Below the pieces are notes generated by a model. That model worked only from the letters and a program-made list of their open reading frames with translations. It made no database searches and had not been told where the DNA came from. The position numbers were made by a program, and so were the translations under genes. Shown piece after piece: positions 1-64,000 of a stretch of DNA of 64,000 bases. Positions within the stretch are counted from its first letter, which is position 1, and every line of letters starts with the position of its first letter. The DNA is from an uncultured bacterium (GTDB taxonomy: Bacteria; Fidelibacterota; UBA2242; JAFGTP01): positions 6,744-70,743 of the forward strand of contig CAZXFH010000001.1 in NCBI GenBank assembly GCA_964640055.1. Reading direction: 5' to 3'.

Positions 1-1057
1 GGCACCTGCTTCCAGCCGTGTGGCCACCATTGGTGGTGAAATCGCCAACAATGCCAGTGGTGTGCGTTCCATAAAATATGGTGCAGTCAGAGATTCCATC
101 CTCGGCATGAAAGTCGTCTTGGCCAACGGTGAATTAATTAATTGCGGAGCCAAAACACGGGTAGAGGCCAGTGGGTATCAGATCGACCGCCTGATGGTCG
201 GTTCTGAAGGCACATTGGGCATCATTGTTGAGGCCACTCTCAAATTTGTACCCATCCCAAAATATCGCTGTCTGGGGATTGCCAAATTCAATCAATTGGA
301 AGAGGCCGGAGATGCAATTAGTGAAATCATGTCCCAACAAATTGATTTATCTCTGCTGGAATTAATGGACAACGTAGCTATTACTGCAGTCAATAAGATT
401 CAGGACATGGGATTACCCGATGTGGAAGCTATCCTGCTTTTCGAAGCGGACGGCATGGCTCAGGCAGTTGTGGACCACTCCGTTGAGCAAGCCAAAAAGG
501 TTTGTGAAAACCATAATGGTTTTGGAATTGAGTTAAGCTATGATGCCAAAGAACGGACCCGGATTTTTGCCGGGCGCAAAAAGTTGTTTCCCTCCCTGTC
601 AAACTATAAGGAATTATATTCCTGTACTTCCCTGGCCGATGATATGGCTGTTCCCTACTCTAAAATGGCAGAAACAGCCCGAAAAATCCACGAAATTGCC
701 AAACGCAATAATGTTATCATGACGGCCTATGGACATTGCGGATCTGGCTGTATGCATACTAAAATTCTTATGGATCCCTATAAGGAAGCCCAATGGGAGG
801 ATGCCAAACAGGCGGTATTTGAAACCTATGAATATGTACGCTCCGTTGGAGGTACTACATCGGCCGAACACGGTATTGGTATTTCCAAAGCACCAGCCTT
901 CAAAAGGGAAAAATCCGATTCTCTGCGAATAATGCGGGCCTTGAAATTGGCCTTCGATCCCAATAATATCCTCAATCCCGGCAAATTAATGGATGCACCG
1001 GAAGACTGGGTTTCAGCTACCAGATTACGCTATCATGTCAAGCAAAAATTAAGTTAA
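1..1057 (+). CDS. FAD-linked oxidase, GlcD / D-2-hydroxyacid (D-lactate) dehydrogenase family; 5' end lies outside the window
   Basis: The frame is open from nt 2 (APASSRVATIGGEIANNASG...), a PCMH FAD-binding domain segment. The C-terminal ...TSAEHGIGISKAPAF matches the GlcD 'EHGIG' region. It sits tightly next to downstream Fe-S genes. Confidence 0.8.
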   Translation, partial: APASSRVATIGGEIANNASGVRSIKYGAVRDSILGMKVVLANGELINCGAKTRVEASGYQIDRLMVGSEGTLGIIVEATLKFVPIPKYRCLGIAKFNQLEEAGDAISEIMSQQIDLSLLELMDNVAITAVNKIQDMGLPDVEAILLFEADGMAQAVVDHSVEQAKKVCENHNGFGIELSYDAKERTRIFAGRKKLFPSLSNYKELYSCTSLADDMAVPYSKMAETARKIHEIAKRNNVIMTAYGHCGSGCMHTKILMDPYKEAQWEDAKQAVFETYEYVRSVGGTTSAEHGIGISKAPAFKREKSDSLRIMRALKLAFDPNNILNPGKLMDAPEDWVSATRLRYHVKQKLS

Positions 1058-1075
1058 TTATCCTGGAGAGCTAAT

Positions 1076-1636
1076 ATGGAATTTAAGCGGTTACAAAAAT
1101 GGGAAGACAAATTAAACGTATGTATCCGGTGCGGATACTGTTTTGAGCATTGTCATCTTTTTAAAACATCCCGCTGGGAAATCGACACTCCTCGTGCTAA
1201 ATTAATCCTTCTCTATGGAATATTACATGGCGAGGTCTTACCAACCGAATATTTGGCCAACAAAATCTTTGAATGTTTCTATTGCAAGCGATGTGATGAC
1301 AATTGTTCCGCCGGTGTCCCGGTTACCGAAATAATTACAGATGCCCGCGCAGATTTGATCGATGCGGGGTTTGACGTTTACGGGACCGTTTCCAAAACAG
1401 ATGATGACCGCTGTGTGCGATGCGGTATTTGTGTCTCGGTTTGCACCAAACAGGAAGCCCGTTCGATCGATTGGGAAAATAAAAAGATGTTGATCGACAG
1501 AACCAAATGCCAGAGTTGTGGCTGCTGTGAAGCCGCCTGCCCCACCGGGGCCGCATATATAGTAAAGGGTTGGGGAGTCAGTGAAGCGGAATTGAAAGAA
1601 AATGTACGTAATTTTCTGCAAGGAGCAAGCCAATGA
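1076..1636 (+). CDS. polyferredoxin-like protein with four CxxCxxCxxxC(P) [4Fe-4S] motifs
   Basis: Motifs CIRCGYCFEHC, CFYCKRCDDNC, CVRCGICVSVC and CQSCGCCEAACP. No CCG (HdrD/GlcF) domains. GGAGA Shine-Dalgarno. Overlaps the next gene by 4 nt. Confidence 0.7.
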   Translation: MEFKRLQKWEDKLNVCIRCGYCFEHCHLFKTSRWEIDTPRAKLILLYGILHGEVLPTEYLANKIFECFYCKRCDDNCSAGVPVTEIITDARADLIDAGFDVYGTVSKTDDDRCVRCGICVSVCTKQEARSIDWENKKMLIDRTKCQSCGCCEAACPTGAAYIVKGWGVSEAELKENVRNFLQGASQ

Positions 1637-2034
1637 ATGATAGCAGGACAATTGTGTTTTGTTGTAACTGGTCCTCTTATCCCGGATTACAAATGTCTAA
1701 ATATTCCGGATCAGGACCGGAGAAAAACCACCATGTTATTGTAAATATGTGTTCCGGAAGAATCTCACCGGAAATAATTATGGACGCTTTCCGCAATCAG
1801 GCGGCCGGAGTGTTAATTGCCAGCTGCCCCCTTGAAGAATGTGAACATGATGCTAACTATAAAACCCGCCGCCGCATCATGTTGTTAAAACGAATGTTAA
1901 ATCAATTTGGCATAGAACCTGAACGTATTCAGTTGGAATGGATTGATAAAGGGGAATCTCAAAAATTACAATCAGTTATCGAAGATTTTACATCTGAAAT
2001 CGATCATTTAGGACCGATTGAAACATATCAGTAA
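1633..2034 (+). CDS. mvhD: MvhD-like hydrogenase delta subunit ([2Fe-2S], methyl-viologen-reducing hydrogenase delta family)
   Basis: FCCNWSSYPG...VNMCSGRISP...GVLIASCPLEECEH matches the MvhD/FlpD signature. AGGAG Shine-Dalgarno. Confidence 0.7.
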   Translation: MNDSRTIVFCCNWSSYPGLQMSKYSGSGPEKNHHVIVNMCSGRISPEIIMDAFRNQAAGVLIASCPLEECEHDANYKTRRRIMLLKRMLNQFGIEPERIQLEWIDKGESQKLQSVIEDFTSEIDHLGPIETYQ

Positions 2035-2087
2035 TTCACTGATGTTTATTTTAATTTATAATTTTTCCTAATTAACTAGGAGGAAAA

Positions 2088-3011
2088 ATGAAAAAAGTAT
2101 CAATCATTGGTAGCGGTAATGTGGGTACAGCCACTGCCTTTTATTTAGCGGAAAAAAATGTTGCTAATATCCAGCTGATTGATATCATTGAGGGGAAAGC
2201 GGAAGGTAGCGCTCTAGATCTGGCCGAAGGTTCCCCCATACGTGGATATGATGTACTTATCAAAGGCGCTTCGGATTTTAAAGCGATAGCAGGCTCACAA
2301 GTAGTTGTTATTACCGCTGGTAAAGTCAGAAAACCAAACACTATCCGTCTCGAGCTACTAGAAGAGAACCGGAAAATTCTGGATGATATTGTCGAAAAGA
2401 TCAAGAAATACGCGCCGGAAGCAGTCGTATTGGTAGTAACTGAACCTGTCTGCACCCTAACCTATTATACCAAAGAGAAAAGTGGTTTTGATCGGTTTAA
2501 AATAATCGGAGTTGCCGGAAAACTGGATACATCCCGGGTTTGTGAATATGTGGCCAAAGCTCTGAATGTTACGCCGGTTGAAGTCTCTGCCCTGGTATTG
2601 GGCGGACATAATGAATACATGGTTATTCCGACGGAGTATATTCGGACCGGCGGTATTCCCGCAGAAGTACTCTTAGGCCGGGAAAAGATAGATGAAATTA
2701 TTACCCAAACCCGCGAAGCCGGCTCTAGGATTCTCTCTTTATTAAAAAAACAAACTTCACAATACTCACCGGCCGCTTCGATAGCAGAAACCGTTGAAGC
2801 CATTATAAGTGATACCAACGCAATTATGTGTGCCTCTGTGTGTCTGGAAGGTGAATATGGCTACAAGAATGTCTGTTTGGGTGTGCCCATCCAGATTGGC
2901 AAATCCGGTGTAAAGAAAATTATTGAGTTGGATCTATCACTTGAAGTCAAAGAAAAGTTGGATCTATCAGAGGAAACCGTGAAAAAAGCCATTGATTCAC
3001 TGGGGATATAG
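2088..3011 (+). CDS. mdh: LDH/MDH-superfamily NAD-dependent dehydrogenase, paralog 1 (Arg at the Q102/R102 specificity position, so malate-dehydrogenase-like)
   Basis: N-terminal Rossmann motif IIGSGNVGTA. Also ITAGKVRKP, LDTSR and catalytic GGHNEY. It has an unusual TEPVC in place of the TNPVD motif. Strong AGGAGG Shine-Dalgarno. Confidence 0.8.
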   Translation: MKKVSIIGSGNVGTATAFYLAEKNVANIQLIDIIEGKAEGSALDLAEGSPIRGYDVLIKGASDFKAIAGSQVVVITAGKVRKPNTIRLELLEENRKILDDIVEKIKKYAPEAVVLVVTEPVCTLTYYTKEKSGFDRFKIIGVAGKLDTSRVCEYVAKALNVTPVEVSALVLGGHNEYMVIPTEYIRTGGIPAEVLLGREKIDEIITQTREAGSRILSLLKKQTSQYSPAASIAETVEAIISDTNAIMCASVCLEGEYGYKNVCLGVPIQIGKSGVKKIIELDLSLEVKEKLDLSEETVKKAIDSLGI

Positions 3012-3020
3012 GAGGTTCAT

Positions 3021-3953
3021 ATGAAAGTAAGTATTATTGGCAGCGGTAAAGTAGGAATTTCCGCAGCGTTATATCTGGCTGAAAAAAAGGTGGCTGATTT
3101 GGTCCTTATCGATGTTGTACCCGGTTGGGCCGCAGGCAATGCTTTGGATATCGTACACTCTGCTCCGATCAGAAGATATGATATATATATTCACGGATAT
3201 GAAGACGTTTCAAAAATAACGGGATCCGATGTAGTCGTCATCACGGCCGGAAAACCCAGACTACCGGGGATGTCGCGGGAAGACTTGCTTTATGACAATA
3301 CAAAAATAATGAGTTCGATTGCGGCTGATGTTGCTAAATATGCACCCAATGCCGTTATTATTACAGTTACCAATCCATTGGATATTTTAGCCTATGTAGC
3401 CTTAAAAGTCTCTGGCTTTGCTCTTAAAAGAGTAATCGGTATGGCCGGTGTTCTCGATTCAACCCGCTTCCGTTATTTTATCGCCAGTGAACTGAAAGTA
3501 AGTCCTAAAAATGTTACAGCCTTGGTTCTGGGCGGTCATGGTGATCTAATGGTCCCCCTGCCCCGCTATTCTTCTGTCCACGGAATCCCTGTCACTGAAT
3601 TATTGTCCAAGTCAAAAATTGATAAATTGGTGGAAAGGACCCGAAAGGCCGGGGGCGAGATCGTCTCCTACCTTAAAACTGGCAGTGCCTATTGGTCGCC
3701 GGGGTGTTCCGTGGCTGAAATGGTCGAATGTATCGTACGTCACCGGCAGCGTATCATTCCTTGTTCAGCCTACTTAAGAGGAGAATATGATATTGATGGT
3801 CTATTCGCCGGTGTTCCGATAAAAATCGGTCGTAACGGTGTGGAAGAAATAATAGAATTGCCTTTGAATACCGGAGAAAAAAAGGCTTTGCATCTTTCTG
3901 CAGAAAAAGTGCGTAGCGTAATCGAGAAACTGGAAAATGAAAAACTGATTTAA
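3021..3953 (+). CDS. mdh: LDH/MDH-superfamily NAD-dependent dehydrogenase, paralog 2 (malate-dehydrogenase-like)
   Basis: IIGSGKVGIS, ITAGKPRLPGMSRED, TNPLDIL, LDSTR and GGHGD. AGGAGG Shine-Dalgarno. Confidence 0.8.
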   Translation: MKVSIIGSGKVGISAALYLAEKKVADLVLIDVVPGWAAGNALDIVHSAPIRRYDIYIHGYEDVSKITGSDVVVITAGKPRLPGMSREDLLYDNTKIMSSIAADVAKYAPNAVIITVTNPLDILAYVALKVSGFALKRVIGMAGVLDSTRFRYFIASELKVSPKNVTALVLGGHGDLMVPLPRYSSVHGIPVTELLSKSKIDKLVERTRKAGGEIVSYLKTGSAYWSPGCSVAEMVECIVRHRQRIIPCSAYLRGEYDIDGLFAGVPIKIGRNGVEEIIELPLNTGEKKALHLSAEKVRSVIEKLENEKLI

Positions 3954-5290
3954 TGCCAATTAAGATTCCGTTCTGGGGAGAAAAAATCAGTATTAATCTT
4001 CCCCAAAAAAATATAGGTGAAATAGTATATCCTAACCGGGTTGATTCGGAACCGGAAAGACAGGTAGTACTGGAATCACTCAAGAATCCGGTTGGCGCTC
4101 CGACTTTAGACAAATTTATCAAGGGAGAAGACCGGATATTATTCATCGTGAATGACGCCACCCGCCCCACGCCCACTGCCAGAATACTGGACCTTCTCTG
4201 GGATAAATTAAAGCATAAAAACATAAAATTTTTAATTGCTACGGGCATGCACCGGGAACCAACCCCGGATGAATACAGGGAAATCTTCGGTGAACGTTAT
4301 CCAATTTTAAAAAATCAGGTTTATTCCCATAACGCTCATGATGATGATCAGAATATTCACCTTGGGAAAACTGATCAGGGATCAGAACTATACTTTAACA
4401 AGCTCGTGGTAGAGACAAAAAAAATAATCTACCTGACTTCAGTTGAACCACATTATTTTGCCGGTTATACTGGTGGCGCAAAATCATTTTTACCGGGCGT
4501 GGCGGGCTATAGAACCATTACTCATAATCATGAATTGGCGCTAAAATTTTCAGCCCGGGCTCTGGAAGTCGAAAATAATCCCGTACGTAAAGATATTGCA
4601 GAAGCTTTCGTCCTTGTCTCCCAAAATAAACAAATCTTTGGTATCCAAACCGTTTTAGATAAAGATCATCGCGTTTATTACTGTGCCTGCGGGGATACCC
4701 ACAAATCTTTTGAGCTGGCTTGTGAAAAAGCCAAAGATGTCTTTTCAGTGGAAATTAAAGATAAAACTGACATAGTAGTAGCGGTTGCCCCCTATCCCAT
4801 GGATATTGATCTCTATCAATCCCAGAAAGCAATTGATAACGCCAAATTGGCCCTTAATGAAAACGGTATTCTCATTCTGGTTTCCAGTTGTCGAAAAGGG
4901 GTGGGTGACGATACTTTTGTAAAGCTGCTCAGTCAATCCAGTAATCCTGATGAAGCACTTAAAAAAATCTCTAAAGGCTATCAATTCGGTTTCCATAAAG
5001 CCTCAAAAATGGCAGAAATTATGAAATGGGCCTCAATATGGGCCTTCACCCGTTTGAATCACAATGTCCTGCAGAATATGTTCATTCAAAAATACACTTC
5101 CCTGCAAGATGCCATCGATGAGGCTCTCCAAAATAAGGGGGATGAAAGAATTCTTTTTCTGATGGATGCCAGTCTGACAGTTCCCAGAGTTGCTGACCGT
5201 CTCTTGCATAAACGCCGCTTTATACACGGACCGATGGAGAGTGAGTATGACTATAGAGATGTAACCTTGGACAATTTTTTTGCAGATTAA
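3953..5290 (+). CDS. larA: LarA-family nickel-pincer-nucleotide-dependent 2-hydroxyacid racemase/epimerase (lactate racemase-like)
   Basis: Motifs NDATRPTPT, ATGMHR, EPHYFAGYTGGAKS (the NPN-tethering Lys), HNH and YQSQKA match LarA signatures. The start overlaps the mdh stop (taATG). Confidence 0.75.
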   Translation: MPIKIPFWGEKISINLPQKNIGEIVYPNRVDSEPERQVVLESLKNPVGAPTLDKFIKGEDRILFIVNDATRPTPTARILDLLWDKLKHKNIKFLIATGMHREPTPDEYREIFGERYPILKNQVYSHNAHDDDQNIHLGKTDQGSELYFNKLVVETKKIIYLTSVEPHYFAGYTGGAKSFLPGVAGYRTITHNHELALKFSARALEVENNPVRKDIAEAFVLVSQNKQIFGIQTVLDKDHRVYYCACGDTHKSFELACEKAKDVFSVEIKDKTDIVVAVAPYPMDIDLYQSQKAIDNAKLALNENGILILVSSCRKGVGDDTFVKLLSQSSNPDEALKKISKGYQFGFHKASKMAEIMKWASIWAFTRLNHNVLQNMFIQKYTSLQDAIDEALQNKGDERILFLMDASLTVPRVADRLLHKRRFIHGPMESEYDYRDVTLDNFFAD

Positions 5291-5353
5291 ATCACAGGAT
5301 AAAAGCCGCATTTATGTTAAAAAGTAAAAATGTTTATAATAATGGAGGAATAA

Positions 5354-6355
5354 ATGGCAAAACCTAAAGTAGCATTCTACTGGTGCGCTTCTTGTGGCGG
5401 GTGTGAAGAAGCCATTGTCGATTTGAATGAAGATTTGGTTAAAGTGGCGGAGCTAGTGGAAATCGCCTTTTGGCCCTGCGCCATGGATTTTAAATACGAA
5501 GATGTTCGTAAAATGAAGACCGATGAACTGGCAGTGGCTTTTATTAATGGGGCGATTCGTACCGATGAACAGGAGGAGATGGCAAACCTCTTGCGGGAAA
5601 AAGCCCAGTTAGTGGTCTCGTTCGGGGCCTGTTCCCACATGGGCGGTATTCCTGGCTTGGGGAATTTCTGGGATCGGGAGACTATTTTTGAGTCCTCATA
5701 CGGAAAGAAGTGTCCCTCCATTGATAATCCAGACGGAATTGTGCCCCAAACCAACAGCAAGGTAAAAGAAGGTGAATTAACCCTCCCCAGCTTTCATAAT
5801 ACAGTGAAAAGTCTGGATCAAGTCGTGGATGTGGATTATTATCTACCTGGCTGTGCACCGGCTCCCTATTTAACCCTGAACGCTGTTAACGCCATTTTAG
5901 AAGGTAATCTGCCCGAAAAAGGCACGGTATTGGCTCCTGAAAAATCACTATGCGATACCTGCTCGCGCAATGAGACTAAACCCGAAAAGCTATCCATTAA
6001 GGAAATTAAAAGAATATCCCTGGCTGAAATAGACCAGGAAAAATGCTTTTTAGCCGAAGGTGTGATATGCCTTGGCCCGGCAACCCGTGCCGGATGCAGC
6101 GAGGAAGGGGACGGCCGCTGTATTGCCGCTAATATGCCCTGCCGGGGATGTTATGGTCCGCCGCCGGGGGTCGTGGATATGGGCGCTAAAATGGTATCAG
6201 CGCTTGCTTCTATCATTGGATTGGAAAATGAAGAGGAGATGGAAGAAGCAGAAGTGGCCAAATTAATAGATCAGGTCGTTGATCCGGCGGGTACTTTTTA
6301 CCGCTTCTCACTACCTGTTTCTCTGCTAAGAAGAAAAAGAATGGTAAAATCCTAA
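5354..6355 (+). CDS. mvhG: [NiFe]-hydrogenase small subunit, group 3 (MvhG-like)
   Basis: N-terminal YWCASCGGCEE proximal-cluster motif. Multiple C-terminal Cys motifs (CDTC, CLGPATRAGC, CRGC). GGAGG Shine-Dalgarno. Confidence 0.75.
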   Translation: MAKPKVAFYWCASCGGCEEAIVDLNEDLVKVAELVEIAFWPCAMDFKYEDVRKMKTDELAVAFINGAIRTDEQEEMANLLREKAQLVVSFGACSHMGGIPGLGNFWDRETIFESSYGKKCPSIDNPDGIVPQTNSKVKEGELTLPSFHNTVKSLDQVVDVDYYLPGCAPAPYLTLNAVNAILEGNLPEKGTVLAPEKSLCDTCSRNETKPEKLSIKEIKRISLAEIDQEKCFLAEGVICLGPATRAGCSEEGDGRCIAANMPCRGCYGPPPGVVDMGAKMVSALASIIGLENEEEMEEAEVAKLIDQVVDPAGTFYRFSLPVSLLRRKRMVKS

Positions 6356-6371
6356 AGGAGGATGACAATCC

Positions 6372-7835
6372 ATGACTAAAAAAATATCGATAGATCCAAT
6401 TACGAGACTTGAAGGCCATGGGAAAATCGAGATTTTCCTCGATGATAGTGGCAATGTAGATAATGCTTATTTGCAGGTACCGGAATTAAAAGGATTTGAA
6501 CAATTCTGTGTAGACCGGCCGGTTGAAGAATTACCACGTATTACCCCCCGGATTTGTGGTGTATGCCCTACCGCCCATCATATGGCTTCCACACGTACTT
6601 TAGATGCAGTGTATCATGTCAAACCTACGGAAACCGCTGAAAAAATCAGACGGCTGATTTATAACTCTTTTATGATGGAAGACCACCTGCTCCACTTCTT
6701 CTTTCTGGGGGGTCCGGATTTTGTAGTAGGACCTGACGCATCCCCGGGAGAGCGGAATATATTAGGTGTCATTGGCAAAGTAGGTCTGGAGATCGGTAAA
6801 AAAGTAATTAATGCCAGAAAAAACCTGCGTAATATTATCACTACCCTGGGTGGCCGTATTATCCATCCGGTTTGTGGATTACCTGGCGGTGTGTCACGGG
6901 GAGTAACCAAGGAAGAACGTGAAGATTTCCTGAAGGTTGCCAAAGATTCCGTTGAATTCGCCAAATTTTCACTAAAAATTTTCAATGATGTTGTCCTCGA
7001 AAATAAGACTTACCTTGATTTAATTGTGGGTGATATTTATAAACATGAAACCTACTATATGGGACTTGTGGATAAGAATAACAAGGTCAATTTTTATGAT
7101 GGCAAAATCCGCGTTGTGGATCCTGCAGGAAAAGAATACGCGAAATTTGCAGTAAAAGACTACCTTGACCACATAGCCGAACATGTGGAGCCCTGGAGTT
7201 ATATCAAATTTCCTTTCCTGAAGAAAATCGGTTGGAAAGGCTTTGAAGATGGACCGGAAAGCAGCATCTACCGGGTTGCTCCCCTAGCCCGCTTAAATGC
7301 CGCCAGTGGTATGGCCACGCCCCTTGCTCAGGAAGAGTATGAGCGGATGTTTGACACCTTGGGTGGTAAGCCCTCTCATTTTACACTGGCTTTTCACTGG
7401 GCGCGTTTAGTGGAAGTCATGTTTTGCGCTGAGCGTCTTGTTCAGTTACTCAAGGATGAGTCTATCACAGATCCTGATATCCGAAATATTCCCACAGAAA
7501 CACCCGATGAGGGGGTTGGTGTGGTGGAAGCACCTCGCGGCACTTTGATTCACCATTATCAAACTGATAAAGACGGCATTGTAACCGCTGCAAATCTAAT
7601 TGTTGCCACCGTGGCTAATTCAGCAGCCATCTCCATGTCAATTGCCAAAGCAGCCAAAAATCTGATCAAAAACGGAAAGGTTGATGACGGCATACTTAAT
7701 ATGGTAGAAATGGCCTTTCGTCCCTATGATCCCTGTCTGGCTTGTGCCACCCACTCACTACCCGGGAAAATGCCCATTATGCTTAATCTCTATGATTCTA
7801 AGGGAAATAAACTCGAAAGTATAAAAAGAGATTAA
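6372..7835 (+). CDS. mvhA: [NiFe]-hydrogenase large subunit, group 3 (MvhA-like)
   Basis: L1 motif RICGVCPTAHH and L2 motif DPCLACATH. A roughly 25-aa C-terminal extension follows the His, as expected for maturation-protease cleavage. Confidence 0.85.
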   Translation: MTKKISIDPITRLEGHGKIEIFLDDSGNVDNAYLQVPELKGFEQFCVDRPVEELPRITPRICGVCPTAHHMASTRTLDAVYHVKPTETAEKIRRLIYNSFMMEDHLLHFFFLGGPDFVVGPDASPGERNILGVIGKVGLEIGKKVINARKNLRNIITTLGGRIIHPVCGLPGGVSRGVTKEEREDFLKVAKDSVEFAKFSLKIFNDVVLENKTYLDLIVGDIYKHETYYMGLVDKNNKVNFYDGKIRVVDPAGKEYAKFAVKDYLDHIAEHVEPWSYIKFPFLKKIGWKGFEDGPESSIYRVAPLARLNAASGMATPLAQEEYERMFDTLGGKPSHFTLAFHWARLVEVMFCAERLVQLLKDESITDPDIRNIPTETPDEGVGVVEAPRGTLIHHYQTDKDGIVTAANLIVATVANSAAISMSIAKAAKNLIKNGKVDDGILNMVEMAFRPYDPCLACATHSLPGKMPIMLNLYDSKGNKLESIKRD

Positions 7836-7851
7836 TCAAAATAGAGTATCA

Positions 7852-8304
7852 ATGAAAACTCTTATCCTCGGTCTCGGTAATCCCATTCTCACCGACGACA
7901 GTGTAGGCATTCGTATTGCTCAAGAGATCAGAGCACAATGCTCTCAGCTTGATGTCACAGAAGCCAGTGCGGCTGGTTTTCGCGTAATCGATGAAATTAT
8001 CGGTTATGACAAATTACTGATTATTGATTCTATTAAAACGGGTAAAGCTGCACCCGGTACTTTATTTAAATTTAATACCGAGGATTTTAAAAATACGCTC
8101 CATTTTTCTTCTCCTCACGATATTTCCTTTTTTGATGCCATGGAAATTATGCGGGCAGAACAGGAGAAGTTACCGTCTCAAATTGCCATCTATGCTATTG
8201 AAGTACAAAACACAACCACTTTTTCGGAACAATGTACCAAGCCCGTTGAAGCTGTGATTCCGCAGGTTGCCAGACAAATAATCAGAGAGCAATCACTGGC
8301 TTAA
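7852..8304 (+). CDS. hydrogenase maturation endopeptidase (HycI/HoxW/FrhD family)
   Basis: LILGLGNPILTDDSVGIRIA matches the N-terminal family signature. About 150 aa, immediately after the large subunit. Confidence 0.75.
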   Translation: MKTLILGLGNPILTDDSVGIRIAQEIRAQCSQLDVTEASAAGFRVIDEIIGYDKLLIIDSIKTGKAAPGTLFKFNTEDFKNTLHFSSPHDISFFDAMEIMRAEQEKLPSQIAIYAIEVQNTTTFSEQCTKPVEAVIPQVARQIIREQSLA

Positions 8305-8362
8305 TCCAATTGATATGGAACAGAATAAATATAATCACCTTTAAAATATAGCAAAGGAGAAA

Positions 8363-10057
8363 TTGATGAACCAAGAAAACATGAACCGCTGGCAGGTTGA
8401 TGCGAAAGGCTTGAACTATTTTCCAATAGTCAAAAGAGGACTGGAAATCATCCGGGACCCTTTACTAAATAAAGGAACCGCTTTTTCCAAGCGTGAACGG
8501 GATGAGCTGGGCTTGCAAGGCCTGGTACCGCCGCACCAATCAACTGTGGAGGAACAATTAAAGCGGGTTAAAGGTAACTATGAGCGGAAAAATACAGATA
8601 TTGGTAAATATATATTCTTAGAGGCCTTACATGACCGTAACGAAAACCTTTACTATCGGTTATTACTGGAAAATTTAGAAGAGATGACTCCCATTGTTTA
8701 TACTCCTACCGTTGGTCAAGCCTGTCAGGAATATGGTAATATCTATCGAAGAGCCAGGGGAATGTATATTGCTTCCCATATGAGAGGAAAAATTGATAAA
8801 TGCATCAGAAACTGGCCCGAAGATAATATTGATGTGATTGTTGTAACTGATGGCAGCCGCATACTGGGATTGGGTGATTTAGGGGCAAGCGGGATCGGAA
8901 TTCCTATCGGAAAGTTATCGCTTTACGTGGCTTGCGCCGGCATATATCCTTCAAAAACCCTGCCCATTGTCATTGATGTAGGGACTAATAATGAGAAATT
9001 CTTAAAGGATCCCCTCTATTTGGGAGAGCGTCATCCCCGTCTGACGGGTGATGAATATTTTGATCTTATTGACGAATTTATATCTGCCGCCCATCGGCGC
9101 TGGCCTAAAGCACTAATCCAATTTGAAGACTTTACCAATGATAATGCCTTTAAATTACTGGAAAGGTACCGTTATAAATTGTTGTCTTTCAACGATGATA
9201 TTCAGGGAACGGGCGGAGTAGCCTTAGCCGGATTACTGGCCTCTCTAAGGATAACCAAAGAAAAACTAACCGATCAACGCATCGTATTTTTAGGAGCGGG
9301 TTCAGCAGCAGTAGGTATCGCAGATATGATCGTGGCCGGAATGCAGGAAGAAGGGCTTAGCAATAAAGAAGCACGTGAACGATTTTGGTTCCTGGATAGC
9401 AAAGGTCTGGTTACGCACCAACGCAAAGATAAATTAGCCGAACATAAATTACCCTATGCTCGTAAAGAGAAGTTTATCAAAACCCTGGTAGATGTGGTGG
9501 ATGCAGTAAAACCTACTGTATTAATTGGAGTCAGTAAACAACCGGGCGCCTTCAATGAAAATGTTATTAAAACAATGCAAAAACATGTAGAGCACCCCAT
9601 CATCTTTGCGCTTTCAAATCCCACTTCCAAATCTGAATGCACAGCTCAACAAGCCTATGAGTGGACAAATGGTAAGGTAATCTTTGCCAGTGGCAGTCCT
9701 TTTAAACCGGTCACCTATAAAGGAACGACCTATGAAATCGGACAAGGAAATAATATGTATATTTTTCCGGGCGTTGGTCTGGGCGCTGTGGCTTGTCGGG
9801 CGATAAAGATAACCGACTCTATGTTCTACGCCGGTGCGAAAGCCTTGGCTGAACTTGTAGACCAAAAAACCTTGAATAAAGGCAAAGTATATCCTGACTT
9901 AAAAAACATTAGAGACATCTCTGCTGAAATTGCTACTGCAGTTTGTCGGGTCGCTTATGCGGAAGGATTAGCCTGGGAAAAAGAACCAGAAGATATAAAT
10001 GAATTCGTAAAAAGCAAAACCTACAATCCAATTTATTTACCCTATAAAGCAATCTAA
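8363..10057 (+). CDS. maeA: NAD-dependent malic enzyme (large, eukaryote-like form)
   Basis: N-terminal LNKGTAFSKRERDELGLQGLVPP and the FNDDIQGTGGVALAG and LGAGSAAVGIA motifs. 564 aa. Confidence 0.85.
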   Translation: MMNQENMNRWQVDAKGLNYFPIVKRGLEIIRDPLLNKGTAFSKRERDELGLQGLVPPHQSTVEEQLKRVKGNYERKNTDIGKYIFLEALHDRNENLYYRLLLENLEEMTPIVYTPTVGQACQEYGNIYRRARGMYIASHMRGKIDKCIRNWPEDNIDVIVVTDGSRILGLGDLGASGIGIPIGKLSLYVACAGIYPSKTLPIVIDVGTNNEKFLKDPLYLGERHPRLTGDEYFDLIDEFISAAHRRWPKALIQFEDFTNDNAFKLLERYRYKLLSFNDDIQGTGGVALAGLLASLRITKEKLTDQRIVFLGAGSAAVGIADMIVAGMQEEGLSNKEARERFWFLDSKGLVTHQRKDKLAEHKLPYARKEKFIKTLVDVVDAVKPTVLIGVSKQPGAFNENVIKTMQKHVEHPIIFALSNPTSKSECTAQQAYEWTNGKVIFASGSPFKPVTYKGTTYEIGQGNNMYIFPGVGLGAVACRAIKITDSMFYAGAKALAELVDQKTLNKGKVYPDLKNIRDISAEIATAVCRVAYAEGLAWEKEPEDINEFVKSKTYNPIYLPYKAI

Positions 10058-10185
10058 GTAGCGGAGTATATTCAAATGTTTTTAACTAAATAATTAATAT
10101 TATTCAATGATTAAATACCGGGAATTTAAAATAATTCAATGGCTGAGGCTATATATATTAAACAAAATTAATTAAGGGGGTAATT

Positions 10186-11913
10186 ATGTCAAGCTTACCA
10201 AGTTATCAATTTTATGATGACATAAAAGAAATGTCACCTCCACGGGCAATCGCAGAAACGATCATGTTAAATCCTAAGATACGTAAAGTCACTCCGGCAG
10301 AGGCCTATGAGATGGCCTTGAAACAGCCAGGCATTGCCGTAACCGATCTTGACATCTATCCACCTTTTGCAGAAAAATTAGGCCTACCTCACGGTTCGAA
10401 AGTACTCAATGATTGTCATGGAAAAATTATTGGACGCACAGCAAAAGCACGTCGCTTTTATAATCGTATCTCAGAAAGTGAAAAGCACAAAGTAGAGGGT
10501 GATTTACGGGAGGCGGTCTATCAGATAGAACATTACGAGCTGATTAAAGCCGAAGCGGTCCTGGGTCTTGATCCCGATTTGATGCTGAAAGCCACTTTTA
10601 TTACAACTGCCGGCGATGCCAACAATATGTTCAACTGGTTGACTAATTTCGCACCTTTTGACCTGATGGCTGAAAAATATGCAAATAGTAATCCCTTACC
10701 TATTCAGGACATTATTATAGTGGCCTTTAATGATTGGACCTGCGAAGATCCTTATTACCATAATGTAGGCGCCCCCCAATTAGCACTAGTCGATGAAAAA
10801 CATAATGTGATCTTTAACTTGGGAATGCGTTATTTTGGTGAACGTAAAAAAGGCACCCTCACCCTGGCCTGGACATCAGGAATGCGTCTGGGAATGGCCG
10901 CCTGTCATGGCGGAATAAAAGAAATCGACTTTTCTGACTGTGCGCCCCAGCATAAACAGCTGGGTAAGAAATCTATTGCCTTTTTCGGCCTGTCAGGAAC
11001 GGGTAAATCCTCACACACTAATTCACCGGATAACGGAGGTACATTACCCGAAGGATTTAAAAAAGCGGTTTTACATGATGATGCCTTCCAGATTGATCCG
11101 AAGGATAAAGTCTGCCGTGTCTGGGAACCATCTCTATTCGATAAAACCGACAGTCGCGGACTCGAACATCCGGAATGGAAATATGCGCTGGCCTTGATGA
11201 ATCATGCCCTTTTAGAAGTGAATGATACCCTCCTACCCCTTGGACTGGATGTGCGGCAAGGTAACGGTCGCGCCTTGTTCGATAGAGACCTGCTAGGTAA
11301 ATGGGTTAACAAATGTACTTTCCCGACTGCCTTAGCTTGGCTAATGAAAGATACTGTTCTACCACCAGTGATCAAATATAATAATAAATACCTGGCGGTG
11401 GCGATGGGTGCTGCTCTGATCACCAAGCGAACCCGGGCTGAAAACGTTACCGAAGAAGAACTTAATAAATTGGTGTTCGAACCTTTTGCCAATCCTTTCC
11501 GAGTTTACGAACTATATAAAGATGTGGAAGCTTTTATAAAGGTCCTGGAAACCGGTGCGGACTGTTACACCTTCAATTCATCCGGTTTCTGGAAGTATTC
11601 AGATCATGATCTGGATGACATTAAACTCCAAACCTCATTGACTATTCAGACAGGCATTCTTACGGATCAATTAGAATGGGAAGATTGGGATCTCCTACCC
11701 GGAGCCATGATTCCCACTAAAGACAGTATTGACCAGCTCATTCCGGGATATTATGAAAAATATCATCCCCGAGATCGAAAACATATGAATATATACATTA
11801 ATACCCTCAAAGACCGTTTTAAACAGCGTCAAGACTTCCTGAAATCCTCTGATCTTAGCACAAAGCCAAAACTGCTGGAAAAATTAGCGGATGCCCTTAA
11901 AATCAAAGCATAA
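10186..11913 (+). CDS. pckA: phosphoenolpyruvate carboxykinase (ATP), divergent
   Basis: Kinase-1a FFGLSGTGKSS and YFGERKKG (PEPCK Y-GE-KKG) motifs. AGGGGG Shine-Dalgarno. Confidence 0.65.
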   Translation: MSSLPSYQFYDDIKEMSPPRAIAETIMLNPKIRKVTPAEAYEMALKQPGIAVTDLDIYPPFAEKLGLPHGSKVLNDCHGKIIGRTAKARRFYNRISESEKHKVEGDLREAVYQIEHYELIKAEAVLGLDPDLMLKATFITTAGDANNMFNWLTNFAPFDLMAEKYANSNPLPIQDIIIVAFNDWTCEDPYYHNVGAPQLALVDEKHNVIFNLGMRYFGERKKGTLTLAWTSGMRLGMAACHGGIKEIDFSDCAPQHKQLGKKSIAFFGLSGTGKSSHTNSPDNGGTLPEGFKKAVLHDDAFQIDPKDKVCRVWEPSLFDKTDSRGLEHPEWKYALALMNHALLEVNDTLLPLGLDVRQGNGRALFDRDLLGKWVNKCTFPTALAWLMKDTVLPPVIKYNNKYLAVAMGAALITKRTRAENVTEEELNKLVFEPFANPFRVYELYKDVEAFIKVLETGADCYTFNSSGFWKYSDHDLDDIKLQTSLTIQTGILTDQLEWEDWDLLPGAMIPTKDSIDQLIPGYYEKYHPRDRKHMNIYINTLKDRFKQRQDFLKSSDLSTKPKLLEKLADALKIKA

Positions 11914-11947
11914 TTTTTCAAACTCACCACTTATTGAGTTTGAAAAA
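11914..11947 (+). terminator. perfect 13-bp inverted repeat (TTTTTCAAACTCA-N8-TGAGTTTGAAAAA) directly after the pckA stop; intrinsic terminator or regulator-binding palindrome
   Basis: All 13 positions pair. The stem is AT-rich and the downstream T-run is weak. Confidence 0.4.
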
Positions 11948-12206
11948 TTGGGCATATCATAACGGACCATTGTTCATAATCACCATTACGGGAATCTATG
12001 GGCTCAACACATAAAATATTTAATTATTATAATTTGGAAGTTAATTATTTCAAGCAATAATATTTGAACGTAAATTGAAGCCGGTTTGTACCTTTATTCA
12101 TTACTAAATTTTTACTTTATTATTAATTCCCTTTTATTTATTTTATACTCAGAATTATGTTATAACGATAGTATTATTTTTAATTAATTAATCAGGGGAG
12201 GACGAA

Positions 12207-13508
12207 ATGTCGACACTAAGAACCAAGCTAAGTAAGCAGATTCCCGCAACCCGTAAAAAAATCCGTAAAGTCGTTAAAGCACACAAGGATGTGATTGTCA
12301 GCACGGTTAATGTAAAGCAGGTCTACGGTGGCATGCGGGGTGTAGTGGGTTTGGTCTGCAACACTTCCTATGTTGATCCCCATCAGGGTTTGATTATTAG
12401 GGGCATACCGGTTAATGATTTGACCGATAAATTGCCTGAAGAAGTCTTTTTCCTTTTGTCAACCGGTGATCTACCGTCAAAAAATGATTTAAAGGATCTT
12501 CAAGAGGAGCTGAATCTGCGTGCAGAAGTACCGGATCATGTCTGGGATATCTTACTTGCCATGCCCCGGGATTCCCATCCTATGACAATGCTGAGTACGG
12601 CTATTTTGGCTTTAGAAAATGGCTCTATTTTCAAAGAAAAATATTCAGCCGGATTAAGAAAAGCTGATTTTTGGGAAGCGACCCTTGATGACTGTTTAGA
12701 ATTAATCGGGAAATTACCTTCTATCGCCGCCGGTATTTACCGGATCCGTTTTGCCAAGGGTGAACTGATTCCCTATGACCCCTCCCTGGATTGGGGTGCT
12801 AACTATGCCCATATGTTAGGCATACCTGATCCCAATGGTGAATTTGCGGATTTAATGCGTTTATATCTAGTCCTCCATTGTGACCATGAAGGGGGTAATG
12901 TGAGTGCCTTTACTTCCCAGGTCGTCAACTCAGCCTTATCCAATATCTATTATGCCACCTCGGCTGGTTTGAATGGTCTGGCCGGGCCTCTCCATGGATT
13001 AGCTAATCAGGAATGTTTAAAATTCGTCCATTCGATTCATGAAAAGTTCCATGGGGTACCTACTAAAAAAGAGTTGGCAGAATTTGTTTGGTCAACTTTA
13101 AACCTTGGTAAAGTAGTACCCGGATATGGTCATGCTGTGCTCCGGGCCACCGATCCCAGGTTTACGGCATTCCATAAATTTGGTGACCAATATTGTAAGG
13201 ATGATGATGTATTTCAAATTGTCAGTAGACTATTTGAAATCGTACCCGGAATATTAAAAGAATACGGTGGCGGTAAAGTTGCAGATCCCTATCCCAATGT
13301 AGATGCTATCTCCGGATGCTTGTTACATCATTATGGATTGACCATGTTCGACTATTACACGGTTCTTTTTGGGGTATCCCGCATTTTGGGCTTTTGTGCT
13401 CAGGCGATTCTGGCCCGCGGATTACAAGCACCTATTATCAGGCCAAAAACAGTAACCAATGAATGGATCGAAGAAAAAATAAAAGAGGCAACCAAAAAGA
13501 AAAAATAA
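12207..13508 (+). CDS. gltA: citrate synthase, eukaryote/mitochondrial-like type I
   Basis: VYGGMRG..., GYGHAVLRATDPR and HCDHEGGNVSA motifs. GGGGAGG Shine-Dalgarno. Confidence 0.85.
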   Translation: MSTLRTKLSKQIPATRKKIRKVVKAHKDVIVSTVNVKQVYGGMRGVVGLVCNTSYVDPHQGLIIRGIPVNDLTDKLPEEVFFLLSTGDLPSKNDLKDLQEELNLRAEVPDHVWDILLAMPRDSHPMTMLSTAILALENGSIFKEKYSAGLRKADFWEATLDDCLELIGKLPSIAAGIYRIRFAKGELIPYDPSLDWGANYAHMLGIPDPNGEFADLMRLYLVLHCDHEGGNVSAFTSQVVNSALSNIYYATSAGLNGLAGPLHGLANQECLKFVHSIHEKFHGVPTKKELAEFVWSTLNLGKVVPGYGHAVLRATDPRFTAFHKFGDQYCKDDDVFQIVSRLFEIVPGILKEYGGGKVADPYPNVDAISGCLLHHYGLTMFDYYTVLFGVSRILGFCAQAILARGLQAPIIRPKTVTNEWIEEKIKEATKKKK

Positions 13509-13530
13509 AGGAAAGGAAAAGCAAACCGCT

Positions 13531-15465
13531 ATGCCCCAAAATCTTGTGCAAAAAATTCTGGCGGCCCATCGGGTATCCGGTAAACTAAAGGTTGACGAAA
13601 CCATTGGTATAAAAATAGACCAAACTCTCACTCAGGATGCCACTGGTACAATGGCCTATCTGGAATTCGAAGCCATGAACATATCTGAAATAAAGACGGA
13701 ATTATCAGTCAGTTATGTTGATCACAACACCATACAAATAGGATTTGAAAACGCCGATGATCACCGCTATTTAATGTCTGTTGCTGAAAAATATGGTATA
13801 TATTATTCTAAAGCCGGTAATGGGATTTGCCACCAGGTACATTTGGAAAGATTTGGTCTGCCTGGAAAAACCTTATTAGGCTCAGACAGTCATACACCCA
13901 CGGGTGGTGGTATCGGTATGTTGGCCATTGGTGCCGGAGGACTGGATGTGGCCTGTGCCCTGGCGGGCTTGCCCTTTTACATGCCCTATCCCAAAGTATT
14001 AAATGTCCGCCTTACCGGTCAATTACAACCCTGGGTTACTGCCAAAGATATTATTCTGTATTTACTGGAATTACTTTCTACCAAGGGCAATGTAGGCTGG
14101 ATGATTGAATTTAGTGGCCCGGGGGTAAAAACGCTTAGTGTCCCCGAACGGGCCACCATAACAAATATGGGAGCTGAGCTGGGCGTAACGTGTTCCTTGT
14201 TTCCCAGTGATGAAATTACCCGGGCTTTTCTTGAAGCCCAGGAACGGGAGACGGGATGGCGAGCCCTTCAGGCCGACCCGGGCGCCAATTATGACCGTAC
14301 TATTGAAATCGATTTAAGTACACTCGAACCACGATTAGCTACCCCACACAGCCCGGGTAACATAAGCTTGGTAAAAAACCTTGCTGGTAAAAAAGTAGAT
14401 CAGGTTTGCATTGGTAGTTGTACTAACTCATCCTATAAAGATTTAATGACCGTTGCCGAAATGGTACGGGATAAAACTTTACCGGAGCATGTTAGCTTTA
14501 TTGTAGCGCCTGGATCCCGACAGGTATTTGATATGATCGTCAGAGATGGCGGTATGTCCAGCCTGATAGGCTTCGGCGCTCGTATTATGGAGTCCACCTG
14601 CGGTTTTTGTATCGGTAATGGACAAGCGCCAGGTACCGATGCTATATCCATTCGCACCAATAACCGTAATTTTAAAGGGCGTTCTGGTAATCCCAATGCA
14701 CAGGTCTTTTTAGCCAGCCCGGAAACCGCCGCCGCCTGCGCAATTCAGGGTGCTATCACCGATCCTCGCGATATGGGGAGGCCTCCCAAAATAGAAATAC
14801 CGCACAAATTTACCATTGATGATAGTATGATTCTGTATACCCAGAACAAAAATCAGGACATTCAACGGGGACCTAATATCGGGGATCCACCTAAAAATGA
14901 GCCACTCCCTTCTATTTTATCCGGAGAAATTGCGCTTAAAGTAGGCGATAAAATCACTACCGATCATATTATGCCTGCAGGTAATCGCCTAAAATACCGC
15001 TCTAATATACCCAAATATTCCGACTTTGTGTTCGAACCTATCGATACCACCTTTCCGGATCGCTGTTTAGAAAACAAAAGCGCCGGACAAGCCAATTTTA
15101 TCGTAGCGGGTTGGAGTTATGGACAAGGATCATCGCGGGAACATGCCGCTATATGTCCGGCTTATTTAGGCGTAAAAGCAGTTATTGCCAAGTCCATCGA
15201 AAGGATCCATCGTTCTAATCTAATTAACTTCGGTATTATACCCATAATACTAACCCATGAAGAGGACTATGACCAACTTGAACAAGCAGAAAAACTGGCT
15301 ATCCCTGATATTAAACAATATATAAAAGATAAAGACCTTTTAACCATTAAGAATCTGGATAAGGGATTGGAAATTCAGGTTCATCTGGAGCTGACTTCTC
15401 GGGAACGAGACATCCTGTTGATCGGTGGTTTATTAAATCATATTCGGAAACAGGCCAAGCAATAA
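13531..15465 (+). CDS. acn: aconitate hydratase (aconitase family, 644 aa)
   Basis: GSCTNSSYKDL, SGNRNFKGR and CGFCIGNGQ motifs. Context is citrate synthase then IDH. Confidence 0.75.
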   Translation: MPQNLVQKILAAHRVSGKLKVDETIGIKIDQTLTQDATGTMAYLEFEAMNISEIKTELSVSYVDHNTIQIGFENADDHRYLMSVAEKYGIYYSKAGNGICHQVHLERFGLPGKTLLGSDSHTPTGGGIGMLAIGAGGLDVACALAGLPFYMPYPKVLNVRLTGQLQPWVTAKDIILYLLELLSTKGNVGWMIEFSGPGVKTLSVPERATITNMGAELGVTCSLFPSDEITRAFLEAQERETGWRALQADPGANYDRTIEIDLSTLEPRLATPHSPGNISLVKNLAGKKVDQVCIGSCTNSSYKDLMTVAEMVRDKTLPEHVSFIVAPGSRQVFDMIVRDGGMSSLIGFGARIMESTCGFCIGNGQAPGTDAISIRTNNRNFKGRSGNPNAQVFLASPETAAACAIQGAITDPRDMGRPPKIEIPHKFTIDDSMILYTQNKNQDIQRGPNIGDPPKNEPLPSILSGEIALKVGDKITTDHIMPAGNRLKYRSNIPKYSDFVFEPIDTTFPDRCLENKSAGQANFIVAGWSYGQGSSREHAAICPAYLGVKAVIAKSIERIHRSNLINFGIIPIILTHEEDYDQLEQAEKLAIPDIKQYIKDKDLLTIKNLDKGLEIQVHLELTSRERDILLIGGLLNHIRKQAKQ

Positions 15466-15498
15466 TTATAATCATCATAGGGACTGGAAGGAGCTATT

Positions 15499-16845
15499 AT
15501 GACCTTTAAGAAGTTACAGGAACCCCAGGAGGGTACCAGGATAACCATCCAAAATGGTACAGTTGTAACGCCGGATAATCCCATTATTCCGTTTATCGAA
15601 GGAGATGGGATCGGACCGGATATCTGGCGCGCCACACGAAATATCGTCGATGCGGCGGTCAATAAAATGTACCAGGAACAAAAGAAAATTATCTGGTTTC
15701 AAATTCATGCGGGGCTCTCCGCCCTAAAAAATTATGGTAACGACGATGTCCTACCGGACGATACAATTGAGGCTATTAAAAATTATAAGATTGCAATTAA
15801 AGGGCCTTTAACTACACCCGTTGGTAGATTCGCCTATGTCTGTTTAAAATGTGCTAAAGAACAAGACGGGGAGAATGACAAACGTCCGGTTAAGTGTATT
15901 AAGTGTGGTTCAGAATTTGTAACCCCGCGTTTCCGTTCACTAAATGTTGGTTTGCGTCAAATATTAGATCTGTATGCCTGTGTCCGTCCAGTGCGCTGGT
16001 ACCGCGGCGTTCCCTGTCCGGTAAAACATCCCGAAAAGCTGGATGTGGTCGTATTCAGGGAAAATACAGAAGATGTTTATGCTGGTATTGAATTTGAAGA
16101 AGGATCAAATGAAGCCTTAAAAATCATTGATTTTTTACATCAAGAAATGAATTCTGTAATTTTAAAAGATAGTGGAATTGGAATAAAACCAATTTCTGTG
16201 ACTCGTACAAAACGACTGGTACGCAAAGCGATTGATTATGCCATTGCGCATCATAAACCCAATGTTACGCTCGTCCATAAAGGTAATATTATGAAATTTA
16301 CAGAGGGTGCCTTTCGGGATTGGGGATATGATGTGGCTAAAACTGAGTACCGGGATCAAATTATTACGGAAAATGAACTATGGGATGAATGCAACGGTCA
16401 AATCCCTCAGGGAAAAATCCTGCTTAAAGATAGAATTGCCGATCAGATGTTTCAACAAGTTTTACTGCGTCCGGATGAATACAGTGTAATCGCAACACCC
16501 AATCTAAATGGTGACTATCTATCAGATGCCTGTGCCGCTCAGGTGGGCGGCCTGGGGATTGCTCCGGGTGCTAACCTGGGTGATAAAATTGCCTTGTTCG
16601 AAGCCACGCATGGTACCGCACCTAAATATACTGGCATGGACAAAGTCAATCCTAGTTCGCTGATCCTTTCCAGTGTCATGATGCTGAATCATATCGGTTG
16701 GAGAGAAGCGGCTCAGGTTATCGAAACTGCCTTGGAAACCACTATTTCAAATAAGACAGTAACCTATGATTTGGAACGTCAAATGACCGGTGCTGTAAAA
16801 CTACAGACCTCTGAATTTAGCCAACAGATTATCGAAAACATGTAG
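15499..16845 (+). CDS. icd: NADP-dependent isocitrate dehydrogenase (prokaryotic Icd type) with an inserted CxxC-x13-CxxC element
   Basis: Collinear with Icd throughout ([53 protein letters not shown]). About 30 extra residues follow KGPLTTPVG. Confidence 0.85.
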
Positions 16846-16860
16846 ATGTGGGAGATTATT

Positions 16861-17532
16861 ATGAAATCCTTGGACAAACTTCTTTCGAAAGCAGAGCAGC
16901 ATAAAATGGAGGGCCGCCTTGATGAGGCTCTAACACTGTATGAAAATATCATCAAAGAGAACCCAGGAAATATTCCCACCTTGATGAATTTGGGCAATCT
17001 ATATTACATATCCGGTGATTTAAAAAAATCCATTCATGCCTATCAGGAAGTACTCAATTTGAAACCCAAGTTCAGCTTCGCTCTCTATAAATTAGGGGTG
17101 GCTTATTATCGGGCAGCCCATTTCAGGGAAGCTATTGAAACGCTCCATAAAGTCTTGAAAGTCGATCCGGAATTATATATGTCTCATTATTGGTTAGGAT
17201 TGTCATATTATCACATTGGCAAGGCTGAAAAAAGTGTGGAATCCTACCAAAACCTATTAAAAGAAAGTAAAGAGGTTTTCCTGGGACATTATTATTTAGC
17301 CATGGCTCTGAAAGCCTCCGGAAAGTACCGGGAAGCCAAACAGCATTTGGAAAAACTTATCGAAGACAATCCCAAGCACAGTTCGGCCCATTACCATTTA
17401 GGCGGGGTCTATATGGCGATCCATGCTATGGACGATGCTATCAAAATGTTTAAGAAGGTACTTGAACTGGATCCTGAACATACGGGCGCTGCTAACAAAC
17501 TGGAATATCTGACCAATGTTCCGCCTATTTAA
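16861..17532 (+). CDS. TPR-repeat protein
   Basis: Repeated TPR-like A..Y...G.Y.EA helices. Start chosen at MKSLDKL with a GGGAG Shine-Dalgarno; the ORF-track ATG at 16846 overlaps the icd stop. Confidence 0.6.
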   Translation: MKSLDKLLSKAEQHKMEGRLDEALTLYENIIKENPGNIPTLMNLGNLYYISGDLKKSIHAYQEVLNLKPKFSFALYKLGVAYYRAAHFREAIETLHKVLKVDPELYMSHYWLGLSYYHIGKAEKSVESYQNLLKESKEVFLGHYYLAMALKASGKYREAKQHLEKLIEDNPKHSSAHYHLGGVYMAIHAMDDAIKMFKKVLELDPEHTGAANKLEYLTNVPPI

Positions 17533-17556
17533 TAAACAAAAATAGATAATATTATT

Positions 17557-18147
17557 ATGGCAATTATATTTATTGGGATTAACGGGAGCCCCAGAAAATA
17601 TAGCAATACCCGCTTTCTATTAGAAAAAGCACTGCATGCTGCGGTTGATTTAGGTGCTCAGGCAACTATTATTGATACCGCTGCAACCCTGGATCAATTA
17701 GACGCACCTTTCTGCGTACATTGCTCCAGTCCTTGTAAACAACAATGTTACCGTGGAACACAGCTCGAGCAGGACTACAAGCTAATCTCTCAAGCAGACG
17801 GAATTATTTTGGCAAGTCCGGTATATTTTGGCACTGTTAGCGCCCAATTAAAAGCCTATTGGGATATGTCACGGGCACTACGGTCCCGAGAATGTCTGTT
17901 GAATACAATCGGGGGGGCCATTGCAGTGGGTGCCTCCCGGTTTGGTGGACAGGAAACAACTATACGTACCTTGCATGACATGATGTTAATCCAGGGAATG
18001 ACTCTGGTAGGCAATGGAATGCAGGGAGTACAGGTAGGGCATCAGGGTGTCTGCGCTCAGCAAGAAACCTTTCATGATGCGGAAGCGATTGCTGATGCTG
18101 AGAGCCTGGGCAAACGGATTTATTACACCATCATGCATACTAAATAA
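17557..18147 (+). CDS. NAD(P)H-dependent FMN reductase-like flavoprotein with a compact Cys motif (iron-sulfur flavoprotein Isf-like)
   Basis: N-terminal IFIGINGSPRKYSNT and the CVHCSSPCKQQC cluster. Confidence 0.55.
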   Translation: MAIIFIGINGSPRKYSNTRFLLEKALHAAVDLGAQATIIDTAATLDQLDAPFCVHCSSPCKQQCYRGTQLEQDYKLISQADGIILASPVYFGTVSAQLKAYWDMSRALRSRECLLNTIGGAIAVGASRFGGQETTIRTLHDMMLIQGMTLVGNGMQGVQVGHQGVCAQQETFHDAEAIADAESLGKRIYYTIMHTK

Positions 18148-18173
18148 ACAGGTCGGTTTCCCAGAATACAACC

Positions 18174-18473
18174 ATGCAGCTGATCATCACAATATCTAAA
18201 ATCAAAGGACATTGTCCTGTTTATGCAATTGGTGATAAGATCGTCTTGGATCAGGGCTACCAAGTAAACCTTAACCAAACCGATAACATCTGTATGCACT
18301 CCCTGGGTGCAATTCTCCCTTACTACAATGCCTTGGCCAAAGGTATTCGACCTCAAGCACTCGGACTTAATAATGACGATTCAAACCGGGCTTTTGTACA
18401 ATGCTCGGATCCCTGCGAATATACGGATGGCGGAACCGTCATTTTTGAAATTAAAGCGGTTAACTGCAAGTAA
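18174..18473 (+). CDS. small Cys-rich protein, TIGR04076-like
   Basis: GHCPVYAIGDKIVLD..., C.HSLGAILPY and CSDPCE resemble the TIGR04076 family pattern. Confidence 0.45.
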   Translation: MQLIITISKIKGHCPVYAIGDKIVLDQGYQVNLNQTDNICMHSLGAILPYYNALAKGIRPQALGLNNDDSNRAFVQCSDPCEYTDGGTVIFEIKAVNCK

Positions 18474-18482
18474 TGGTTTAAA

Positions 18483-19070
18483 CTAACTCTGATATAATTT
18501 ATTTATATAAATATAGCGTTCCACCGCTTGAGGTACTAAAAACCGGATCGATAAACCCGCATTTAAATATTGCCTGATCAAACTGGAAGATATTCCTATC
18601 AGCGGGGCTTGAATAAATTCTACTTCACGCAGGAAATCGGGGCTCACTTTATCCTCAGAGAATCCAGGACGACGTAGCACTACCACTCGGGCGGAGCGTA
18701 ATATTTCAAAGGGGGCTTTCCAGCGATCAAATTCGACAAGACTATCACTGCCAATTAAAAACAGTAGCTCTTCCCGGCTCAGATTATTCTTCTTGCGATA
18801 TTCTTGAATGGTATCCAGGGAATAAGATCTCCCTTTGCGCTGCTTTTCAAGGGTGGATATTTTAAATTCTGGATAATCATTAATCGCAATCTTTAACATT
18901 TCCAAACGTTGGGAAAAGGGTAAAAAACTGTCCCTGGGTTTATGAGGCGGATTCGCCGCAAGTACGAAATATGTCTCATCTACTGCAAATTGATTCAACG
19001 CCGCCTGGGCCATAATAAGATGTCCCAGATGAGGTGGATCGAAAGTGCCCCCAAATAAACAGATACTCAA
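18483..19070 (-). CDS. nadD: nicotinate-nucleotide adenylyltransferase
   Basis: LFGGTFDPPHLGHL (H/T)xGH motif. About 195 aa. Confidence 0.85.
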   Translation of the reverse strand: MSICLFGGTFDPPHLGHLIMAQAALNQFAVDETYFVLAANPPHKPRDSFLPFSQRLEMLKIAINDYPEFKISTLEKQRKGRSYSLDTIQEYRKKNNLSREELLFLIGSDSLVEFDRWKAPFEILRSARVVVLRRPGFSEDKVSPDFLREVEFIQAPLIGISSSLIRQYLNAGLSIRFLVPQAVERYIYINKLYQS

Positions 19071-19885
19071 AATCTTCTTCTACTCTCTTCCTGCTCTTTC
19101 TCGATCTCTTGCAATTCATTTTGATAGGTGGCAGCCAAATTCTGCAAGGCTTTTTCCCGATCTGCTTGTTTAGTGTCTATCTCAATTTCCGCTAGCAATT
19201 CCTGGTATTTATCAAATTCACGCAGCTGTATCAGACAATAAGCCTTACCCAGTTTCGCATCCAAAGCCCATTTAGTATCGTAATAACTGGTCAACATTTC
19301 ATCGAAGTAAATAATTGCGGCCCGCCAACGCCTCATTTTTTTGTACAGGTGTCCGCTTTCATATAATTTGCGACCTAATTTAGTACGCAAGGCTTCAATA
19401 TGCTTCTCAGCCGCATCAATGTATTCACTACCTGGATATGTATCAATAAAATCCTGCAGGTAGCGTAATGCTCTATGGGTATATTCTTGTTCCAATTGGT
19501 ATTTCGGTGACAATTTTACATAACTGAGTGCAATTTTATATTCCGCTTTTTCTACCAAAGGACTATAAGCATATCTTCGTGTTAAGGTCTCATATTCAGA
19601 TATTGCCAGGAGATAATCCTTTTTATTAAAATGACATTCACCCATATAATACTGGGCATCATCCGCAATATCACTTCCCGGCCGATTTAAAATCACCAAT
19701 TCAAATTTATCCAGTGCTTTGATCCATTTTTTCTTCTCAAAGGCCTGTTTTCCTGCTTCGAAAAAGACTGTATAATCCTGGCCTTCACTTACAGCCTTTT
19801 TATTACCAGCACATCCGGTAAAGAGTCCTAATAAAAAAATGATACTTAATGTTCTTAGATCAGCTTTTATCTCATTTAATTGCAT
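19067..19885 (-). CDS. TPR lipoprotein, BamD/YfiO-like
   Basis: Lipobox LFTGCAG and several TPR-like helices. 4-nt overlap with nadD. Confidence 0.5.
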   Translation of the reverse strand: MQLNEIKADLRTLSIIFLLGLFTGCAGNKKAVSEGQDYTVFFEAGKQAFEKKKWIKALDKFELVILNRPGSDIADDAQYYMGECHFNKKDYLLAISEYETLTRRYAYSPLVEKAEYKIALSYVKLSPKYQLEQEYTHRALRYLQDFIDTYPGSEYIDAAEKHIEALRTKLGRKLYESGHLYKKMRRWRAAIIYFDEMLTSYYDTKWALDAKLGKAYCLIQLREFDKYQELLAEIEIDTKQADREKALQNLAATYQNELQEIEKEQEESRRRF

Positions 19886-19957
19886 ACCTTTTTCCGTCTA
19901 ACCTATGAAAATCTTTAATGTTACAAACCTGTTCCTCATTTGTGGACAACAAACCGA

Positions 19958-20905
19958 TTAAAATTGAAGCGATAAATTAACCCCTCGAATCATGGCTTCC
20001 CGACGGTATCCCGGAATTAAGGAAAGCTGCCAGCTCAATTTTTCCGGTTTTTCAGAATCATATCGCTTAGCGGTCAACTGGGCATGTAACGCGCTGAATA
20101 AATGGTTAAACATGACGACAGTAATAAATTTGGTCGCTGATTTAAGGGCTGTATTGGAATCTTTTCTCTGGGTTAAATAATTATCCCGGTGATCACTGAC
20201 CGTAAGGGTAGTATCATTAGGATTATTGAAATCAAAGAAATCATCCCAACCACAGGCAAATTGATGATATTTCCCGATATTTTCATAATAATCCCGGGAC
20301 CGGACCGGTGTCAAACTACCGCCCCCTAGGGAATCACTTAAAAAAGACTCAACTGCATTGCTGCCAAAGACGCCTTTTTCCTGGGTCACCCGCTTTTTAA
20401 AGTCCTCATTTAGCAGAATATTATAATATTCATCATTGACTTGCCAACTAAGATATATATGATGCCCTTCTACCCCACAATATTCATGTGTATCCATCCA
20501 TTCTAAATAATCCTCTAAGCGCCAATGTTCATTCGCAAATTCCTTATATTCGTCCTCTAATTCCTCACCCCGGGTTTTGCGGTTATACCAACCATACCAA
20601 CCCAGCGCTTCGATACTAAAAAATCCCAGGGCACGCCATTTAGCACCAGTATATAATTCTCCAGCGCCGGGTACCAACGCCGATAGCAAAAAGGCTCTTC
20701 CCGGTGATTTTTCCCATGTAAACTGATTGGTATCTTCTTTAGCCATGGTTTCATCAAAAGCATGACCATATTTCAGAGGTAATAGCAAGCTTTTGGCATC
20801 ATTCAAAGACCGGGTGCCTGAAAGTGCGCCATCCTGTCCGCAAAGCATCACGGGTATTACTAAAAATAAAGCGATCAGTACCACCATAAAATGTTTAGAT
20901 GTCAT
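19958..20905 (-). CDS. secreted hypothetical protein
   Basis: Start moved to MTSKHFMVVLIALFLVIPVMLC (signal peptide), preceded by an AGGGAGG Shine-Dalgarno. Trp/Tyr/acidic-rich with no recognisable domain. Confidence 0.5.
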   Translation of the reverse strand: MTSKHFMVVLIALFLVIPVMLCGQDGALSGTRSLNDAKSLLLPLKYGHAFDETMAKEDTNQFTWEKSPGRAFLLSALVPGAGELYTGAKWRALGFFSIEALGWYGWYNRKTRGEELEDEYKEFANEHWRLEDYLEWMDTHEYCGVEGHHIYLSWQVNDEYYNILLNEDFKKRVTQEKGVFGSNAVESFLSDSLGGGSLTPVRSRDYYENIGKYHQFACGWDDFFDFNNPNDTTLTVSDHRDNYLTQRKDSNTALKSATKFITVVMFNHLFSALHAQLTAKRYDSEKPEKLSWQLSLIPGYRREAMIRGVNLSLQF

Positions 20906-20919
20906 CTTTATGTCCTCCC

Positions 20920-23900
20920 TTATAAACCAAATAATATGGTCAAATAGGTTCTCCATTCTTTACCATAGATATTGATTTTATCCTGTCGGTCAATAACTTC
21001 AAATTGATCCAGTCCATAAACCAGATCAAAGCTAATACTTGTGGGATAGGCATAAAAGGAAAAACCGCTCAGACGCAGTTGCAAACCAACATCCCGTTTA
21101 AAACTATCCACGATATACTGAGATACTCCCAAAGGATCAGCCGTAAATACCTGCCAATCCAACCCGGGATAAGCACCCACCTGACTCCAGGCATTGCCGG
21201 CCTCAAAATAGGTACCAACGAAAGCATTCTGCAGATCAAACATAAGCAAGTCAATATTTTTTTCAACAAATAAAGGCCAGCGTAAGGTGTAGTGCAAACT
21301 AAGCAGATTACGCCCCTCGATACTGTAAAATGGATATCCCCTTAACCCGGGTAATCCGCCGGCAAAAAAATTGAAAAAGGAATCGATATCATACTTGGAA
21401 ATCCAGCCCATACGCCACTTGAAATTACCCACCAGATTCTTAAGCACCGGGTATTTATGATGCCAGATACCTTCATGCTCGATTTTCCAGTAGTAATTTT
21501 TACGAAAGACCTCCTTTAAGGTGCCAAAATCCTCATGTATCCCGAATTCCTTTAAAAATTTATCATAATTCCGGGATACCAGCGTATTCAATTCTGTTCC
21601 GTTATTTGGATTTGTTTGTTGGTTAACAGTAGCCAAGATTTTCTCGCGTTTCCAATATAATCGAAAATTCAAACCTTTGTAATAATTATAGGTAAACCCA
21701 TTGGAATAGATTTTCTGCGAGGGAATTTTTTCAGTTAAGCTCGTCCGGTAATTGGCATAGCACGCATCGAATCTTAACTGGTTCAAATTGGTCAGAGGCC
21801 GAGAAATCCCAAAGATAGCTTCTGTCAGGCGAAAGGTATAATCCATTTCAATGGGATACTCATTATATGTTGTTTGCTGATCAAAAATACCACGACTCAT
21901 ATTATAAAATTCTAAAAATAAGGTCGGGTCCCACTGATGATACTCCAGCAGCAGGAAGAGGTCATGATCCTTCTGCATATTGATCGCCGCCCCGCCAAAA
22001 ATATTAAAGCGCTTGATAACTTCGCTGGAATAGAAATAAAACCCGGGTTTCAGTTTTCCGTAATCAAGCATTAAGCGTGGTAAAATAAAAAATTTCGAGA
22101 ATTGATCGTGGTACTGGACCGAATGAGAACTATCCAAGTTAGAACATTCCGCCCGCGCCGGTATCTGTTCCGAATATTGCGGTTTATAACCGGCCAGCGC
22201 CTTTGGCTGTGATTGTGCGGCTTGCATCATGTTGATCTGATATGCTCCCTTATCATAGAGCGAATATAATATTTCACCCTGCTGATTAACAGAAGGCATA
22301 AAAGCCCCGCCGGTCACATTGGTCAGCAACTCGGTTTTACCGGTGGCAAGTGATTTCCGATAAATATTAAAAATTCCCGTACTGTCACTGGCATAATAGA
22401 GCCACTCACCCTGAGGTCCAAAATAGGGATTGCGTTCATCATGGAGGGCATTCAGAAAGGCAGACAAATGTTGATCCTCAAGACTTAAAAGGAGAATATC
22501 CCGGCCATGATTGGTCATATAATCAAAGGCAATCCGCTCTCCGTCCGGCGACCAGCTGGCCGAAAATATTTGTTCACCACTGGTGAAATCGGTCAATAAG
22601 GAATCCTGCTGTGAGTTCAGGTTTCTGACAACCAGATTGGAAGTACCATCCTGGCCGGTGATATAAGCGATCTTTTCGCCATCCGGTGATAACTCAGGAT
22701 GGTAGGACCGTTTGAAGTGGGTAATCTGCTTTTCTTGGAGATCTTCCAGACCATAGCGATATATATCATAAAAAACCGATCCATGGCGGTCAGGCTTGCT
22801 TTTACGGGAGTAATAGATGTATCGACCGTCCGGAGCAACTGTTACTCTGGACTTAACTCGGGGATGGATCAACTTTTCACACTCCGTCTTAATATTATAA
22901 GCATATAGGGCAGTTTGTGAAAAATAATCACGGCCTTTATTGGAAAGATAGTAGATTATGGAATCCTGGCTCCATTGCGGATAAATTTGGGTGGTACCGC
23001 CAGTCAGCAGAGTTTTACCGCTATAAGGATGCCGCTCTATATTCGCGACCATCTCAAAATAATTTTCTTCCAAATGAGATTTCCAATCCTGATAGACCTT
23101 ATCACCGGGTATTCCGGTTACTTTTTGGAGAGCACTCTCAACTGAAAATTGTAATGGATTGGATAGGACATTTAACAGCCGCGGCAACACATTTTCGCCA
23201 TGGGTACGATATAAATAGCGGGTAAAGGCCAGGCCTTGATTATATACGGATTCATTGCCAATGCCCCGTTTGCCAAAAGTTCCCATGTGATCCAGAGATA
23301 ATAAATTATCGTGGAGCACCCGGTCTCGCAGGATCATATCACGGTGGGAATCCCACAAATCATGCGTCGAACCCGGGTATTGAAATTGAGCCACACCTTC
23401 AGCCAGCCACATAGGAATGACCAATCCCGGAAAGGGATAGGATACAATGACCCGCGGATATCCATAAACCACATCATCCCTTTTCTCATCTTCATAATCA
23501 ATGACCTGGAAATAAGCGGCTGGAAAATTACGCGGATATTTCATGGCCTTCTGCAATGTCACAATATGGCTGAATTCATGGGCGATCACATCCCAAAGCC
23601 AATTGTGATTTCCACGTAACAGAAAATCCAGCGGAGTTGCCCAAATATCAATTTTATTATCGTAATAGTAGGCTGCTCCATTGGAGATGTCATCAGTATC
23701 CCAGATGATCAGATCGGTTTTCTCATCGGGCTGATACTGAAAAAATTCAGTAATAGGCTGGTAGACACTTTCAGCGATACGGGCACTGGTCTGGGCGGTC
23801 CATTCAGCCCCTTTATGATAGTGAATCTCAAAATGAGGGGTTTCAATTGTCTGCCACTTTAATTCGGGATGATTATACCGGGCCTGTCCACTGACCTGGT

Positions 23901-23952
23901 AGAGTGTGAGCATTACACCTATAATTAATTTAATCCATCGCCGGAAATCCAT
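20920..23952 (-). CDS. secreted zinc metallopeptidase-like protein with TolB-type (PD40) beta-propeller repeats and a large C-terminal domain
   Basis: Signal peptide, HEXXH (VIAHEFSHIV) and repeated SPDGEKIAY / WSPDGERIAFD / YASDSTGIFNIY blades. 1010 aa. Confidence 0.55.
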   Translation of the reverse strand: MDFRRWIKLIIGVMLTLYQVSGQARYNHPELKWQTIETPHFEIHYHKGAEWTAQTSARIAESVYQPITEFFQYQPDEKTDLIIWDTDDISNGAAYYYDNKIDIWATPLDFLLRGNHNWLWDVIAHEFSHIVTLQKAMKYPRNFPAAYFQVIDYEDEKRDDVVYGYPRVIVSYPFPGLVIPMWLAEGVAQFQYPGSTHDLWDSHRDMILRDRVLHDNLLSLDHMGTFGKRGIGNESVYNQGLAFTRYLYRTHGENVLPRLLNVLSNPLQFSVESALQKVTGIPGDKVYQDWKSHLEENYFEMVANIERHPYSGKTLLTGGTTQIYPQWSQDSIIYYLSNKGRDYFSQTALYAYNIKTECEKLIHPRVKSRVTVAPDGRYIYYSRKSKPDRHGSVFYDIYRYGLEDLQEKQITHFKRSYHPELSPDGEKIAYITGQDGTSNLVVRNLNSQQDSLLTDFTSGEQIFSASWSPDGERIAFDYMTNHGRDILLLSLEDQHLSAFLNALHDERNPYFGPQGEWLYYASDSTGIFNIYRKSLATGKTELLTNVTGGAFMPSVNQQGEILYSLYDKGAYQINMMQAAQSQPKALAGYKPQYSEQIPARAECSNLDSSHSVQYHDQFSKFFILPRLMLDYGKLKPGFYFYSSEVIKRFNIFGGAAINMQKDHDLFLLLEYHQWDPTLFLEFYNMSRGIFDQQTTYNEYPIEMDYTFRLTEAIFGISRPLTNLNQLRFDACYANYRTSLTEKIPSQKIYSNGFTYNYYKGLNFRLYWKREKILATVNQQTNPNNGTELNTLVSRNYDKFLKEFGIHEDFGTLKEVFRKNYYWKIEHEGIWHHKYPVLKNLVGNFKWRMGWISKYDIDSFFNFFAGGLPGLRGYPFYSIEGRNLLSLHYTLRWPLFVEKNIDLLMFDLQNAFVGTYFEAGNAWSQVGAYPGLDWQVFTADPLGVSQYIVDSFKRDVGLQLRLSGFSFYAYPTSISFDLVYGLDQFEVIDRQDKINIYGKEWRTYLTILFGL

Positions 23953-23969
23953 ATAATGAAATATATATC

Positions 23970-26900
23970 CTATTTAATAACCATTATCTTGACTATTTTG
24001 CTCTCTTCCTGCCCCCCCCTTTGTGCCCTGACCACAGCAAAATATACTCCGCTGGAGGCCGAGGAAACCCGCCATGCCCTTTCATTATAATCATTCACCA
24101 AAGGTTGATTATCCCGAAAGCTGGTTATAAAATCGCCGGCGATATCATAAATTTCAATCGTTATGGCACACGCTTTATTGGGGAAATAACGAATACGTGT
24201 AATATTATCACCTTTAACCGGATTGGGCCAGTTATAGATTTTCTTCTTGTTTAATAGGGGTACATTGCTCACTGGCACCATTGCTGATAATACTGGGTAG
24301 TGAAAAGTCCGTTTTCCACTGCCGCCGAAACACTGCCAGTTATTGTCTGATAAAGATTCCTCACTTATTTTAATGCCCCGGATATTCCCCTGTTTATCTG
24401 AACTAATATATAGCAGTCCCAGCGAATCATTGAGTAGCGTAGCAGATCTTTCACCCGCCGCTGCCATCGGCCTCGGAAAAGAGGATAATAAGTTCCCCTG
24501 GCCATCATAGGCCACCACTCCCAGGGGATCTATACCGGCAATAATATCCAGGATTCCATCACTACTGATGTCACTGGTGACCAGATTAAGGTTAAATCTT
24601 CCGGTATAATAATTAGGAATTTTAATTGGAAAATTTTCTTCCACTACCAAATTTTCATTCAAAGCTGATATTTTATCTTGCTCGGCAATCAGAATTTCAA
24701 CGCGGCCGTCACCATCAATATCTGATAATATCTTTTTAAAACAAGGTGTTGCCAGCTGATATGATTTTATATTTGCATGATCGGTCCCTGTATCTGTAAT
24801 CAGATACAAAGTTCGACCACTACTAAGTAAGGCATCTCGATCCGAATTGGCATTGATATAACCGGTGACAAGATCAGTGCAACTTGTATCCGGCAGATCA
24901 ACTTTTTCCAATATTTCAAAAGGGTTCAATCTAATCTGTAAAAGATATCCACCCGCTTGAGTTGCATATAATTCTCCTGCCGCAAAAGCAATATTGTTCA
25001 GTTCAGCGGTTAAGTCATAATAGCTAATATCTCCGGTTACGAGATTATATTCCACCAGTTCATAGCTGTTTTCAGTGCGGTGCTTGCCAGCAAAAATAAT
25101 ATTACTCCCTGAGAAGACCGGATTACTGGTTATTTCAATATCCGTCAATACCAGACTATCCAAAAATTCAATATCATAGCTATCTAGAATTTCCCAATAA
25201 AAAAGCCTACCGTCACCATTGTGACCTTTATTCAAAACAGCTAGATATTGGGTTTGTTCATGAGTAGTAAAAACAGGAACTGCTTCCTGATATATTCCGG
25301 GATAAGGTGCCGATTTTTGTAAGCTACCGTCACTTCGATAAACATAAATACTATCTCCGATGATCACAAATTCAGAAAAAGCATCTTGTACGTCGACATC
25401 AATAGGTAATGGTAAATACTGTGTTGTGAGCGTCGTACTAATCGGATAGCCATCCATGGCAAAATTGCGCTGAATACGAAAGTTCATTATCTGACCTGCC
25501 GCACCGATACTATCAATAGCAATACCTGAATAAGCCCCATCATTAGTTCGGGAGGAGGGATGCGTATAATCATTGAAACCCACTCGGTCTTCGGAATTTT
25601 CAGGATAATCAGGATTCAAATCCCAGAAACCCTCATTCCCGGCAAACCAGGGATCAAAAAACCAACCGATATCCACATTAGCGCCAAATATTTGTGAGGT
25701 ATAGCCAATATCCTGGGCGCCATCCCCTTCTTCCAGGTCTACGCCTCGTATTTCCCGTTCTCTATTGACCCGATTAGTTGCTAGACCGGCCTCAATTATG
25801 GCATCATCAATATGCCATATTAATAAGCCAGAACCGGGAAGGCCAACATCATAGCGAGGGACCGATAATAGAACGCCGCTGCGTTCGGAAAAAACCGCCC
25901 CGATAGAATCTTTGATAAGCGGGATAACAGAAGGCCATTCCTGTTTGTTGTTCTCTTCATAAATACGGTATTGAATACTATCCAGCGTTACGCCCGGTCG
26001 TACAAAACTATACCGATTTTCCACAAGAAAATATTCCTGCATATTAATAGGTACTCGCCACATTAGCGTATCAGAATTTGCTTCGGCATGCTTCAAACAC
26101 AGCTCTTGACTGCTATGTGCCTCATGAGGTTCGACCCAGCCCATATAAGTGCGGGACCAAGCACAAGGTAAGGCCGGAATTAATCCGTTCAAATTCGAAG
26201 AGCCCTGGTCCATCAACCCAAATTTTCCGATACCGGAAGCCCCTGTCTCAGTATCAAAAAGGGCCGGAAGACCGAGATAAAAGCCCATCATTAAAGCAAA
26301 GGTACCATTTAATCCGATCTGATAATCACAGGGATTCTCTACCTCACCAAAGACTTCCTGCCAGTTATCATAATATAGATGATTTTGTGTCTCTGGCAGT
26401 ATGATACCATCAGTGATATGATGAGTGGCATCTTCAACTGGAATCCCACTAAAAGGGATCTCATTTGAGTATACCAAACTTAAATCCTGCTGATTCAAAT
26501 AAGCAGATGGTATATCCCGGGGAGTCGGATCTAGGGTAATATTAAAATCCTGACCAACTCCCGCATGAAATATTACCACAACGTCATAAAGGGAAAAATC
26601 CACAGACTCATCGGCAGTCACTACCGCATCCCGGAACAATTCTGCAAGGCGAATATCTACCGAATCCTCTTTTAAGAATGGATGATAATAGGCCATTCGG
26701 TTGGGCAAGCGAAAGGCCGCGGTATCATTCTGTGGATATACCGCTGAATTAAGGGTATCAATTACCAGTTTTCCGCGGGATACGTGATAGTAATAATTTG
26801 ACAGGGCTTTAATATGGTCCCTAAAATAGGTCTTGTCATGGGGTGGCGGATCGACTTGCATAGATTCGCAAGCCTCGGGGAAAGATTGTTCCTCTAGTAA

Positions 26901-27110
26901 AAATCCACCTGTTCCGGTAGTGGCGGCATTGACATCCGGTAAAAATGAGACCCGTATGGCACAAATTTTAATATTATTATCCGTAATTTTCTGATTACTT
27001 TTGTTCGAGCTAAAAACCGATGATAGCAGAGGTAGGACCGGTTGACTTTTACCCCAAAGAGATGTAGCAATTAAGATTATAGATGTAATATAAGAATATT
27101 TTTTTATCAT
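23970..27110 (-). CDS. large secreted protein with FG-GAP/VCBS-like repeats and a C-terminal T9SS sorting domain
   Basis: Signal peptide. DIDGDGRVEILIA and SDISSDGILDIIAG repeats. The C-terminal ...GVYFAVVRAQRGGQEESKIVKIMVIK is typical of a type-IX secretion CTD. Confidence 0.6.
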   Translation of the reverse strand: MIKKYSYITSIILIATSLWGKSQPVLPLLSSVFSSNKSNQKITDNNIKICAIRVSFLPDVNAATTGTGGFLLEEQSFPEACESMQVDPPPHDKTYFRDHIKALSNYYYHVSRGKLVIDTLNSAVYPQNDTAAFRLPNRMAYYHPFLKEDSVDIRLAELFRDAVVTADESVDFSLYDVVVIFHAGVGQDFNITLDPTPRDIPSAYLNQQDLSLVYSNEIPFSGIPVEDATHHITDGIILPETQNHLYYDNWQEVFGEVENPCDYQIGLNGTFALMMGFYLGLPALFDTETGASGIGKFGLMDQGSSNLNGLIPALPCAWSRTYMGWVEPHEAHSSQELCLKHAEANSDTLMWRVPINMQEYFLVENRYSFVRPGVTLDSIQYRIYEENNKQEWPSVIPLIKDSIGAVFSERSGVLLSVPRYDVGLPGSGLLIWHIDDAIIEAGLATNRVNREREIRGVDLEEGDGAQDIGYTSQIFGANVDIGWFFDPWFAGNEGFWDLNPDYPENSEDRVGFNDYTHPSSRTNDGAYSGIAIDSIGAAGQIMNFRIQRNFAMDGYPISTTLTTQYLPLPIDVDVQDAFSEFVIIGDSIYVYRSDGSLQKSAPYPGIYQEAVPVFTTHEQTQYLAVLNKGHNGDGRLFYWEILDSYDIEFLDSLVLTDIEITSNPVFSGSNIIFAGKHRTENSYELVEYNLVTGDISYYDLTAELNNIAFAAGELYATQAGGYLLQIRLNPFEILEKVDLPDTSCTDLVTGYINANSDRDALLSSGRTLYLITDTGTDHANIKSYQLATPCFKKILSDIDGDGRVEILIAEQDKISALNENLVVEENFPIKIPNYYTGRFNLNLVTSDISSDGILDIIAGIDPLGVVAYDGQGNLLSSFPRPMAAAGERSATLLNDSLGLLYISSDKQGNIRGIKISEESLSDNNWQCFGGSGKRTFHYPVLSAMVPVSNVPLLNKKKIYNWPNPVKGDNITRIRYFPNKACAITIEIYDIAGDFITSFRDNQPLVNDYNERAWRVSSASSGVYFAVVRAQRGGQEESKIVKIMVIK

Positions 27111-27168
27111 AATCCCTAAAGTATCTGGAGAATTAGAATTACTTGATAGGAGGGAATATAATGGTCAC

Positions 27169-28437
27169 TTAAAATTTTAGATTCAAAGAAAAATGCATCG
27201 TGTTGGCGCGCGGGTGCCCCGCATCACCGGAAGTATATCCGAAATCAAAACCCATTCCGGCATATCTCAAGCCTGCACCAAAAGTTGGTACGGGCCACTT
27301 ATTGTTCATTAATATTTTGCCTGGTTTATCATAAAGGAAGCCAACCCGGATAGCAAATAAATTGGAGTACCAATACTCAATTCCGAAATTATGCACCAAT
27401 TTTTCCAATTCCTTCCCCAGTGAACCATCTGCTAGATCTCCATCACTATCCGCTAGTTCTCCCCATTTGTTTTTACCATCACCACGATCTTTTCCCACCC
27501 CATCCTCATTGGATACTTTGGCATCGTATAGTAAGAACCAGTCATCTACCCAGGAGGTAAAAATTCCCTTATACCAGGGGTCGGAATGGGCGAATTCGTG
27601 CTGTCCATTTTCATTATATTCACCGCCGGGCATCGGATTACCACTTTCATCATAGCCGCCGATGCGGGCATCTCCATCGATATCCCGGTCAGGATAAGAG
27701 GCTACCATCAATTTATTCACATCATAGGCGATCGTTATCCGGTTATATTTTCCACCTATTTCATATTTAAATCCCAATTTTAAGTTAGTCGGCATGGGAT
27801 CGGCTTGTGCCACATCAATAAAAGCGATCTTGGGACCAATATTTGAAATGGAAGCACCTAAAGTGAGATTTCTCAGCAGAAATTCTCTTTTTAAATACCC
27901 CAGATCAAAAGCGAAATTGGTCGACTGTCCTTTACCTTTCTCTGCTCCGGCTAAAATGTCTGTGAGATGCTGATGCACCATTTTGACATTCATCCCAAAT
28001 GCAGTGGTCCGGCTTAAACGTGTGCCGTAAGAAGCCGTGGCTGCCATCATATAAGAAGTAAACTCACCCAGCGGATTCCCGCGTTCATCCATAGCCAGTT
28101 GCGTTCCTAAATTCATAATCACTATATTGCCACCGATTGAACCGACGTTTCTTACATAATGGCGATAGGCAATAAAATCGTAATAAAGATCAGAGGCTAA
28201 ATTAGGGAGCCAATTGGTATGCATAACGGATATCTCTCGTCCCTGTAAGAAACCTAGTCCGGCTGCATTATAATAGGTGGCATAGGCATCATTGGAAATG
28301 GCCGCACCAGTTTCACCCATACCGGTAGCCCGTGCGCCTGGATTTATCAATAACCAGATTGCGCCCGCTTCACTTTGCGCGCATAGAACCATGGGTAAAA
28401 CCAAGATTATAAATATTAGGCCAAAATATTTTTTCAT
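27169..28437 (-). CDS. outer-membrane beta-barrel protein (possible PorV/PorP-like T9SS accessory protein)
   Basis: Start at MKKYFGLIFIILVLPMVLCAQ after an AGGAGG Shine-Dalgarno. Alternating amphipathic strands. Ends in ...NLKF (C-terminal Phe). Confidence 0.45.
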   Translation of the reverse strand: MKKYFGLIFIILVLPMVLCAQSEAGAIWLLINPGARATGMGETGAAISNDAYATYYNAAGLGFLQGREISVMHTNWLPNLASDLYYDFIAYRHYVRNVGSIGGNIVIMNLGTQLAMDERGNPLGEFTSYMMAATASYGTRLSRTTAFGMNVKMVHQHLTDILAGAEKGKGQSTNFAFDLGYLKREFLLRNLTLGASISNIGPKIAFIDVAQADPMPTNLKLGFKYEIGGKYNRITIAYDVNKLMVASYPDRDIDGDARIGGYDESGNPMPGGEYNENGQHEFAHSDPWYKGIFTSWVDDWFLLYDAKVSNEDGVGKDRGDGKNKWGELADSDGDLADGSLGKELEKLVHNFGIEYWYSNLFAIRVGFLYDKPGKILMNNKWPVPTFGAGLRYAGMGFDFGYTSGDAGHPRANTMHFSLNLKF

Positions 28438-28611
28438 TCTTTTCCTCCTTGGAATAAAAAACCGAACCTCCGGTCGCATTCGGCTTGCTAAGTATCTGTT
28501 TTATAATAGGTTATATTATTAAATTATTCGGCTATCAAATTCTCGATAGGCACTTCCTCATTTTGGCGGTAAATTAAAAGAAAATCCTTCGATAAACAAG
28601 ATATTCATGGA

Positions 28612-28777
28612 ATTAAAATTGCTCAGCCTCATCAATTAGCATGATGGGAATATCATCCTTGATCTGATATTTGAGCCGACAGGCATGACAAATTAATTTC
28701 TTATTTTGATGATCATATTCTAATTCACCCTTACATTTCGGGCAAACTAAAATCTCAAGTAATTCTTTTGAAACCAT
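28612..28777 (-). CDS. Trm112/YcaR-family small zinc-ribbon protein (54 aa; not in the supplied ORF track)
   Basis: Translation MVSKELLEILVCPKCKGELEYDHQNKKLICHACRLKYQIKDDIPIMLIDEAEQF matches the Trm112 LLEILVCP.CKG...C..C...Y.I.D.IP.ML pattern. Confidence 0.6.
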
Positions 28778-28878
28778 TGACTTCCCTTAACATCTCTGTT
28801 TAACCCAGTCTATTTAAAACATCTTTTATTCGAAAGTTCCCAGTTGAAACCTAAACCTGATTACCGAAAACCGGTGCC

Positions 28879-29325
28879 TTATGACAGTCGGTTAATCTGA
28901 TCCCTGAATTCATTCAGATCTTTAAACTTTTTATAAACTGACGCAAAGCGTATATAAGCAACCTCATCTAAATTCTTGAGATGCCTCATCACCAATTCAC
29001 CAATTGTGCTGGAAGGGATCTCCGCGCCTGAATTCTCTTCAATTTCTTTTTCAATATCCATGATCACAGATTCAATTCGCTCCGAAGCCACCGGGCGTTT
29101 ATTGCAGGCGATTTTAATACTGTGCTTTAATTTTGAGCGGTCAAATTCTTCCCGACTACCGTCATTCTTAATCACTACCAGAGGAAATTCCACAATATGT
29201 TCATAGGTTGTAAACCGATGTTTACAATCAATACATTCCCTTCTCCTTCGAATAGCAGAACCGTTTTGTGCAGCCCGGGAATCAATCACTTTTGTTTCTG
29301 TAGAGGTGCAATAAGGGCACTTCAT
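28879..29325 (-). CDS. nrdR: transcriptional repressor NrdR
   Basis: MKCPYCTSTETKVIDSR zinc ribbon plus an ATP-cone. 148 aa. Confidence 0.85.
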   Translation of the reverse strand: MKCPYCTSTETKVIDSRAAQNGSAIRRRRECIDCKHRFTTYEHIVEFPLVVIKNDGSREEFDRSKLKHSIKIACNKRPVASERIESVIMDIEKEIEENSGAEIPSSTIGELVMRHLKNLDEVAYIRFASVYKKFKDLNEFRDQINRLS

Positions 29326-29332
29326 AACCTAC

Positions 29333-30637
29333 CTATATTTTTAATTCTTGATAGAGGGAAAATTTAACACACAACTCTTTTACTTCCGATTTTACCTGCG
29401 CAATAATCTGATCATTTCCACAATTAGCAATGACTTTATCAATTAACCGGGCTATTTCCCGCATTTCATCCCCTCGCATACCCCGAGTCGTCAGGGCAGC
29501 AGTCCCGATCCGGATTCCACTGGTCACAAAAGGACTACGTGTATCGAAGGGGACCATATTCTTATTAGTGGTAATACCCGCTGCTTCCAGGGCCTGTTCC
29601 GCTTGTTTGCCCGTAATATCCTTATTGGTCAGGTCAATGAGAATTAAGTGGTTGTCAGTACCACCTGAGATTAGCTGATAATCTCGCTTGAGTAGCTCTT
29701 CAGCTAAGGTCTTAGCATTATCTATCACCAGCTGAGAATATTGTTTAAAAGAGGGATGCAGGGCTTCTTTAAAAGCCACTGCTTTAGCTGCAATAATGTG
29801 CATTAGCGGTCCGCCCTGTATGCCGGGCATCACATTGGAGTCAATAACTTCTGACATCATTCGGATTCGGCCGGATTTACGGGCTTTAATCCCCATTGGA
29901 TTTTCATAATCCTTCCCGATTAGTATAAGACCTCCCCGGGGACCGCGTAAAGTTTTATGAGTTGTGGAGGTAACAACATGTGAATAGGGCAACGGGTCGG
30001 GATGAAATCCAGTGGCAATTAATCCGGCCGGATGAGCCATATCCGTTACCAGATAGGCACCAACCTCATCGGCAATCTCTCTGAATTTAACAAAATCGAT
30101 AAAGCGAGGATACGCACTGGCTCCCGCTACAATGGTTTTTGGTTTATATTTCCGAGCTAAACGAGCCAGCTGGTCATAATCGATCCGACCGGTTTCCTTT
30201 TTAACGCCATAGGCCACAATATTAAATAATTTTCCGGAAAAATTCACCGGACTACCGTGGGTTAGATGACCACCATGAGCTAAATTCATTCCCAAGATGG
30301 TATCACCGGTTTTCAATATAGAAAAATAGACAGCCATATTGGCTTGGGAACCGGAATGAGGTTGCACATTTGCATATTCAGCATTAAATAGTTTTTCCAC
30401 ACGTTCGCGGGCCAGATTCTCTGCCTGGTCTACTGCACCGCAACCACCGTAATAGCGTTTCCCAGGATATCCTTCGGCATATTTATTGGTCATGATACAG
30501 CCGGCGGTTTCTAAAACAGCCGGGCTTACAAAATTTTCCGAGGCAATTAGTTCAAGGGTCCATCTTTCCCGGGCCATTTCTTCTTTGATTGCAGCCGTTA
30601 TTTCAGGATCTTGGTTGATAAGAAAATCGTAATTCAT
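29333..30637 (-). CDS. glyA: serine hydroxymethyltransferase
   Basis: [10 protein letters not shown] and the [18 protein letters not shown]-lysine motif. Confidence 0.9.
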
Positions 30638-30643
30638 AAACCA

Positions 30644-31078
30644 TTACCTCTTCTTTTCGAACTTGCGTACCCGTCGCATGTGGCGCCCACCTGAAAAACC
30701 GGTTTTTAAAAATATTTTTAGCCTCTTTTTAGCATCGGTTACCGATACATATTCAGCCCCGAGACACATCACATTGGCATTATTATGTTGACGGCTTAAA
30801 CGGGTCACCGCTTCATTGTAACAAAGTGCTGCCCGGATATTAGCCTGTTTATTGGCACTTATACTCATACCTATTCCGGTTTTACAGATAAGCACTCCAA
30901 AGGCAGCATCATGCTTTTCGAGTAAGTCCGTAACTGTGTGGGCATAATCGGGATAATCAACCGAATCTTCACTATGTGTACCGGCATCGTAGACCTTAAA
31001 ACCAAGTGCACTGGCATGTTCCACAAGTGCTTTTTTTAGAACGACACCTCCATGATCAGCGCCAAAAATCACTAACAT
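30644..31078 (-). CDS. rpiB: ribose-5-phosphate isomerase B (RpiB/LacAB family)
   Basis: Start chosen at MLVIFGADHGG... The CKTGIGMSI motif is present. Confidence 0.8.
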   Translation of the reverse strand: MLVIFGADHGGVVLKKALVEHASALGFKVYDAGTHSEDSVDYPDYAHTVTDLLEKHDAAFGVLICKTGIGMSISANKQANIRAALCYNEAVTRLSRQHNNANVMCLGAEYVSVTDAKKRLKIFLKTGFSGGRHMRRVRKFEKKR

Positions 31079-31083
31079 TAGCT

Positions 31084-32370
31084 TTACTCGGGACTCTCTG
31101 TAACCCAGGAATAGCACTTTCCTTTGGGTGTATAATCAGTGCGGCGGTCACCGCTTGCATCATACCGGTTCATAAACCAATCTTCTTTATTTGGAATAAG
31201 ATACTCCTTAAGATAATCAATGCGTGATTTTACATCCCGTTGGCCCCGTTTGTAAGCTTTTATATAATGATCGTAGGCCAGCTGATATACCAGTTTATCT
31301 TCGAAATTCACCTTGCGTGAGCTGCTACAAAATTCCGCTGTCTTATAATAAACTTCACCGACGAGCTTATAAGCCAGACCAGAATCACTATCTTTTTTAA
31401 CCGCTTTTTCGGCCCATTCATAGGCCTTTTCAAATTCAGATAAATCCAAATAGCCTTTGACAATATTTTCGATTATGGATATATCCTGCGGTGAAATATT
31501 CTTAATAATATGGATATAAGCAGCCAAACCCTCTTCTTTTTTACCGGTGGTATAATACAACCCGCCCAATTGATTCCAGGCTTCAAAATTCTTTAAATCC
31601 ATTTGTGATACAGCCTTATATACTTCGATCGCTTTTTCGTAATTGCCTCTCTCTCTCAGCGCCCGGGCATAATCCAGCCCATTTTGTACACACCGATTGC
31701 TTTCCCAAGCGTCCCGCTGAACTTCAATCGGATCTTTACCCAGTTTTTTATAAGCTGTTAAACGATCATTGACCGCCTGGTCATCTCCCGGATTGAGTTC
31801 CAAAATTTTATTGACCGCCCAAAGGACATCTTCATACCTTTCAGCATCAAAATACAATTTGACCAATTTGCTATAATGTGCGATTTCTTCTGGATTTTGT
31901 TCAGCGAGTTTTTCGTATTGTCGAATTTCCATGTTGATATTGCCCTGCTTGTGATAAATATAGGCAATATTCTTCAGGAGATATTTCTCATTGGGCATAT
32001 ATTCTTCACCCTTTAAATAGACATAGAGAGCACTATCGTAATAAGCCGGATTATCAGAAGCGAGCTGCTGATAGGCACGGCCATAATAGGTGAAAATGTC
32101 CTCGGCATATTCTTCCTCACATCCGTTTTCAACCATTTTTTTATAATTCTTGATAGCGCCTTTCCAGTTCTGATTTAGATAATAACTGTAAGCAAAACTG
32201 AGGTACCGGTCGCATAATTCGCGATTGATCGGCTCCTCTTCGGCCTCTGCCGTGACCTGCTCTTCGCTGCCCTCTTGCGCTGCAGGAGGTACACAAAGCT
32301 GCATTACAAATAAAGACAGAATCAAAATAAACAGGAAAAGAATTGTGGTTTTAAATATTGGTAATTTCAT
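31084..32370 (-). CDS. TPR-repeat lipoprotein
   Basis: Signal/lipobox and many TPR helices. Confidence 0.55.
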   Translation of the reverse strand: MKLPIFKTTILFLFILILSLFVMQLCVPPAAQEGSEEQVTAEAEEEPINRELCDRYLSFAYSYYLNQNWKGAIKNYKKMVENGCEEEYAEDIFTYYGRAYQQLASDNPAYYDSALYVYLKGEEYMPNEKYLLKNIAYIYHKQGNINMEIRQYEKLAEQNPEEIAHYSKLVKLYFDAERYEDVLWAVNKILELNPGDDQAVNDRLTAYKKLGKDPIEVQRDAWESNRCVQNGLDYARALRERGNYEKAIEVYKAVSQMDLKNFEAWNQLGGLYYTTGKKEEGLAAYIHIIKNISPQDISIIENIVKGYLDLSEFEKAYEWAEKAVKKDSDSGLAYKLVGEVYYKTAEFCSSSRKVNFEDKLVYQLAYDHYIKAYKRGQRDVKSRIDYLKEYLIPNKEDWFMNRYDASGDRRTDYTPKGKCYSWVTESPE

Positions 32371-32395
32371 GATCCCACTCCATTCTTAATTAATA

Positions 32396-33601
32396 TCATC
32401 TAAATCTTCGAAACCATACTCCCCCGGTTGTAATCCCGAAGTGGAGTGTTAATATACGCTCTTCCCCAATAATTTCATCGAGAAATCCTTTCCTGAGACC
32501 ATATTTTAAGGCAATATCAATACGATTCAGATTATTATAATAGGGAATGCCCATCCCAGTGGTGATACCCAACTCGCTGTATTTTTCAAATCCCTCTTTA
32601 TAATATAGTCCCGTTTTATAATATCCACCAGCCCGAAAAAATAAGTTTTGCCACCACTCCCGTTTCAAGGCCCGACTAGATACCTTCTCCAGACCGGCGC
32701 TGACTTGATAGGCGTTCTGAGCGAATCCGTCCTGGTAAATGTTGAAGTTCTGGAAAATATCTTTCTGTACACTGCGCCATTCAAAATCACCAACGATAGC
32801 CATATTATTCCAAAACTGTTTATAGAACCCAATTCTGTAAAGAGCCGGATAAGCTAGGGCTTGATACTGTGATACACTATCAGGCCCATATTGATAATGA
32901 ATTGCCTTTTTATACTGGAAATCAACATTCTGTTCCATATACATGGCAATCCGATAGTTGTCCGGCACCTCCCAGGTAAATCCGACTCCGGCTTGCGTGC
33001 CTTTAACAGTCAGTCGCCGCTTATAAAAACTGTCAATCTCATTATTATTGCCCAGGTCCAATAGTTTGCGGTAAACAATATCCCCAAAAATAAACCGTAA
33101 TTTTAATCCAGCATTAAGATTCTTGGTAACACGATAACCCAAACCACTATAAAATTCCGACAATCCGCCCTTGATTTCCAAATCATCCTGATACCAGATA
33201 TAATTATTATTGAAATTGAGAGAATCTAGGTAAGACTGCTTAACAGCAGTCCTGGAAATGGGAGCCATACCCAGAACAAATCCAATGTAAGGCCCAATTG
33301 GAAACTTAAAAGAAAAACCCCCGAATTGATTTAAGGTATACCAGCCCTGTGCTTTATCAGATGCAACACTGAAAGTATTTAATTGTCCTTGTAGCGAAGC
33401 CGTAAAAAAACCATTCCAAAGGGCTGGATTTTTAGGATTCACCCCCAAAGAATCACGGATGCCACTGCCGGCCTCGCCAAGCCCTAACATCCTTACCGAA
33501 GAAGTTGGCGCTTGCATCCCAAATCCATAGGCAGAATAGTGTGAACTTTGAGCTAAAGTAACAAAAGGTAGCAGGCAAATTATACAAATTAAACGACGCA
33601 T
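32396..33601 (-). CDS. secreted hypothetical protein (possible outer-membrane protein)
   Basis: Signal peptide MRRLICIICLLPFVTLAQS. Gly/Tyr-rich beta-strand-like composition. Confidence 0.45.
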   Translation of the reverse strand: MRRLICIICLLPFVTLAQSSHYSAYGFGMQAPTSSVRMLGLGEAGSGIRDSLGVNPKNPALWNGFFTASLQGQLNTFSVASDKAQGWYTLNQFGGFSFKFPIGPYIGFVLGMAPISRTAVKQSYLDSLNFNNNYIWYQDDLEIKGGLSEFYSGLGYRVTKNLNAGLKLRFIFGDIVYRKLLDLGNNNEIDSFYKRRLTVKGTQAGVGFTWEVPDNYRIAMYMEQNVDFQYKKAIHYQYGPDSVSQYQALAYPALYRIGFYKQFWNNMAIVGDFEWRSVQKDIFQNFNIYQDGFAQNAYQVSAGLEKVSSRALKREWWQNLFFRAGGYYKTGLYYKEGFEKYSELGITTGMGIPYYNNLNRIDIALKYGLRKGFLDEIIGEERILTLHFGITTGGVWFRRFR

Positions 33602-33608
33602 GCTTTAT

Positions 33609-34862
33609 TTACTTTTCCTTAATCAGTAATAAGTCTAATTGTGGTCTTTTAGCAATCGACAGACTTTTATGGTTATATAGACTGAAAATTGATACATCAT
33701 GGGTAACATTTGAGGTCCAGATGACCATCCCCAGATTCTCTCGGAATCCGCTGATAAATCCCTGGACGGTATTTTCCAGGTTAAATACCAGAGCGGTATC
33801 GTTCGGCAGGATAGTGGTCTTAGCCTCATATGATCCAATGGTACTTAAGAATTCAGGATACCATGTTGTGGAATCCATAAGACTAAGATAATAGGTCATC
33901 GATTCTTGATAATCAATTGTTTGTGTGGTATCAATTTGAAATTCCAATTGTGCTTTTCCAATCAATAGGTTGGCATCATTAAGCGTATCTGGCAAGCTAA
34001 AGTTAAGCAACACACAACTTTCTTGTGCTTCATTTAAATAAAAGCGCTCGGGATCGGAATCTAATTGTATTACTTCAACTATCGATAAATCGGCACCGCA
34101 GGTTAGCTGCTCCGTTATTGTGTCACCCTTGATTTGATAAACCACTTCTAACTGGGGGGCATTATCGGACTCCCTGGAATAAATAGTCTGAAATAAATCA
34201 ACGGGCGGATCAATCATATCCAACATCAGCCCCTGAGTGCTCTGAGTTGTATCGCGCCATACTGAGATAAACTCTTTTGGTAAAGGAATAGTATCCGTGT
34301 CTCCGGCTCCTAATTGAAAGGTCTGTTGTAGATGTTTATGCATTACGTCTATGGAAAAATTCTCGTAATGTGTGCTATCCTCATCCCATTGCACAGTAGC
34401 ATCGCTTTTAAGTAACCAAACACCACAATTGGAAAGTTTGGGGGTATTTATTTGCTGGGTTAGTCTGTTTTCGGTTACTAGGATCATACGCACATCAAAT
34501 AGACTATCCAGTGTATCGGGTAAGCTTTCATCTAAATTAAAATTTAAAAGTGAATAGGACCTAAAATGATTATTTTTACCCAGGTATAAAAATCGATTGT
34601 TTCCCAGTCGTGGAGTTGCCTTTTTCATTTCTCCGGAAATATCCGCTCCGGTTAAGGTTAATTGGCGGAATTCATTTAACCCGGTATGATCGTCTGTGCT
34701 GGATAAAGAAGGCATTTTTTCACTACAGCTATTGAGCGTAAACAGAAATATTACCAGTAGAGATATTTTTAAAATTACTTGTGAAAGAAATTTATTTAAA
34801 AATATATGGATTAAATGCTTCCAAGATCTTTTATAATTTATCAATAACTTCAATGATTTCAT
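33609..34862 (-). CDS. hypothetical lipoprotein
   Basis: Hydrophobic N-terminus ending ...FTLNSC. No known domain recognised. Confidence 0.4.
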   Translation of the reverse strand: MKSLKLLINYKRSWKHLIHIFLNKFLSQVILKISLLVIFLFTLNSCSEKMPSLSSTDDHTGLNEFRQLTLTGADISGEMKKATPRLGNNRFLYLGKNNHFRSYSLLNFNLDESLPDTLDSLFDVRMILVTENRLTQQINTPKLSNCGVWLLKSDATVQWDEDSTHYENFSIDVMHKHLQQTFQLGAGDTDTIPLPKEFISVWRDTTQSTQGLMLDMIDPPVDLFQTIYSRESDNAPQLEVVYQIKGDTITEQLTCGADLSIVEVIQLDSDPERFYLNEAQESCVLLNFSLPDTLNDANLLIGKAQLEFQIDTTQTIDYQESMTYYLSLMDSTTWYPEFLSTIGSYEAKTTILPNDTALVFNLENTVQGFISGFRENLGMVIWTSNVTHDVSIFSLYNHKSLSIAKRPQLDLLLIKEK

Positions 34863-35667
34863 CGGCCATTTTTTCCCAATCTTCCTGTGTTTCTCCTACC
34901 AACTTGGTTGCGGATATTTTCTCACTATGCTGATCAAAAAGTTTTTTAAAAACAGGATCTTGCTGATAGGCTGTCATAAGATCCTCATTTCGGTTGATAA
35001 CCATCACCCGATCGCAATAGGGGATCGCAGCAGCGAGTACATCCAGCTGATCATCTTTTGCATATGTCGTATCAGGTTCGCTCAACCCAACTTCTTTATA
35101 TTCTGACAGGCTATATTTGCCACGGTCTGATTTGGAATGCAATAACATTAATATTTTTACATCTTTAATGTACTCCTTGTCGAAAATGTTCGAATGTACG
35201 AAAAGCGGTAACAGACCGGTTTGCCAGTCATTACAGATGATAACCTCTGGCTTCCATCGCAAATAGTTTAACGTTGCTAGTGCCGCTGAAGCAAAATACC
35301 CGAATCGATGGGAATTCAAACAGCTCTGATTACTCTGTTGCGGGTTATAAAGTTCTCCATCTTGAGCGGTATAATAAGAATCGTTTTCAAGAAAATAGAC
35401 CTGCACTTTTGTATTCGGGATGAAAGCAGACTTTACAGAGGCCTGCACATCTTCACCACAAAATTTAAGATCCATATCCCGTAACCGAATGACTTCCCGT
35501 AAAATATAACGCCGTTCGCTAATAAATCCATATTTGGGCATCATCAGGCGAAAATCATGCTTCCGTTCTATAAATACATTAGGCACACCTTTGGAAAAAG
35601 CAGCTAGCTCATAGGTCTCCGCAAAGGGGATGATTTCTGAGGTTAAGTAATAAATTCGTTTTGTCAT
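34831..35667 (-). CDS. stand-alone glycogen/starch-synthase N-terminal (GT5-like) domain protein
   Basis: YLTSEIIPFAETYELA..., MMPKYG and VIICNDWQTGLLP resemble the GlgA N-domain. It is only 278 aa and has no GT1 C-terminal domain. Confidence 0.45.
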   Translation of the reverse strand: MTKRIYYLTSEIIPFAETYELAAFSKGVPNVFIERKHDFRLMMPKYGFISERRYILREVIRLRDMDLKFCGEDVQASVKSAFIPNTKVQVYFLENDSYYTAQDGELYNPQQSNQSCLNSHRFGYFASAALATLNYLRWKPEVIICNDWQTGLLPLFVHSNIFDKEYIKDVKILMLLHSKSDRGKYSLSEYKEVGLSEPDTTYAKDDQLDVLAAAIPYCDRVMVINRNEDLMTAYQQDPVFKKLFDQHSEKISATKLVGETQEDWEKMADEIIEVIDKL

Positions 35668-35669
35668 AA

Positions 35670-36581
35670 TTAATTCATCATTTGTTTGGCTTTACTTATA
35701 TATTCACTATTAGGGAAATTTCTCATCAATTCTCGGAAGGCGGCATGGCCTTTCTCTCTATCGCCTTGGGCCAAATAACAGAGCCCCAATTTAAACTGCG
35801 CATCGTCCGCTTTATTGGTATTCATAAAATTAAAGACCTGTTTGAATTCAACTATCGCTTGACTATATTGTTTCATGGCATAATAACATTCCCCGATCCA
35901 ATACTGGGCATTATCAGCCAGATCATTATTGCGATCCTCGGCAATTAATTGTCGAAATAATTCTTTTGCTACCCGGGGATTATTATTTTGATAGTGTGAC
36001 AGGGCTTTCAGGTAACGCTCCCGATAAGTCTCTATTTGACTGGGTGTTGATGCTACTGACTTTGGCTCAGATTGTAGGGTTTGAGCCTCCTGCAGGCTTT
36101 CACTCAAAGATAGAATCCGATTTTCCAGCACTACTAGTTGGGATAGAATTTCAAAATTAATACTGTCAGCATAATTAGCTCGCCGGGTATATTTTTCCAT
36201 CTGATACTGTAGACCATCAATCATAGTCTGTTGTGCCTGAGTGACGGATTCTAAATCCTCTACCGAATGAGTCAACGAATCCAGATAACCATACCATCTT
36301 TTCTCTGACTGAACCAATGCCGGTAATATGGCCACTCTATTACTAAGACTATCCACAGTAAGCAATAATGAATTAACTTGTTCCTGTAGATTAGCTAACT
36401 CCTGCTTAACAGTATCCAATTCTTGAGCCAGTTCCTTATCCCTTCTACCATAGATTTGTTCCGTTAACAAGGAGAACAATACACAGCAGAGTACAAGCAG
36501 CCGTAACCCGCGGTTAATCGGTTTTTTTTGATTAATTATTTTTTCTTTTACGCTCAAAATCATTGTGCCCATCCAAAACAC
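35670..36581 (-). CDS. coiled-coil plus C-terminal TPR protein, YbgF/CpoB-like
   Basis: N-terminal TM segment, long coiled coil, and C-terminal TPR region (NAQYWIGECYYAMKQY...). Confidence 0.45.
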   Translation of the reverse strand: MFWMGTMILSVKEKIINQKKPINRGLRLLVLCCVLFSLLTEQIYGRRDKELAQELDTVKQELANLQEQVNSLLLTVDSLSNRVAILPALVQSEKRWYGYLDSLTHSVEDLESVTQAQQTMIDGLQYQMEKYTRRANYADSINFEILSQLVVLENRILSLSESLQEAQTLQSEPKSVASTPSQIETYRERYLKALSHYQNNNPRVAKELFRQLIAEDRNNDLADNAQYWIGECYYAMKQYSQAIVEFKQVFNFMNTNKADDAQFKLGLCYLAQGDREKGHAAFRELMRNFPNSEYISKAKQMMN

Positions 36582-36633
36582 ATATATTGTCGAAAATTAT
36601 CTATTTTAGCCCTAAAAACAAAGAAATAAGTTC

Positions 36634-37896
36634 TTAATATTTAATACGGTGGATGCTGAAATTCATCATCAATCCAATAATTATCAGGCAGCTGATTAAA
36701 AAAGATCCGCCATAACTGATAAAAGGCAATGGCAAGCCGGTTACCGGTAATAATCCAATGGTCATACTGACGTTTACAACCACATGGAAGAATAAAATAC
36801 TGACAAGCCCGATTACCACCAAGGAACTGTATTTATCTTTCATCCGATAAGCTGATTGGACATTAATAAGGATTAAAAGAAAAAATAATAAAAGCACAAA
36901 GGTAACTCCTATAAACCCATATTCTTCACCAATTACTGAAAATATGAAGTCAGTCTGTTGTTCCGGTAAAAATTTCAAATGAGTCTGCGTGCCTTGACCG
37001 ATGCCCTTGCCCAATAATCCTCCTGAGCCAATGGCTACCTGTGATTGGATAAGCTGGTATCCGGCTCCCTGGGCATCGGCCTCTACATTAAACAGGGTCA
37101 TAATCCGATCCTGTTGATAGGGTTGCAGACGGTTCCAAAGAACGGGAGTAACAAAACCCAAGGATAAATTGATTACTGAGAGTGTAATGGCAATCCACAA
37201 CTTTTCTTTACTGAAATACATAACAATAAACAGAATTATCACCCAGATGAAAAAAGTATAAAAGTTAAAAGCGGTCAGAATACTGATGAGGGGGGCAATG
37301 ATCACGAAAATATGAAATATCCTCACTCCGGCCCAAAAAAGCATTGGAAAAAGAATCATTACATAGATAATGGCGGTACCTAAATCCGGTTGATTAAATA
37401 TAATAACCATTGGAATGAGAGTTGCCATTAGCGGTAAAAGCATAATCCGAAAGTCCGAGGTCGGTATTTCCGTGCTGGATAAATATTTAGCAACTGCTAG
37501 AACAAGCAATATTTTCATGATCTCGGAGGGTTGTAAATTAAAGGGACCGATATCAATCCACCGATGAGTACCGGCCGTTTCACTATCGATGAAAAAGGGT
37601 ACAATGATGAGAATCAATCCAATCGCATACAGTAAATAGGTCCATTCATAGATCAACTTTTTTTGAATAAAAAACACAATTGTTGCCAGGATAATACCAA
37701 AAATAAGCCAAAGCACTTGTTTGCCAATGGCTTTATGGAAAAACGTTTGATCGGCATGTAAAGAGGCACTATAGAGTGCTACTAGCCCAAAGGCACAGAG
37801 TAAAGTTACTAATATTACTATCAACAGATTAGTACGGCTGAAAAATTCAAAGAGACTCTCTCGGGAAGTGGCCCTAATCTGATTCATACCCGGCAT
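36634..37896 (-). CDS. rodA: SEDS-family peptidoglycan glycosyltransferase RodA (MrdB)
   Basis: Polytopic FtsW/RodA-like protein directly downstream of mrdA. The true start is uncertain (MPGMNQ or MNQ); the ORF-track start at 37980 overlaps mrdA by about 100 nt. Confidence 0.75.
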   Translation of the reverse strand: MPGMNQIRATSRESLFEFFSRTNLLIVILVTLLCAFGLVALYSASLHADQTFFHKAIGKQVLWLIFGIILATIVFFIQKKLIYEWTYLLYAIGLILIIVPFFIDSETAGTHRWIDIGPFNLQPSEIMKILLVLAVAKYLSSTEIPTSDFRIMLLPLMATLIPMVIIFNQPDLGTAIIYVMILFPMLFWAGVRIFHIFVIIAPLISILTAFNFYTFFIWVIILFIVMYFSKEKLWIAITLSVINLSLGFVTPVLWNRLQPYQQDRIMTLFNVEADAQGAGYQLIQSQVAIGSGGLLGKGIGQGTQTHLKFLPEQQTDFIFSVIGEEYGFIGVTFVLLLFFLLILINVQSAYRMKDKYSSLVVIGLVSILFFHVVVNVSMTIGLLPVTGLPLPFISYGGSFLISCLIIIGLMMNFSIHRIKY

Positions 37897-39673
37897 ATAC
37901 TTTCTTTTGTTTTTGATAGTATTTAAATATTTTTCCGGCAATAGGAGCTGCGGTCTCTCCGCCGCCCCCACCATGCTCAATTAAAATTACGACGGCAATT
38001 TTTCCAGGATTGTAATCCGCGTAACCAATAAACCAAGCATGAGATTTACCGTGGGGATTTTGAGCCGTCCCGGTTTTCCCAAATATTTGCGTTCCTTTAA
38101 TGTGAGCCGCTTTTCCAGTTCCGTCTTTATCATTGACTACAGAATACATTCCATTTTGAACAATCCGCCAAGTATCCGGGGAAAAGATTTTGACCGAATC
38201 TTTTTGCGTTGAAAAATACTTGAAATTATTTACCTTTTTATCATAATACTTTAAACCCAAATGGGGTTGTGTCACTTTACCATTGGTTGCTATTATGGAG
38301 ATAAAGCGTGCCATTTGTATGGGGGTAACTAACAAATCACCTTGGCCAATAACCAAGTTTAACTTATTGCCTTCGGTCCATTGACCGGTGCCATACTTAT
38401 TATCCATATAATTTCGATCCGGCACCACTCCCCTGGCATCATTCGGCAAATCTATTTCGGAACTGCTTCCAAAGTAAAATGTTCTAGCAGTCTTAGCCCA
38501 CAGATCTATATCAATACGCCGTATTAAGTGGTAAAAAAAGACATTACAAGATTGGGCAATCGCAGAGTGAATATCAACTTTGCCATGGCCGCTACTTTTC
38601 CAGCAATGAAAGGATCTTCTTCCCAGCCGATATCGGCCCACACATCTAACGGTCCAGGTGGTATCAATATATCCATCCTCGATGGCTACCATGGCGGTTA
38701 TTAATTTAAAGGTTGAGCCGGGCGGATATAATCCTTGCGTAACCCGGTTGTATAACGGCCGGACCGGATTATTCCGTAATTGATTCCAAACATCTGCATC
38801 TATTATCCCGCTGAATAAATTGGGCGAGTAATCCGGTTTGCTAATAAAGGAAATAATCTCTCCGTTATCCGGATTAAGTACTATGGCAACGCCCTGTGTA
38901 TCCTGCATTAGAGTTTCGATATATTGCTGGAGATCCAGATCTATGGTCAAATAGAGATCGTTGCCCGGTTCAGGTAATTTCTGGGTTTTTTCGGTATAAC
39001 TGCTAACGGCTTGACCATGAGCATTCACTTGTACATAACGATAGCCGGTTTTTCCTCGTAAAATGGATTCATAACGTCTCTCCACACCTTTCCAACCGAT
39101 TAAATCACCTAGACGATATCCGGAGTGTTTGATACGCTCTAAAGCGTGCCGATCTATTTCTCTTAAATAACCGATAACATGTGAAAGGTTGGTCTTGGCC
39201 GGAAAGGATCTTAAGGGTGCCAAAGAATAGAGTACACCAGGTAATTCTAATTTGTGTTCTTCTAATTTGGTGAGCGTTTGAAAGTCAATATCCTCGGCAA
39301 CTTTAGCTGGTAGAAATCTGCCGCGCCAGTTCTTCTGAACGCGATGACGAATATCCTTAACCTGCAATCCCAATAATTCAGATAAATACTGATATGTCTT
39401 TTGAGAAGAACGCAACTCGAAAGGGATTATGTTGATATTGTACTGGAATTTATTGTCGGCAATTATCCGACTGTTGCGATCATAAATAATACCACGCGGT
39501 GCTTCGATAGGTACGACCCGTACTCGGTTTGATTCCGCCATGCCTACAAATTTGCGGTAATGCGAAATTTGTAGATTGTATAGCCTCAGGATCAAAACGA
39601 TAAAGATTAAACCTGCTATTATCAGCACTGCCAGACGTCGAATTGGAATTATGGCATTTACGGATGGTAACAT
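37874..39673 (-). CDS. mrdA: penicillin-binding protein 2 (elongasome transpeptidase)
   Basis: N-terminal TM segment and the transpeptidase motifs STFK, SCN and KTGTA. Confidence 0.85.
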   Translation of the reverse strand: MLPSVNAIIPIRRLAVLIIAGLIFIVLILRLYNLQISHYRKFVGMAESNRVRVVPIEAPRGIIYDRNSRIIADNKFQYNINIIPFELRSSQKTYQYLSELLGLQVKDIRHRVQKNWRGRFLPAKVAEDIDFQTLTKLEEHKLELPGVLYSLAPLRSFPAKTNLSHVIGYLREIDRHALERIKHSGYRLGDLIGWKGVERRYESILRGKTGYRYVQVNAHGQAVSSYTEKTQKLPEPGNDLYLTIDLDLQQYIETLMQDTQGVAIVLNPDNGEIISFISKPDYSPNLFSGIIDADVWNQLRNNPVRPLYNRVTQGLYPPGSTFKLITAMVAIEDGYIDTTWTVRCVGRYRLGRRSFHCWKSSGHGKVDIHSAIAQSCNVFFYHLIRRIDIDLWAKTARTFYFGSSSEIDLPNDARGVVPDRNYMDNKYGTGQWTEGNKLNLVIGQGDLLVTPIQMARFISIIATNGKVTQPHLGLKYYDKKVNNFKYFSTQKDSVKIFSPDTWRIVQNGMYSVVNDKDGTGKAAHIKGTQIFGKTGTAQNPHGKSHAWFIGYADYNPGKIAVVILIEHGGGGGETAAPIAGKIFKYYQKQKKVYAGYESD

Positions 39674-39681
39674 AATATTTT

Positions 39682-40161
39682 TCAGTCTGTCTTAAGCGGT
39701 AAAAAATAGTCTACTAAAAAATAGAAAACACTCACATACAGGCTGGAGGGAACAACATAGCGCAGAATGATATACTGAATTTGGTAACCCGTCCCCTGAA
39801 AATAGATAAGATAAAAAATCAAAAAATGTAAGCAAATGATTGTGAAAATAATTAAATAAAAGGAAAAAATATTGATCCGTTTCCGACGATCTTTCAAATA
39901 CCCGGAGAGGAAACCCGCTACAGTTTTAGACAAAGCCGATAATCCCAGAAAAGAGCCCAGACCCAGGGCATCGACCAAAATACCGATACTAAAACCATAT
40001 AACTGACCGAGAGCCCGTCCTAAGAGTTGACCTATAATAATTACCAGAATTAAGACAAAATCAGGACGAATGTCTTGGAGCGATAATAAGGGCGCCACCA
40101 AAATCTGTATGAATAGGACTAAAAGACTAAAGCCAATAATAATTATTATTTTTCGTAACAT
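39682..40161 (-). CDS. mreD: rod shape-determining protein MreD
   Basis: Small polytopic membrane protein between mreC and mrdA. Confidence 0.65.
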   Translation of the reverse strand: MLRKIIIIIGFSLLVLFIQILVAPLLSLQDIRPDFVLILVIIIGQLLGRALGQLYGFSIGILVDALGLGSFLGLSALSKTVAGFLSGYLKDRRKRINIFSFYLIIFTIICLHFLIFYLIYFQGTGYQIQYIILRYVVPSSLYVSVFYFLVDYFLPLKTD

Positions 40162-40949
40162 GGTCCCGATATCACAATAAATACTTCTTCAATCGAATTT
40201 AGATCAACATAGGGCCTGATTTTAACAATCTGGTATAAACCATTGGCCGATTGCTTTATATCTACAACTTCTCCGACCTTTATTTCACCTGGATAGATAT
40301 CACTATAACCGGATGTGATCACAATTTCACCTGGATGAATAACCACGGTTTTGGGAATTTCCTCAACTTTAGTGTAGCCGCTACCATCCGGTTGCATAAT
40401 ACCCACATGTCGACTAGTCTGAAAGCGTACACTTAATCTGAAATTGATATCATTAAACAATTGTACCATTGAAGTTTTCTGTCCGATGGAAACGGTTTTA
40501 CCAACGATACCATCGGTGCTCAGGATCGCCATATCTTTTTTGACCTGTTGCTCAGCTCCGGCATTAATTAATATGGAATTATAAACCACGGTAGTGCCTC
40601 GATTCAATACACGGGCAGCTAATAAATCAAGTCGAGAGGTGTCAACGAAATCCAACATTTCGCGTAAACGTTGATTCTCTATGTAAGCTTCTTTTAGCTC
40701 TGTATTCAATAAGGCTAGACGTATGTTATCTTGTCTTAACTCTTTATTTTCTTCCACCAGTCCTGATAATTGTTCAATCCACTGACCCGGATAGTGCAGG
40801 AATGCAAAGGTTGAGGACAGTCTGCCCTGAATCTGACGAACTTGAGTATTATCGTTTGACAATAAAATAACAAAAGAGACGATTATAAGTATGATAAAGA
40901 GAAGATAATCGTAATTTTCAAAAACGAAGCCATATACTTTACGAAACAT
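40146..40949 (-). CDS. mreC: rod shape-determining protein MreC
   Basis: N-terminal TM segment, coiled coil and beta-rich C-terminus. Positioned between mreB and mreD. Confidence 0.75.
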   Translation of the reverse strand: MFRKVYGFVFENYDYLLFIILIIVSFVILLSNDNTQVRQIQGRLSSTFAFLHYPGQWIEQLSGLVEENKELRQDNIRLALLNTELKEAYIENQRLREMLDFVDTSRLDLLAARVLNRGTTVVYNSILINAGAEQQVKKDMAILSTDGIVGKTVSIGQKTSMVQLFNDINFRLSVRFQTSRHVGIMQPDGSGYTKVEEIPKTVVIHPGEIVITSGYSDIYPGEIKVGEVVDIKQSANGLYQIVKIRPYVDLNSIEEVFIVISGPCYEK

Positions 40950-40954
40950 TTGAA

Positions 40955-41968
40955 TTAGAGTAATACCTCTTTGAATTTATCAATATTCTCAATAATAATT
41001 CCTGTACCTTTAACAACAGACTGCAATGGATTCTCAGCTACATTAACAGCCAAATCGGTCTCTACTCGAATCCGCTGGTCTAATCCTTTTAATAACGAAC
41101 CACCACCTGTCAAAATTACACCCCGATCCAGAATATCAGAAGATAATTCTGGTGGTGTCTGTTCCAGGGCTTGCTTGATGGCCTGGGCAATCTGATCGAT
41201 GGTATCTTTCAGGCACTCCCGGATTTCTACCGATGAAACCTCTATGGTTTTGGGAATACCGGCTACTAGACTCCGCCCTTTTATAGAAACAGTTGTATCA
41301 TCTACAGGCATGGCCGATCCCACACCACATTTAATCCACTCTGCCGTTCGCTCGCCAATCAATAAATTATGTTCATCTTTAAAATATTGGATAATGGCCT
41401 CATCCATTTCATCCCCGGCAATCCGAATTGCTTGCTTTGTGACGATCCCATTTAAAGCGATTACGGCTATTTCAGTGGTTCCACCGCCAATATCCACAAT
41501 GATATTGCCCACCGGCTTAGAAATATCAATTCCGATCCCAATCGCAGCTGCGATCGGTTCTTCGACTAAATACACTTTGCGCGCATTAGCCCGTTCTGCC
41601 GACTCCCGGACAGCCCGCTTCTCCACTTCAGTAATACCCGAAGGAATACAAATTACAATATTCGGACGTGCGATCCGACTCAGGTTGATCTTGCGGATAA
41701 ATCCCCTAATCATGGCATCGGACATATCAAAATCAGCAATAACACCATCCTTGAGCGGACGTATGGTCTGTATTTCACGATGGGTCTTCCCCAGCATCTC
41801 CTTGGCGTCCTTTCCCACCGCAACAACCTCACCATCATGAACCGAACGGGCCACAATAGAGGGTTCATCCAGCAATATTCCCTGTCCCTTTACATATATT
41901 AGCGTATTCGCAGTTCCTAAATCAATGGCAATATCTCCGGTAAACATGTTGAACAACTTTAAACCCAT
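40955..41968 (-). CDS. mreB: rod shape-determining protein MreB
   Basis: IDLGTANTLIYV, VVAVG and DIGGGTTE actin-fold motifs. Confidence 0.9.
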   Translation of the reverse strand: MGLKLFNMFTGDIAIDLGTANTLIYVKGQGILLDEPSIVARSVHDGEVVAVGKDAKEMLGKTHREIQTIRPLKDGVIADFDMSDAMIRGFIRKINLSRIARPNIVICIPSGITEVEKRAVRESAERANARKVYLVEEPIAAAIGIGIDISKPVGNIIVDIGGGTTEIAVIALNGIVTKQAIRIAGDEMDEAIIQYFKDEHNLLIGERTAEWIKCGVGSAMPVDDTTVSIKGRSLVAGIPKTIEVSSVEIRECLKDTIDQIAQAIKQALEQTPPELSSDILDRGVILTGGGSLLKGLDQRIRVETDLAVNVAENPLQSVVKGTGIIIENIDKFKEVLL

Positions 41969-41985
41969 GGTAACTCCACAAAATA

Positions 41986-43539
41986 TTAATGTTTAAATAC
42001 GCGCTGACCTGTAAAAATCATAAACAGAGCATGCTCCTTACAAGCATCGATAACCTCTTGATCACGTATGCTCCCGCCCGGTTGAATAACCCCTGCGATC
42101 CCGTGTTGGGCCGCCAGATCTATGGAATCCCTAAATGGGAAAAAGGCATCAGAAGCTATTACGCTGCCCTCTGTATCGAGTTCACCTTCGCTCGCCTTGC
42201 GTAAAGCAATTTTCAAGGAATCAACCCGGGACATCTGACCAGCCCCGACACCAATCGTACCCGTGGCATCCGCCAATACGATAGCATTAGACTTAACTTG
42301 CTTAACTAAGTTCCATCCGATTTTCAAGGCTTTTTCAGTCCTACTATCTATTTTCCCTTCGGCAACAACTTTCCAGTTGCCACCATTGGATATTACTTGC
42401 TGCTCTTCCTGCACGAGCAATCCCCGACCATAACTTTTATATATTTTATTTCCCTTCAAGGCCTCAGTATTGGGTATTAGTAGACGTAAATTCTTTTTGC
42501 CGGCCAAACACTCCTGGGCATCCGACATAAACTGGGGGGCAACGATGCACTCTAAAAAATGTTTGCGTAATTCATCAGCAAAGGTTTTATCGATCGGAAT
42601 GTTTGTACAAACAATCCCACCAAAGAAACTAATCTTATCCGTTTTCACAGCCCGTAAAAAAGCGGACTGACCATCCTCGCCAAGGCCGAATCCACAGGGA
42701 TTTGTATGCTTGATAAGGACACACATCGGTTCCTTTACATCCATCTGGTTAATAATTTGATAGGCAGATAGGCAATCAACATAATTATTATAGGAAATCT
42801 CTTTCCCCTGCAGTTGATGGAAAGGATACCACCCCTCATCCTCTGGACTGTATAGAGCAGCTTTCTGGTCTGGATTTTCACCATATCGCAAAGTATGGAT
42901 TTTACGGTAGCTGTTACTGACATAGTTAGGCAATGGTGAGTCGGTATCCGCGCTAAAATATTCAGCAATAAGGGCATCGTAATTTACAGATTGCCTAAAT
43001 ACTATTCCAGCCAACCTTTTTCGATAATCCAAATCCAGACGGTTCTTTTTAAATTTTTCAATAAACTCTCGGTATTGATTAATCCTGGAAAGCACAACGA
43101 CCTGTTTAAAGTTTTTCGCGGCCGCACGCAACATACTGGGACCACCCACGTCGATCATTTCAATAATTTCATCATCAGTTTTCTCAGCATCTTGATAGAT
43201 TTCACTGAAAGGATACAGATTGACCACTACTAATTGAAAAGTCGGTGCGGAAATTCGATCCAGATCAGCAGTGTGTTTTTGCTTATCAGTATCCGCCAAT
43301 ATACCGGCAAATATACGTGGATGTAAGGTTTTGACACGTCCACTCAAAACCTCCGGAAACTCGGTAACCGTCTCAATTTTGGTGGCCTTAATCCCGGCCT
43401 CAGTCAGCTTACGGTAGGTGCCGCCAGTTGAATAAATAGCGACTTCCTTTTCGGTCAAAAATTGGGCTAACTCCACAATGCCTTGCTTATTCCAGACACT
43501 TAATAATGCGCGCCTTATCTGCATTCTGTTATTCATCAA
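41986..43539 (-). CDS. purH: bifunctional AICAR transformylase / IMP cyclohydrolase
   Basis: N-terminal MGS-like ALLSVWNK. 517 aa. Overlaps purN by 11 nt. Confidence 0.85.
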   Translation of the reverse strand: MMNNRMQIRRALLSVWNKQGIVELAQFLTEKEVAIYSTGGTYRKLTEAGIKATKIETVTEFPEVLSGRVKTLHPRIFAGILADTDKQKHTADLDRISAPTFQLVVVNLYPFSEIYQDAEKTDDEIIEMIDVGGPSMLRAAAKNFKQVVVLSRINQYREFIEKFKKNRLDLDYRKRLAGIVFRQSVNYDALIAEYFSADTDSPLPNYVSNSYRKIHTLRYGENPDQKAALYSPEDEGWYPFHQLQGKEISYNNYVDCLSAYQIINQMDVKEPMCVLIKHTNPCGFGLGEDGQSAFLRAVKTDKISFFGGIVCTNIPIDKTFADELRKHFLECIVAPQFMSDAQECLAGKKNLRLLIPNTEALKGNKIYKSYGRGLLVQEEQQVISNGGNWKVVAEGKIDSRTEKALKIGWNLVKQVKSNAIVLADATGTIGVGAGQMSRVDSLKIALRKASEGELDTEGSVIASDAFFPFRDSIDLAAQHGIAGVIQPGGSIRDQEVIDACKEHALFMIFTGQRVFKH

Positions 43540-44170
43540 TAACCACCTTGTTATCTTTGATTTTTATGCGATCTTCACAAAAGGCCTTGATAACCTTTGG
43601 AAAAACATGATGCTCAACCTTGAGAACCCGTTCCGCCAGTGAATCGGGTGTGTCTTCAGGATGAACAGCTACTTTTTCCTGATAAATAATCAGCCCGGTA
43701 TCATAGTGTTCATCGACAAAATGGACCGTCACACCAGTGACCTTCACCCCTGACTCTATAACCGCCGCATGCACACGATGACCATAGTAGCCTTTGCCAC
43801 CAAAATTAGGTAGCAATGCCGGATGGATATTGATCATGGCGTACTTGTATTTGCGAACTAATGGAGTCGGAATTAGCTTTAAATATCCGGCTAGGATTAC
43901 TAAATCGATCTGATATCGATCTAGTAATGAAATAAGAAAATTTGTATAATCTGCACTACTTTTAAATTGTTTAATATTTACAAAATGAGTGGCAATGCCG
44001 GCCAGCTCTGCTTTATCAAATATTTTCGGATGGCTGCGGTCGCTAATCACACATTTTATTTGGGCGGGTATATTTCCTTTCCGGATTTCTGCTAAAATTG
44101 CGGCAAAGTTTGATCCTCTGCCAGAAGCAAATACAGCTATATTTTTCACTTCGCCAACTTCCTTCTCCAA
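43529..44170 (-). CDS. purN: phosphoribosylglycinamide formyltransferase
   Basis: IAVFASGRGSNF and the NIHPALLP region. About 200 aa. Confidence 0.8.
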   Translation of the reverse strand: MEKEVGEVKNIAVFASGRGSNFAAILAEIRKGNIPAQIKCVISDRSHPKIFDKAELAGIATHFVNIKQFKSSADYTNFLISLLDRYQIDLVILAGYLKLIPTPLVRKYKYAMINIHPALLPNFGGKGYYGHRVHAAVIESGVKVTGVTVHFVDEHYDTGLIIYQEKVAVHPEDTPDSLAERVLKVEHHVFPKVIKAFCEDRIKIKDNKVVIDE

Positions 44171-44425
44171 TTTTTGACACCCAAATTTAAATAATTAACA
44201 CTTCACAAGCAATTCGATATTTTTTTAAATTCAGCCTAAGATATTTAATTTTATATTATAAATTTCTTAAAAATATCTCCATGATATAGCTAACTTTATA
44301 TTAATTTATTTTATTCTTTACAATTGTGAGTTATTTTCATTTTAGCAGCTAAGAAAGTTATTAAAGTAAAGTTATCTTAATATATTTTATATTTAACTCA
44401 TTAAACCTTAAACAATAAAGTTTGC

Positions 44426-45115
44426 TTACATTCTGGTTACCTGTCCGCCACCTGCCTGTGATAAGCAGTGATGATAAATAGTTTCAATTATCTTATTCAG
44501 GTAGGTTATATCGTCAAAGACATCAAAATTATCAGTATCAATAATTAATATATTTCCTTTTTTACTCGCTTCCTTAATCCAGCGGTCATAAGTAATATTG
44601 AGCCGATGAAGGTATTCCGGATCGATATCTCGCTCAAACTGGCGGGATCGTCTTTTTATGCGGGTTAACAAGGTATCAATACTGGCCTTTAAATAAATAA
44701 TCAAATCGGGGCTCTTTAAATATTGGGTCATAATACTAAACAACTCTTGATAATTGTACCAATCCCGCTGACTCATATTGCCCATTTCATAAAGATTCCG
44801 GGCGAAAATTTCCACATCTTCATAGATAGTGCGGTCCTGAACAGTCGACTGGTCACTTTCTGTCATAATCTTGTGGGTTTTAAAGCGATGAGATAAAAAG
44901 TATACTTGGAGATTAAAACTCCAGCGTTTCATGTTTTGATAAAAATCATTTAAATAGGGATTATCAATAACTGATTCATAGTATGCTCGCCAACCCAATT
45001 TATCGGCAATGATTTTGGTTAAAGTTGTTTTCCCAACGCCAATATTACCCGCTACGCCAATAAAGTATGTCCGCTTACTCACCAATGATCTCTCCCAGGC
45101 TAGATTCTCCGACAA
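44426..45115 (-). CDS. deoxynucleoside kinase
   Basis: P-loop GVAGNIGVGKTT and a dNK-like ERD-type motif region. The ORF-track start overlaps mtaB by 41 nt, so the true start may lie downstream. Confidence 0.65.
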   Translation of the reverse strand: MSENLAWERSLVSKRTYFIGVAGNIGVGKTTLTKIIADKLGWRAYYESVIDNPYLNDFYQNMKRWSFNLQVYFLSHRFKTHKIMTESDQSTVQDRTIYEDVEIFARNLYEMGNMSQRDWYNYQELFSIMTQYLKSPDLIIYLKASIDTLLTRIKRRSRQFERDIDPEYLHRLNITYDRWIKEASKKGNILIIDTDNFDVFDDITYLNKIIETIYHHCLSQAGGGQVTRM

Positions 45116-46418
45116 TCTTATATAATTTAGTCAGTTTAATCTGATTGACTATTCCCAAGTTGCTCTCAGTTTTGACTTTTATGTAGTTATCCGTATATCC
45201 CTGATAATATTCTCCATTTACCGCTTCTTCGTATAGTACTTTAAAAGTATTATCTAAATGCCTTTTTATAAAATTCTGCTGCTTATCTCTACTTAGTTTA
45301 CGCAATTGTGCCGCACGTTGTTTTTTTTCTGGTACAGAGACGGTGTCAGTTTTTTTTACAGCTCGGGTTAGCGGCCGCTGCGAGTAACGAAAAACATGCA
45401 GATAATTGACCGGTAACACCTTGAGGTAAGTAACCAAATCATTGAAATCCTGTGATGATTCACCCGGATAGCCAACCATGACATCCGTCCCGATAGAAAC
45501 ACCAGGAATCTCCTGTGCGATATGCCTTACCAAACGCTGATAAAACCCGGGGGTATATTTACGTCCCATAGCGTCAAGTATCTTATATGTTCCGTGCTGT
45601 AAAGGTATATGAAAATGCCGACAGATCCGTTCTTCATTTTTCATTAGATCAATAAGTTCATTATTTACCAAATCCGGTTCTATAGAACTCAACTGGATTC
45701 TGGGAATATCTGTATCCTGAATCAGTTTCTTGATCAAATCTGCCAGATTACGATTATCAGTTGACTGGTAGTGCCCTAGGTTAATCCCGGAAAGTACAAT
45801 TTCCTGATAACCCTTTTCATAAAGTCTTTGTGCTTCTGTGAGGCATGCTTGCCAAGGACGGCTACGGCTGGGACCTCTTAAATAGGGAATTATGCAGTAG
45901 TCACAGTAATAATCGCAGCCATCTTGAATTTTCATAAAGGCCCGGGTCCGGAAACCATCCGGAATATCAGCATGGTTTGGAAAGGTACTATTCATTTCTG
46001 CCGGTTTTTCCCCATTCCAATCGGCAACATATGCTCTGGGAGGCTCCTCATTAAGGTGGGGGATATACTTCTCCAACTGATATTTTTCTTGGTTGCCAAT
46101 GACCAGATCAACTCCCGGAACACGCAGTAAGGCTGCCTTTATTTCCTGAGCATAACATCCGGCTACAATTATTTTACCCGGCGGGGAAATGCGCCGCGCT
46201 GCCGCCACAGCTCCCCGTGTTTTAGCAGCGGCCTGTTGCGTCACTGTGCAGGAATTAATTACCGTAATATCGGCTGGCTGGTTCTGCGGTACTATTTCAT
46301 ACCCCACCTCTTGCAGGCGGGATGCTATAGAATCACTTTCGGAATGATTCAGACGGCATCCCAGTGTTCTAAAAGCCACTTTAATTGGTTCTGAAATTTT
46401 AGTCACAGAATAATTCAT
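45075..46418 (-). CDS. mtaB: radical-SAM methylthiotransferase, MtaB-like (MiaB family)
   Basis: N-terminal MTTase Cys (LGCRLN), radical-SAM CDYYCDYC and a C-terminal TRAM-like region. Confidence 0.65.
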   Translation of the reverse strand: MNYSVTKISEPIKVAFRTLGCRLNHSESDSIASRLQEVGYEIVPQNQPADITVINSCTVTQQAAAKTRGAVAAARRISPPGKIIVAGCYAQEIKAALLRVPGVDLVIGNQEKYQLEKYIPHLNEEPPRAYVADWNGEKPAEMNSTFPNHADIPDGFRTRAFMKIQDGCDYYCDYCIIPYLRGPSRSRPWQACLTEAQRLYEKGYQEIVLSGINLGHYQSTDNRNLADLIKKLIQDTDIPRIQLSSIEPDLVNNELIDLMKNEERICRHFHIPLQHGTYKILDAMGRKYTPGFYQRLVRHIAQEIPGVSIGTDVMVGYPGESSQDFNDLVTYLKVLPVNYLHVFRYSQRPLTRAVKKTDTVSVPEKKQRAAQLRKLSRDKQQNFIKRHLDNTFKVLYEEAVNGEYYQGYTDNYIKVKTESNLGIVNQIKLTKLYKIVGESSLGEIIGE

Positions 46419-46433
46419 TCCACAAGCATACCA

Positions 46434-47501
46434 TTAATAACTTATCTCCAGACAACTACGATCGCCTATTATGAAACGATTGGTGCTGGGTTTTGTATCC
46501 CCTATTTTGATAGATACATTTTTACCGAAAATACTCGATTCGATACGCTTGCCTTGATTTTCAATTGAGCAATAGGGCATCAGGATACTAAACTCCAGTT
46601 CCGAATTAAATATTTTACAATCATTTTCAATAGCCGTATAGGGTCCGATATAAGAATTAATGATCTTTGTATTCGCACCAATGATTACCGGTCCCCGGAT
46701 AACGCTATTTTTTATTGCAGCCCCTTTTTCAATAATTACCCTCCCGGCGATCTCACTCAACTTATCAATCGTCCCTTCTCTGCTATCCTGAATATTATCC
46801 AAGACCAAGCGGTTAGCTTCCAAGAGATCAGCTGGTTTCCCTGTGTCTTTCCACCAGCCGGTGATCTCTGAATAGGTTACCCGATACCCTTTATTCAACA
46901 GGTACTGATGGGCATCTGATATTTCCAGCTCCCCTCGTTGACTGGGTTTAATATTTTTTACTGCCTCAAAAATATTACTGTCATACAGATATATTCCCGT
47001 AACTGCATATTTACTTTTTGGTTGCTGAGGTTTCTCTTCTATGCCAACGATGCGGTTTTCTCTTATCTCAGGCACCCCGAATCTTTCCGGATCATGTACC
47101 TGGGATAACACCAAATGACAATTGGATCTATTTTGCTGAAATTCCCGGATAAACCGATCAATGCCACCGATGATAATATTATCTCCCAGATAAAATATAA
47201 ATGGATCCTTCCCGATGAAGGGCTCCGCGATCTTTATACAATGAGCCAATCCGGCCGGACGTTCCTGTGGAATATAGGTGATTTTAACCCCAAATTTCTT
47301 GCCATTTTGATAAACATGTTTTACTTCCTGTCCCTCCTGGTTGGTAATAATTCCCACCTCAGTAATACCCGCATCCCGTACATACTCCAGGGCATAATTC
47401 AAGATGGGTTTATTAGCGATCGGAATCAGATGTTTATTCTGGGTAAAAGTGATCGGGCGTAGGCGGGTTCCATGACCTCCGGCTGTTATCAACGCTTTCA
47501 T
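46434..47501 (-). CDS. sugar-phosphate nucleotidyltransferase with C-terminal left-handed beta-helix (glucose-1-phosphate thymidylyltransferase-like, long form)
   Basis: ALITAGGHGTRLRPIT signature. Hexapeptide-repeat C-terminus. Confidence 0.7.
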   Translation of the reverse strand: MKALITAGGHGTRLRPITFTQNKHLIPIANKPILNYALEYVRDAGITEVGIITNQEGQEVKHVYQNGKKFGVKITYIPQERPAGLAHCIKIAEPFIGKDPFIFYLGDNIIIGGIDRFIREFQQNRSNCHLVLSQVHDPERFGVPEIRENRIVGIEEKPQQPKSKYAVTGIYLYDSNIFEAVKNIKPSQRGELEISDAHQYLLNKGYRVTYSEITGWWKDTGKPADLLEANRLVLDNIQDSREGTIDKLSEIAGRVIIEKGAAIKNSVIRGPVIIGANTKIINSYIGPYTAIENDCKIFNSELEFSILMPYCSIENQGKRIESSIFGKNVSIKIGDTKPSTNRFIIGDRSCLEISY

Positions 47502-47516
47502 ATTCCATTCCTCTCT

Positions 47517-48845
47517 TTATTTCTCTTTAATAATTTTTGATTGCGGAACTTTAGCTATTAAATCAAGGCCCTCATTATCGATTATATCAGCCTGTATGAT
47601 CTGACCGGATTCCAGCACGTGGTTACCGGGAAACCGTACGACACAATCGACCTCCGGGGCATCCCAGGGGGTGCGACCGATCCATGCGCCATCTTTCTGC
47701 TCATCAATGATCACCGGCACCGTTTTGCGCTGCTGTTTACGAGCAAAACCAGTGGCAATCTCATACTGAATATCCATGACCCACTCTCGGCGTTCCTCCT
47801 TTAAGGAGGAAGGAATATCGTCACGCAATTCAGCCGCTGCAGTGCCCTCTTCCTCGGAATATTTAAACACGCCTAGTCTTTCAAAGCGTTGGGCTTCAAC
47901 AAAGTCCAGTAACTGGTGAAAATCTTGTTCATTTTCCGTAGGAAAGCCAACCATTAGCGAGGTTCGCAAAGCCAACTCTGGTACTTGAGACCTCATTTTC
48001 CTTAGCAAATGTTTTATTTGATCCACGGTTCTTGTCCGACGCATCAACTTTAAGATTCTGTCCGAAGCATGCTGGATCGGTATATCAACATAGGGACATA
48101 TACTGGCATGTTCCACAATTAACCGGTTGATTTTTTCATCCCAATAATCAGGGTTGGTATACATAATCCTTATCCAGGGAAAAAGGTCTAGCCGAGCTAA
48201 CTCATCCAGCAAATCATAAAGTTTACGTTTGCCATATAAATCTGTACCATATCGAGTCAAATCCTGGGCAATTAAAATCAATTCCTGAACACCCTTTTGT
48301 TTTAAATAAACTGCCTCCTGAAGCAGCTGATCTATGGGACGACTTATCTGTTTACCACGCATTTGCGGAATCGAGCAGAAACTACAGGTGTTATCGCATC
48401 CTTCAGCAATTTTCAAATAGGCATAATGACCGGGGGTCAGCAGCTCTCTGGATCTTACCAAATTATTACCGGGATAATCCCTCTGGGTAAGTATTCTTAC
48501 GATCTCTTCCTGGGAATTTACACCCAAAATCCAATCCACCTCTGGTAATTCCCGGCGTAATTCTGATGTATATCGTTGGGCAAGACATCCCATAACCAGA
48601 ATTAATTTCACGGCACCGTTTCTTTTCAATTCGATTGTGTCCAAAATGGTTTGGACCGACTCTTCCCGGGCATCATGGATAAAACCGCAGGTATTTATGA
48701 TCACGAATGCTGCCGTTTCACCTTCGGATTCATATTGAAATCCGGATTTTTCTAACATTCCCTTCAAAATTTCCGAATCAACAGTATTCTTGGGACATCC
48801 CAGACTGATAATTGTAAAAGCTCTATTTGAACCTGGTGTGTTCAA
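47517..48845 (-). CDS. rimO: ribosomal protein S12 methylthiotransferase RimO
   Basis: SLGCPKNTVDSE, radical-SAM CDNTCSFCSIP and a C-terminal TRAM domain. Confidence 0.8.
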   Translation of the reverse strand: MNTPGSNRAFTIISLGCPKNTVDSEILKGMLEKSGFQYESEGETAAFVIINTCGFIHDAREESVQTILDTIELKRNGAVKLILVMGCLAQRYTSELRRELPEVDWILGVNSQEEIVRILTQRDYPGNNLVRSRELLTPGHYAYLKIAEGCDNTCSFCSIPQMRGKQISRPIDQLLQEAVYLKQKGVQELILIAQDLTRYGTDLYGKRKLYDLLDELARLDLFPWIRIMYTNPDYWDEKINRLIVEHASICPYVDIPIQHASDRILKLMRRTRTVDQIKHLLRKMRSQVPELALRTSLMVGFPTENEQDFHQLLDFVEAQRFERLGVFKYSEEEGTAAAELRDDIPSSLKEERREWVMDIQYEIATGFARKQQRKTVPVIIDEQKDGAWIGRTPWDAPEVDCVVRFPGNHVLESGQIIQADIIDNEGLDLIAKVPQSKIIKEK

Positions 48846-48866
48846 TATATGTCCTGGATTTTTTGA

Positions 48867-50369
48867 TTAGGATTTACGGAGTAAGACATCTACATAATCA
48901 TGGGGATCAAATTCCACCAAATCCTCCAATTTCTCGCCCACCCCCAGATAACGTATCGGAATATTCAGTTTATGATTGATGGCCAAGACAATTCCTCCTT
49001 TGGCAGTCCCATCCAGTTTAGTTAATATCAATCCGCTTAAACCAACTGCTTGATTAAACTGTTCCGCCTGTACAATTCCATTCTGTCCGGCATTGGCTTC
49101 GATAACTAACCAAATATCATGCGGTGCGTCAGGATAAGCTTTATTGATGACCCGTTTTATCTTTTTCAGTTCCTCCATTAAATTGGACTTAGTATGCAAT
49201 CGTCCGGCTGTATCGATAAGTAAAACATCTATTGATTTAGCTACCGCCGATTTCACGGCATCAAAAGCAACCCCCGAGGGATCCTTACCTTTAGGATTTC
49301 CTAAAAATTCCACCCCGGATCGTTGTGCCCAAATTTTTAACTGCTGGTAAGCGGCGGCCCGATAAGTATCAGCCGCTGCCATCATCACTTGCTTACCTGC
49401 AGAGGCATATCTATGTGCCAATTTACCGATCGTCGTGGTCTTGCCCGTCCCGTTTACCCCGACCATCAGGATAATATGAGGTGATGATTGGACCTTATTA
49501 ATCACAGGTGCTTCCTCACTATTCAGAATGGCAAGCAACTCCTCTTTGAGTATATCCTTCAACTGGGCGGCTTCACTTTTCTTGACATCGCGTAATTTGT
49601 CTACCAATTCCTCAGTTAAATCCACACCGATATCCGTGGCAATTAAGGTTTCCTCAATCTCTTCTAGAACATCTTTGTTTACGGTAAAGAATTTTTTTAT
49701 CAGTGGTAATCTAGCAGCCAGTTTATATTCAGTCTTGGATAATCCTTGGTCCAATTTAGAGGTCTTCACCTCCTTCGATGGCGGTCGGGAAGTCGATTTT
49801 TCACGTATTTCACGGATAAAGCTATAAAAATATTGTATTGCTGAAATAAACATGAAAAAGATCGATACCCACATTAAAGGCATCTGGAAATTGACCGGTG
49901 TAATTTGATCTCCATAGATAAAGGCTAAAATCGTGGCGGTGGTTATCACGATAGTTATTTTCCCTAGTTTATTGGCTCCAGGTGATATTTTACAAATATT
50001 CATCATATACACACCCAGCAGGGAAATGGAAAAGTCCCGAATAAGTAAAACCCCAAAATAAAAGAACGGTACCGTATCGCTTATAACCAGGTAGAGCATT
50101 ACACTGAACATCACTATCTTGTCCGCCAGTGGATCTAGCATCTTTCCCAGAGAGGTAATTTGATTACTTATGCGCGCCAGCCAGCCATCTAACATATCGC
50201 TGAAAATACAAATAACCATAAATATGAAGGCTGTTCCACTTTGATTTTCTTTTAGAAAATATATAATAGGAATAGCCAAAGCAGCCCGGATGATGGAGAT
50301 GATATTGGATCCGGTAACAATCCGGTCCGGATGTATTTTTTCATATCTTTCCTGGACAATACGCTTCAC
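48867..50369 (-). CDS. ftsY: fusion protein: N-terminal CDP-alcohol phosphatidyltransferase (PgsA-like) domain joined to the signal-recognition-particle receptor FtsY NG domain
   Basis: Residues 58-83, DGWLAR-x8-G-x3-D-x3-D, are a perfect CDP-OH-P transferase motif, with about 5 TM helices. Residues from about 205 to 500 are FtsY (GVNGTGKTTTIGKLA, DTAGR, TKLDGTAKGG). Confidence 0.8.
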   Translation of the reverse strand: MKRIVQERYEKIHPDRIVTGSNIISIIRAALAIPIIYFLKENQSGTAFIFMVICIFSDMLDGWLARISNQITSLGKMLDPLADKIVMFSVMLYLVISDTVPFFYFGVLLIRDFSISLLGVYMMNICKISPGANKLGKITIVITTATILAFIYGDQITPVNFQMPLMWVSIFFMFISAIQYFYSFIREIREKSTSRPPSKEVKTSKLDQGLSKTEYKLAARLPLIKKFFTVNKDVLEEIEETLIATDIGVDLTEELVDKLRDVKKSEAAQLKDILKEELLAILNSEEAPVINKVQSSPHIILMVGVNGTGKTTTIGKLAHRYASAGKQVMMAAADTYRAAAYQQLKIWAQRSGVEFLGNPKGKDPSGVAFDAVKSAVAKSIDVLLIDTAGRLHTKSNLMEELKKIKRVINKAYPDAPHDIWLVIEANAGQNGIVQAEQFNQAVGLSGLILTKLDGTAKGGIVLAINHKLNIPIRYLGVGEKLEDLVEFDPHDYVDVLLRKS

Positions 50370-51157
50370 AATTGCTCCTTAATCAATATGCCTGATAATT
50401 CCTTTTTCCTTAGTTCAATTTTACGTTTCAATTGTAGATAACAGGGCAGACCTGCCCGCTTTTGTATAAGAACATTAGTACTTAATTCGGAAAAGTTCCC
50501 ATTGAATATTATTTCTCCGCTATCCATGATCCATAAAAAATCACAGACATTTTTCAGAAATTTAAAATCATGGGTTATCACAATCAATGCTTGGTATTTC
50601 TGGCGTCTTTTTATGATTCTCTGTAATTGTGACTTCCCTCGAGAGCCCAGACTAATAGTGGGCTCATCCAGGATCAAGACATCTGGTTCACAAGCAAAAT
50701 TTAAGGCCAAGGCAAACCGCCTTAACTCGCCACTACTGAGGGCATATCCATTTTTATTGATTATATCCACTAATCCAATATCAAAAAAACCCAGTACTTC
50801 TTTTATTTTTTTATATAAGCCCGTGAATTTTTGATTTCTATTACTTATCAATTGGAGCGTATCTTTTATCTTGTTCCCGAGGAACAGATTCTCTGGAAAT
50901 TGCGGTGAGTATAGGATATCTAATGCAGCAAAGTTTATATTGCTATTATGACAGGAAAAGTTTTTTTTACCCGATTGTAGATCAATTATTCCTGCTAATA
51001 TTTTTCCTAAAGTGGTCTTCCCAGATCCTGATAGACCATAAATGCCCAGCGGGGATATAAATCGGTAATCCAGCCGTTCAGTATGTAATCGAAAGCTTTT
51101 ATTTCCCGGATATTTAAAATGTAATTTATTCAGCTGCAGTGATATTGCTTCTAGCAT
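50366..51157 (-). CDS. ABC-type ATPase, EcfA/CbiO-like
   Basis: Walker A GLSGSGKTTLGK, signature LSSGELRR and Walker B LILDEP. Confidence 0.7.
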   Translation of the reverse strand: MLEAISLQLNKLHFKYPGNKSFRLHTERLDYRFISPLGIYGLSGSGKTTLGKILAGIIDLQSGKKNFSCHNSNINFAALDILYSPQFPENLFLGNKIKDTLQLISNRNQKFTGLYKKIKEVLGFFDIGLVDIINKNGYALSSGELRRFALALNFACEPDVLILDEPTISLGSRGKSQLQRIIKRRQKYQALIVITHDFKFLKNVCDFLWIMDSGEIIFNGNFSELSTNVLIQKRAGLPCYLQLKRKIELRKKELSGILIKEQL

Positions 51158-51825
51158 TGATCAAACTCATTTAAACCCAAATATGAGGTTGTTTCGCCCT
51201 GATAGACAATCCGTCCATCCTCCAGTCTGATAATATAATCAGCCAGATAAATCTCTTCTTCTTCATGAGTTGTCCATATCATGCTGATCCTGTTATCTCT
51301 CTTTTGCTCTAATCGATTGTAAAACGACATCCGGTCCACAATATCCAGAAAAGAGGTTGGTTCATCTAAAATTAATAAAGATGGCTTGGCGATAAGAATA
51401 CTCATCAGGGCGAGATGCTGTTTTTGTCCGCCGGACAATTCGTTAGGAGAATCTTTGCGTCGCTCCCAAAGTCCCATATGCACTAACGCCTCTTGCACTC
51501 TACGATCAATTTCCTTATAAGATAATCCCATATTTTCCAGATTGAAAGCCAGTTCACGCTCCAGATTTAGTTGGATCAGTTGATCATCAGGATTTTGGAA
51601 AATATACCCGATCCCCAGAGGGTTTTGTTTAAGCGTCCCCGGCAGTTGAAGTTCTCCTTGGTTAGGTTGAAGTAATCCGGCAATTATTTTTATTAAGCTT
51701 GTTTTACCGGAACCACACTCACCCGTAATGGCAACCCATCTATGGAGAGGGATCCTGAGATTTAGGTTCGTAAACAGAGGGGTTTCCGTATAATTAAAGC
51801 AAATATTTTCCAGGGTAATTCTCAC
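51151..51825 (-). CDS. ABC-type ATPase, EcfA/CbiO-like
   Basis: GECGSGKTSLIK, YIFQNPDDQL (CbiO-like), LSGGQKQ and LILDEPTS. Confidence 0.7.
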   Translation of the reverse strand: MRITLENICFNYTETPLFTNLNLRIPLHRWVAITGECGSGKTSLIKIIAGLLQPNQGELQLPGTLKQNPLGIGYIFQNPDDQLIQLNLERELAFNLENMGLSYKEIDRRVQEALVHMGLWERRKDSPNELSGGQKQHLALMSILIAKPSLLILDEPTSFLDIVDRMSFYNRLEQKRDNRISMIWTTHEEEEIYLADYIIRLEDGRIVYQGETTSYLGLNEFDQC

Positions 51826-53102
51826 TCTGACTCCAGAATTTCTTTAACGGTACGTGCTGAGGCACCCAAATTTTTAATAATCACCTGCCGGGCGGTTATA
51901 GCCATATGTTCATAATATCCCCGTTCATTGATCATATGAGCTATTTCACAGTACAAATCCTCACTATTAGCACAACATCGACCACCTCCACTTTCCAATA
52001 ACAATTTTGCTTCTCTTGAATTGTGAAAGGTCGGCCCGAATAAAACCGGTATAGTTGCAGCAGCGGGTTCCATTACATTGTGAATCGATCCCCGAAAACT
52101 ACCCCCTATAAAGGCCACATCCGCCTGATGATACAGCTCTGCAAGTACCCCGACACTATCTATTAGAACCACCGCTGTCTTGGTGTCTGTCTTATCAACC
52201 TCCGAAAATCTAGTAGTTTGATAGCCCTGATATTCAAAATTGTCCTCCAAAGTCTCCAATGCATACTCGTTTGGTTCATGGGGAGCGAGAATCACTCTGA
52301 ACTGTTGATAGATTTGCATCAATTTGAAAATTGCCGGTAATATATGCCGGGCATCCTGCGGCCAAATACTACCGCATATTAACACAAAACCCGACGGAAA
52401 TAGCTGGGGTATCTTGGTGAGAACTCTTTTCTGGGCCCTGTGAAACACCTGATCATAGCGGGTATCCCCCAGATTAAGTACTTTTATCGGTACAGAACCT
52501 ATTAAACTTTCAACCGAGTGCTTATCCTCCTGGGAGATTGCATAAATATAATCCAGACAGCGATAGATCTCACCGAAAAAAGTTTTTACCACGGGAAACC
52601 ATTTAGTACTTTTACGGCGTACCCTGGCGGACATGAGATAGGTTTTTACTTTATGCCTGCGTGCGTTCAGGATCAAATTCATCCAGAGTTCATAAGTAAC
52701 AAATATGATCTTGCGTGGCTTTAATTTTTGAATAAACTTCCGAGTCCTTAAGAAGGTATCCAGTGGAAGATAAATATAAAGATCTACTTCAGTAACCCGC
52801 TTGGCATGTTTGAATCCACTGGGTGAAGTGAAACTGGCGATAATTCCTATATCGGGGCGCAAGGCCTTTAATCCTTTGATTACCGGCCTGGCTTGTTCAA
52901 ATTCACCTAGGGAAGCCGAATGAATTAAAAAAAGAGGTTTATGTGGATTGGCTGTACGGTATTTACGTACCTCTCGCCAACTACGACGCCTTCCTTGAAT
53001 GCCTTCCCGGGATTTCTTACTGAACAGATAGGAGATATGATAGATCATAAAGGATAAAGGAATGAAAATGACATTATATATAATAAACCAGAAAAAAATC
53101 AA
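51822..53102 (-). CDS. waaA: 3-deoxy-D-manno-octulosonic acid (Kdo) transferase
   Basis: N-terminal TM segment and LIHSASLGEFEQARPVI. About 426 aa. Confidence 0.75.
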   Translation of the reverse strand: MIFFWFIIYNVIFIPLSFMIYHISYLFSKKSREGIQGRRRSWREVRKYRTANPHKPLFLIHSASLGEFEQARPVIKGLKALRPDIGIIASFTSPSGFKHAKRVTEVDLYIYLPLDTFLRTRKFIQKLKPRKIIFVTYELWMNLILNARRHKVKTYLMSARVRRKSTKWFPVVKTFFGEIYRCLDYIYAISQEDKHSVESLIGSVPIKVLNLGDTRYDQVFHRAQKRVLTKIPQLFPSGFVLICGSIWPQDARHILPAIFKLMQIYQQFRVILAPHEPNEYALETLEDNFEYQGYQTTRFSEVDKTDTKTAVVLIDSVGVLAELYHQADVAFIGGSFRGSIHNVMEPAAATIPVLFGPTFHNSREAKLLLESGGGRCCANSEDLYCEIAHMINERGYYEHMAITARQVIIKNLGASARTVKEILESE

Positions 53103-53105
53103 AAC

Positions 53106-54137
53106 TCAGGCTCCCAGTAATGATTGTTTGATGGTACTAAATATCTCTGTTGGCGCTATATCCAAACAATATTGCTGTTGTCGGTAACAGACCCGATCTC
53201 CTTTTTGGGAACAGGGACGGCACCAGATTTGGCGCTCAAAGGTTAAACTTTGCTTAAGATTGCACCCGGCACCGGTTTCACGGGAGGTGGGACCTAAGAT
53301 TAAGCCTACCGGAACTCCCAAGGCTTCAGCAGCATAAACCAATCCGGTATCATTACCAATAACCGCTCTGCTTTCTGATAATAATGCCAGAGTGGTGGTT
53401 AAGTCTGTCATTCCACGGAGCAGAATACTTTTATCTGGAAGTAGATCCTTAATTGGTGTTAGGTAATCATCCTGAGAGCCACCAAGCCAGATTATGGGAA
53501 TATTCAGATCTTCATTTATTTTTTTAGCTAAAGCAACAAACTTCGGTAAAGGATATCTTTTATTGTACCAGGTTGCAACAGGAAGAAAAGTAACGTAGGG
53601 TTTTGTAATATTATGCTGACGAATTATTTCCAGAGCATCTTTTTTAGCCTGTTCGTCTAGATATATTTCCGGCATATTATCATTCGCATAAATATTCAAA
53701 GGGTGTAATACATTGAAATAAGCCTGTCTTAAATTATAGCTGTCCGCAAATAAATTAATATAAAAATAAAATAATAAAATGCGTTTGAAATATGGTTTTT
53801 TATATCGGAGACTAGGTATTCCTCTCAAAAAACGGCCTAATATTAAACTCCGAATACTACTGTGAAAATCTATAAAGAGAGAATAGCCTTTTTGTTGCAG
53901 TTGTTGGCACAAGCTTAACCAACCGGATAATCCTTTAGCGGTATCAAAGGTAATCACTTGGAAAATCTGAGGATTGTATAACAGAAGGGGCTTATATTGT
54001 TCTTTGGTAAGAAAATCGACCTTGGCTTTGGGGTAGCGCTTGTGTAAGGGTTCCAGAATGGAAGTTAACTGTACAATGTCACCCAGTGAACTCAAGCGGA
54101 TAATTAGTATTTTTCGGGGCTCCTGGATAAGATTCAC
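53106..54137 (-). CDS. glycosyltransferase family 9 (LPS heptosyltransferase-like) with a Cys-rich C-terminal tail
   Basis: ILIIRLSSLGDIVQLTSIL N-terminal signature. C-terminal CRPCSQKGDRVCYRQQQYC. Confidence 0.65.
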   Translation of the reverse strand: MNLIQEPRKILIIRLSSLGDIVQLTSILEPLHKRYPKAKVDFLTKEQYKPLLLYNPQIFQVITFDTAKGLSGWLSLCQQLQQKGYSLFIDFHSSIRSLILGRFLRGIPSLRYKKPYFKRILLFYFYINLFADSYNLRQAYFNVLHPLNIYANDNMPEIYLDEQAKKDALEIIRQHNITKPYVTFLPVATWYNKRYPLPKFVALAKKINEDLNIPIIWLGGSQDDYLTPIKDLLPDKSILLRGMTDLTTTLALLSESRAVIGNDTGLVYAAEALGVPVGLILGPTSRETGAGCNLKQSLTFERQIWCRPCSQKGDRVCYRQQQYCLDIAPTEIFSTIKQSLLGA

Positions 54138-55114
54138 TTACTTCTTTGTTGATTGTATTTTACCAATTCAATGAGTGCGTTTTTAGCGGGACTATCCGGG
54201 AAGGATGCAAGTTCCTGTATAGCTTTAAGAGATAGGTCACCAATACATTCCTGGGTATAAACGATTCCGCCGTTTTCTTTGACGATCGCATTTATTTCCT
54301 CAACCTCTTCCTGTTTGGCCCCTTTTCGGATTAACTTTTTTAAACGTTTTCTTTTTAAATCCGGCAATTTTTTTAAAGTATGAATCAGGGGCAGGGTTAA
54401 AATATTACTCTTTACATCCCGACTGATTGGTTTCCCAATCCGCTCGGCATCCCCAGTATAATCAAAGAGGTCATCTTTCATCTGAAAGGCCATCCCTACA
54501 TTTTTGCCATATCGATAGAGAGCACACCTTTTTTCAGGCTTTGCAGCCACACTAGCGGCCCCCATTTTGCAGCTCGTGGCAAACAAGGAAGCGGTTTTCG
54601 CCCAGATCATCTGGCGATAAGTTTCTTCATCCATTCCTCTGGTATAACTTTTTTCAATCTGTAATATTTCTCCAGAACTCAACAGTTCCGATGTCTTGGA
54701 CAGTAAACTTAACAGATTGTAATCCCGCAGTTTAATCATATAACTTAAACTTTTACTGAAAAGATAATCACCGATCAAGACCGCAACTTGATTATGCCAG
54801 AGCGCATTGACCGACGGTTGACCGCGGCGGGTATCACTCTGATCTACGATGTCGTCGTGAATCAAAGTTGCGGTATGCAGCAGCTCGACCAGACAGGCTG
54901 AGATTGTAGTGCGGCGGTTTGGTTGGCCGCATAATTGGGCCGTCAGCATTACCAGTAAAGGCCGAATTTGTTTACTTTCCTGTGATAGGATATATTCCCC
55001 AATCTTATCGATCAGTTTTACTTCAGAACGCAGAGCCCGTGCAAATTCTTCCTGAAATAGTCTTTGTTCCGCTTCTATAGATGTAAAAATCTCTGATAAT
55101 TTACTTTTATTCAT
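54134..55114 (-). CDS. polyprenyl diphosphate synthase (IspB-like, trans-IPPS)
   Basis: First motif LIHDDIVDQSDTRRG and second motif KDDLFDYTGD. Confidence 0.8.
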   Translation of the reverse strand: MNKSKLSEIFTSIEAEQRLFQEEFARALRSEVKLIDKIGEYILSQESKQIRPLLVMLTAQLCGQPNRRTTISACLVELLHTATLIHDDIVDQSDTRRGQPSVNALWHNQVAVLIGDYLFSKSLSYMIKLRDYNLLSLLSKTSELLSSGEILQIEKSYTRGMDEETYRQMIWAKTASLFATSCKMGAASVAAKPEKRCALYRYGKNVGMAFQMKDDLFDYTGDAERIGKPISRDVKSNILTLPLIHTLKKLPDLKRKRLKKLIRKGAKQEEVEEINAIVKENGGIVYTQECIGDLSLKAIQELASFPDSPAKNALIELVKYNQQRSK

Positions 55115-55124
55115 AATATTTTAC

Positions 55125-55907
55125 TTAGCCTGCTAAAGAATCTTGGTCATCCTCTTCTGGTAAATCACGGGGCTTATAGGCCACTCGCGATACAATAATA
55201 CTAAATTCATACAACAATACTAAAGGAATTCCCATCATCATCATACTAACCGGATCAGGAGGTGTAATAAAGGCCGCTAAGATCAGAGCTATAATAACCG
55301 CATAACGCCAGTATTTACGTAAAATACGGGGAGAAATCAGTCCCATTTTGGTTAACATAAACGATAAAATAGGCATCTGGAAAATAACCCCGGTGGCGAC
55401 AATTAGCTGCAAAACAAATTTAGTATAATAAATAATGGAAATGTTCTTTCTAACCTCTTCTGCCCCCAGTTTAATTAAAAAATTCATGGCAAAGGGAATG
55501 ATAACAAAATAGGCAAAAGCACTGCCCGCCAAGAAAAACAACGTGACACTGATCACTAGCCCCGGTCCCCACCGTTTTTCATCGGGATATAATCCCGGAG
55601 CGATAAAAGCCCAGAACTGATAGATTATCACCGGAATAGAAAAAACAATTCCCATAACGAAAGCCACCCAGAACTTTAACATTAACATGCCTTGGACTTT
55701 TAACACCTGGATGGTCATAAAATTTTCTACCCGTTGGGTAGGTAATAGCAGCAGATCAATGAAAAAATCAGAGCAGATAAAAGCGCCGATGGCGAAAACT
55801 ACTACGGCGGCTAAAGATTTGATAATCCGCCACCTAAACTCCTCCAAATGATCTAAAAATCCCATATCATGGATATTTTTTGATTGTGCTTTATTTTTTT
55901 TAGGCAT
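55125..55907 (-). CDS. tatC: twin-arginine translocase subunit TatC
   Basis: HLEEFRWRIIKSL start and 6 TM helices. About 260 aa. Confidence 0.8.
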   Translation of the reverse strand: MPKKNKAQSKNIHDMGFLDHLEEFRWRIIKSLAAVVVFAIGAFICSDFFIDLLLLPTQRVENFMTIQVLKVQGMLMLKFWVAFVMGIVFSIPVIIYQFWAFIAPGLYPDEKRWGPGLVISVTLFFLAGSAFAYFVIIPFAMNFLIKLGAEEVRKNISIIYYTKFVLQLIVATGVIFQMPILSFMLTKMGLISPRILRKYWRYAVIIALILAAFITPPDPVSMMMMGIPLVLLYEFSIIVSRVAYKPRDLPEEDDQDSLAG

Positions 55908-56173
55908 GAATTATTAATTTACAGAATTAAAACAGACCTCTATTTCATACCCCATAATTTATAAGAATAACTCCTTTTTTCTCATATAAATTTGGGACTA
56001 AATGCTTAGTGGCTATTTAAAGAATGAGTCTTATCCGATTGATAAAATTCAGATAGTTATAAAATCTAGAAAAAATACTCTAATACAGTTCTTCTGTGAC
56101 AACCCAAATCTAATATTAACATCCAATAAATTAGTCGGAATGATTTTTCGAATTACGATAAAGGGGGTTCAAA

Positions 56174-56490
56174 TGAAAAATATTATAAAAATCTTTGGTT
56201 TGGTTCTTTTTTTTGTAAGTCTTGTGTTAGGAACTTATTTATTGAGCACCAAAAAAGACACTTCACCGGTAATAGAAGTATCAGCCTCTATTGATAATTT
56301 TGATAATGCCTTAATTAGTGGTTTAATCCAATTGCACACCACCTCAACTTATGCAAAATATGGCTATATAAAAATCAAGTTCGATAACAATGAAATCCTG
56401 GCTCGCGTTCCCATGCGAGAACTGGATAGTTTAGTTTCCGGTGAAGTTGAATATTCGGAATTTATCCGATCGTTTATCAAATTCACCTGA
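56174..56490 (+). CDS. small membrane-anchored hypothetical protein
   Basis: Start at MKNIIKIFGLVLFFVSLVLG with an AGGGGG Shine-Dalgarno 6 nt upstream. The longer ORF-track start at 56002 lacks an RBS. Confidence 0.5.
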
Positions 56491-56530
56491 TAATTTAACA
56501 CTCTTACCACCTACCACTCCCTCATACTAA

Positions 56531-56557
56531 AGGGCCTGTATATCAGGCCCTTTTTTA
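56531..56557 (+). terminator. rho-independent terminator
   Basis: AGGGCCTG-tatat-CAGGCCCT gives a perfect 8-bp GC-rich stem followed by TTTTTT. Confidence 0.85.
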
Positions 56558-56625
56558 CCTCCAAATTAAAGCATTGATAATGGCATTAAAACTGATTATA
56601 CTTTCTTGACATATATGAGGAACCA

Positions 56626-59598
56626 ATGGACCCCAAGGAACTAAATTATTTTTATAACAAATTTAAATATGGTGAAGAAAGTTTTCACGATTTAATGCAA
56701 AATAGAATTAAAGAAATTCTATTGGTTTCCAGTTTTTACGATGCCTTTACCTTTGAACAAGACGGACGTCTATCAGAACAGATTTTCGGCGAATATCGTC
56801 AGTTGAATCTTAGTACTGCTCCCCGGGTCACAAGTGTTCCCACGGCAGATGAGGCCCTTAAACTGCTGGATAAGAAATCTTTCGATTTGGTCATCACTAT
56901 GCTGCATGTTGGCAAGACCCCCTCTTCAGAACTGGCTAAACAGATTAAAAATAAACAGAAAGATCTACCCGTGGTACTTCTGTTAAGCACCCTATCTGAC
57001 ACGAAATATTTTGAACCCATCATTGAAGTTGATCAGGCTTTTGATAATATCTTTCTCTGGAATGGCGATGCCAAATTATTTTTAGCAATCATTAAATCAA
57101 TAGAAGATAAACGAAATGTTGAATTTGATACGAAACAGGGTTTAGTAAGGGTCATTTTATTAGTAGAAGATTCGATTAAATACTATTCAATTTTTCTACC
57201 TCTACTCTATCAGGAAATTGTCAAACAAACACAAATACTGATCCGGGAAGAACTCAATGATATTAACAAACGGCTGCGTATGCGGGCGCGTCCCAAAGTA
57301 ATCCTGGTACATACCTATGAAGAAGCCCAGCAAATATATGCCAAATACCGTGAATATATAATAGCGGTTATTTCCGATATCCGGTATCCTAAAAACGGAA
57401 AGGTAAATGATAAAGCCGGTATACAACTAATTCGCAATATTAAACAGGATGAATTCGATATTCCAACCAGCTTACTTTCCTCTGATCTGGGGAATAAAGA
57501 GCAGGCCGAGCAACTACACTCCACCTTTTTAAACAAATATTCCAAAAGACTATTAAACAATTTAAGTCAATTTATCCACGATCATCTCGGTTTTGGAGAA
57601 TTTATCTTCAAGGATGCTCAAGGTAGTACAATAGATAAGGCCAAATCCCTGGAAGAATTCAAAAATATACTGGAATCTATACCTGACGCGTCGATTATTT
57701 ACCACAGTAAACGCAACCACTTCAGTGCCTGGCTCATGGCGCGCGGAGAAATACGGATCGCCAGGAAAATACGTCCCTTAAAGGTTAAGGACTTCTCTTC
57801 AGTCAAAGCAATTCGCTCTCACTTGAGCTCGACTTTGGATGAAATCCTGAATCGGCGTCGCAAAGGTAATATCATTAATTTTCATCCTTTACGCGGACTA
57901 GAATCCAATCAAATAATACGCCTGGCAGAAGGATCCCTGGGCGGTAAAGGTCGCGGCCTAGCCTTTCTGAATGCTCTACTCGTGACGATGGAATTGGAAA
58001 CCCATTTTGGTGACAGTCATATTCTACTACCAGGAACCGCAATAATCGGAACCAACGAATATGATGATTTTATAGAGCGAAATAAGATTGCTGAAATTGA
58101 GGTTGAAAATAAGACAGATCAAGAAATCAATAGGCTTTTTTTGCAGGGCAAGCTATCACAAAGTTTAATCCAAAAACTGAGCGAGTTATTACAAAAGGTT
58201 AATTTTCCTCTAGCCGTCCGCTCCTCAGGTTTACTGGAAGATTCCTATTCTGAACCTTTTGCTGGTATCTATCGTACTTTTATGGTACCCAATAATGACC
58301 CTGATTTCGGGGCCCGTTTAAACCAGTTGAGTCAAGCGATTAAATTAGTTTATGCCTCTGTCTATACAGAAAACGCCCGTTCATATATTGAGAGTCTAAA
58401 TCATCAACTTGATGAAGAGAAAATGGCAGTTCTCATTCAGAGAATTGCTGGTGAAAATTATAACCAACAATATTTTTATCCTCACTTTTCCGGAGTAGCG
58501 CAATCCTATAATTTTTATCCAATCTCACAACTAAAAAATGAGGATGGGATTGTCTCGCTCGCTGTTGGCCTGGGTAGAACCGTGATGGAAGGTGGGCAGG
58601 TTTTTCGCTTTTGCCCCTCCTATCCGAAAAAAGATTTCTTTCAACCGGAGACTCAACTAAAAGACTCACAGAGACGATTCTATGCCATTAAAATGGATGA
58701 CCCGCAATTCAACCTTACTCTCGGTGAAGAGGTCACTTTAGAGAGATTGGATATAAAAAAAGCCGAAGAACATGGAGTACTAAAACAGCTGGCCTCTACC
58801 TGGGATATCCATGATAAAAAATTATTGCCCGGCTTACGTAGGCAGGGTCCACGCGTTGTAAATTTTGTAAATATTGTCAAATATGAATATTTTCCTTTAG
58901 CAGATATCATTAATAAACTGTTAGAGATCGGGGATGCCGCTCTGGGAATGCCAGTCGAAATAGAATTTGCGGTTGATCTCAAGAAAAATATCAAACAAGA
59001 CCAGTATCCCGCTTTCTATGTTCTTCAAATTCGTCCCTTAACCATCGGAACCGAGGAGGTAAGTATCCCTAAAGAACTGGATAAAGAAAATATTTTACTT
59101 GCCACAAATAAAGGGATGGGAAACGGCACTTTTAAGCATCTAAAGGATATTATCTATCTAGATCCCCGGAAATTTGACAAAGGGAAAACACAGCAGATGA
59201 AAAAAGAAATATCCCGGCTGAACCAGGAAATGGACACTCAGAATCGCGACTATATTTTGATTGGTCCGGGGCGCTGGGGTTCCCAGGATCGTTTTCTAGG
59301 GATTCCGGTGCGCTTCATTGACATTCACAGGGCCAAAGTTATTGTCGAAATGGGTCTCAAAGATTTCAATATTGATCCATCCCAGGGAACTCACTTCTTC
59401 CACAATGTCGTGGCCATGAAATTAGGTTATTTTTCAGTGCCTTACCATTCTCAGACAAATTTTATTGATTGGGAATGGGTTTATAATCAAGATGCCGAAC
59501 AAAAGAGCCCCTATTTTTTTCACATCAGAACTTATAACCCCTTACAGGTCAAAATGGATGGGCGTATTGGCCGCGCCGTGATTTTAAAACCTCAATAG
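56626..59598 (+). CDS. large regulatory-type protein: N-terminal receiver-like domains plus a C-terminal PEP/pyruvate-binding (PPDK_N ATP-grasp) domain
   Basis: GSLGGKGRGLAFLNAL, AVRSSGLLEDSYSEPFAGIYRTFMVP and VEIEFAVD...FYVLQIRPLT match the PEP-synthase/PPDK N-domain. There is no phosphohistidine or PEP-utilising domain. The N-terminal 400 aa are CheY-like alpha/beta but degenerate. Confidence 0.6.
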   Translation: MDPKELNYFYNKFKYGEESFHDLMQNRIKEILLVSSFYDAFTFEQDGRLSEQIFGEYRQLNLSTAPRVTSVPTADEALKLLDKKSFDLVITMLHVGKTPSSELAKQIKNKQKDLPVVLLLSTLSDTKYFEPIIEVDQAFDNIFLWNGDAKLFLAIIKSIEDKRNVEFDTKQGLVRVILLVEDSIKYYSIFLPLLYQEIVKQTQILIREELNDINKRLRMRARPKVILVHTYEEAQQIYAKYREYIIAVISDIRYPKNGKVNDKAGIQLIRNIKQDEFDIPTSLLSSDLGNKEQAEQLHSTFLNKYSKRLLNNLSQFIHDHLGFGEFIFKDAQGSTIDKAKSLEEFKNILESIPDASIIYHSKRNHFSAWLMARGEIRIARKIRPLKVKDFSSVKAIRSHLSSTLDEILNRRRKGNIINFHPLRGLESNQIIRLAEGSLGGKGRGLAFLNALLVTMELETHFGDSHILLPGTAIIGTNEYDDFIERNKIAEIEVENKTDQEINRLFLQGKLSQSLIQKLSELLQKVNFPLAVRSSGLLEDSYSEPFAGIYRTFMVPNNDPDFGARLNQLSQAIKLVYASVYTENARSYIESLNHQLDEEKMAVLIQRIAGENYNQQYFYPHFSGVAQSYNFYPISQLKNEDGIVSLAVGLGRTVMEGGQVFRFCPSYPKKDFFQPETQLKDSQRRFYAIKMDDPQFNLTLGEEVTLERLDIKKAEEHGVLKQLASTWDIHDKKLLPGLRRQGPRVVNFVNIVKYEYFPLADIINKLLEIGDAALGMPVEIEFAVDLKKNIKQDQYPAFYVLQIRPLTIGTEEVSIPKELDKENILLATNKGMGNGTFKHLKDIIYLDPRKFDKGKTQQMKKEISRLNQEMDTQNRDYILIGPGRWGSQDRFLGIPVRFIDIHRAKVIVEMGLKDFNIDPSQGTHFFHNVVAMKLGYFSVPYHSQTNFIDWEWVYNQDAEQKSPYFFHIRTYNPLQVKMDGRIGRAVILKPQ

Positions 59599-59606
59599 AA
59601 TCTATT

Positions 59607-59638
59607 AAAGCCACTACGGCTGGAGTAGCGGCTTTTAT
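59607..59638. terminator. putative bidirectional terminator hairpin between convergent genes
   Basis: AGCCACTAC-ggctgga-GTAGCGGCT pairs 8 of 9 bp, followed by TTTT on the plus strand and a TTT run on the minus strand. Confidence 0.45.
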
Positions 59639-59669
59639 CAGATATGCTAAATCAAGTCCTATTCACTAT

Positions 59670-61028
59670 TTACACAACCCCCTGATCCAACATAGCATCG
59701 GCTACTTTAATAAACCCGCCAATATTAGCACCTTTCACATAATTGACAAAGTTACCCTTTTGTCCATATTTCTTACATGTGGCATGGATACTCTCCATGA
59801 TGGCGTGTAACTTTTCATCAACTTCTTCGCGACTCCAGTGAAGTTTCATCGCATTTTGACTCATTTCAAGGCCAGAAACAGCCACACCACCAGCATTAGC
59901 AGCTTTACCCGGTCCGAAAAGAATTTTATTTCTTAAGAAATGCTCAACAGCCTCAGGTGTACATGGCATGTTTGCACCTTCAGAAACACAAATTACACGA
60001 TTGTTTACAAGCCTTTTTGCATCGTCAAGATTCAATTCATTTTGGATAGCGCATGGCAGTGCAATATCAACTTTCTGTTCCCATGATTTTTTACCAGTAT
60101 AGAATGTGGCGTTGGGAAATTTATCAGCATAAGGGGCAACCACATCATTATTTGACGCACGGAGTTCGAGCATGTAGTTGAATTTCTCTTCTGTGCTGAT
60201 TCCATCCGGATCATAGATATAACCGTCAGGGCCTGAAATTGTCACTACCTTAGCACCTAGTTCAGTCGCTTTTTGTACAGCCCCCCAAGCAACATTTCCA
60301 AAACCGGAAATGGCTACTGTTTTGCCTTGAAAAGATTTCCCTTTAGTTTTCAGCATTTCATTAGCAAAGTATACATTACCAAAACCGGTTGCTTCTGGAC
60401 GAATTAAACTGCCGCCCCAGTTCAGTCCCTTACCAGTTAAAGTGCCGGTAAATTCATTTTTAATACGTTTATACTGTCCGAAAAAATAACCTATCTCGCG
60501 TCCGCCAACGCCAATATCACCCGCCGGTATATCGGTATTGGGTCCTATATAACGGCCAAGTTCGGTCATAAAAGATTGACAAAAACGCATGACTTCATTA
60601 TCGGATTTTCCTTTGGGATCAAAATCTGATCCGCCTTTCCCCCCACCCATAGGTAGCGTAGTTAAACTATTTTTAAACACCTGTTCGAACCCTAAAAATT
60701 TCAGAATCCCCAAATTTACCGAAGGATGAAAGCGTATACCACCTTTATAAGGCCCGATCGCTGAATTGAATTCAACCCGAAATCCACGGTTAACCTGGAC
60801 ATGCCCTTCATCATTCAACCAGGGTACACGAAAAATGATCACCCGTTCTGGTTCTACAATACGCTCTAATATGTTGTGATTCAGATAAACAGGGTTCTCT
60901 TCTAAGAAATCCCAGAGCGTTTCCACAACTTCCTGTACCGCCTGATGAAATTCTTTTTGAGCGGGATTTTTAGCCCTGACCATCTCCATAAATTCATCTA
61001 CCGATGAATAGGTTCTCCTTGCCGCCAT
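59670..61028 (-). CDS. gdhA: glutamate dehydrogenase (Glu/Leu/Phe/Val dehydrogenase family, likely NADP-specific)
   Basis: KGGIRFHP, GGGKGGSDFDPKG and GFGNVAWGA motifs. 452 aa. Confidence 0.9.
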   Translation of the reverse strand: MAARRTYSSVDEFMEMVRAKNPAQKEFHQAVQEVVETLWDFLEENPVYLNHNILERIVEPERVIIFRVPWLNDEGHVQVNRGFRVEFNSAIGPYKGGIRFHPSVNLGILKFLGFEQVFKNSLTTLPMGGGKGGSDFDPKGKSDNEVMRFCQSFMTELGRYIGPNTDIPAGDIGVGGREIGYFFGQYKRIKNEFTGTLTGKGLNWGGSLIRPEATGFGNVYFANEMLKTKGKSFQGKTVAISGFGNVAWGAVQKATELGAKVVTISGPDGYIYDPDGISTEEKFNYMLELRASNNDVVAPYADKFPNATFYTGKKSWEQKVDIALPCAIQNELNLDDAKRLVNNRVICVSEGANMPCTPEAVEHFLRNKILFGPGKAANAGGVAVSGLEMSQNAMKLHWSREEVDEKLHAIMESIHATCKKYGQKGNFVNYVKGANIGGFIKVADAMLDQGVV

Positions 61029-61816
61029 ACAATGCCTCCTTCTTGATTTACTGACTTAATCCTGATTAATCCATTAATGTAAATTAATTTTTTCATATGC
61101 GAAATGAGAATATAAATATTTTCTTCAGAGCAAACTCCTATATTATTCAATAACTTGTCCCCGATTTTGTTTTTGTAAATAACCGCACGCCAGTACACTG
61201 TTATTGAAAAGCCCAACACCTGACCTCGGTTACAAACTTGTTTAATTGTATGTGAAAAACTTGGCTGCAATAATACCTATATTCCTTTGATCCCATATAT
61301 CAGTATAAACAAATGACAAAAATAATGCCAGCGGATTCAAACAGATCACTTAAAATATTCTCCGAAAGTAATCCCCGTACCCTGCTTATATTTTCCCTTA
61401 GTCATACAGGATAAAAACAAAATATTCCCAAATATCAGAAAAAAATTATTAAAACCGGACAATTTTTCCAAAAATAATAAGCAAGCCCAACCACCTGCTT
61501 TATTCACACCTATTTTCAGCAAAACAGAATCGATCAATACAATTTCGTTAACACTTTCTCAAAATAAAATCCAATGCAGTAATTAAAGAGATTATAAAAA
61601 CCGGATAGAAAGGCCCATGAAATCGGTTAAAGGCTGTTCTTGGCCCAATCCTTAAATAAATTATGTTTACAAATTAATATTTTTAATTATAAAAATAATG
61701 GTCTAATTTTTGTATTTGAAAAAGCGATTTGAAAAATGATATTCGCCTGACAGAGTGAACATACTTTTTCAGTATTATTAATTTAATTCAATTATTCTTG
61801 TGTCTAAGGGGGTATA

Positions 61817-62281
61817 ATGCCTGAGGATTTTACCAACATTACCACATTAGAAAAGGACCAGAGTAATCTCATCAAAGCCTTACAGTTGGTGCAGGAAGGG
61901 GAAGGCTATATTTCCGATCAACGGTTGAGAGATATTTCTGATTATTTTGATATTCCAGCGGTTGATGTGGAAGGGGTAGTTAGTTTTTACGCCCAATTTA
62001 AACGCACTAAACCCGGCAAGTTCATTATATCTGTTTGTGACGGAACGGCTTGTCACATAAAAGGCTCCTCTCAGGTCAAAAACTGGATTACCGATACGAT
62101 CGGCATTCAGGATGGCGAAACCGACACCGATAAATTGTTCACCCTGGAAACAGTGGCTTGTCTGGGATGCTGCAGCCTGGCGCCTGTGATTGCCATCAAC
62201 GGGAGAGTATTTGGGAAGCTGGATCGTAAAAAGCTACTCAAAATCCTGCGCAATTACAGAAAGGGGGCCCAGGATGATTAA
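61817..62281 (+). CDS. nuoE: NuoE/HoxE/HndA-like thioredoxin-fold [2Fe-2S] subunit
   Basis: CDGTACHIKGS...CLGCCSLAPV. AGGGGG Shine-Dalgarno. Confidence 0.8.
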   Translation: MPEDFTNITTLEKDQSNLIKALQLVQEGEGYISDQRLRDISDYFDIPAVDVEGVVSFYAQFKRTKPGKFIISVCDGTACHIKGSSQVKNWITDTIGIQDGETDTDKLFTLETVACLGCCSLAPVIAINGRVFGKLDRKKLLKILRNYRKGAQDD

Positions 62282-63986
62282 GCGCATTAAAGTCGGAACG
62301 GGGAGTTGCGGAGTCGCGGCCGGTGCTGATGATGTCTATCAATATTTTAAAAGCAACCTGAAGGACATAGACGTAATTGAGGTGGGATGCATTGGCCATT
62401 GTTATGCCGAGCCTGTTGTCGAAGTGGAAACCGATGGAGGATCCATTTTTTACCGGGAGGTGGAGCCCACGGATGAGTATGTTGATCGCATCCTCAATTT
62501 AGAGGATGAATCGCAATTAATTTTTCAGTCAATACGTACCGATAAAGAGGAAATAAAGGTTACAAAATTATCTGGCCGTATTGATCCGGTTTCCCTCGAG
62601 GAATACCAAAAATACGGGGGGTACTCCAGTTTGCAGGAGGCACTGAAAATGTCCCCAGACGATGTAGTTGCAGAAGTTAAAACCGCCGGATTGCGCGGAC
62701 GTGGCGGCGGCGGATTTCCAACCGGTTTGAAATGGAGTTTCTTAGCAGGACAGAAAACTAAACGGAAATATTTGATATGTAATGCCGATGAAGGGGATCC
62801 CGGGGCTTTTATGGACCGTTCACTCATGGAATCCGTACCCCATCAAGTATTGGAGGGTATGTTAATCGCCGCTCATGCCACCGGTGCCACCGATATATTC
62901 ATATATGTACGCGCCGAGTATCCCTTGGCCGTGCGTAATTTAAAAAAGGTCATTCAGCAAATTGAAGCCAATAATCTTAACCAGTTCAATGGCAATCGGA
63001 TTGAAATTAAAATAAAGGAAGGGGCTGGTGCCTTTGTTTGCGGTGAAGAGACAGCCATGATACACTCTTTGGAAGGTAGTCGGGGCACTCCGCGTTACCG
63101 TCCCCCATTTCCCACAGATAAGGGCTTTAAGGATTTCCCAACCTTAATCAATAATGTGGAAACTTATGCCAATGTCCCTATGATCCTGAAAGAGGGAGGT
63201 GACAGCTATGCGGAACTGGGTACTGAAAATAGCAAAGGGACCAAGCTGTTTGCTCTAGCCGGTGATTGTAAGTATACAGGATTAGTGGAAGTTCCTATGG
63301 GCATCACCATTGGTGAGATTGTCTATGACATTGGTGGCACACAAGAAGGAGAGGTTAAGGCCGTTCAGATCGGCGGACCCAGCGGAGGCTGTATCCCGGC
63401 AGAACATTTTGACACACCCATTGACTATGACTCGCTGACTTCTCTGGGGGCGATCATGGGGTCCGGCGGGCTTATCGTAATCGGTAACAATCGTTGTATG
63501 GTCGAAACTGCCCGCTACTTTTTGGATTTTACGGCCCGGGAAAGCTGCGGAAAATGTACTTTCTGTCGCATCGGCACCAAACGTATGTTAGAAATACTCG
63601 AGCGCATTACCCGAGGAGAGGGTAAAGAAGAAGATATTGCCTGGCTGGAAGATCTGGGCAACAAAATTATCAAAGGCTCATTATGCGGACTGGGGCAGAC
63701 AGCGCCTAATCCGGTACTCTCTACGCTCAGATATTTCAATGAAAAGTATCTAAAACATGTTAAGGACAAACAGTGTCCGGCACTGCAATGTAATGCATTG
63801 GTTGAAATTGAAATTGATCAGAAAAAATGCATTGAATGTAAGTTGTGCATTAAAAATTGTCCAGTTGATGCAATCTCCGAAGATTTTGTTATTGATAATG
63901 ATTTATGTACACGGTGTAATAGCTGTATTGAAGTCTGTCCGAAAGAGGCTGTCGTGCGGACTTTAAGGGGAGGCAATCGTGAGTAA
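62275..63986 (+). CDS. nuoF: NuoF/HydB/HndC-like NAD(H)-binding flavoprotein subunit with an N-terminal Trx-like 2Fe-2S domain and C-terminal 2x[4Fe-4S]
   Basis: Start at ATGATTAAG overlapping the nuoE stop. GLRGRGGGGFPTGLKW (NADH/FMN), ESCGKCTFCRIG, CIECKLCIKNCP and CTRCNSCIEVCP. Confidence 0.8.
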
Positions 63987-64000
63987 AATCAAACTTAAAA
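63979..64000 (+). CDS. start of a NuoG/HydA-like gene; 3' end lies outside the window
   Basis: GTG start after an AAGGGGAGG Shine-Dalgarno. MSKIKLK... is a typical N-terminus of the 2Fe-2S NuoG / [FeFe]-hydrogenase / formate dehydrogenase alpha subunits. Only 7 codons are visible. Confidence 0.35.

Follow-up and report, generated by a model that had tools for sequence, protein, structure and literature searches.

The window analysed here, a 64,000-nucleotide stretch of DNA, opens within a run of co-directional genes that may encode a D-malate/oxaloacetate redox module carrying an MvhD plug and docked to a modular group 3c [NiFe] hydrogenase, a reading to which we give a probability of about 0.5. 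A GlcD-family flavoenzyme, a 4x[4Fe-4S] polyferredoxin (Fdx) and MvhD would together form one electron-transfer module acting as an FAD- and metal-dependent D-malate:acceptor oxidoreductase, with MvhD joining it to MvhG-MvhA.

Gene content and extent of the run

Nine plus-strand open reading frames lead from glcD to the hydrogenase maturation protease (Table 1), and Pfam and NCBIfam assignments agree for all nine, bearing out the identities given in a preliminary description of this DNA. The intergenic gaps are 18, -4, 53, 9, -1, 63, 16 and 16 nt, as that description's range of 0-63 nt with two overlaps implied, and fdx and mvhD share 4 nt at the fdx stop codon. Its boundaries of 1-8304 are an artefact of the window edge: seven further co-directional genes follow, the last ending at 18147, and the end at 8304 is arbitrary. 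A consensus scan for promoters and terminators found sites no more numerous than in shuffled sequence and is thus uninformative on operon structure. The nine genes would form the middle of a supercluster of more than 30 kb devoted to C4-dicarboxylate and TCA-cycle metabolism.

The preliminary description did not recognise this arrangement, and for the module itself this stands, as no description of a GlcD/polyferredoxin/MvhD/LarA/hydrogenase unit was found in the searchable literature. It does not hold for the surroundings, since a TCA, Mvh and Hdr cluster is already in print for marine Cloacimonadota (PMC8542988; bioRxiv 10.1101/2025.11.11.687785; PMC12590816).

Table 1. Predicted genes of the co-directional run, with positions in the window
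Gene product	Position	Strand	Supporting matches
GlcD/VAO-family FAD-dependent D-2-hydroxyacid dehydrogenase (C-terminal 351 aa; N-terminus upstream of window)	1..1057 (ORF 2-1057)	+	PF02913 E 9e-58, PF01565
Polyferredoxin (Fdx), 186 aa, four CX2CX2CX3C (4 x [4Fe-4S])	1076..1636	+	Fer4_8/Fer4_17 residues 13-81, Fer4_7 112-159
MvhD2, [2Fe-2S] connector subunit, copy attached to GlcD-Fdx	1633..2034	+	PF02662 E 1e-37
MdhA, divergent NAD-type malate dehydrogenase paralogue	2088..3011	+	Ldh_1_N/C
MdhB, malate dehydrogenase	3021..3953	+	Ldh_1_N/C; TIGR01763 400 bits (cut-off 351.85)
LarA-family nickel-pincer (NPN) racemase, malate-racemase type	3953..5290	+	PF09861/PF21113 (Lar_N/LarA_C)
MvhG, [NiFe] hydrogenase small subunit	5354..6355	+	PF01058 (Oxidored_q6); top NCBIfam VhuG E 5e-53
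MvhA, [NiFe] hydrogenase large subunit, group 3c type	6372..7835	+	NiFeSe_Hases; VhuA model E 1e-127
Hydrogenase maturation endopeptidase	7852..8304	+	PF01750 (HycI); TIGR00072 104 bits (cut-off 47)
NAD-type malic enzyme	8363..10057	+	PF00390, PF03949; PRK13529 779 bits
ATP-dependent PEP carboxykinase	10186..11913	+	74% identity to L001 orthologue, which has PF01293
Citrate synthase	12207-13508	+	PF00285
Aconitase	13531-15465	+	PF00330/PF00694
Isocitrate dehydrogenase	15499-16845	+	PF00180

Conserved linkage and the modular hydrogenase

Across 80 loci from GTDB species genomes with GlcD orthologues (69-84% identity), the conserved core consists of GlcD, polyferredoxin, MvhD and LarA. The fdx gene adjoins glcD in 69 of 72 loci, MvhD is present in 49 of 67, and LarA in 34 of the 47 flanked by 3 kb or more on each side; against the favoured reading, in about a quarter of GlcD loci the partner is a GlcF-like Fer4_8+CCG protein and MvhD is absent. 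Contiguous glcD-fdx-mvhD-mvhG-mvhA is seen in at least five phyla (Cloacimonadota, Fermentibacteria, Coatesbacteria, KSB1, Marinimicrobia and others), with a gap of ~4-13 nt where mvhD and mvhG abut. Dozens of genomes spread over several phyla share this gene content, a recurrence far beyond what chance would give. The order itself differs between lineages: the window, L001 and L085 alone place MDH-MDH-LarA between mvhD and mvhG, mvhD abutting mvhG elsewhere, so that the synteny which the preliminary description proposed to test extends to gene content and not to order as such. The mdhA-mdhB-larA tandem unit itself recurs in the WOR-3 loci L049, L052 and L063. This separation of mvhD from mvhG in the window's own lineage counts against the favoured reading.

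The polyferredoxin is composite: its N-terminal half is HdrC/GlcF-like, fitting the HdrC model over residues 10-95, and its C-terminal half is similar to the ferredoxin domain at the C-terminus of HdrA, fitting the HdrA2 model over residues 101-161 and matching 5odc_A 560-631. MvhD2, closest among solved structures to MvhD 5odc_D (E 1e-29), retains its cysteine motifs, and together with the C-terminal half of Fdx it matches consecutive stretches of HdrA2-type HdrA-MvhD fusions (model positions 567-624 and 649-775). In 25 loci Fdx and MvhD are fused into a single 309-334-aa protein beside GlcD; these include loci in Desulfobacterales and Spirochaetia, where LarA adjoins as well, WOR-3 L038, and L027. 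No HdrA lies within 8-10 kb at the hydrogenase-linked loci L034, L040, L042 and L084, and no HdrA-like flavoprotein was detected by Pfam among the unassigned ORFs of L034, L040, L055 and L084. The cross-phylum synteny, the four HdrA-less loci and the fusions all favour the proposal, made in the preliminary description, that the flavoenzyme, ferredoxin and MvhD are wired to the hydrogenase. A point on the other side is that in sulfate reducers the MvhD-bearing loci mostly have no hydrogenase nearby, and MvhD may therefore dock to partners besides MvhG.

Among solved structures MvhA is closest to the Mvh-type 5odc_F (E 5e-122), followed by 7t2r_D (E 2e-120), in line with the group 3c placement anticipated earlier, and it carries both the RxCGxC and DPCxxCxxH motifs (RICGVCPTAH and DPCLACATH). 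It also has a C-terminal extension, cut off on maturation. Family members at 72-75% identity have varied partners with MvhD always the link: an HdrA-MvhD fusion in L086, NuoEF/HydABC-type subunits in L087 and HdrCBA in L088. Judged by these relatives, the hydrogenase is modular, and it is predicted not to be dedicated to GlcD, which tells against the favoured reading, since the window MvhA is 75% identical to that of the Hdr-linked L088 compared with 67% to MvhA of Hdr-less GlcD loci.

Malate as the predicted substrate

The LarA-family protein is predicted to be a malate racemase. Among NCBIfam models malate racemase LarAH6 fits it best (365 bits, under the cut-off of 500), among solved structures Mar2 6d6z (E 4e-62), and it has His-Lys at the positions of LarA1 W358/T359, the signature of malate racemases (PMC11770544), where lactate racemases have W-E/Q and 2-hydroxyglutarate racemases H/Q-T. 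All GlcD-linked LarA proteins share His-Lys, the sole exception in the set being a second LarA paralogue in L052.

GlcD scores under every NCBIfam equivalog cut-off, and among solved structures glycolate oxidase 9qgz and LctD 7qh2_C are nearest to it. The motif YGHCGSGCMHTK is invariant in all 85 of 85 orthologues, and an invariant Lys occupies the position of human D2HGDH N443, a residue that binds the distal carboxylate; LctD, LDHD and glycolate oxidase are hydrophobic at this position. R386, H434, H441, E475/H476 and Y432 of D2HGDH are kept, whereas T390 and K401 are replaced, as in D-LDH/GlcD (PMC7801405). GlcD-family D2HGDHs are known to oxidise D-malate (PMC7801405, PMC10034468), and GlcD is probably a D-malate dehydrogenase, judging from this one residue and the neighbouring genes. 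In the window and its relatives the module is surrounded by two MDHs, malic enzyme, PEPCK, fumarase, SucCD, Frd and citrate synthase; malate/oxaloacetate enzymes are consistently present, and neither lactate permease nor glycolate genes were ever found among the neighbours of the examined loci. MdhB has the MDH-type Arg in GKPRLPGMSR; MdhA, which lies above the PRK06223 MDH subfamily cut-off and under the TIGR01763 equivalog cut-off, has Arg where LDH has Q102 (GKVRKPNTIR), with GGH and LD..R retained. Of the range offered by the preliminary description ('lactate, malate or another 2-hydroxyacid'), malate is thus sustained by racemase signature, GlcD Lys and neighbours, and the predicted substrate can be narrowed to it.

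LarA would link the D-malate of GlcD with the L-malate of fumarase, the two NAD-MDH paralogues and malic enzyme, a racemase being needed because GlcD-type flavoenzymes are D-specific and the other malate enzymes use L-malate.

Upstream Hdr genes and the direction of electron flow

The preliminary description saw no Hdr and held that hdrABC immediately upstream would indicate a conventional Hdr-Mvh; such genes are very probably present. L085, the nearest relative that shares the gene order, has hdrA-mvhD-hdrC-hdrB-frdB-frdA directly upstream of glcD, hdrA-mvhD-hdrC-hdrB is also upstream in L002, L015 and L016, and HdrA (85% identical) and HdrB (71% identical) orthologues, P0122 and P0244, share their contig signature with the window's proteins. 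From L085 and this signature, Hdr genes almost certainly lie just beyond the window edge. The predicted HdrA-MvhD-HdrCB-FrdBA unit, which resembles thiol:fumarate reductase plus Hdr, is very probably served by the same hydrogenase. The malate/oxaloacetate couple (E0' about -172 mV) lies near the heterodisulfide couple (about -140 mV), and the GlcD and fumarate arms could be high-potential partners in HdrA-based electron bifurcation, which would feed reduced ferredoxin to neighbouring 2-oxoacid:ferredoxin oxidoreductases. With fumarate/succinate at about +33 mV, succinate-driven H2 formation is infeasible even with ferredoxin co-oxidation, and the Frd-Hdr-Mvh arm is therefore sensible only as H2 uptake.

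The same complex may instead run oxidatively, as the preliminary description proposed for a syntroph, with L-malate racemised, D-malate oxidised by GlcD and electrons leaving as H2. Release of H2 would be direct where its level is very low, or would involve confurcation with reduced ferredoxin via HdrA, while C4 acids, propionate or amino acids are oxidised syntrophically or by fermentation. We regard this as a tentative second choice. The acetogen system of lactate racemase, GlcD-type LctD and EtfAB, parallel in design to the proposed module, runs oxidatively with ferredoxin co-oxidised (7qh2; operon PMC5640608), and this nearest functional counterpart, LctBCD with lactate racemase, tells against H2 uptake. 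Cloacimonadota are generally regarded as fermenters or propionate oxidisers, in Fermentibacteria L040 the module is linked with malic enzyme and with a fusion of acetate kinase and PTAC, and malate and reduced ferredoxin average about -310 mV (calculated from standard potentials), which would allow H2 to form below ~10-30 Pa. Without confurcation, however, malate to oxaloacetate plus H2 costs +47 kJ/mol and stays marginal even with H2 at 1 Pa and an oxaloacetate/malate ratio of 1e-3 to 1e-4, and the four hydrogenase-linked loci have no HdrA nearby. Moreover, the neighbouring Frd-Hdr unit is implausible in the H2-forming direction, and characterised group 3c enzymes (methanogens) oxidise H2. 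In the opposite direction, about 47 kJ/mol would be lost by an H2:oxaloacetate reductase working on its own, a point against the favoured reading.

Somewhat less likely still is a conventional Mvh-Hdr with a thiol:fumarate-reductase-like unit, in which GlcD, Fdx, MvhD2, the MDHs and LarA are co-regulated pathway neighbours and GlcD-Fdx-MvhD2 electrons pass to HdrA or another acceptor and not to hydrogenase. The upstream Hdr genes and contig signature fit this, as do the published reading of the marine Cloacimonadota cluster (PMC8542988, PMC12590816), the sulfate reducers with GlcD-(Fdx-MvhD)-LarA and no nearby hydrogenase, and an MvhA phylogeny independent of partner. It is opposed by the tightly spaced glcD-fdx-mvhD-mvhG-mvhA runs, some in Hdr-less loci, and by the gene preceding mvhD, which in all sampled contexts is the hydrogenase partner (HdrA, HydA-like or Fdx-GlcD); a second dedicated MvhD would be superfluous if the hydrogenase bound HdrA-MvhD1 alone. 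Despite the upstream Hdr, the cluster is on this evidence more than a conventional Hdr-Mvh.

That flavoenzyme and racemase share D-lactate, glycolate, D-2-hydroxyglutarate or tartrate is improbable, for although GlcD's nearest solved relatives, its replaced T390/K401, the sub-cut-off equivalog scores of both proteins and the epimerisation of tartrate by malate racemases (PMC11770544) would allow it, the His-Lys signature, Mar2, the invariant Lys and the neighbouring genes oppose it.

The malate module docked to hydrogenase would have the net reaction oxaloacetate + H2 <-> D-malate <-> L-malate. Its direction is not given by the sequence, and we lean slightly towards H2 uptake, favoured by the fumarate reductase/Hdr context for that arm at least. 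The gene set parallels that of the reductive branch in methanogens (MDH, fumarase, Tfr, SucCD and OGOR), and the module would provide the organism with an NAD-independent malate/oxaloacetate route, perhaps serving as a reductive C4 branch.

Gene organization and the probable upstream Hdr and Frd genes

The nine ORFs at the left end of the window lie on the + strand where the preliminary description had placed them, as read from the window sequence, and Pfam and NCBIfam matches agree with the identities it gave to all nine (see table). The first is open at the window edge, the visible part of the GlcD-family protein being its C-terminal 351 residues, and the successive intergenic gaps are 18, -4, 53, 9, -1, 63, 16 and 16 nt. 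The co-directional run extends past position 8304 to about 18150, and the remainder of the window is occupied by housekeeping genes on the opposite strand. A consensus promoter and terminator scan of positions 1-18500 returns 40 promoter-like and 17 terminator-like sites compared to 43.8 and 19.8 expected, no better than in shuffled sequence, so it is spacing and synteny that suggest an operon structure.

Features of the window, and of loci from other genomes (L-numbers), around the GlcD and hydrogenase genes
Feature	Location	Strand	Characteristics
GlcD		+	FAD-oxidase_C/FAD_binding_4 domains
GlcD metal-binding loop	about nt 700-740		AYGHCGSGCMHTK; HCGSGCMH vs HAGDGNLH in relatives
Fdx		+	186-aa polyferredoxin, four CX2CX2CX3C motifs
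MvhD (copy attached to GlcD-Fdx, MvhD2)	1633-2034	+	PF02662, E 1e-37
MdhA, MdhB	2088-3953	+	LDH/MDH fold; both with MDH-type Arg at the LDH Q102 position; tandem pair also in L049, L052, L063, L002
LarA		+	PF09861 and PF21113 (Lar_N, LarA_C)
MvhG		+	Pfam/NCBIfam-confirmed
MvhA		+	RICGVCPTAH and DPCLACATH in translation
Maturation protease	ends 8304	+	Pfam/NCBIfam-confirmed
Downstream genes of the run, in order			NAD-malic enzyme, ATP-PEPCK, citrate synthase, aconitase, isocitrate dehydrogenase, TPR protein, FMN reductase
Citrate synthase 5' of aconitase and IDH	12207-16845	+	same strand run as hydrogenase
154-aa ORF, then 598-aa NuoF-family protein	61817-63986	+	TIGR01959, E 1e-132; local GC rise
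Hdr-like block (loci with SucCD/Frd-GlcD)	L005:1694-6987; L018:1730-7021; L026:1400-6687		five to six genes
Nucleotidyltransferase gene	L002:9588-9923; likewise L003, L004, L016		111 aa, NTP_transf_2/Polbeta
ORF between glcD and fdx	L015:11082-12992		636 aa
H-protein gene (WOR-3)	L028:7938-8375		lipoyl carrier, PF01597
Three-domain fusion (Fermentibacteria)	L040:7133-9454		773 aa
MetV-like, MetF, GlcD, Fdx-MvhD fusion, LarA (Desulfocicer vacuolatum DSM 3385)	L079:7795-13380		

The tandem MDH-type pair directly 5' of larA consists of a divergent MdhA and a canonical MdhB, and is kept in both Cloacimonadota and WOR-3 with the MDH Arg and catalytic residues retained in both paralogues; the pair may form a heteromeric MDH, or the two may differ in cofactor or substrate specificity. 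At the far right end of the window, the short ORF and the NuoF-family gene that reaches the edge may mark the beginning of genes for a bifurcating [FeFe] hydrogenase of the HydABC/Hnd type or for an NAD-linked formate dehydrogenase, and would then represent a second H2/NADH module in a genome of the 'NiFe' clade.

Homologues of MvhA at 70-84% identity are found mostly in Cloacimonadota MAGs. The closest relative, with an MvhA 84% identical, shares the gene order of the window, with MDH-MDH-LarA likewise placed between mvhD and mvhG. Its 5' part encodes fumarase alpha/beta, a hypothetical protein, a ferredoxin, a CBS protein, and two alpha/beta pairs plus gamma of 2-oxoacid:ferredoxin oxidoreductase, followed by HdrA (646 aa), MvhD, HdrC, HdrB, FrdB-like (Fer2/Fer4) and FrdA-like (551 aa) proteins and GlcD; from there the order is Fdx, MvhD, MdhA, MdhB, LarA, MvhG, MvhA, protease, malic enzyme, PEPCK and citrate synthase. 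Two orthologues, an HdrB-like protein (P0122, 71% identical) and HdrA (P0244, 85% identical), have the collection signature of three window-encoded proteins (2 contigs, longest 136052, NCBI+Logan). From this gene order and signature match we infer that hdrA-mvhD-hdrCB-frdBA almost certainly lies a short way 5' of position 1 in this genome. The window itself contains no HdrABC genes, but the lack of Hdr reported in the preliminary description is an artefact of the window edge: hdrA, hdrC and hdrB are 5' of glcD in the closest relative, and HdrA and HdrB share the contig signature of the window. HdrABC may be the functional partner of the hydrogenase; there are also relatives in which the hydrogenase is paired with GlcD with no Hdr nearby. 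A separate block recurring upstream of SucCD/Frd-GlcD in three loci (L005, L018 and L026) encodes MvhD, two HdrA-like proteins (about 430 and 565 aa) and two unassigned proteins (about 370-395 aa), an Hdr-like assembly distinct from HdrABC.

The racemase, the flavoenzyme and their predicted substrate

ATGMHR, EPHYFAGYTGGAKS and NDATRPTP, segments with the catalytic His residues and the Lys region that binds NPN, are conserved across 53 aligned LarA sequences, and the best solved relative of the window protein is the malate racemase Mar2 (6d6z, E 4e-62). The malate racemase (MAR) signature is H/Q and K at the W358/T359 positions of LarA1 (PMC11770544); GFHKAS of the window LarA aligns with GAHKAA of Mar2, placing His-Lys at these positions, and HK is present in all GlcD-linked LarA copies. 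Scores are below the equivalog cut-offs (365 vs 500 bits for NF052593, LarAH6; 281 vs 462 for NF052595, LarAH5), and the protein is thus classed by sequence as MAR-type, in a separate clade and not a LarAH5/6 member, with malate racemization as its predicted activity. It shares with Mar2/LarAH6 of Thermoanaerobacterium thermosaccharolyticum (6D6Z; PMC7583248, PMC11770544) the HK pair, the surroundings of the catalytic His pair and the NPN-binding Lys region, but differs both in clade and in being embedded with a flavoenzyme and a hydrogenase, a setting that suggests a physiological role of the kind left open in the Mar2/LarAH6 papers. None of the lar maturation genes (larB/C/E) is present within the 64-kb window.

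When mapped onto human D2HGDH (6lpn; residue roles from PMC7801405), GlcD keeps the equivalents of R386, H434, H441, E475 and H476, i.e. the C1-carboxylate Arg, the His/His/Glu metal triad and the catalytic His, and also Tyr432. Where D2HGDH has Asn443, which contacts the distal carboxylate (PMC7801405), GlcD has an invariant Lys (YGHCGSGCMHTK, 85/85), and this position is hydrophobic in LctD, LDHD and glycolate oxidase. D-malate is oxidised by GlcD-family D2HGDHs (PMC7801405, PMC10034468), and the cluster neighbours are malate and oxaloacetate enzymes throughout. Given these neighbours, the LarA signature and the GlcD Lys, we predict that the GlcD substrate is D-malate. A lactate racemase and D-lactate dehydrogenase pair is rejected by the HK signature, the best match to Mar2 and the gene neighbours, and a GlcDEF glycolate oxidase by the lack of GlcE, the sub-cut-off scores and the different partner. 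GlcD scores 289 bits against TIGR00387 (cut-off 568; the partial query depresses the score) and lower against other models, and a full-length orthologue reaches just 253 bits against LctD, so GlcD represents an orthogroup distinct from the GlcD glycolate oxidase, YdiJ, D2HGDH and LctD equivalogs. Two Cys are located inside its metal-binding loop, the first invariant in 85 orthologues and the second present in 82/85; they may serve as a redox switch or as an additional metal ligand.

The closest parallel in enzymology is LctBCD/Etf with the racemase LctF (LarA) of Acetobacterium woodii and Clostridium ljungdahlii (7QH2; PMC5640608). Both designs have a LarA-family racemase that supplies a FAD dehydrogenase of the GlcD family specific for the D form, and both give this dehydrogenase an electron-transfer partner of its own, so that a couple near -180 mV need not reduce NAD+ directly. 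Among solved structures, LctD ranks first or second in similarity to GlcD. The systems differ in that the substrate here is probably malate and not lactate, polyferredoxin plus MvhD stand in for EtfAB, a [NiFe] hydrogenase, and possibly also HdrA, would be the terminal partner in place of NAD+, and bifurcation or confurcation is putative. As in GlcDEF glycolate oxidase and archaeal HdrD/GlcD units (PMC10667645), a GlcD flavoprotein would pass its electrons to an HdrC/GlcF-type dicluster domain, although in the window a second 2x[4Fe-4S] ferredoxin domain and then MvhD take the place of the CCG domain, and the racemase is malate-type.

Proposed hydrogenase wiring and conservation of the module

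MvhA has both nickel-binding motifs of [NiFe] large subunits, RxCGxCxxxH (N-terminal) and DPCxxCxxH (C-terminal), and its nearest solved relative is 5odc_F (E 5e-122), compared to 3e-38 for group 1 NiFeSe, ~1e-28 for sulfhydrogenase 1 (group 3b) and ~3e-30 for Frh; the best NCBIfam model is VhuA, at 426 bits vs an 800 cut-off. These motifs, the MvhA/VhuA relatives and the association with MvhD place it in group 3c (Mvh-type), the class being assigned via solved relatives and profile models. The large subunit of HydABCSL, the bifurcating [NiFe] hydrogenase from Acetomicrobium mobile (7T2R), matches almost as well as the solved MvhA does (E 2e-120), and an Aminicenantes relative at 73% identity is in such a NuoEF-type context with MvhD, although the HydABCSL partner is an NADH/ferredoxin flavoprotein set and not a 2-hydroxyacid dehydrogenase. 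MvhA relatives at 72-75% identity are accompanied by an HdrA-MvhD fusion (TA06), by NuoE/NuoF/HydA-type proteins and MvhD (Aminicenantes), or by OFOR-HdrCBA-MvhD (a 3.9-Mb genome). Since such close relatives adjoin different partner sets, the hydrogenase is a swappable module, and a hydrogenase clade dedicated to GlcD is rejected.

In most relatives mvhD is directly 5' of mvhG, and in each of the three non-GlcD contexts the gene 5' of mvhD encodes the partner, a slot filled by Fdx and GlcD in the GlcD loci. The N-half of Fdx is HdrC/GlcF-like, and its C-half matches the ferredoxin domain at the C-terminus of HdrA; this C-half and MvhD2, which matches MvhD of the solved Hdr-Mvh complex well (E 1e-29), correspond to consecutive parts of fusions of the HdrA2 type. 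When these matches and the shared slot are taken with the Fdx-MvhD fusions described below, the most economical reading is a single electron wire from GlcD through Fdx, MvhD2 and MvhG to MvhA, in which electrons would pass from FAD via 4 x [4Fe-4S], [2Fe-2S] and the MvhG clusters to [NiFe].

The module was surveyed with BLAST gene maps of 80 loci, drawn from GTDB species genomes and centred on GlcD orthologues at 69-84% identity. The orthogroup extends to Cloacimonadota, WOR-3, TA06, Stahlbacteria, Fermentibacteria, Coatesbacteria, KSB1, Marinimicrobia, Spirochaetia, Myxococcota and many Desulfobacterales, and includes the isolate Desulfocicer vacuolatum DSM 3385. Fdx is adjacent to glcD in 69/72 loci, MvhD is present in 49/67, either as a separate gene (24 loci) or fused to Fdx in a single 309-334-aa protein (25 loci), and LarA is present in 34 of the 47 loci that extend 3 kb or more to each side. 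In a third class, about a quarter of orthologous loci, a GlcF-like Fer4_8+CCG partner replaces Fdx-MvhD. The link between flavoenzyme and hydrogenase put forward in the preliminary description is supported by glcD-fdx-mvhD-mvhG-mvhA synteny across phyla, with mvhD followed directly by mvhG-mvhA in Cloacimonadota and in loci of at least four other phyla. This synteny includes loci lacking HdrA nearby: L034, L040, L042 and L084 have no HdrA match within 8-10 kb, and Pfam finds no HdrA-like flavoprotein among the unassigned ORFs of L034, L040, L055 and L084. A fixed gene order does not hold, as MDH-MDH-LarA is ~6 kb downstream, past sucCD and fumarase, in most Cloacimonadota, and its position inside the hydrogenase operon of the window is thus a local rearrangement.

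Several loci contain additional genes. In D. vacuolatum, MetV-like and MetF (methylene-THF reductase) genes are directly 5' of GlcD, with oxaloacetate decarboxylase beta, malic enzyme and PFOR farther upstream; in Moorella, MetFV is complexed with HdrABC-MvhD, and by this precedent MvhD may link the MetFV and GlcD units. A WOR-3 locus (L028) has a glycine-cleavage H-protein gene between mvhA and larA, beside Hdr-like genes, which recalls the lipoate-binding proteins found in the sHdr systems of sulfur oxidisers. The Fermentibacteria fusion, encoded between malic enzyme and glcD, joins a cyclic-nucleotide-binding domain, acetate kinase and a PTAC phosphotransacylase domain. One Cloacimonadota species has a nucleotidyltransferase gene between mvhG and mvhA, and the unassigned 636-aa ORF belongs to one Cloacimonadota MAG.

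Direction of electron flow and physiological role

The cluster resembles MvhADG-HdrABC of hydrogenotrophic methanogens (5ODC) in that MvhA, MvhG and MvhD are clear homologues, most relatives have the order mvhD-mvhG-mvhA, a polyferredoxin is beside the hydrogenase as is methanogen MvhB, and HdrA, HdrC and HdrB genes are nearby in this lineage. It differs in its bacterial host, where the CoM/CoB heterodisulfide is not expected, in the second MvhD on a GlcD flavoenzyme and four-cluster ferredoxin, in the fumarate reductase subunits adjoining HdrCB, and in the occurrence of the GlcD module and hydrogenase without any Hdr in other phyla. The GlcD and fumarate arms would both be possible high-potential partners of HdrA bifurcation, and GlcD-Fdx-MvhD2 may contact HdrA.

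The proposed reaction would be oxaloacetate + H2 <-> D-malate <-> L-malate. Standard potentials (E0') are -172 mV for oxaloacetate/malate, -414 mV for H+/H2, +33 mV for fumarate/succinate, about -450 mV for ferredoxin and -140 mV for the heterodisulfide. From these values, electron transfer from H2 to oxaloacetate is exergonic by ~47 kJ/mol, and the malate-to-H2 direction requires either that H2 be scavenged to an extreme degree or that reduced ferredoxin be co-oxidised; with ferredoxin, it is feasible below ~10-30 Pa H2. Succinate to H2 is infeasible even with ferredoxin, and the Frd-Hdr-Mvh arm is thus sensible as H2 uptake only. Because of this, and because the gene set mirrors the reductive branch of methanogens, we lean towards H2 uptake in this lineage, with a probability of roughly 55-60%, and away from the H2 evolution assumed in the preliminary description. 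The main rival is the oxidative direction, with D-malate oxidised and H2 formed, as might be expected from the best-known analogue, lactate racemase with LctD and Etf (7qh2; PMC5640608), which runs oxidatively.

Marine (Clade B) Cloacimonadota such as Ca. Celaenobacter, members of the same phylum, have a comparable TCA, thiol:fumarate reductase, Mvh and Hdr cluster (PMC8542988; PMC12590816; bioRxiv 10.1101/2025.11.11.687785), with Frd/Tfr, 2-oxoacid:ferredoxin oxidoreductase, fumarase, SucCD, group 3c Mvh and Hdr in common. The window differs in having citrate synthase, not ATP-citrate lyase, by aconitase and IDH, and a reductive cycle, if run here, would accordingly be the citrate-synthase-dependent ('reversed oxidative') variant. 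The marine cluster has been read as an H2-driven reverse TCA cycle (PMC8542988), as propionate oxidation (bioRxiv 10.1101/2025.11.11.687785) and as MvhADG-HdrABC bifurcation (PMC12590816), and GlcD, the polyferredoxin, the second MvhD and LarA go unmentioned in all three reports. Papers on LarA refer broadly to GlcD-type (COG0277) and FeS (COG0247) neighbours and state that in vivo roles are open. Targeted literature searches, with subscription journals mostly outside their scope so that absence is not proof, found no description of the GlcD-Fdx-MvhD-LarA module.

A more far-reaching reading, which we consider unlikely, is that malate racemase, FAD D-malate dehydrogenase and the polyferredoxin-MvhD plug form a widespread, undescribed NAD-independent malate/oxaloacetate module that replaces HdrBC in Cloacimonadota as a high-potential arm of HdrA bifurcation, beside a fumarate-reducing arm; both reductive C4 steps in a reductive TCA branch would then be H2-driven, each paying for one reduced ferredoxin for the adjacent 2-oxoacid:ferredoxin oxidoreductases. 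Were this reading correct, it would also provide the missing physiological role of malate racemases, the largest LarA group.

The biochemistry is directly testable, since cultured D. vacuolatum DSM 3385 has the GlcD, Fdx-MvhD fusion and LarA core. If the proposed function is correct, the module could discriminate between two published readings of marine Cloacimonadota, H2-driven reductive TCA and propionate oxidation, and would offer anaerobes a route round the thermodynamically awkward NAD-linked malate/oxaloacetate step, comparable to the lactate/Etf solution of acetogens. It would also represent a new electron partner for group 3c hydrogenases, with MvhD a general docking plug and not an Hdr-specific subunit. 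Malate racemases, which make up the largest branch of the nickel-pincer LarA superfamily, would serve to connect the L-malate pool with a flavoenzyme specific for the D form.

What the first reader, a model, noticed from the sequence alone, without database searches (positions are those of the whole stretch)
3953..5290. LarA-family nickel-pincer racemase without larBCE, sandwiched between MDH-like dehydrogenases and a hydrogenase
The ORF carries the LarA hallmarks: the TRPTPT loop, GMHR, EPHYFAGxxGGxKS with the NPN-binding Lys, HNH and QSQKA. The LarA superfamily includes racemases and epimerases for lactate, malate and other 2-hydroxyacids. Its placement directly after two Arg-102-type (malate-specific-like) dehydrogenases, with start/stop overlap, suggests a malate or other hydroxyacid racemase. 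It could feed a stereospecific FAD dehydrogenase, namely the GlcD-like D-isomer enzyme at the start of the window. No NPN-cofactor biosynthesis genes (larB, larC, larE) are in the window.
Basis: partly seen in the sequence, partly recalled or inferred. Interest (0 to 1): 0.6.

Follow-up and report, generated by a model that had tools for sequence, protein, structure and literature searches.

The report
Predicted malate racemase in hydrogenase operon
The gene is a real nickel-cofactor racemase of a published but never biochemically tested "putative malate racemase" group, and its conserved neighbours suggest it links ordinary L-malate metabolism to a D-specific flavoenzyme wired to a hydrogenase.

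Summary
The ORF at 3953-5290 (+, 445 aa) is real and is a LarA-family protein: Pfam Lar_N 5e-55 plus LarA_C 3e-15, and an AlphaFold model with TM 0.83-0.87 to solved LarA structures. All nickel-pincer-cofactor and catalytic residues are present. It does not belong to the lactate racemases or to the two verified malate racemase groups. With 100/100 bootstraps it falls in "Group 4, putative malate racemases" of Desguin et al. 2020. That group shares the active-site signature of the verified malate racemase Mar2, but no member has ever shown activity. Homologues in 80 other species all keep the same signature. Their neighbours recur: a tandem pair of malate dehydrogenase paralogues directly upstream in 21 loci, and a GlcD-type FAD dehydrogenase (34), an Fe-S subunit (49) or MvhD (31) within 10 kb. 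Some also have fumarase, citrate lyase, malic enzyme, an Mvh [NiFe] hydrogenase or further TCA enzymes nearby. In this window the MDH-MDH-LarA triad sits inside a GlcD-FeS-MvhD-MvhG-MvhA-protease operon that is contiguous in another lineage. larB, larC and larE are absent from the window and from all 87 related loci; the rest of the genome could not be searched. The most likely function is L/D-malate racemisation feeding a D-specific dehydrogenase. This is a new member of a known kind with an informative context.

The parts
3953..5290 (+). LarA-family gene (445 aa), Group 4 'putative malate racemase'
   Evidence: ORF. Pfam Lar_N and LarA_C. Best solved structure by sequence is Mar2, 3.8e-62. 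45% identity to the Group 4 reference MMALV_14900 against 32% to Mar2. Clade bootstrap 100/100. AF2 pLDDT 88.8, and TM 0.83-0.87 to LarA structures.
4154..4177 (+). NDATRPTPT loop with D68 and R71 (LarA D72 catalytic, R75 cofactor phosphate)
   Evidence: Alignment to L. plantarum LarA. Invariant in 44 homologues.
4244..4255 (+). GMHR motif with H100 (LarA H108, first catalytic His)
4445..4486 (+). EPHYFAGYTGGAKS: H167 (second catalytic His), substrate loop Y168-F169, T173, K177 (cofactor-tethering Lys)
   Evidence: The Y-F loop is the same as in most Group 4 and Group 6 sequences.
4523..4531 (+). HNH with H193 (LarA H200, nickel ligand)
4814..4831 (+). YQSQKA: Y288, Q289, Q291, K292 (LarA Y294, Q295, V297, K298). 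Q291 matches Q293 of Mar2.
4988..4999 (+). GFHK: H348 and K349, the 'GHK' signature of predicted malate racemases (Mar2 H350 and K351)
5189..5287 (+). C-terminal extension (residues 413-445) with the basic motif RLLHKRRFIH. It is specific to the MDH-associated subclade and mostly predicted disordered (pLDDT <50 for residues 418-439).
2088..3011 (+). MDH1: divergent LDH/MDH-family paralogue (Glu in place of Asn140, altered mobile loop, GGHH)
   Evidence: Always followed by an MDH2-type gene.
3021..3953 (+). MDH2: canonical NAD malate dehydrogenase. Its stop overlaps the larA start.
   Evidence: TIGR01763 400 bits, above the 352 cutoff. TAATG overlap.
20..1057 (+). GlcD-type FAD-linked D-2-hydroxyacid dehydrogenase, 5' end cut by the window edge
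   Evidence: Pfam FAD-oxidase_C and FAD_binding_4. The full-length orthologue is closest to LctD, 7qh2_C, at 1.4e-72.
1076..1636 (+). Fe-S subunit (Fer4_8 plus a 2x[4Fe-4S] ferredoxin domain, no CCG domain)
   Evidence: Fused to MvhD in L073 and, by ORF length, L025.
1633..2034 (+). MvhD/FlpD-type subunit
   Evidence: Pfam FlpD 1.1e-37
5354..7835 (+). Mvh/Vhu-type [NiFe] hydrogenase small (5354-6355) and large (6372-7835) subunits
   Evidence: best NCBIfam hits VhuG 180 bits and VhuA 426 bits, both below the curated cutoffs of 450 and 800
7852..8304 (+). Hydrogenase maturation protease
8363..10057 (+). NAD malic enzyme, first of a run of C4/TCA genes (PEPCK-like, citrate synthase, aconitase, IDH up to 16845)

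Best explanation
The gene encodes a nickel-pincer-nucleotide (NPN) dependent 2-hydroxyacid racemase of the LarA superfamily whose substrate is most likely malate. By analogy with LarA (inferred), one catalytic His (H100 or H167) removes the hydroxyl proton of malate. The C2 hydride moves to C4 of the Lys177-tethered, His193-ligated NPN cofactor, leaving bound oxaloacetate. The hydride then returns to the opposite face while the other His donates a proton. K349 and H348 (the GHK motif) and Q291 would hold the second carboxylate. In the cell it would act as a stereochemical adaptor. Fumarase, the two NAD malate dehydrogenases and malic enzyme make or use L-malate. The co-encoded GlcD-type flavoenzyme, with its Fe-S and MvhD subunits and the Mvh [NiFe] hydrogenase, belongs to a family that acts on D-2-hydroxyacids. 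The racemase would join the two pools. Thermodynamics favour H2-driven reduction of oxaloacetate to D-malate followed by conversion to L-malate (inferred). Family membership, intact active site, clade placement and conserved synteny are shown here. The substrate, the direction of flux, the physical complex and the cofactor supply are inferred.
For: Family and fold: Pfam Lar_N 5.3e-55 and LarA_C 3.2e-15. PDB sequence hits are Mar2 at 3.8e-62 and LarA structures at 1e-44 to 1e-52. The AF2 model has pLDDT 88.8 and TM 0.83-0.87 to LarA structures.

Active site: D68, R71, H100, H167, K177, H193, Y288, Q289 and K292 align with the LarA catalytic and NPN residues. They are identical in all 80 species-level homologues.

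Malate signature: Q291-K292 and G346-x-H348-K349 match Mar2 Q293-K294 and G-A-H350-K351. They also match the published rule that malate racemases have H/Q and K at the positions of LarA W358 and T359.

Placement: the best NCBIfam model is the LarAH6 malate racemase at 365 bits, against 282 for lactate racemase. BLASTP gives 45% identity and 370 bits to the Group 4 'MAR?' member MMALV_14900, against 32% to Mar2 and 31% to LarA. Window, loci and Group 4 references are monophyletic in 100/100 bootstraps.

Context: MDH1-MDH2-LarA is adjacent in 21/80 loci. Within 10 kb there is a GlcD homologue in 34/80, FeS in 49/80, MvhD in 31/80 and MvhA in 8/80. Further examples are citrate lyase-MDH1-MDH2-LarA-GlcD-fumarase-CCG protein, Mvh-SucCD-fumarase-MDH1-MDH2-LarA-ME-PEPCK, and citrate synthase-aconitase-LarA next to a contiguous GlcD-FeS-MvhD-MvhG-MvhA-protease operon.

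Precedent: GlcD-family D-2-hydroxyglutarate dehydrogenases oxidise D-malate to oxaloacetate (Guo et al. 2018, as cited in PMC12294151).

Cofactor: in Desguin et al. 2020, 28% of Group 4 genes lie next to larB, larC and larE, so the group is linked to NPN.
Against: No Group 4 enzyme has been shown to be active. The one tested (LarAH4, refolded from urea) had no activity in any assay, including malate.

The protein scores below the curated NCBIfam cutoffs of both malate racemase families: 365 against 500, and 281 against 462.

The partner flavoenzyme is closer in sequence to the D-lactate dehydrogenase LctD (1.4e-72) than to D-2-hydroxyglutarate dehydrogenase (9e-43). D-2-hydroxyglutarate dehydrogenase is the GlcD-family enzyme for which D-malate oxidation was found in the papers read here.

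larB, larC and larE were found neither in the window nor within 10 kb of any of 87 related loci. The source genome could not be searched.

No physiological need for D-malate is established for these organisms.
Confidence: 0.6

Rival explanations
1. It is a lactate racemase. It would supply D-lactate to, or remove it from, an LctD-like D-lactate dehydrogenase (GlcD-FeS-MvhD), as larA-type genes do next to GlcD-type lactate dehydrogenases in lactate-utilisation operons.
For: Public annotations call the relatives 'nickel-dependent lactate racemase'. The GlcD orthologue is closest to LctD of the Acetobacterium woodii lactate dehydrogenase/Etf complex and to mammalian D-lactate dehydrogenase. True lactate racemases (Group 1) are associated with COG0277 (GlcD) in 35% of cases. 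Malic enzyme in the operon makes pyruvate.
Against: The lactate racemase signature F-F...V-K...W-(T/E/Q) is replaced by Y-F...Q-K...H-K in the window and in all 80 homologues. The NCBIfam lactate racemase model gives 282 bits against a 460 cutoff, which is lower than the malate racemase model. Identity to LarA is only 31%. The clade is separate from Groups 1-3 in 100/100 bootstraps. The immediate, translationally coupled neighbours are malate dehydrogenases with Arg102, not lactate dehydrogenases.
Confidence: 0.12
2. It racemises or epimerises another dicarboxylic 2-hydroxyacid of central metabolism. Candidates are 2-hydroxyglutarate (for example L-2-hydroxyglutarate made by MDH side activity, converted to the D form for a D-2-hydroxyglutarate-dehydrogenase-like GlcD enzyme), tartrate or isocitrate.
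For: Three of the four specificity positions (Y, F, H) also fit the published 2-hydroxyglutarate racemase rule Y, F, H/Q, T. IDH, aconitase and glutamate dehydrogenase are in the window. GlcD-family D-2-hydroxyglutarate dehydrogenases exist and also take D-malate. Verified malate racemases epimerise tartrate as a side activity, and the authors doubt that malate is the native substrate of Mar1, whose Km is 55 mM.
Against: 2-Hydroxyglutarate racemase groups carry N-x-Q-T where this protein has G-x-H-K, and V/I where it has Y288. The most frequent immediate neighbours are malate enzymes: the MDH pair, fumarase and malic enzyme. Identity to Hgr is 32% with only 156 bits.
Confidence: 0.15
3. It does not work as an NPN racemase in this organism. 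It would be either a cofactor-less relic, because the genome lacks larBCE, or an enzyme doing a different hydride-transfer reaction.
For: No larB, larC or larE in the window or in 1.47 Mb of related loci. The only Group 4 enzyme tested was inactive. The literature notes that some LarA homologues may catalyse other hydride-mediated reactions.
Against: Every NPN-binding and catalytic residue is invariant across 80 species from many phyla, which argues for selection on cofactor binding and two-His catalysis. In Desguin et al. 2020, 28% of Group 4 genes lie next to larB, larC and larE. In the published survey larBCE neighbour only 28-42% of the larA homologues in the groups read here, so they are commonly unlinked. 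The inactive LarAH4 had been denatured and refolded.
Confidence: 0.05

Closest known systems
LarAH Group 4, 'putative malate racemases' (Desguin et al. 2020, Sci Rep 10:18123; e.g. MMALV_14900 of Ca. Methanomethylophilus alvus, Kcr_0555 of Korarchaeum, LarAH4)
   Same: Same clade (100/100 bootstraps), with 37-45% identity. The signature D R H H Y F K H .. Y Q Q K G x H K is identical. The published gene context is the same kind: Fe-S oxidoreductase 39%, GlcD 17%, MvhD 17%.
   Different: The window protein belongs to a bacterial subclade (Cloacimonadota, WOR-3, Edwardsbacteria; 71/100 bootstraps). This subclade has a 30-45 aa basic C-terminal extension and a tandem MDH pair directly upstream. 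COG0039 (MDH) does not occur in the held supplementary files, which include the context table (Table S1). The group has no biochemically verified member.
Mar2 / LarAH6 malate racemase of Thermoanaerobacterium thermosaccharolyticum (PDB 6d6z, 7s91)
   Same: It is the best solved-structure hit by sequence (3.8e-62) and LarAH6 is the best NCBIfam family. It shares Q before the catalytic Lys and the G-x-H-K motif with the Lys proposed to bind the second carboxylate.
   Different: Identity is only 32%. The NCBIfam score is below the equivalog cutoff, 365 against 500. It lies in a different phylogenetic group. The substrate loop is Y-K in Mar2 and Y-F here, although Y-F is usual in Group 6. Mar2 context is mostly unlinked to redox partners: malic enzyme 15%, GlcD 12%.
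LarA lactate racemase of Lactiplantibacillus plantarum (PDB 5huq)
   Same: Same fold (TM 0.84). Same NPN-tethering Lys, Ni-ligand His, two catalytic His and carboxylate-binding residues. The proton-coupled hydride-transfer mechanism is presumably the same.
   Different: The substrate pocket residues differ: F-F, V and W-T in LarA against Y-F, Q and H-K here. LarA lies in a larA-larB-larC-larD-larE operon, whereas no larBCE is near this gene.
Lactate-utilisation operons in which a LarA-type racemase accompanies a GlcD-type D-lactate dehydrogenase and EtfAB (Acetobacterium woodii lct operon; LctD structure 7qh2)
   Same: The logic is the same: a racemase lets a stereospecific GlcD-family flavoenzyme draw on both enantiomers. 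The GlcD orthologue is closest to LctD. Group 1 larA genes are associated with GlcD (35%) and Etf (33%). That the A. woodii operon contains a racemase gene is from my own knowledge.
   Different: Here the electron-transfer partners are a ferredoxin-like Fe-S subunit, MvhD and an Mvh [NiFe] hydrogenase, not EtfAB. The predicted substrate is malate, not lactate.
MvhADG-HdrABC hydrogenase/heterodisulfide reductase complex
   Same: Subunits of MvhA, MvhG and MvhD type and a maturation protease are present. Cloacimonadota clade B genomes are reported to carry MvhADG-HdrABC.
   Different: In this operon MvhD is preceded by a GlcD flavoenzyme and a small Fe-S protein instead of HdrABC, and a racemase and two MDH genes are inserted between mvhD and mvhG. 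No HdrA is visible in the window, though an HdrA-like gene lies upstream in the related locus L037.

Membership tests
LarA superfamily (NPN-dependent 2-hydroxyacid racemases/epimerases) | Two-domain LarA fold (Lar_N plus LarA_C) | tested here: met
   Pfam 5.3e-55 and 3.2e-15. AF2 model TM 0.83-0.87 to 2yjg, 5huq and 9eia.
LarA superfamily (NPN-dependent 2-hydroxyacid racemases/epimerases) | Cofactor-binding residues: tethering Lys (K184), Ni-ligand His (H200), phosphate-binding Arg (R75) | tested here: met
   K177, H193 and R71. Invariant in 44 and in 80 homologues.
LarA superfamily (NPN-dependent 2-hydroxyacid racemases/epimerases) | Two catalytic His (H108, H174) plus D72, and the Y294/Q295/K298 carboxylate site | tested here: met
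   H100, H167, D68, Y288, Q289, K292
LarA superfamily (NPN-dependent 2-hydroxyacid racemases/epimerases) | NPN biosynthesis genes larB, larC and larE present in the same genome | not testable with these tools
   Absent from the 64-kb window and from 87 related loci.
LarA superfamily (NPN-dependent 2-hydroxyacid racemases/epimerases) | Nickel- and NPN-dependent inversion at C2 of a 2-hydroxyacid | not testable with these tools
   Requires an enzyme assay.
LarAH Group 4 'putative malate racemases' (Desguin et al. 2020) | Phylogenetic placement with Group 4 reference sequences | tested here: met
   Best BLASTP hits are MMALV_14900 at 45%, TALC_01392 at 43% and Kcr_0555 at 37%. NJ clade 100/100 bootstraps.
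LarAH Group 4 'putative malate racemases' (Desguin et al. 2020) | Signature D R H H Y F K H . Y Q Q K G H K | tested here: met
Verified malate racemases (LarAH6/Mar2 and LarAH5/Mar1 families) | H/Q and K at the positions of LarA W358/T359, and Q before the catalytic Lys | tested here: met
   H348, K349, Q291
Verified malate racemases (LarAH6/Mar2 and LarAH5/Mar1 families) | Score above the curated NCBIfam equivalog cutoff (NF052593: 500; NF052595: 462) | tested here: not met
   365.3 and 281.2 bits. It is therefore not filed as a member of either verified family.
Verified malate racemases (LarAH6/Mar2 and LarAH5/Mar1 families) | Malate racemase activity | not testable with these tools
   The only Group 4 enzyme assayed, refolded LarAH4, was inactive.
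Lactate racemase (LarA, Group 1) | Pocket signature F175, F176, V297, W358 and T/E/Q359, and NCBIfam NF033504 cutoff 460 | tested here: not met
   Y, F, Q, H, K at those positions. 281.8 bits.
2-Hydroxyglutarate racemase (Groups 7a and 11) | Signature Y, F, H/Q, T with the N-x-Q-T motif, and V/I at position 294 | tested here: not met
   G-F-H-K and Y288 here

The most novel reading that the evidence does not exclude
GlcD-FeS-MvhD and MvhGA would form a previously undescribed hydrogenase-linked D-malate/oxaloacetate oxidoreductase, in which oxaloacetate takes the place that heterodisulfide has in Mvh-Hdr. The LarA homologue would be its obligatory stereochemical adaptor to L-malate metabolism. 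With the translationally coupled MDH pair it could even close an oxaloacetate -> D-malate -> L-malate -> oxaloacetate cycle that moves electrons from H2 to NAD+ without an NAD-reducing hydrogenase. Standard potentials allow this (my own knowledge): H2 to oxaloacetate is about -47 kJ/mol, L-malate to NAD+ about +30 kJ/mol, so about -18 kJ/mol overall. This would give malate racemases, the largest predicted group of the LarA superfamily, their first physiological role.
Probability: 0.2. Interest if true: 0.75.

Novelty: new member of a known kind. Interest (0 to 1): 0.4.

Why it matters
Malate racemases are predicted to be the largest functional group of the nickel-pincer LarA superfamily, yet the authors who defined them say their role in vivo is unknown. 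This locus and its relatives in at least 80 species put a never-assayed group of them next to malate dehydrogenases, fumarase, malic enzyme and citrate lyase. They also put it next to a D-specific GlcD-type flavoenzyme whose electron-transfer subunits are of the Mvh/Hdr type, sometimes inside a [NiFe] hydrogenase operon.

That gives a concrete, testable hypothesis: a D-malate branch connects the C4 part of the TCA cycle to hydrogen or low-potential electron carriers in uncultivated anaerobes such as Cloacimonadota and WOR-3.

It also flags a likely systematic mis-annotation, since these proteins are named 'nickel-dependent lactate racemase' in public records. Two recent surveys of Cloacimonadota metabolism do not mention the racemase at all.

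Tried and rejected
Source contig. Exact-sequence look-ups failed for the LarA protein, for its 100% identical database entry P0001 and for MDH2. The organism and the rest of the genome therefore stayed out of reach. The nearest species-level relatives are 60-65% identical Cloacimonadota MAGs, two of them labelled Armatimonadota.

larBCE detection. A regex scan with motifs recalled from memory was too weak to rely on. I replaced it with tblastn using LarB, LarC and LarE taken from an annotated L. paracasei plasmid lar operon, and the result was again negative. I did not use the last wide protein search with a LarC seed, because only the 120 hits closest to Lactobacillus would be listed.

Phylogeny. 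The first bootstrap run timed out. I redid it with 42 sequences and my own distance code. Deep branching between the LarAH groups is not resolved by this NJ tree, so I make no claim about which group is sister to Group 4.

LarAH62. The third verified malate racemase could not be placed, because its sequence is not in the held text or supplements.

Promoter and terminator scan of 1-18500. It found fewer sites than shuffled sequence does, so it says nothing about operon boundaries. The single-operon reading rests on gene spacing only.

Literature. A search for racemase + MvhD + GlcD found no paper that describes this module. An HdrD/GlcD unit in archaea has been discussed as lactate-linked and 'puzzling'.

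Flavoenzyme pocket. I considered using pocket residues of the GlcD enzyme to decide between D-malate and D-lactate. I dropped this because the relevant reference alignments could not be displayed.


Full report
**1. The observation**

An ORF of 445 codons runs from 3953 to 5290 on the + strand. Its ATG shares one base with the stop codon of the upstream gene (TAATG). Pfam finds both LarA domains: Lar_N at 5.3e-55 and LarA_C at 3.2e-15. The closest solved structures by sequence are:
- the malate racemase Mar2, 6d6z, at 3.8e-62;
- the Thermoanaerobacterium lactate racemase apoprotein, at 2.7e-52;
- L. plantarum LarA, at 1.3e-44.

An AlphaFold2 model built on 44 homologues has mean pLDDT 88.8. 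It superposes on LarA structures with TM 0.83-0.87.

In a MAFFT alignment with L. plantarum LarA they carry D68, R71, H100, H167, K177, H193, Y288, Q289 and K292. These are the equivalents of D72, R75, H108, H174, K184, H200, Y294, Q295 and K298.

**2. The neighbourhood**

The genes on the + strand, with gaps of -4 to 64 bases from the GlcD-like gene through malic enzyme, are:

| Coordinates | Gene |
|---|---|
| 20-1057 | GlcD-like FAD dehydrogenase, cut by the window edge |
| 1076-1636 | small Fe-S protein (Fer4_8 plus a two-cluster ferredoxin domain) |
| 1633-2034 | MvhD |
| 2088-3011 | MDH1 |
| 3021-3953 | MDH2 |
| 3953-5290 | LarA |
| 5354-6355 | MvhG-type hydrogenase small subunit |
| 6372-7835 | MvhA-type hydrogenase large subunit |
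| 7852-8304 | hydrogenase maturation protease |
| 8363-10057 | NAD malic enzyme |
| 10186-16845 | PEPCK-like protein, citrate synthase, aconitase, isocitrate dehydrogenase |

MDH2 passes the curated MDH cutoff, 400 bits against 352. MDH1 does not, at 303 bits.

No ORF scanned in the window matches the LarB (AIRC) or LarC (DUF111) Pfam families or a PP-loop ATPase of the kind LarE would hit. tblastn with LarB, LarC and LarE from an annotated lar operon finds nothing in any frame at E<=1.

**3. Which LarA it is**

NCBIfam ranks the LarAH6 malate racemase model first at 365 bits. Lactate racemase (282), LarAH5 malate racemase (281) and LarAH10 (271) follow. All are below their equivalog cutoffs.

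Desguin et al. 2020 (PMC7583248) divided 354 LarA homologues into 25 groups and published the sequences with their active-site signatures. BLASTP against representatives gives:

| Reference | Group | Identity | Bits |
|---|---|---|---|
| MMALV_14900 | 4 | 45% | 370 |
| TALC_01392 | 4 | 43% | 355 |
| Kcr_0555 | 4 | 37% | 258 |
| Mar2 | 6 | 32% | 215 |
| LarA | 1 | 31% | 166 |
| Hgr | 7a | 32% | 156 |
| Mar1 | 5 | 27% | 154 |

In a neighbour-joining tree the window protein, 26 homologues from other species and the three Group 4 references form a clade in 100 of 100 bootstraps. Deeper branching is not resolved.

The paper labels Group 4 'putative malate racemases' because its signature contains the same G-H-K motif as Groups 5 and 6. 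The window protein has exactly that signature: D R H H Y F .. K H .. Y Q Q K .. G F H K. So do all 80 homologues retrieved from species-representative genomes.

Q291 corresponds to Q293 of Mar2. H348 and K349 correspond to H350 and K351 of Mar2, where the Lys is proposed to bind the second carboxylate of malate. The later rule of the same laboratory is that malate racemases have H/Q and K at the positions of LarA W358 and T359 (PMC11770544). That rule is also met.

There is a caveat. The single Group 4 enzyme tested, LarAH4 refolded from urea, showed no activity on any substrate. The group therefore remains unverified. Public records name these proteins 'nickel-dependent lactate racemase', which the pocket residues contradict.

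**4. Context in other genomes**

One scan of species-representative genomes returned 80 loci with homologues at 45-65% identity, from Cloacimonadota, WOR-3, Edwardsbacteria, Dehalococcoidia, Acidobacteriota, Desulfobacterota, Spirochaetia, Myxococcota, Methanomassiliicoccales and others. tblastn of the window's proteins against these loci gave the following counts:

| Feature | Loci (of 80) |
|---|---|
| Tandem MDH1-MDH2 directly upstream of larA | 21 |
| GlcD homologue within 10 kb | 34 |
| Fe-S subunit within 10 kb | 49 |
| MvhD within 10 kb | 31 |
| GlcD-FeS immediately adjacent | 21 |
| MvhA within 10 kb | 8 |
| TCA cycle, malic enzyme or PEPCK genes | 12 |
| None of these | 12 |

Individual loci add detail:
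- A 374-kb contig has citrate lyase, MDH1, MDH2, LarA, GlcD, fumarase alpha and beta, and a Fer4_8+CCG protein.
- L023 has FeS, MvhD, MvhG, MvhA, protease, SucC, SucD, a TPR protein, fumarase alpha and beta, MDH1, MDH2, LarA, malic enzyme and PEPCK.
- L085 has LarA, citrate synthase, aconitase and IDH.
- In L073 (Pfam-confirmed) and L025 (by ORF length) the Fe-S protein and MvhD are fused into one protein of about 320 aa between GlcD and LarA.
- L076 has citrate synthase, aconitase and LarA, followed by a convergent, contiguous GlcD-FeS-MvhD-MvhG-MvhA-protease operon.

Against L076, the window looks like that hydrogenase operon with the MDH1-MDH2-LarA triad inserted between mvhD and mvhG. The published context table for Group 4 already lists Fe-S oxidoreductase (39%), GlcD (17%) and MvhD (17%). 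COG0039 (malate dehydrogenase) does not occur in the held supplementary files, which include that table.

**5. The most likely mechanism**

The chemistry is inferred from LarA. The cofactor is tethered to K177 and its nickel is ligated by H193. It accepts the C2 hydride while H100 or H167 takes the hydroxyl proton. The oxaloacetate intermediate is then re-reduced from the other face. K349, H348 and Q291 would hold the distal carboxylate.

The biological role is inferred from synteny and enzyme stereochemistry. Fumarase, LDH-like MDHs and malic enzyme handle L-malate. GlcD/VAO-family dehydrogenases act on D-2-hydroxyacids, and D-2-hydroxyglutarate dehydrogenases of that family oxidise D-malate to oxaloacetate. 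A racemase is what would be needed to connect the two.

The direction is inferred from standard potentials (my own knowledge): H+/H2 at -414 mV, oxaloacetate/malate at about -170 mV. Without a bifurcating partner, a GlcD-FeS-MvhD-MvhGA chain can only run from H2 to oxaloacetate. The D-malate made would then be converted to L-malate for fumarase or MDH. An HdrA-like gene and a second MvhD lie upstream of the GlcD gene in the related Cloacimonadota locus L037. The window is cut at that point, so a bifurcating or confurcating arrangement cannot be excluded.

I put 0.6 on malate racemase with this adaptor role. I put about 0.95 on the narrower statement that it is an NPN-type 2-hydroxyacid racemase.

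**6. Rivals**

Lactate racemase (0.12). The GlcD orthologue is closest to LctD and to mammalian D-lactate dehydrogenase, and Group 1 racemases also sit next to GlcD genes. However, the pocket signature, the model scores and the neighbours point away from lactate.

Another dicarboxylic 2-hydroxyacid, such as 2-hydroxyglutarate or tartrate (0.15). Three of the four specificity positions also fit the 2-hydroxyglutarate rule, and 2-oxoglutarate-producing enzymes are nearby. However, the N-x-Q-T motif and V/I294 of those racemases are absent.

A cofactor-less relic or a different reaction (0.05). No larBCE was found in 1.47 Mb of related loci. However, all cofactor and catalytic residues are invariant in 80 species, and 28% of published Group 4 genes lie next to larBCE.

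**7. What could not be done**

- The third verified malate racemase, LarAH62, could not be placed for lack of a sequence.
- The promoter and terminator scan was uninformative.

**8. Novelty and score**

The protein is a new member of a described but unverified group, so it is not categorically new. What adds value is the conserved MDH1-MDH2-LarA triad and its placement inside a GlcD/Mvh hydrogenase operon. Neither the LarA superfamily papers I read nor two recent Cloacimonadota surveys mention a racemase, and the latter discuss MvhADG-HdrABC.

This gives a testable physiological role for malate racemases, whose function in vivo is an acknowledged open question. Interest is 0.4. The hydrogenase-linked D-malate reading would deserve about 0.75 if shown, and I give it about 0.2.

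Noticed in passing
window 2088-3011 (MDH1); also L089 6001-7977 and L090 6001-7971: MDH1 belongs to a distinct LDH/MDH-like subfamily. Glu replaces the conserved Asn140 (window LVVTEPVC, relatives xTEPVD). The mobile loop is AGxVRKPNTxRLEL rather than AGxPRxPGMSRDDL, and GGHH replaces GGHGD, while the R102, R109, D168, R171 and H195 equivalents are kept. It is always followed by a canonical MDH2-type gene. This holds even without LarA, in loci where the pair sits next to fumarase or succinyl-CoA synthetase and HdrC/HdrB/HdrA-like genes. A heteromeric or Hdr-linked malate dehydrogenase is conceivable.
   Followed up: partly
window 5189-5287 (LarA residues 413-445): The LarA homologues that follow an MDH pair have a 30-45 aa C-terminal extension with a conserved basic motif, RxLHKR(R/K)FI(H/Y). 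It is absent from the ~414-aa homologues that follow GlcD-FeS-MvhD. Residues 418-439 are predicted disordered, so it may be a docking tail.
   Followed up: partly
L076 7695-13109 compared with window 20-8304: In another lineage GlcD-FeS-MvhD-MvhG-MvhA-protease is one contiguous operon. The window has the same genes in the same order with MDH1-MDH2-LarA inserted between mvhD and mvhG.
   Followed up: yes
L037 762-9928: A related Cloacimonadota locus has an HdrA-like gene, MvhD, an Fe-S protein and a fumarate-reductase-like flavoprotein (FAD_binding_2), then GlcD, GTP-PEPCK, FeS, MvhD and LarA. The part of the window's cluster lost upstream of position 1 may therefore hold Hdr-type bifurcation genes.
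   Followed up: partly
L009, L011, L020 (~6660-6680) and L087 6697-8007: WOR-3-type genomes carry a second LarA paralogue. It is 35-37% identical to the window protein in L009, L011 and L020. In L087, the one locus with gene calls, it lies on the opposite strand directly upstream of the MDH1-MDH2-LarA triad.
   Followed up: no
L073 5904-11245: In a Desulfobacterium chromosome the GlcD-FeS::MvhD-LarA module directly follows MetV-like and MetF methylene-tetrahydrofolate reductase genes and a pyruvate:ferredoxin oxidoreductase.
   Followed up: no
window 10186-11913: A 575-aa ORF has only a weak, partial PEPCK_ATP match (7e-10, residues 102-304). It is nevertheless 76-78% identical in Cloacimonadota loci and always lies near malic enzyme. 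It may be a divergent PEP carboxykinase-like enzyme.
   Followed up: no
window 48867-50369 (- strand): A single 500-aa ORF combines a CDP-alcohol phosphatidyltransferase domain (residues 21-174) with an FtsY/SRP54-type GTPase (227-497). This is either an unusual fusion or two genes merged by ORF calling.
   Followed up: no
window 56626-59598: A 990-aa protein has a weak response-regulator receiver match (28.5 bits, just under the Pfam cutoff of 30.2) followed by a PPDK_N (PEP-utilising, ATP-binding) domain.
   Followed up: no
window 61817-63986: NuoE-like (2Fe-2S) and NuoF-like (FMN, Fe-S) genes lie at the window end. These are typical of NADH-linked bifurcating hydrogenases or formate dehydrogenases, so a second hydrogen-related redox module may continue beyond the window.
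   Followed up: no
window 20920-28479 (- strand): A PorV homologue (type IX secretion) lies next to two ORFs of more than 1000 aa, which were not scanned against Pfam. This is consistent with an FCB-group or Cloacimonadota-like organism.
   Followed up: no

Follow-up and report, generated by a model that had tools for sequence, protein, structure and literature searches.

A conserved four-cysteine, zinc-ribbon-like insert at the phosphorylation loop of NADP-dependent isocitrate dehydrogenases from uncultured bacteria

Isocitrate dehydrogenase (Icd) ranks among the best-studied enzymes with respect to active-site regulation, and the loop carrying Ser113 in the E. coli enzyme is the textbook case. 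Ser113 is phosphorylated by AceK and lies within the phosphorylation loop, also termed the C-d loop, which, in complexes of the E. coli and A. pernix enzymes, links the contacts to NADP with those to isocitrate (PMC6313988). The NADP-Icds of the E. coli type (1ai2 and 3icd) and the A. fulgidus enzyme (2iv0) are about 53-59% identical to, and have the same fold as, the Icd characterized here, which is encoded in a 64,000-nucleotide stretch of DNA from an uncultured bacterium (the whole stretch analyzed, hereafter the window). Solved Icds carry nothing at the tip of the C-d loop, unlike the window Icd, in which this tip is replaced by 35 residues containing four cysteines. Ser113 of E. coli Icd is thus both an isocitrate ligand and the AceK phosphosite.

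The host enzyme and the position of the insert

The window icd gene (15499..16845, + strand) encodes a protein of 448 aa that was assigned as an NADP-dependent isocitrate dehydrogenase through TIGR00183, Pfam Iso_dh and its solved relatives. Judged by family match, the product is a full-length prokaryotic NADP-Icd of type I, the homodimeric class: the TIGR00183 score was 650.5 bits, above the cutoff of 567.3 even though the match is split at the insert, Pfam Iso_dh matched with an E-value of 1.5e-87, and 2iv0 and E. coli 1ai2 were the closest solved relatives. A full-length AF2 model had a mean pLDDT of 88.5 and gave TM-scores of 0.84-0.87 to solved IDHs. The substrate, metal and catalytic residues S147, N149, R153, R163, R187, Y194, K261, D315, D339 and D343 (S113, N115, R119, R129, R153, Y160, K230, D283, D307 and D311 in E. 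coli) are kept, and so are K376, Y377, V383, Y423 and R427, matching K344, Y345, V351, Y391 and R395, which determine NADP specificity in E. coli Icd. Catalytic and NADP-specificity residues were unchanged across 70 homologues. By these residues, the window Icd is predicted to be catalytically ordinary and NADP-dependent with an intact active site, and source annotations of insert-bearing proteins read either 'NADP-dependent isocitrate dehydrogenase' or 'isocitrate/isopropylmalate family dehydrogenase'.

Citrate synthase (12207..13508, + strand; Pfam Citrate_synt, E 6e-96) is the first gene of a citrate synthase-aconitase-icd cluster, with aconitase (13531..15465, + strand; Pfam Aconitase and Aconitase_C) directly upstream of icd. 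Given this cluster and the intact active site, the window icd would encode the ordinary 2-oxoglutarate-forming Icd of its organisms. Malic enzyme and a NiFe-hydrogenase subunit are encoded upstream of the cluster, and a 575-aa ORF between malic enzyme and citrate synthase (10186-11913, + strand), with a weak and partial match to Pfam PEPCK_ATP (E 7e-10, residues 102-304), may represent a divergent PEP carboxykinase-like protein. Among 80 related loci, aconitase adjoins icd in 32 and citrate synthase lies upstream in 21. The gene order of the window and of most Cloacimonadota-labelled loci is citrate synthase-aconitase-icd followed by a gene for a TPR protein, with citrate synthases 72-80% identical, and that of Marinimicrobia-labelled loci is aconitase-citrate synthase-icd, with citrate synthases about 50% identical. 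Two loci from MAGs labelled Armatimonadota (L028 and L031) show the Cloacimonadota-type gene order. By gene order and citrate synthase identity, the window probably derives from a Cloacimonadota-like genome.

HMMER alignments of the window Icd with every solved Icd fell into two pieces, covering query residues 1-109 and 145-448 and, for E. coli Icd, residues 4-108 and 111-416; the Pfam Iso_dh and TIGR00183 matches were broken at the same site. Thus, 35 residues stand for E. coli G109-G110, in a loop tip consisting of three glycines (G108-G109-G110), with a net gain of 33 aa. The insert as delimited here comprises 36 residues (aa 110-145; 15826..15933, + strand), forming a Cys4 zinc-ribbon-like segment that replaces the GG(I) tip of the phosphorylation loop. 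An earlier reading made from the sequence only had described an in-frame insertion of about 32 aa with two CxxC pairs in a CxxC-x13-CxxC arrangement ending at 15935. The in-frame insertion and both pairs proved to be real, with an insert of 36 or 37 residues at the same site in all of the 120 best homologues of the window Icd (68-100% identity). The endpoint given earlier has to be moved, position 15935 being inside the R146 codon, and the spacer given earlier is one residue short: C115, C118, C133 and C136 are arranged as CxxC-x14-CxxC. Knuckle 1 is C115-L-K-C118 (15841..15852, + strand) in the conserved context YVCLxC, and knuckle 2 is C133-I-K-C136 (15895..15906, + strand) in the context RPxxCxKCGS. 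The junction back to the Icd core is R144-F145-R146-S147 (15928..15939, + strand), as placed by E. coli alignment, group-specific positions and invariant columns. S147, in an RSLNV motif, is the equivalent of E. coli Ser113, and the insert, with F145 as its last residue, stops two residues before it. The earlier reading had placed the insert near the region of regulatory phosphorylation in E. coli; it is the tip of the phosphorylation loop itself that is replaced.

Conservation, distribution and origin of the insert

A CxxC-x5-25-CxxC motif arose in 78 of 200,000 shuffles of the window Icd (4e-4). Scanning one genome for each GTDB species yielded 82 confirmed insert loci. Of the 80 that were retained, all had an icd homologue by local BLAST, and in 68 the insert was read within the icd frame. 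In the 68 distinct nucleotide versions, the four cysteines (C6 and C9 of knuckle 1 and C24 and C27 of knuckle 2 in insert numbering), V5, E12, P21 and F36 were constant (68/68), while the cysteine codons were split between TGC and TGT at all four positions (36/32, 23/45, 37/31 and 46/22). The same cysteines were also constant in 24 aligned representative inserts of a second length variant (variant 2, described below). Because the cysteines are invariant while their codons vary synonymously, the four-Cys module is, on this codon pattern, under strong purifying selection. The mean majority-residue frequency was 0.79 over the insert versus 0.83 over the rest of the enzyme, by which measure the two are conserved to much the same degree, and the G+C content over the insert (0.38-0.42) matched that of the flanks.

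The concern that the insert could be an assembly chimera, raised because the window is a single sequence, can be dismissed, as more than 240 sequences from different assemblies carry it and its cysteine codons vary synonymously, which also disposes of a frameshift or a sequencing artefact. More generally, the reading of the insert as an artefact or as neutral junk, including a selectively neutral loop expansion, has to face these independent sequences together with purifying selection, matching composition and a confident AF2 prediction. Given that homologues, loci, cysteine codons and G+C content all agree, we regard its probability as virtually negligible. An intein or a mobile element was rejected as well, because the insert is just 36 aa long, occurs in every clade member and matches the flanks in composition, and an overlapping-ORF explanation was rejected on the basis of the ORF map, G+C content and codon conservation. 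Separately, one Elusimicrobia MAG (L078, JACRNU010000014.1) has its first knuckle swapped for unrelated residues (PRRRFRLSRSSGSQ, at about 4001-4072) with the second knuckle intact; this change looks like a frameshift, arising from a pseudogene or an assembly error.

The 36-residue form of the insert (variant 1) occurs in at least 82 GTDB species and 8 named phyla. None of the 80 loci comes from a cultured organism, their genomes being metagenome-derived or otherwise uncultured; the labels they carry are Neomarinimicrobiota/Marinimicrobia, Cloacimonadota, KSB1, Elusimicrobiota, Armatimonadota, Stahlbacteria, Caldithrix and Fibrobacterota. In an exhaustive search of representatives, an insert of 32 residues was found at this Icd site in one protein (P0125). 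This variant 2 reads EETHVCLHCAHQQYHxGxCDKCGKDDGVTERF or a close variant thereof, with the spacing CxxC-x9-CxxC, and is present in P0125 and in all of its 119 closest homologues (P0271-P0389), whose named carriers are Gemmatimonadota, Acidobacteriota/Holophagae, Eisenbacteria, Krumholzibacteriia and Myxococcota MAGs. Two variant-2 loci were inspected (L081, 5001-6344; L082, 5001-6350), and their gene neighbours are unrelated. Judging from the sequences collected, the insert-bearing Icd spans no fewer than a dozen phyla and occurs in hundreds of uncultured bacteria; a full-length search of 50%-identity representatives merges the insert clade into insert-less representatives and thus allows no count of clusters. 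The insert marks one conserved Icd subfamily that occurs in two lengths.

Comparison of the two variants by hhalign gave a probability of 97.6% (E 3e-12), with knuckle 2 of variant 1 aligned to the second CxxC of variant 2. The main difference is a five-residue deletion in the inter-knuckle loop, which is shorter in variant 2. By this profile comparison, the two inserts are homologous. Variant-2 proteins are on average 58% identical to variant 1 and at most 53% identical to any insert-less representative. In neighbour-joining (NJ) trees built with the insert columns removed, Icds with the 36-aa insert form a clade (bootstraps of 80/100 and 59/60), with P0121 and P0124, about 61-62% identical, as its nearest insert-less representatives. 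The two variants were not joined in a tree with one variant-2 sequence (1/100), and were joined, weakly, in the best tree when 17 variant-2 sequences were included (19/60). The data are most simply explained by one gain in the distant past, after which the variants diverged, and this single origin would follow mainly from the homology of the inserts rather than from tree support. The wide spread over phyla would then imply either great age or lateral transfer.

Predicted fold and candidate roles of the insert

In the full-length AF2 model, the consecutive 10-residue blocks over residues 101-150 had pLDDT values of 82, 90, 88, 94 and 86, so the insert is modelled with confidence. Predicted strands at 113-115 (YVC) and 141-143 (VTP) are connected through short bridges between them, and we read the ends of the modelled insert as zipped together in antiparallel fashion with the knuckles at the distal end, as is usual in a plug-in zinc ribbon. 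Against Pfam, 40 insert sequences gave sub-threshold matches, nearly all of them to zinc-ribbon or zinc-finger families. Zn_ribbon_8 was the most widely matched (29 of the 40 inserts, E 6.5e-4), followed by Zn_ribbon_SprT (21 of the 40), which had the lowest listed E-value (2.1e-4); no family reached its Pfam gathering score in the full table for one insert member. The nearest folds to the isolated insert model, at weak similarity, were the Cys4 zinc ribbons of RPB12, eL40 and MCM. An insert-only profile search (40 aa) of a 5.8-billion-protein index returned 37 word candidates, none of which scored. Sequence matches to C2H2 poly-zinc-finger entries in the PDB (E down to 1.6e-15) were rejected as additive low-complexity hits; single C2H2 repeats had i-Evalues of at least 0.1 and matched only the 'GxxPxxCxxCG' linker plus knuckle. 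From these comparisons the insert is best classed as a generic Cys4 zinc-ribbon-like module outside every curated family, and we consider it probable that the four cysteines form a metal site.

The sequence-only reading had likened the knuckles to those of a rubredoxin or a zinc ribbon. The second half of this comparison is in line with the weak fold and Pfam similarities to Cys4 zinc ribbons, and the first half fails on spacing and motif. Rubredoxins have CxxCG...CPxCG knuckles about 29 residues apart and an aromatic core. The second knuckle of the insert does take a rubredoxin-like CxxCG form, PF0610 ('rubredoxin-like zinc beta-ribbon') matched 18 of the 40 inserts below threshold, and the insert HMM gave weak matches to PDB sequences, with rubredoxin and S27e at E 0.04-0.07 and rubredoxins overall at 0.04-0.5. 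A rubredoxin-type iron centre, or an inter-subunit Fe-S cluster, serving electron transfer or O2/NO sensing could be built on such a likeness. However, the spacer of 14 (or 9) residues is much shorter than that of rubredoxin, the first knuckle (CLxCA) has no glycine, Pfam Rubredoxin is absent among the listed matches, the nearest folds are zinc sites, and there is no flavin domain to couple hydride transfer to one-electron transfer. We therefore judge an iron centre to be very improbable.

Comparing 33 insert-bearing with 49 insert-less Icds revealed substitutions that are fixed with the insert and rare without it, namely (E. coli to window) E72 to L73, T75 to L76, A346 to T378, G110 to R144 and I111 to F145. 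Outside the insert, only L73, L76 and T378 are group-specific, in addition to R144 and F145 at the insert end; R144 is specific to insert-bearing Icds, and most others have Gly there. T378 (16630-16632, + strand) adjoins the NADP-specificity pair K376-Y377. L73 and L76 (L73...L76, 15715..15726, + strand) lie at the start of helix b, within helix 73-79 of the AF2 model, and are hydrophobic in 33 of the 33 insert-bearing Icds sampled, whereas in insert-less Icds the E72 position is mostly E, D or Q and the T75 position is variable. By the topology of this alpha/beta fold, the start of helix b should adjoin the C-d loop at the C-terminal edge of the sheet. Given that two polar-to-leucine changes would thereby adjoin a module with many conserved aromatic and aliphatic side chains (F111, Y113, V114, L116, F/W140 and F145), the covariation suggests that the ribbon docks on the L73/L76 patch rather than moving freely.

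Combined with the fold prediction, these data are best accommodated by a model in which a structural Cys4 metal ribbon stiffens and extends the active-site flap of the NADP-Icd, and to this model we assign roughly an even chance. In this model, Icd would make 2-oxoglutarate together with the adjacent citrate synthase and aconitase, and the flexible tri-glycine tip of its C-d loop would have been swapped for a small Cys4 metal-binding ribbon. The metal would most likely be a structural Zn(II) with C115, C118, C133 and C136 as its ligands. Antiparallel pairing of YVC (113-115) with VTP (141-143) would let the module plug in with the core undisturbed, and the ribbon would pack on the subfamily-specific hydrophobic patch formed by L73 and L76 of helix b. 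The loop containing T105/T106 and S147/N149, which correspond to nicotinamide-ribose contacts of the E. coli enzyme and to isocitrate contacts, respectively, would thus become a larger and more rigid flap where the active-site cleft opens. The loop would probably be stabilized, the cleft would close and admit substrate differently, and phosphorylation of the AceK type would be sterically excluded.

The closeness of the insert to the Ser113 equivalent, in what is the on/off control loop of E. coli, raises the possibility of a thiol switch, in which oxidation or Zn loss would unfold the ribbon beside S147/N149 and lower activity in a way that resembles phosphorylation by AceK. Zn-CxxC centres are reportedly established bacterial redox sensors, and a fifth cysteine (GVCERF) is found in many variant-2 inserts. 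However, the role of Cys4 ribbons in enzymes is mostly a structural one, and no thioredoxin-like or sensor gene was adjacent to icd among the loci examined. The insert also spans Cloacimonadota and Elusimicrobiota on one side and Gemmatimonadota and Acidobacteriota on the other, and, going by the names of these phyla, their oxygen lifestyles would seem to differ strongly. Taking both sides together, a thiol switch appears unlikely when set beside the structural flap.

The gene downstream of icd brings in another possibility. It encodes a 228-aa TPR protein (16846-17532, + strand) and begins one base past the icd stop; because its start directly follows the icd stop codon, the arrangement suggests that its translation is coupled to that of icd, and the TPR protein is a possible candidate for an Icd partner. 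In 19 of the 80 related loci, a homologue of this TPR gene likewise comes directly after icd. An exposed ribbon could accordingly serve as a docking module that recruits a partner, be it the TPR protein, aconitase or citrate synthase within a metabolon, or a regulator, to the active-site mouth. Zinc ribbons often mediate macromolecular contacts, as exemplified by RPB12, eL40 and MCM as nearest folds, and E121, Q122 and R144 are invariant in insert-bearing Icds. However, the TPR-bearing loci are confined to those most similar to the window, being mostly labelled Cloacimonadota or Neomarinimicrobiota; the TPR neighbour is absent from Elusimicrobiota- and Fibrobacterota-labelled loci and from both variant-2 loci, and no other neighbour tracks the insert. 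Moreover, because the charge of the ribbon differs between variants, with a basic GKRPEKC in variant 1 versus an acidic CDKCGKDDG in variant 2, a single conserved partner surface is unlikely. We thus find the docking reading quite unlikely.

Thiol chemistry and partner binding can also be put together in the broader proposal that the ribbon is a built-in regulator, the Icd active site being gated by reversible loss or oxidation of the Cys4 metal site or by binding of a partner, at the very loop on which AceK phosphorylation acts in enterobacteria. This proposal we consider fairly unlikely. If true, it would amount to a widespread and hitherto unknown means of controlling the isocitrate branch point with no kinase involved, found in a dozen or more phyla that are mostly uncultured. 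A structural role, as in the stiffened flap, is the likeliest outcome, and the earlier reading of the insert as a metal-binding regulatory or protein-interaction module is supported in part.

Comparison with known enzymes

The searches of open-access full text, a corpus that leaves most subscription-journal papers outside its coverage, returned no description of such an insert in Icd. No solved Icd carries it, and the NCBIfam and Pfam models merely split at its site. The zinc-ribbon form of Icd is therefore apparently undescribed, its novelty being the combination and position of two familiar components, the enzyme and a small metal module of known type. It places a conserved four-Cys module on the Ser113 loop throughout a large and deep Icd branch (more than 240 sequences sampled), and it provides a diagnostic signature by which to recognize an Icd subfamily in phyla for which MAGs are the sole source on central metabolism. 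Were the insert regulatory, the TCA/glyoxylate/2-oxoglutarate branch point would have gained a form of control not described so far; were it purely structural, it would parallel the zinc lid of adenylate kinase.

The window Icd shares with the E. coli-type enzymes all catalytic and NADP-specificity residues and the Ser113 equivalent. With respect to AceK-type regulation, the phosphorylatable serine is present (S147), and the native short loop that forms part of the AceK recognition surface is lost; because the loop tip is replaced, the AceK docking surface would be altered, and none of the ten annotated neighbours of the window icd is an aceK-like gene. Length variation as such has precedents among type I Icds, as the 474-residue NF005610/PRK07362 model and the 423-residue B. 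subtilis IDH (1hqs) show that lineage-specific length differences are tolerated. These are also the lengths of the nearest insert-less representatives, P0121 (474 aa) and P0124 (423 aa), neither of which is extended at the C-d loop.

As for the module itself, its predicted two-knuckle, short beta-hairpin architecture with a presumed structural Zn would resemble that of the free ribbons RPB12 and eL40, and its nearest enzyme-borne structural neighbours, at weak similarity, are the Zn module of sirtuins, the knuckles of ValRS and other class I aaRS, the N-terminal Zn site of MCM, and DUF35. An analogue is the Zn lid of Gram-positive adenylate kinases, where a small Cys4 knuckle pair likewise belongs to a moving flap over the active site of an enzyme that depends on nucleotides, and where only certain lineages have the metal site. 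The lid motif is Cys-X2-Cys-X16-Cys-X2-Cys/Asp, similar in spacing to the insert with its spacers of 14 or 9 residues. The host fold and reaction are unrelated, so the likeness is one of analogy only. Finally, the adenylate kinase lid exists whether or not it holds a metal site, while the Icd module has been added in its entirety.
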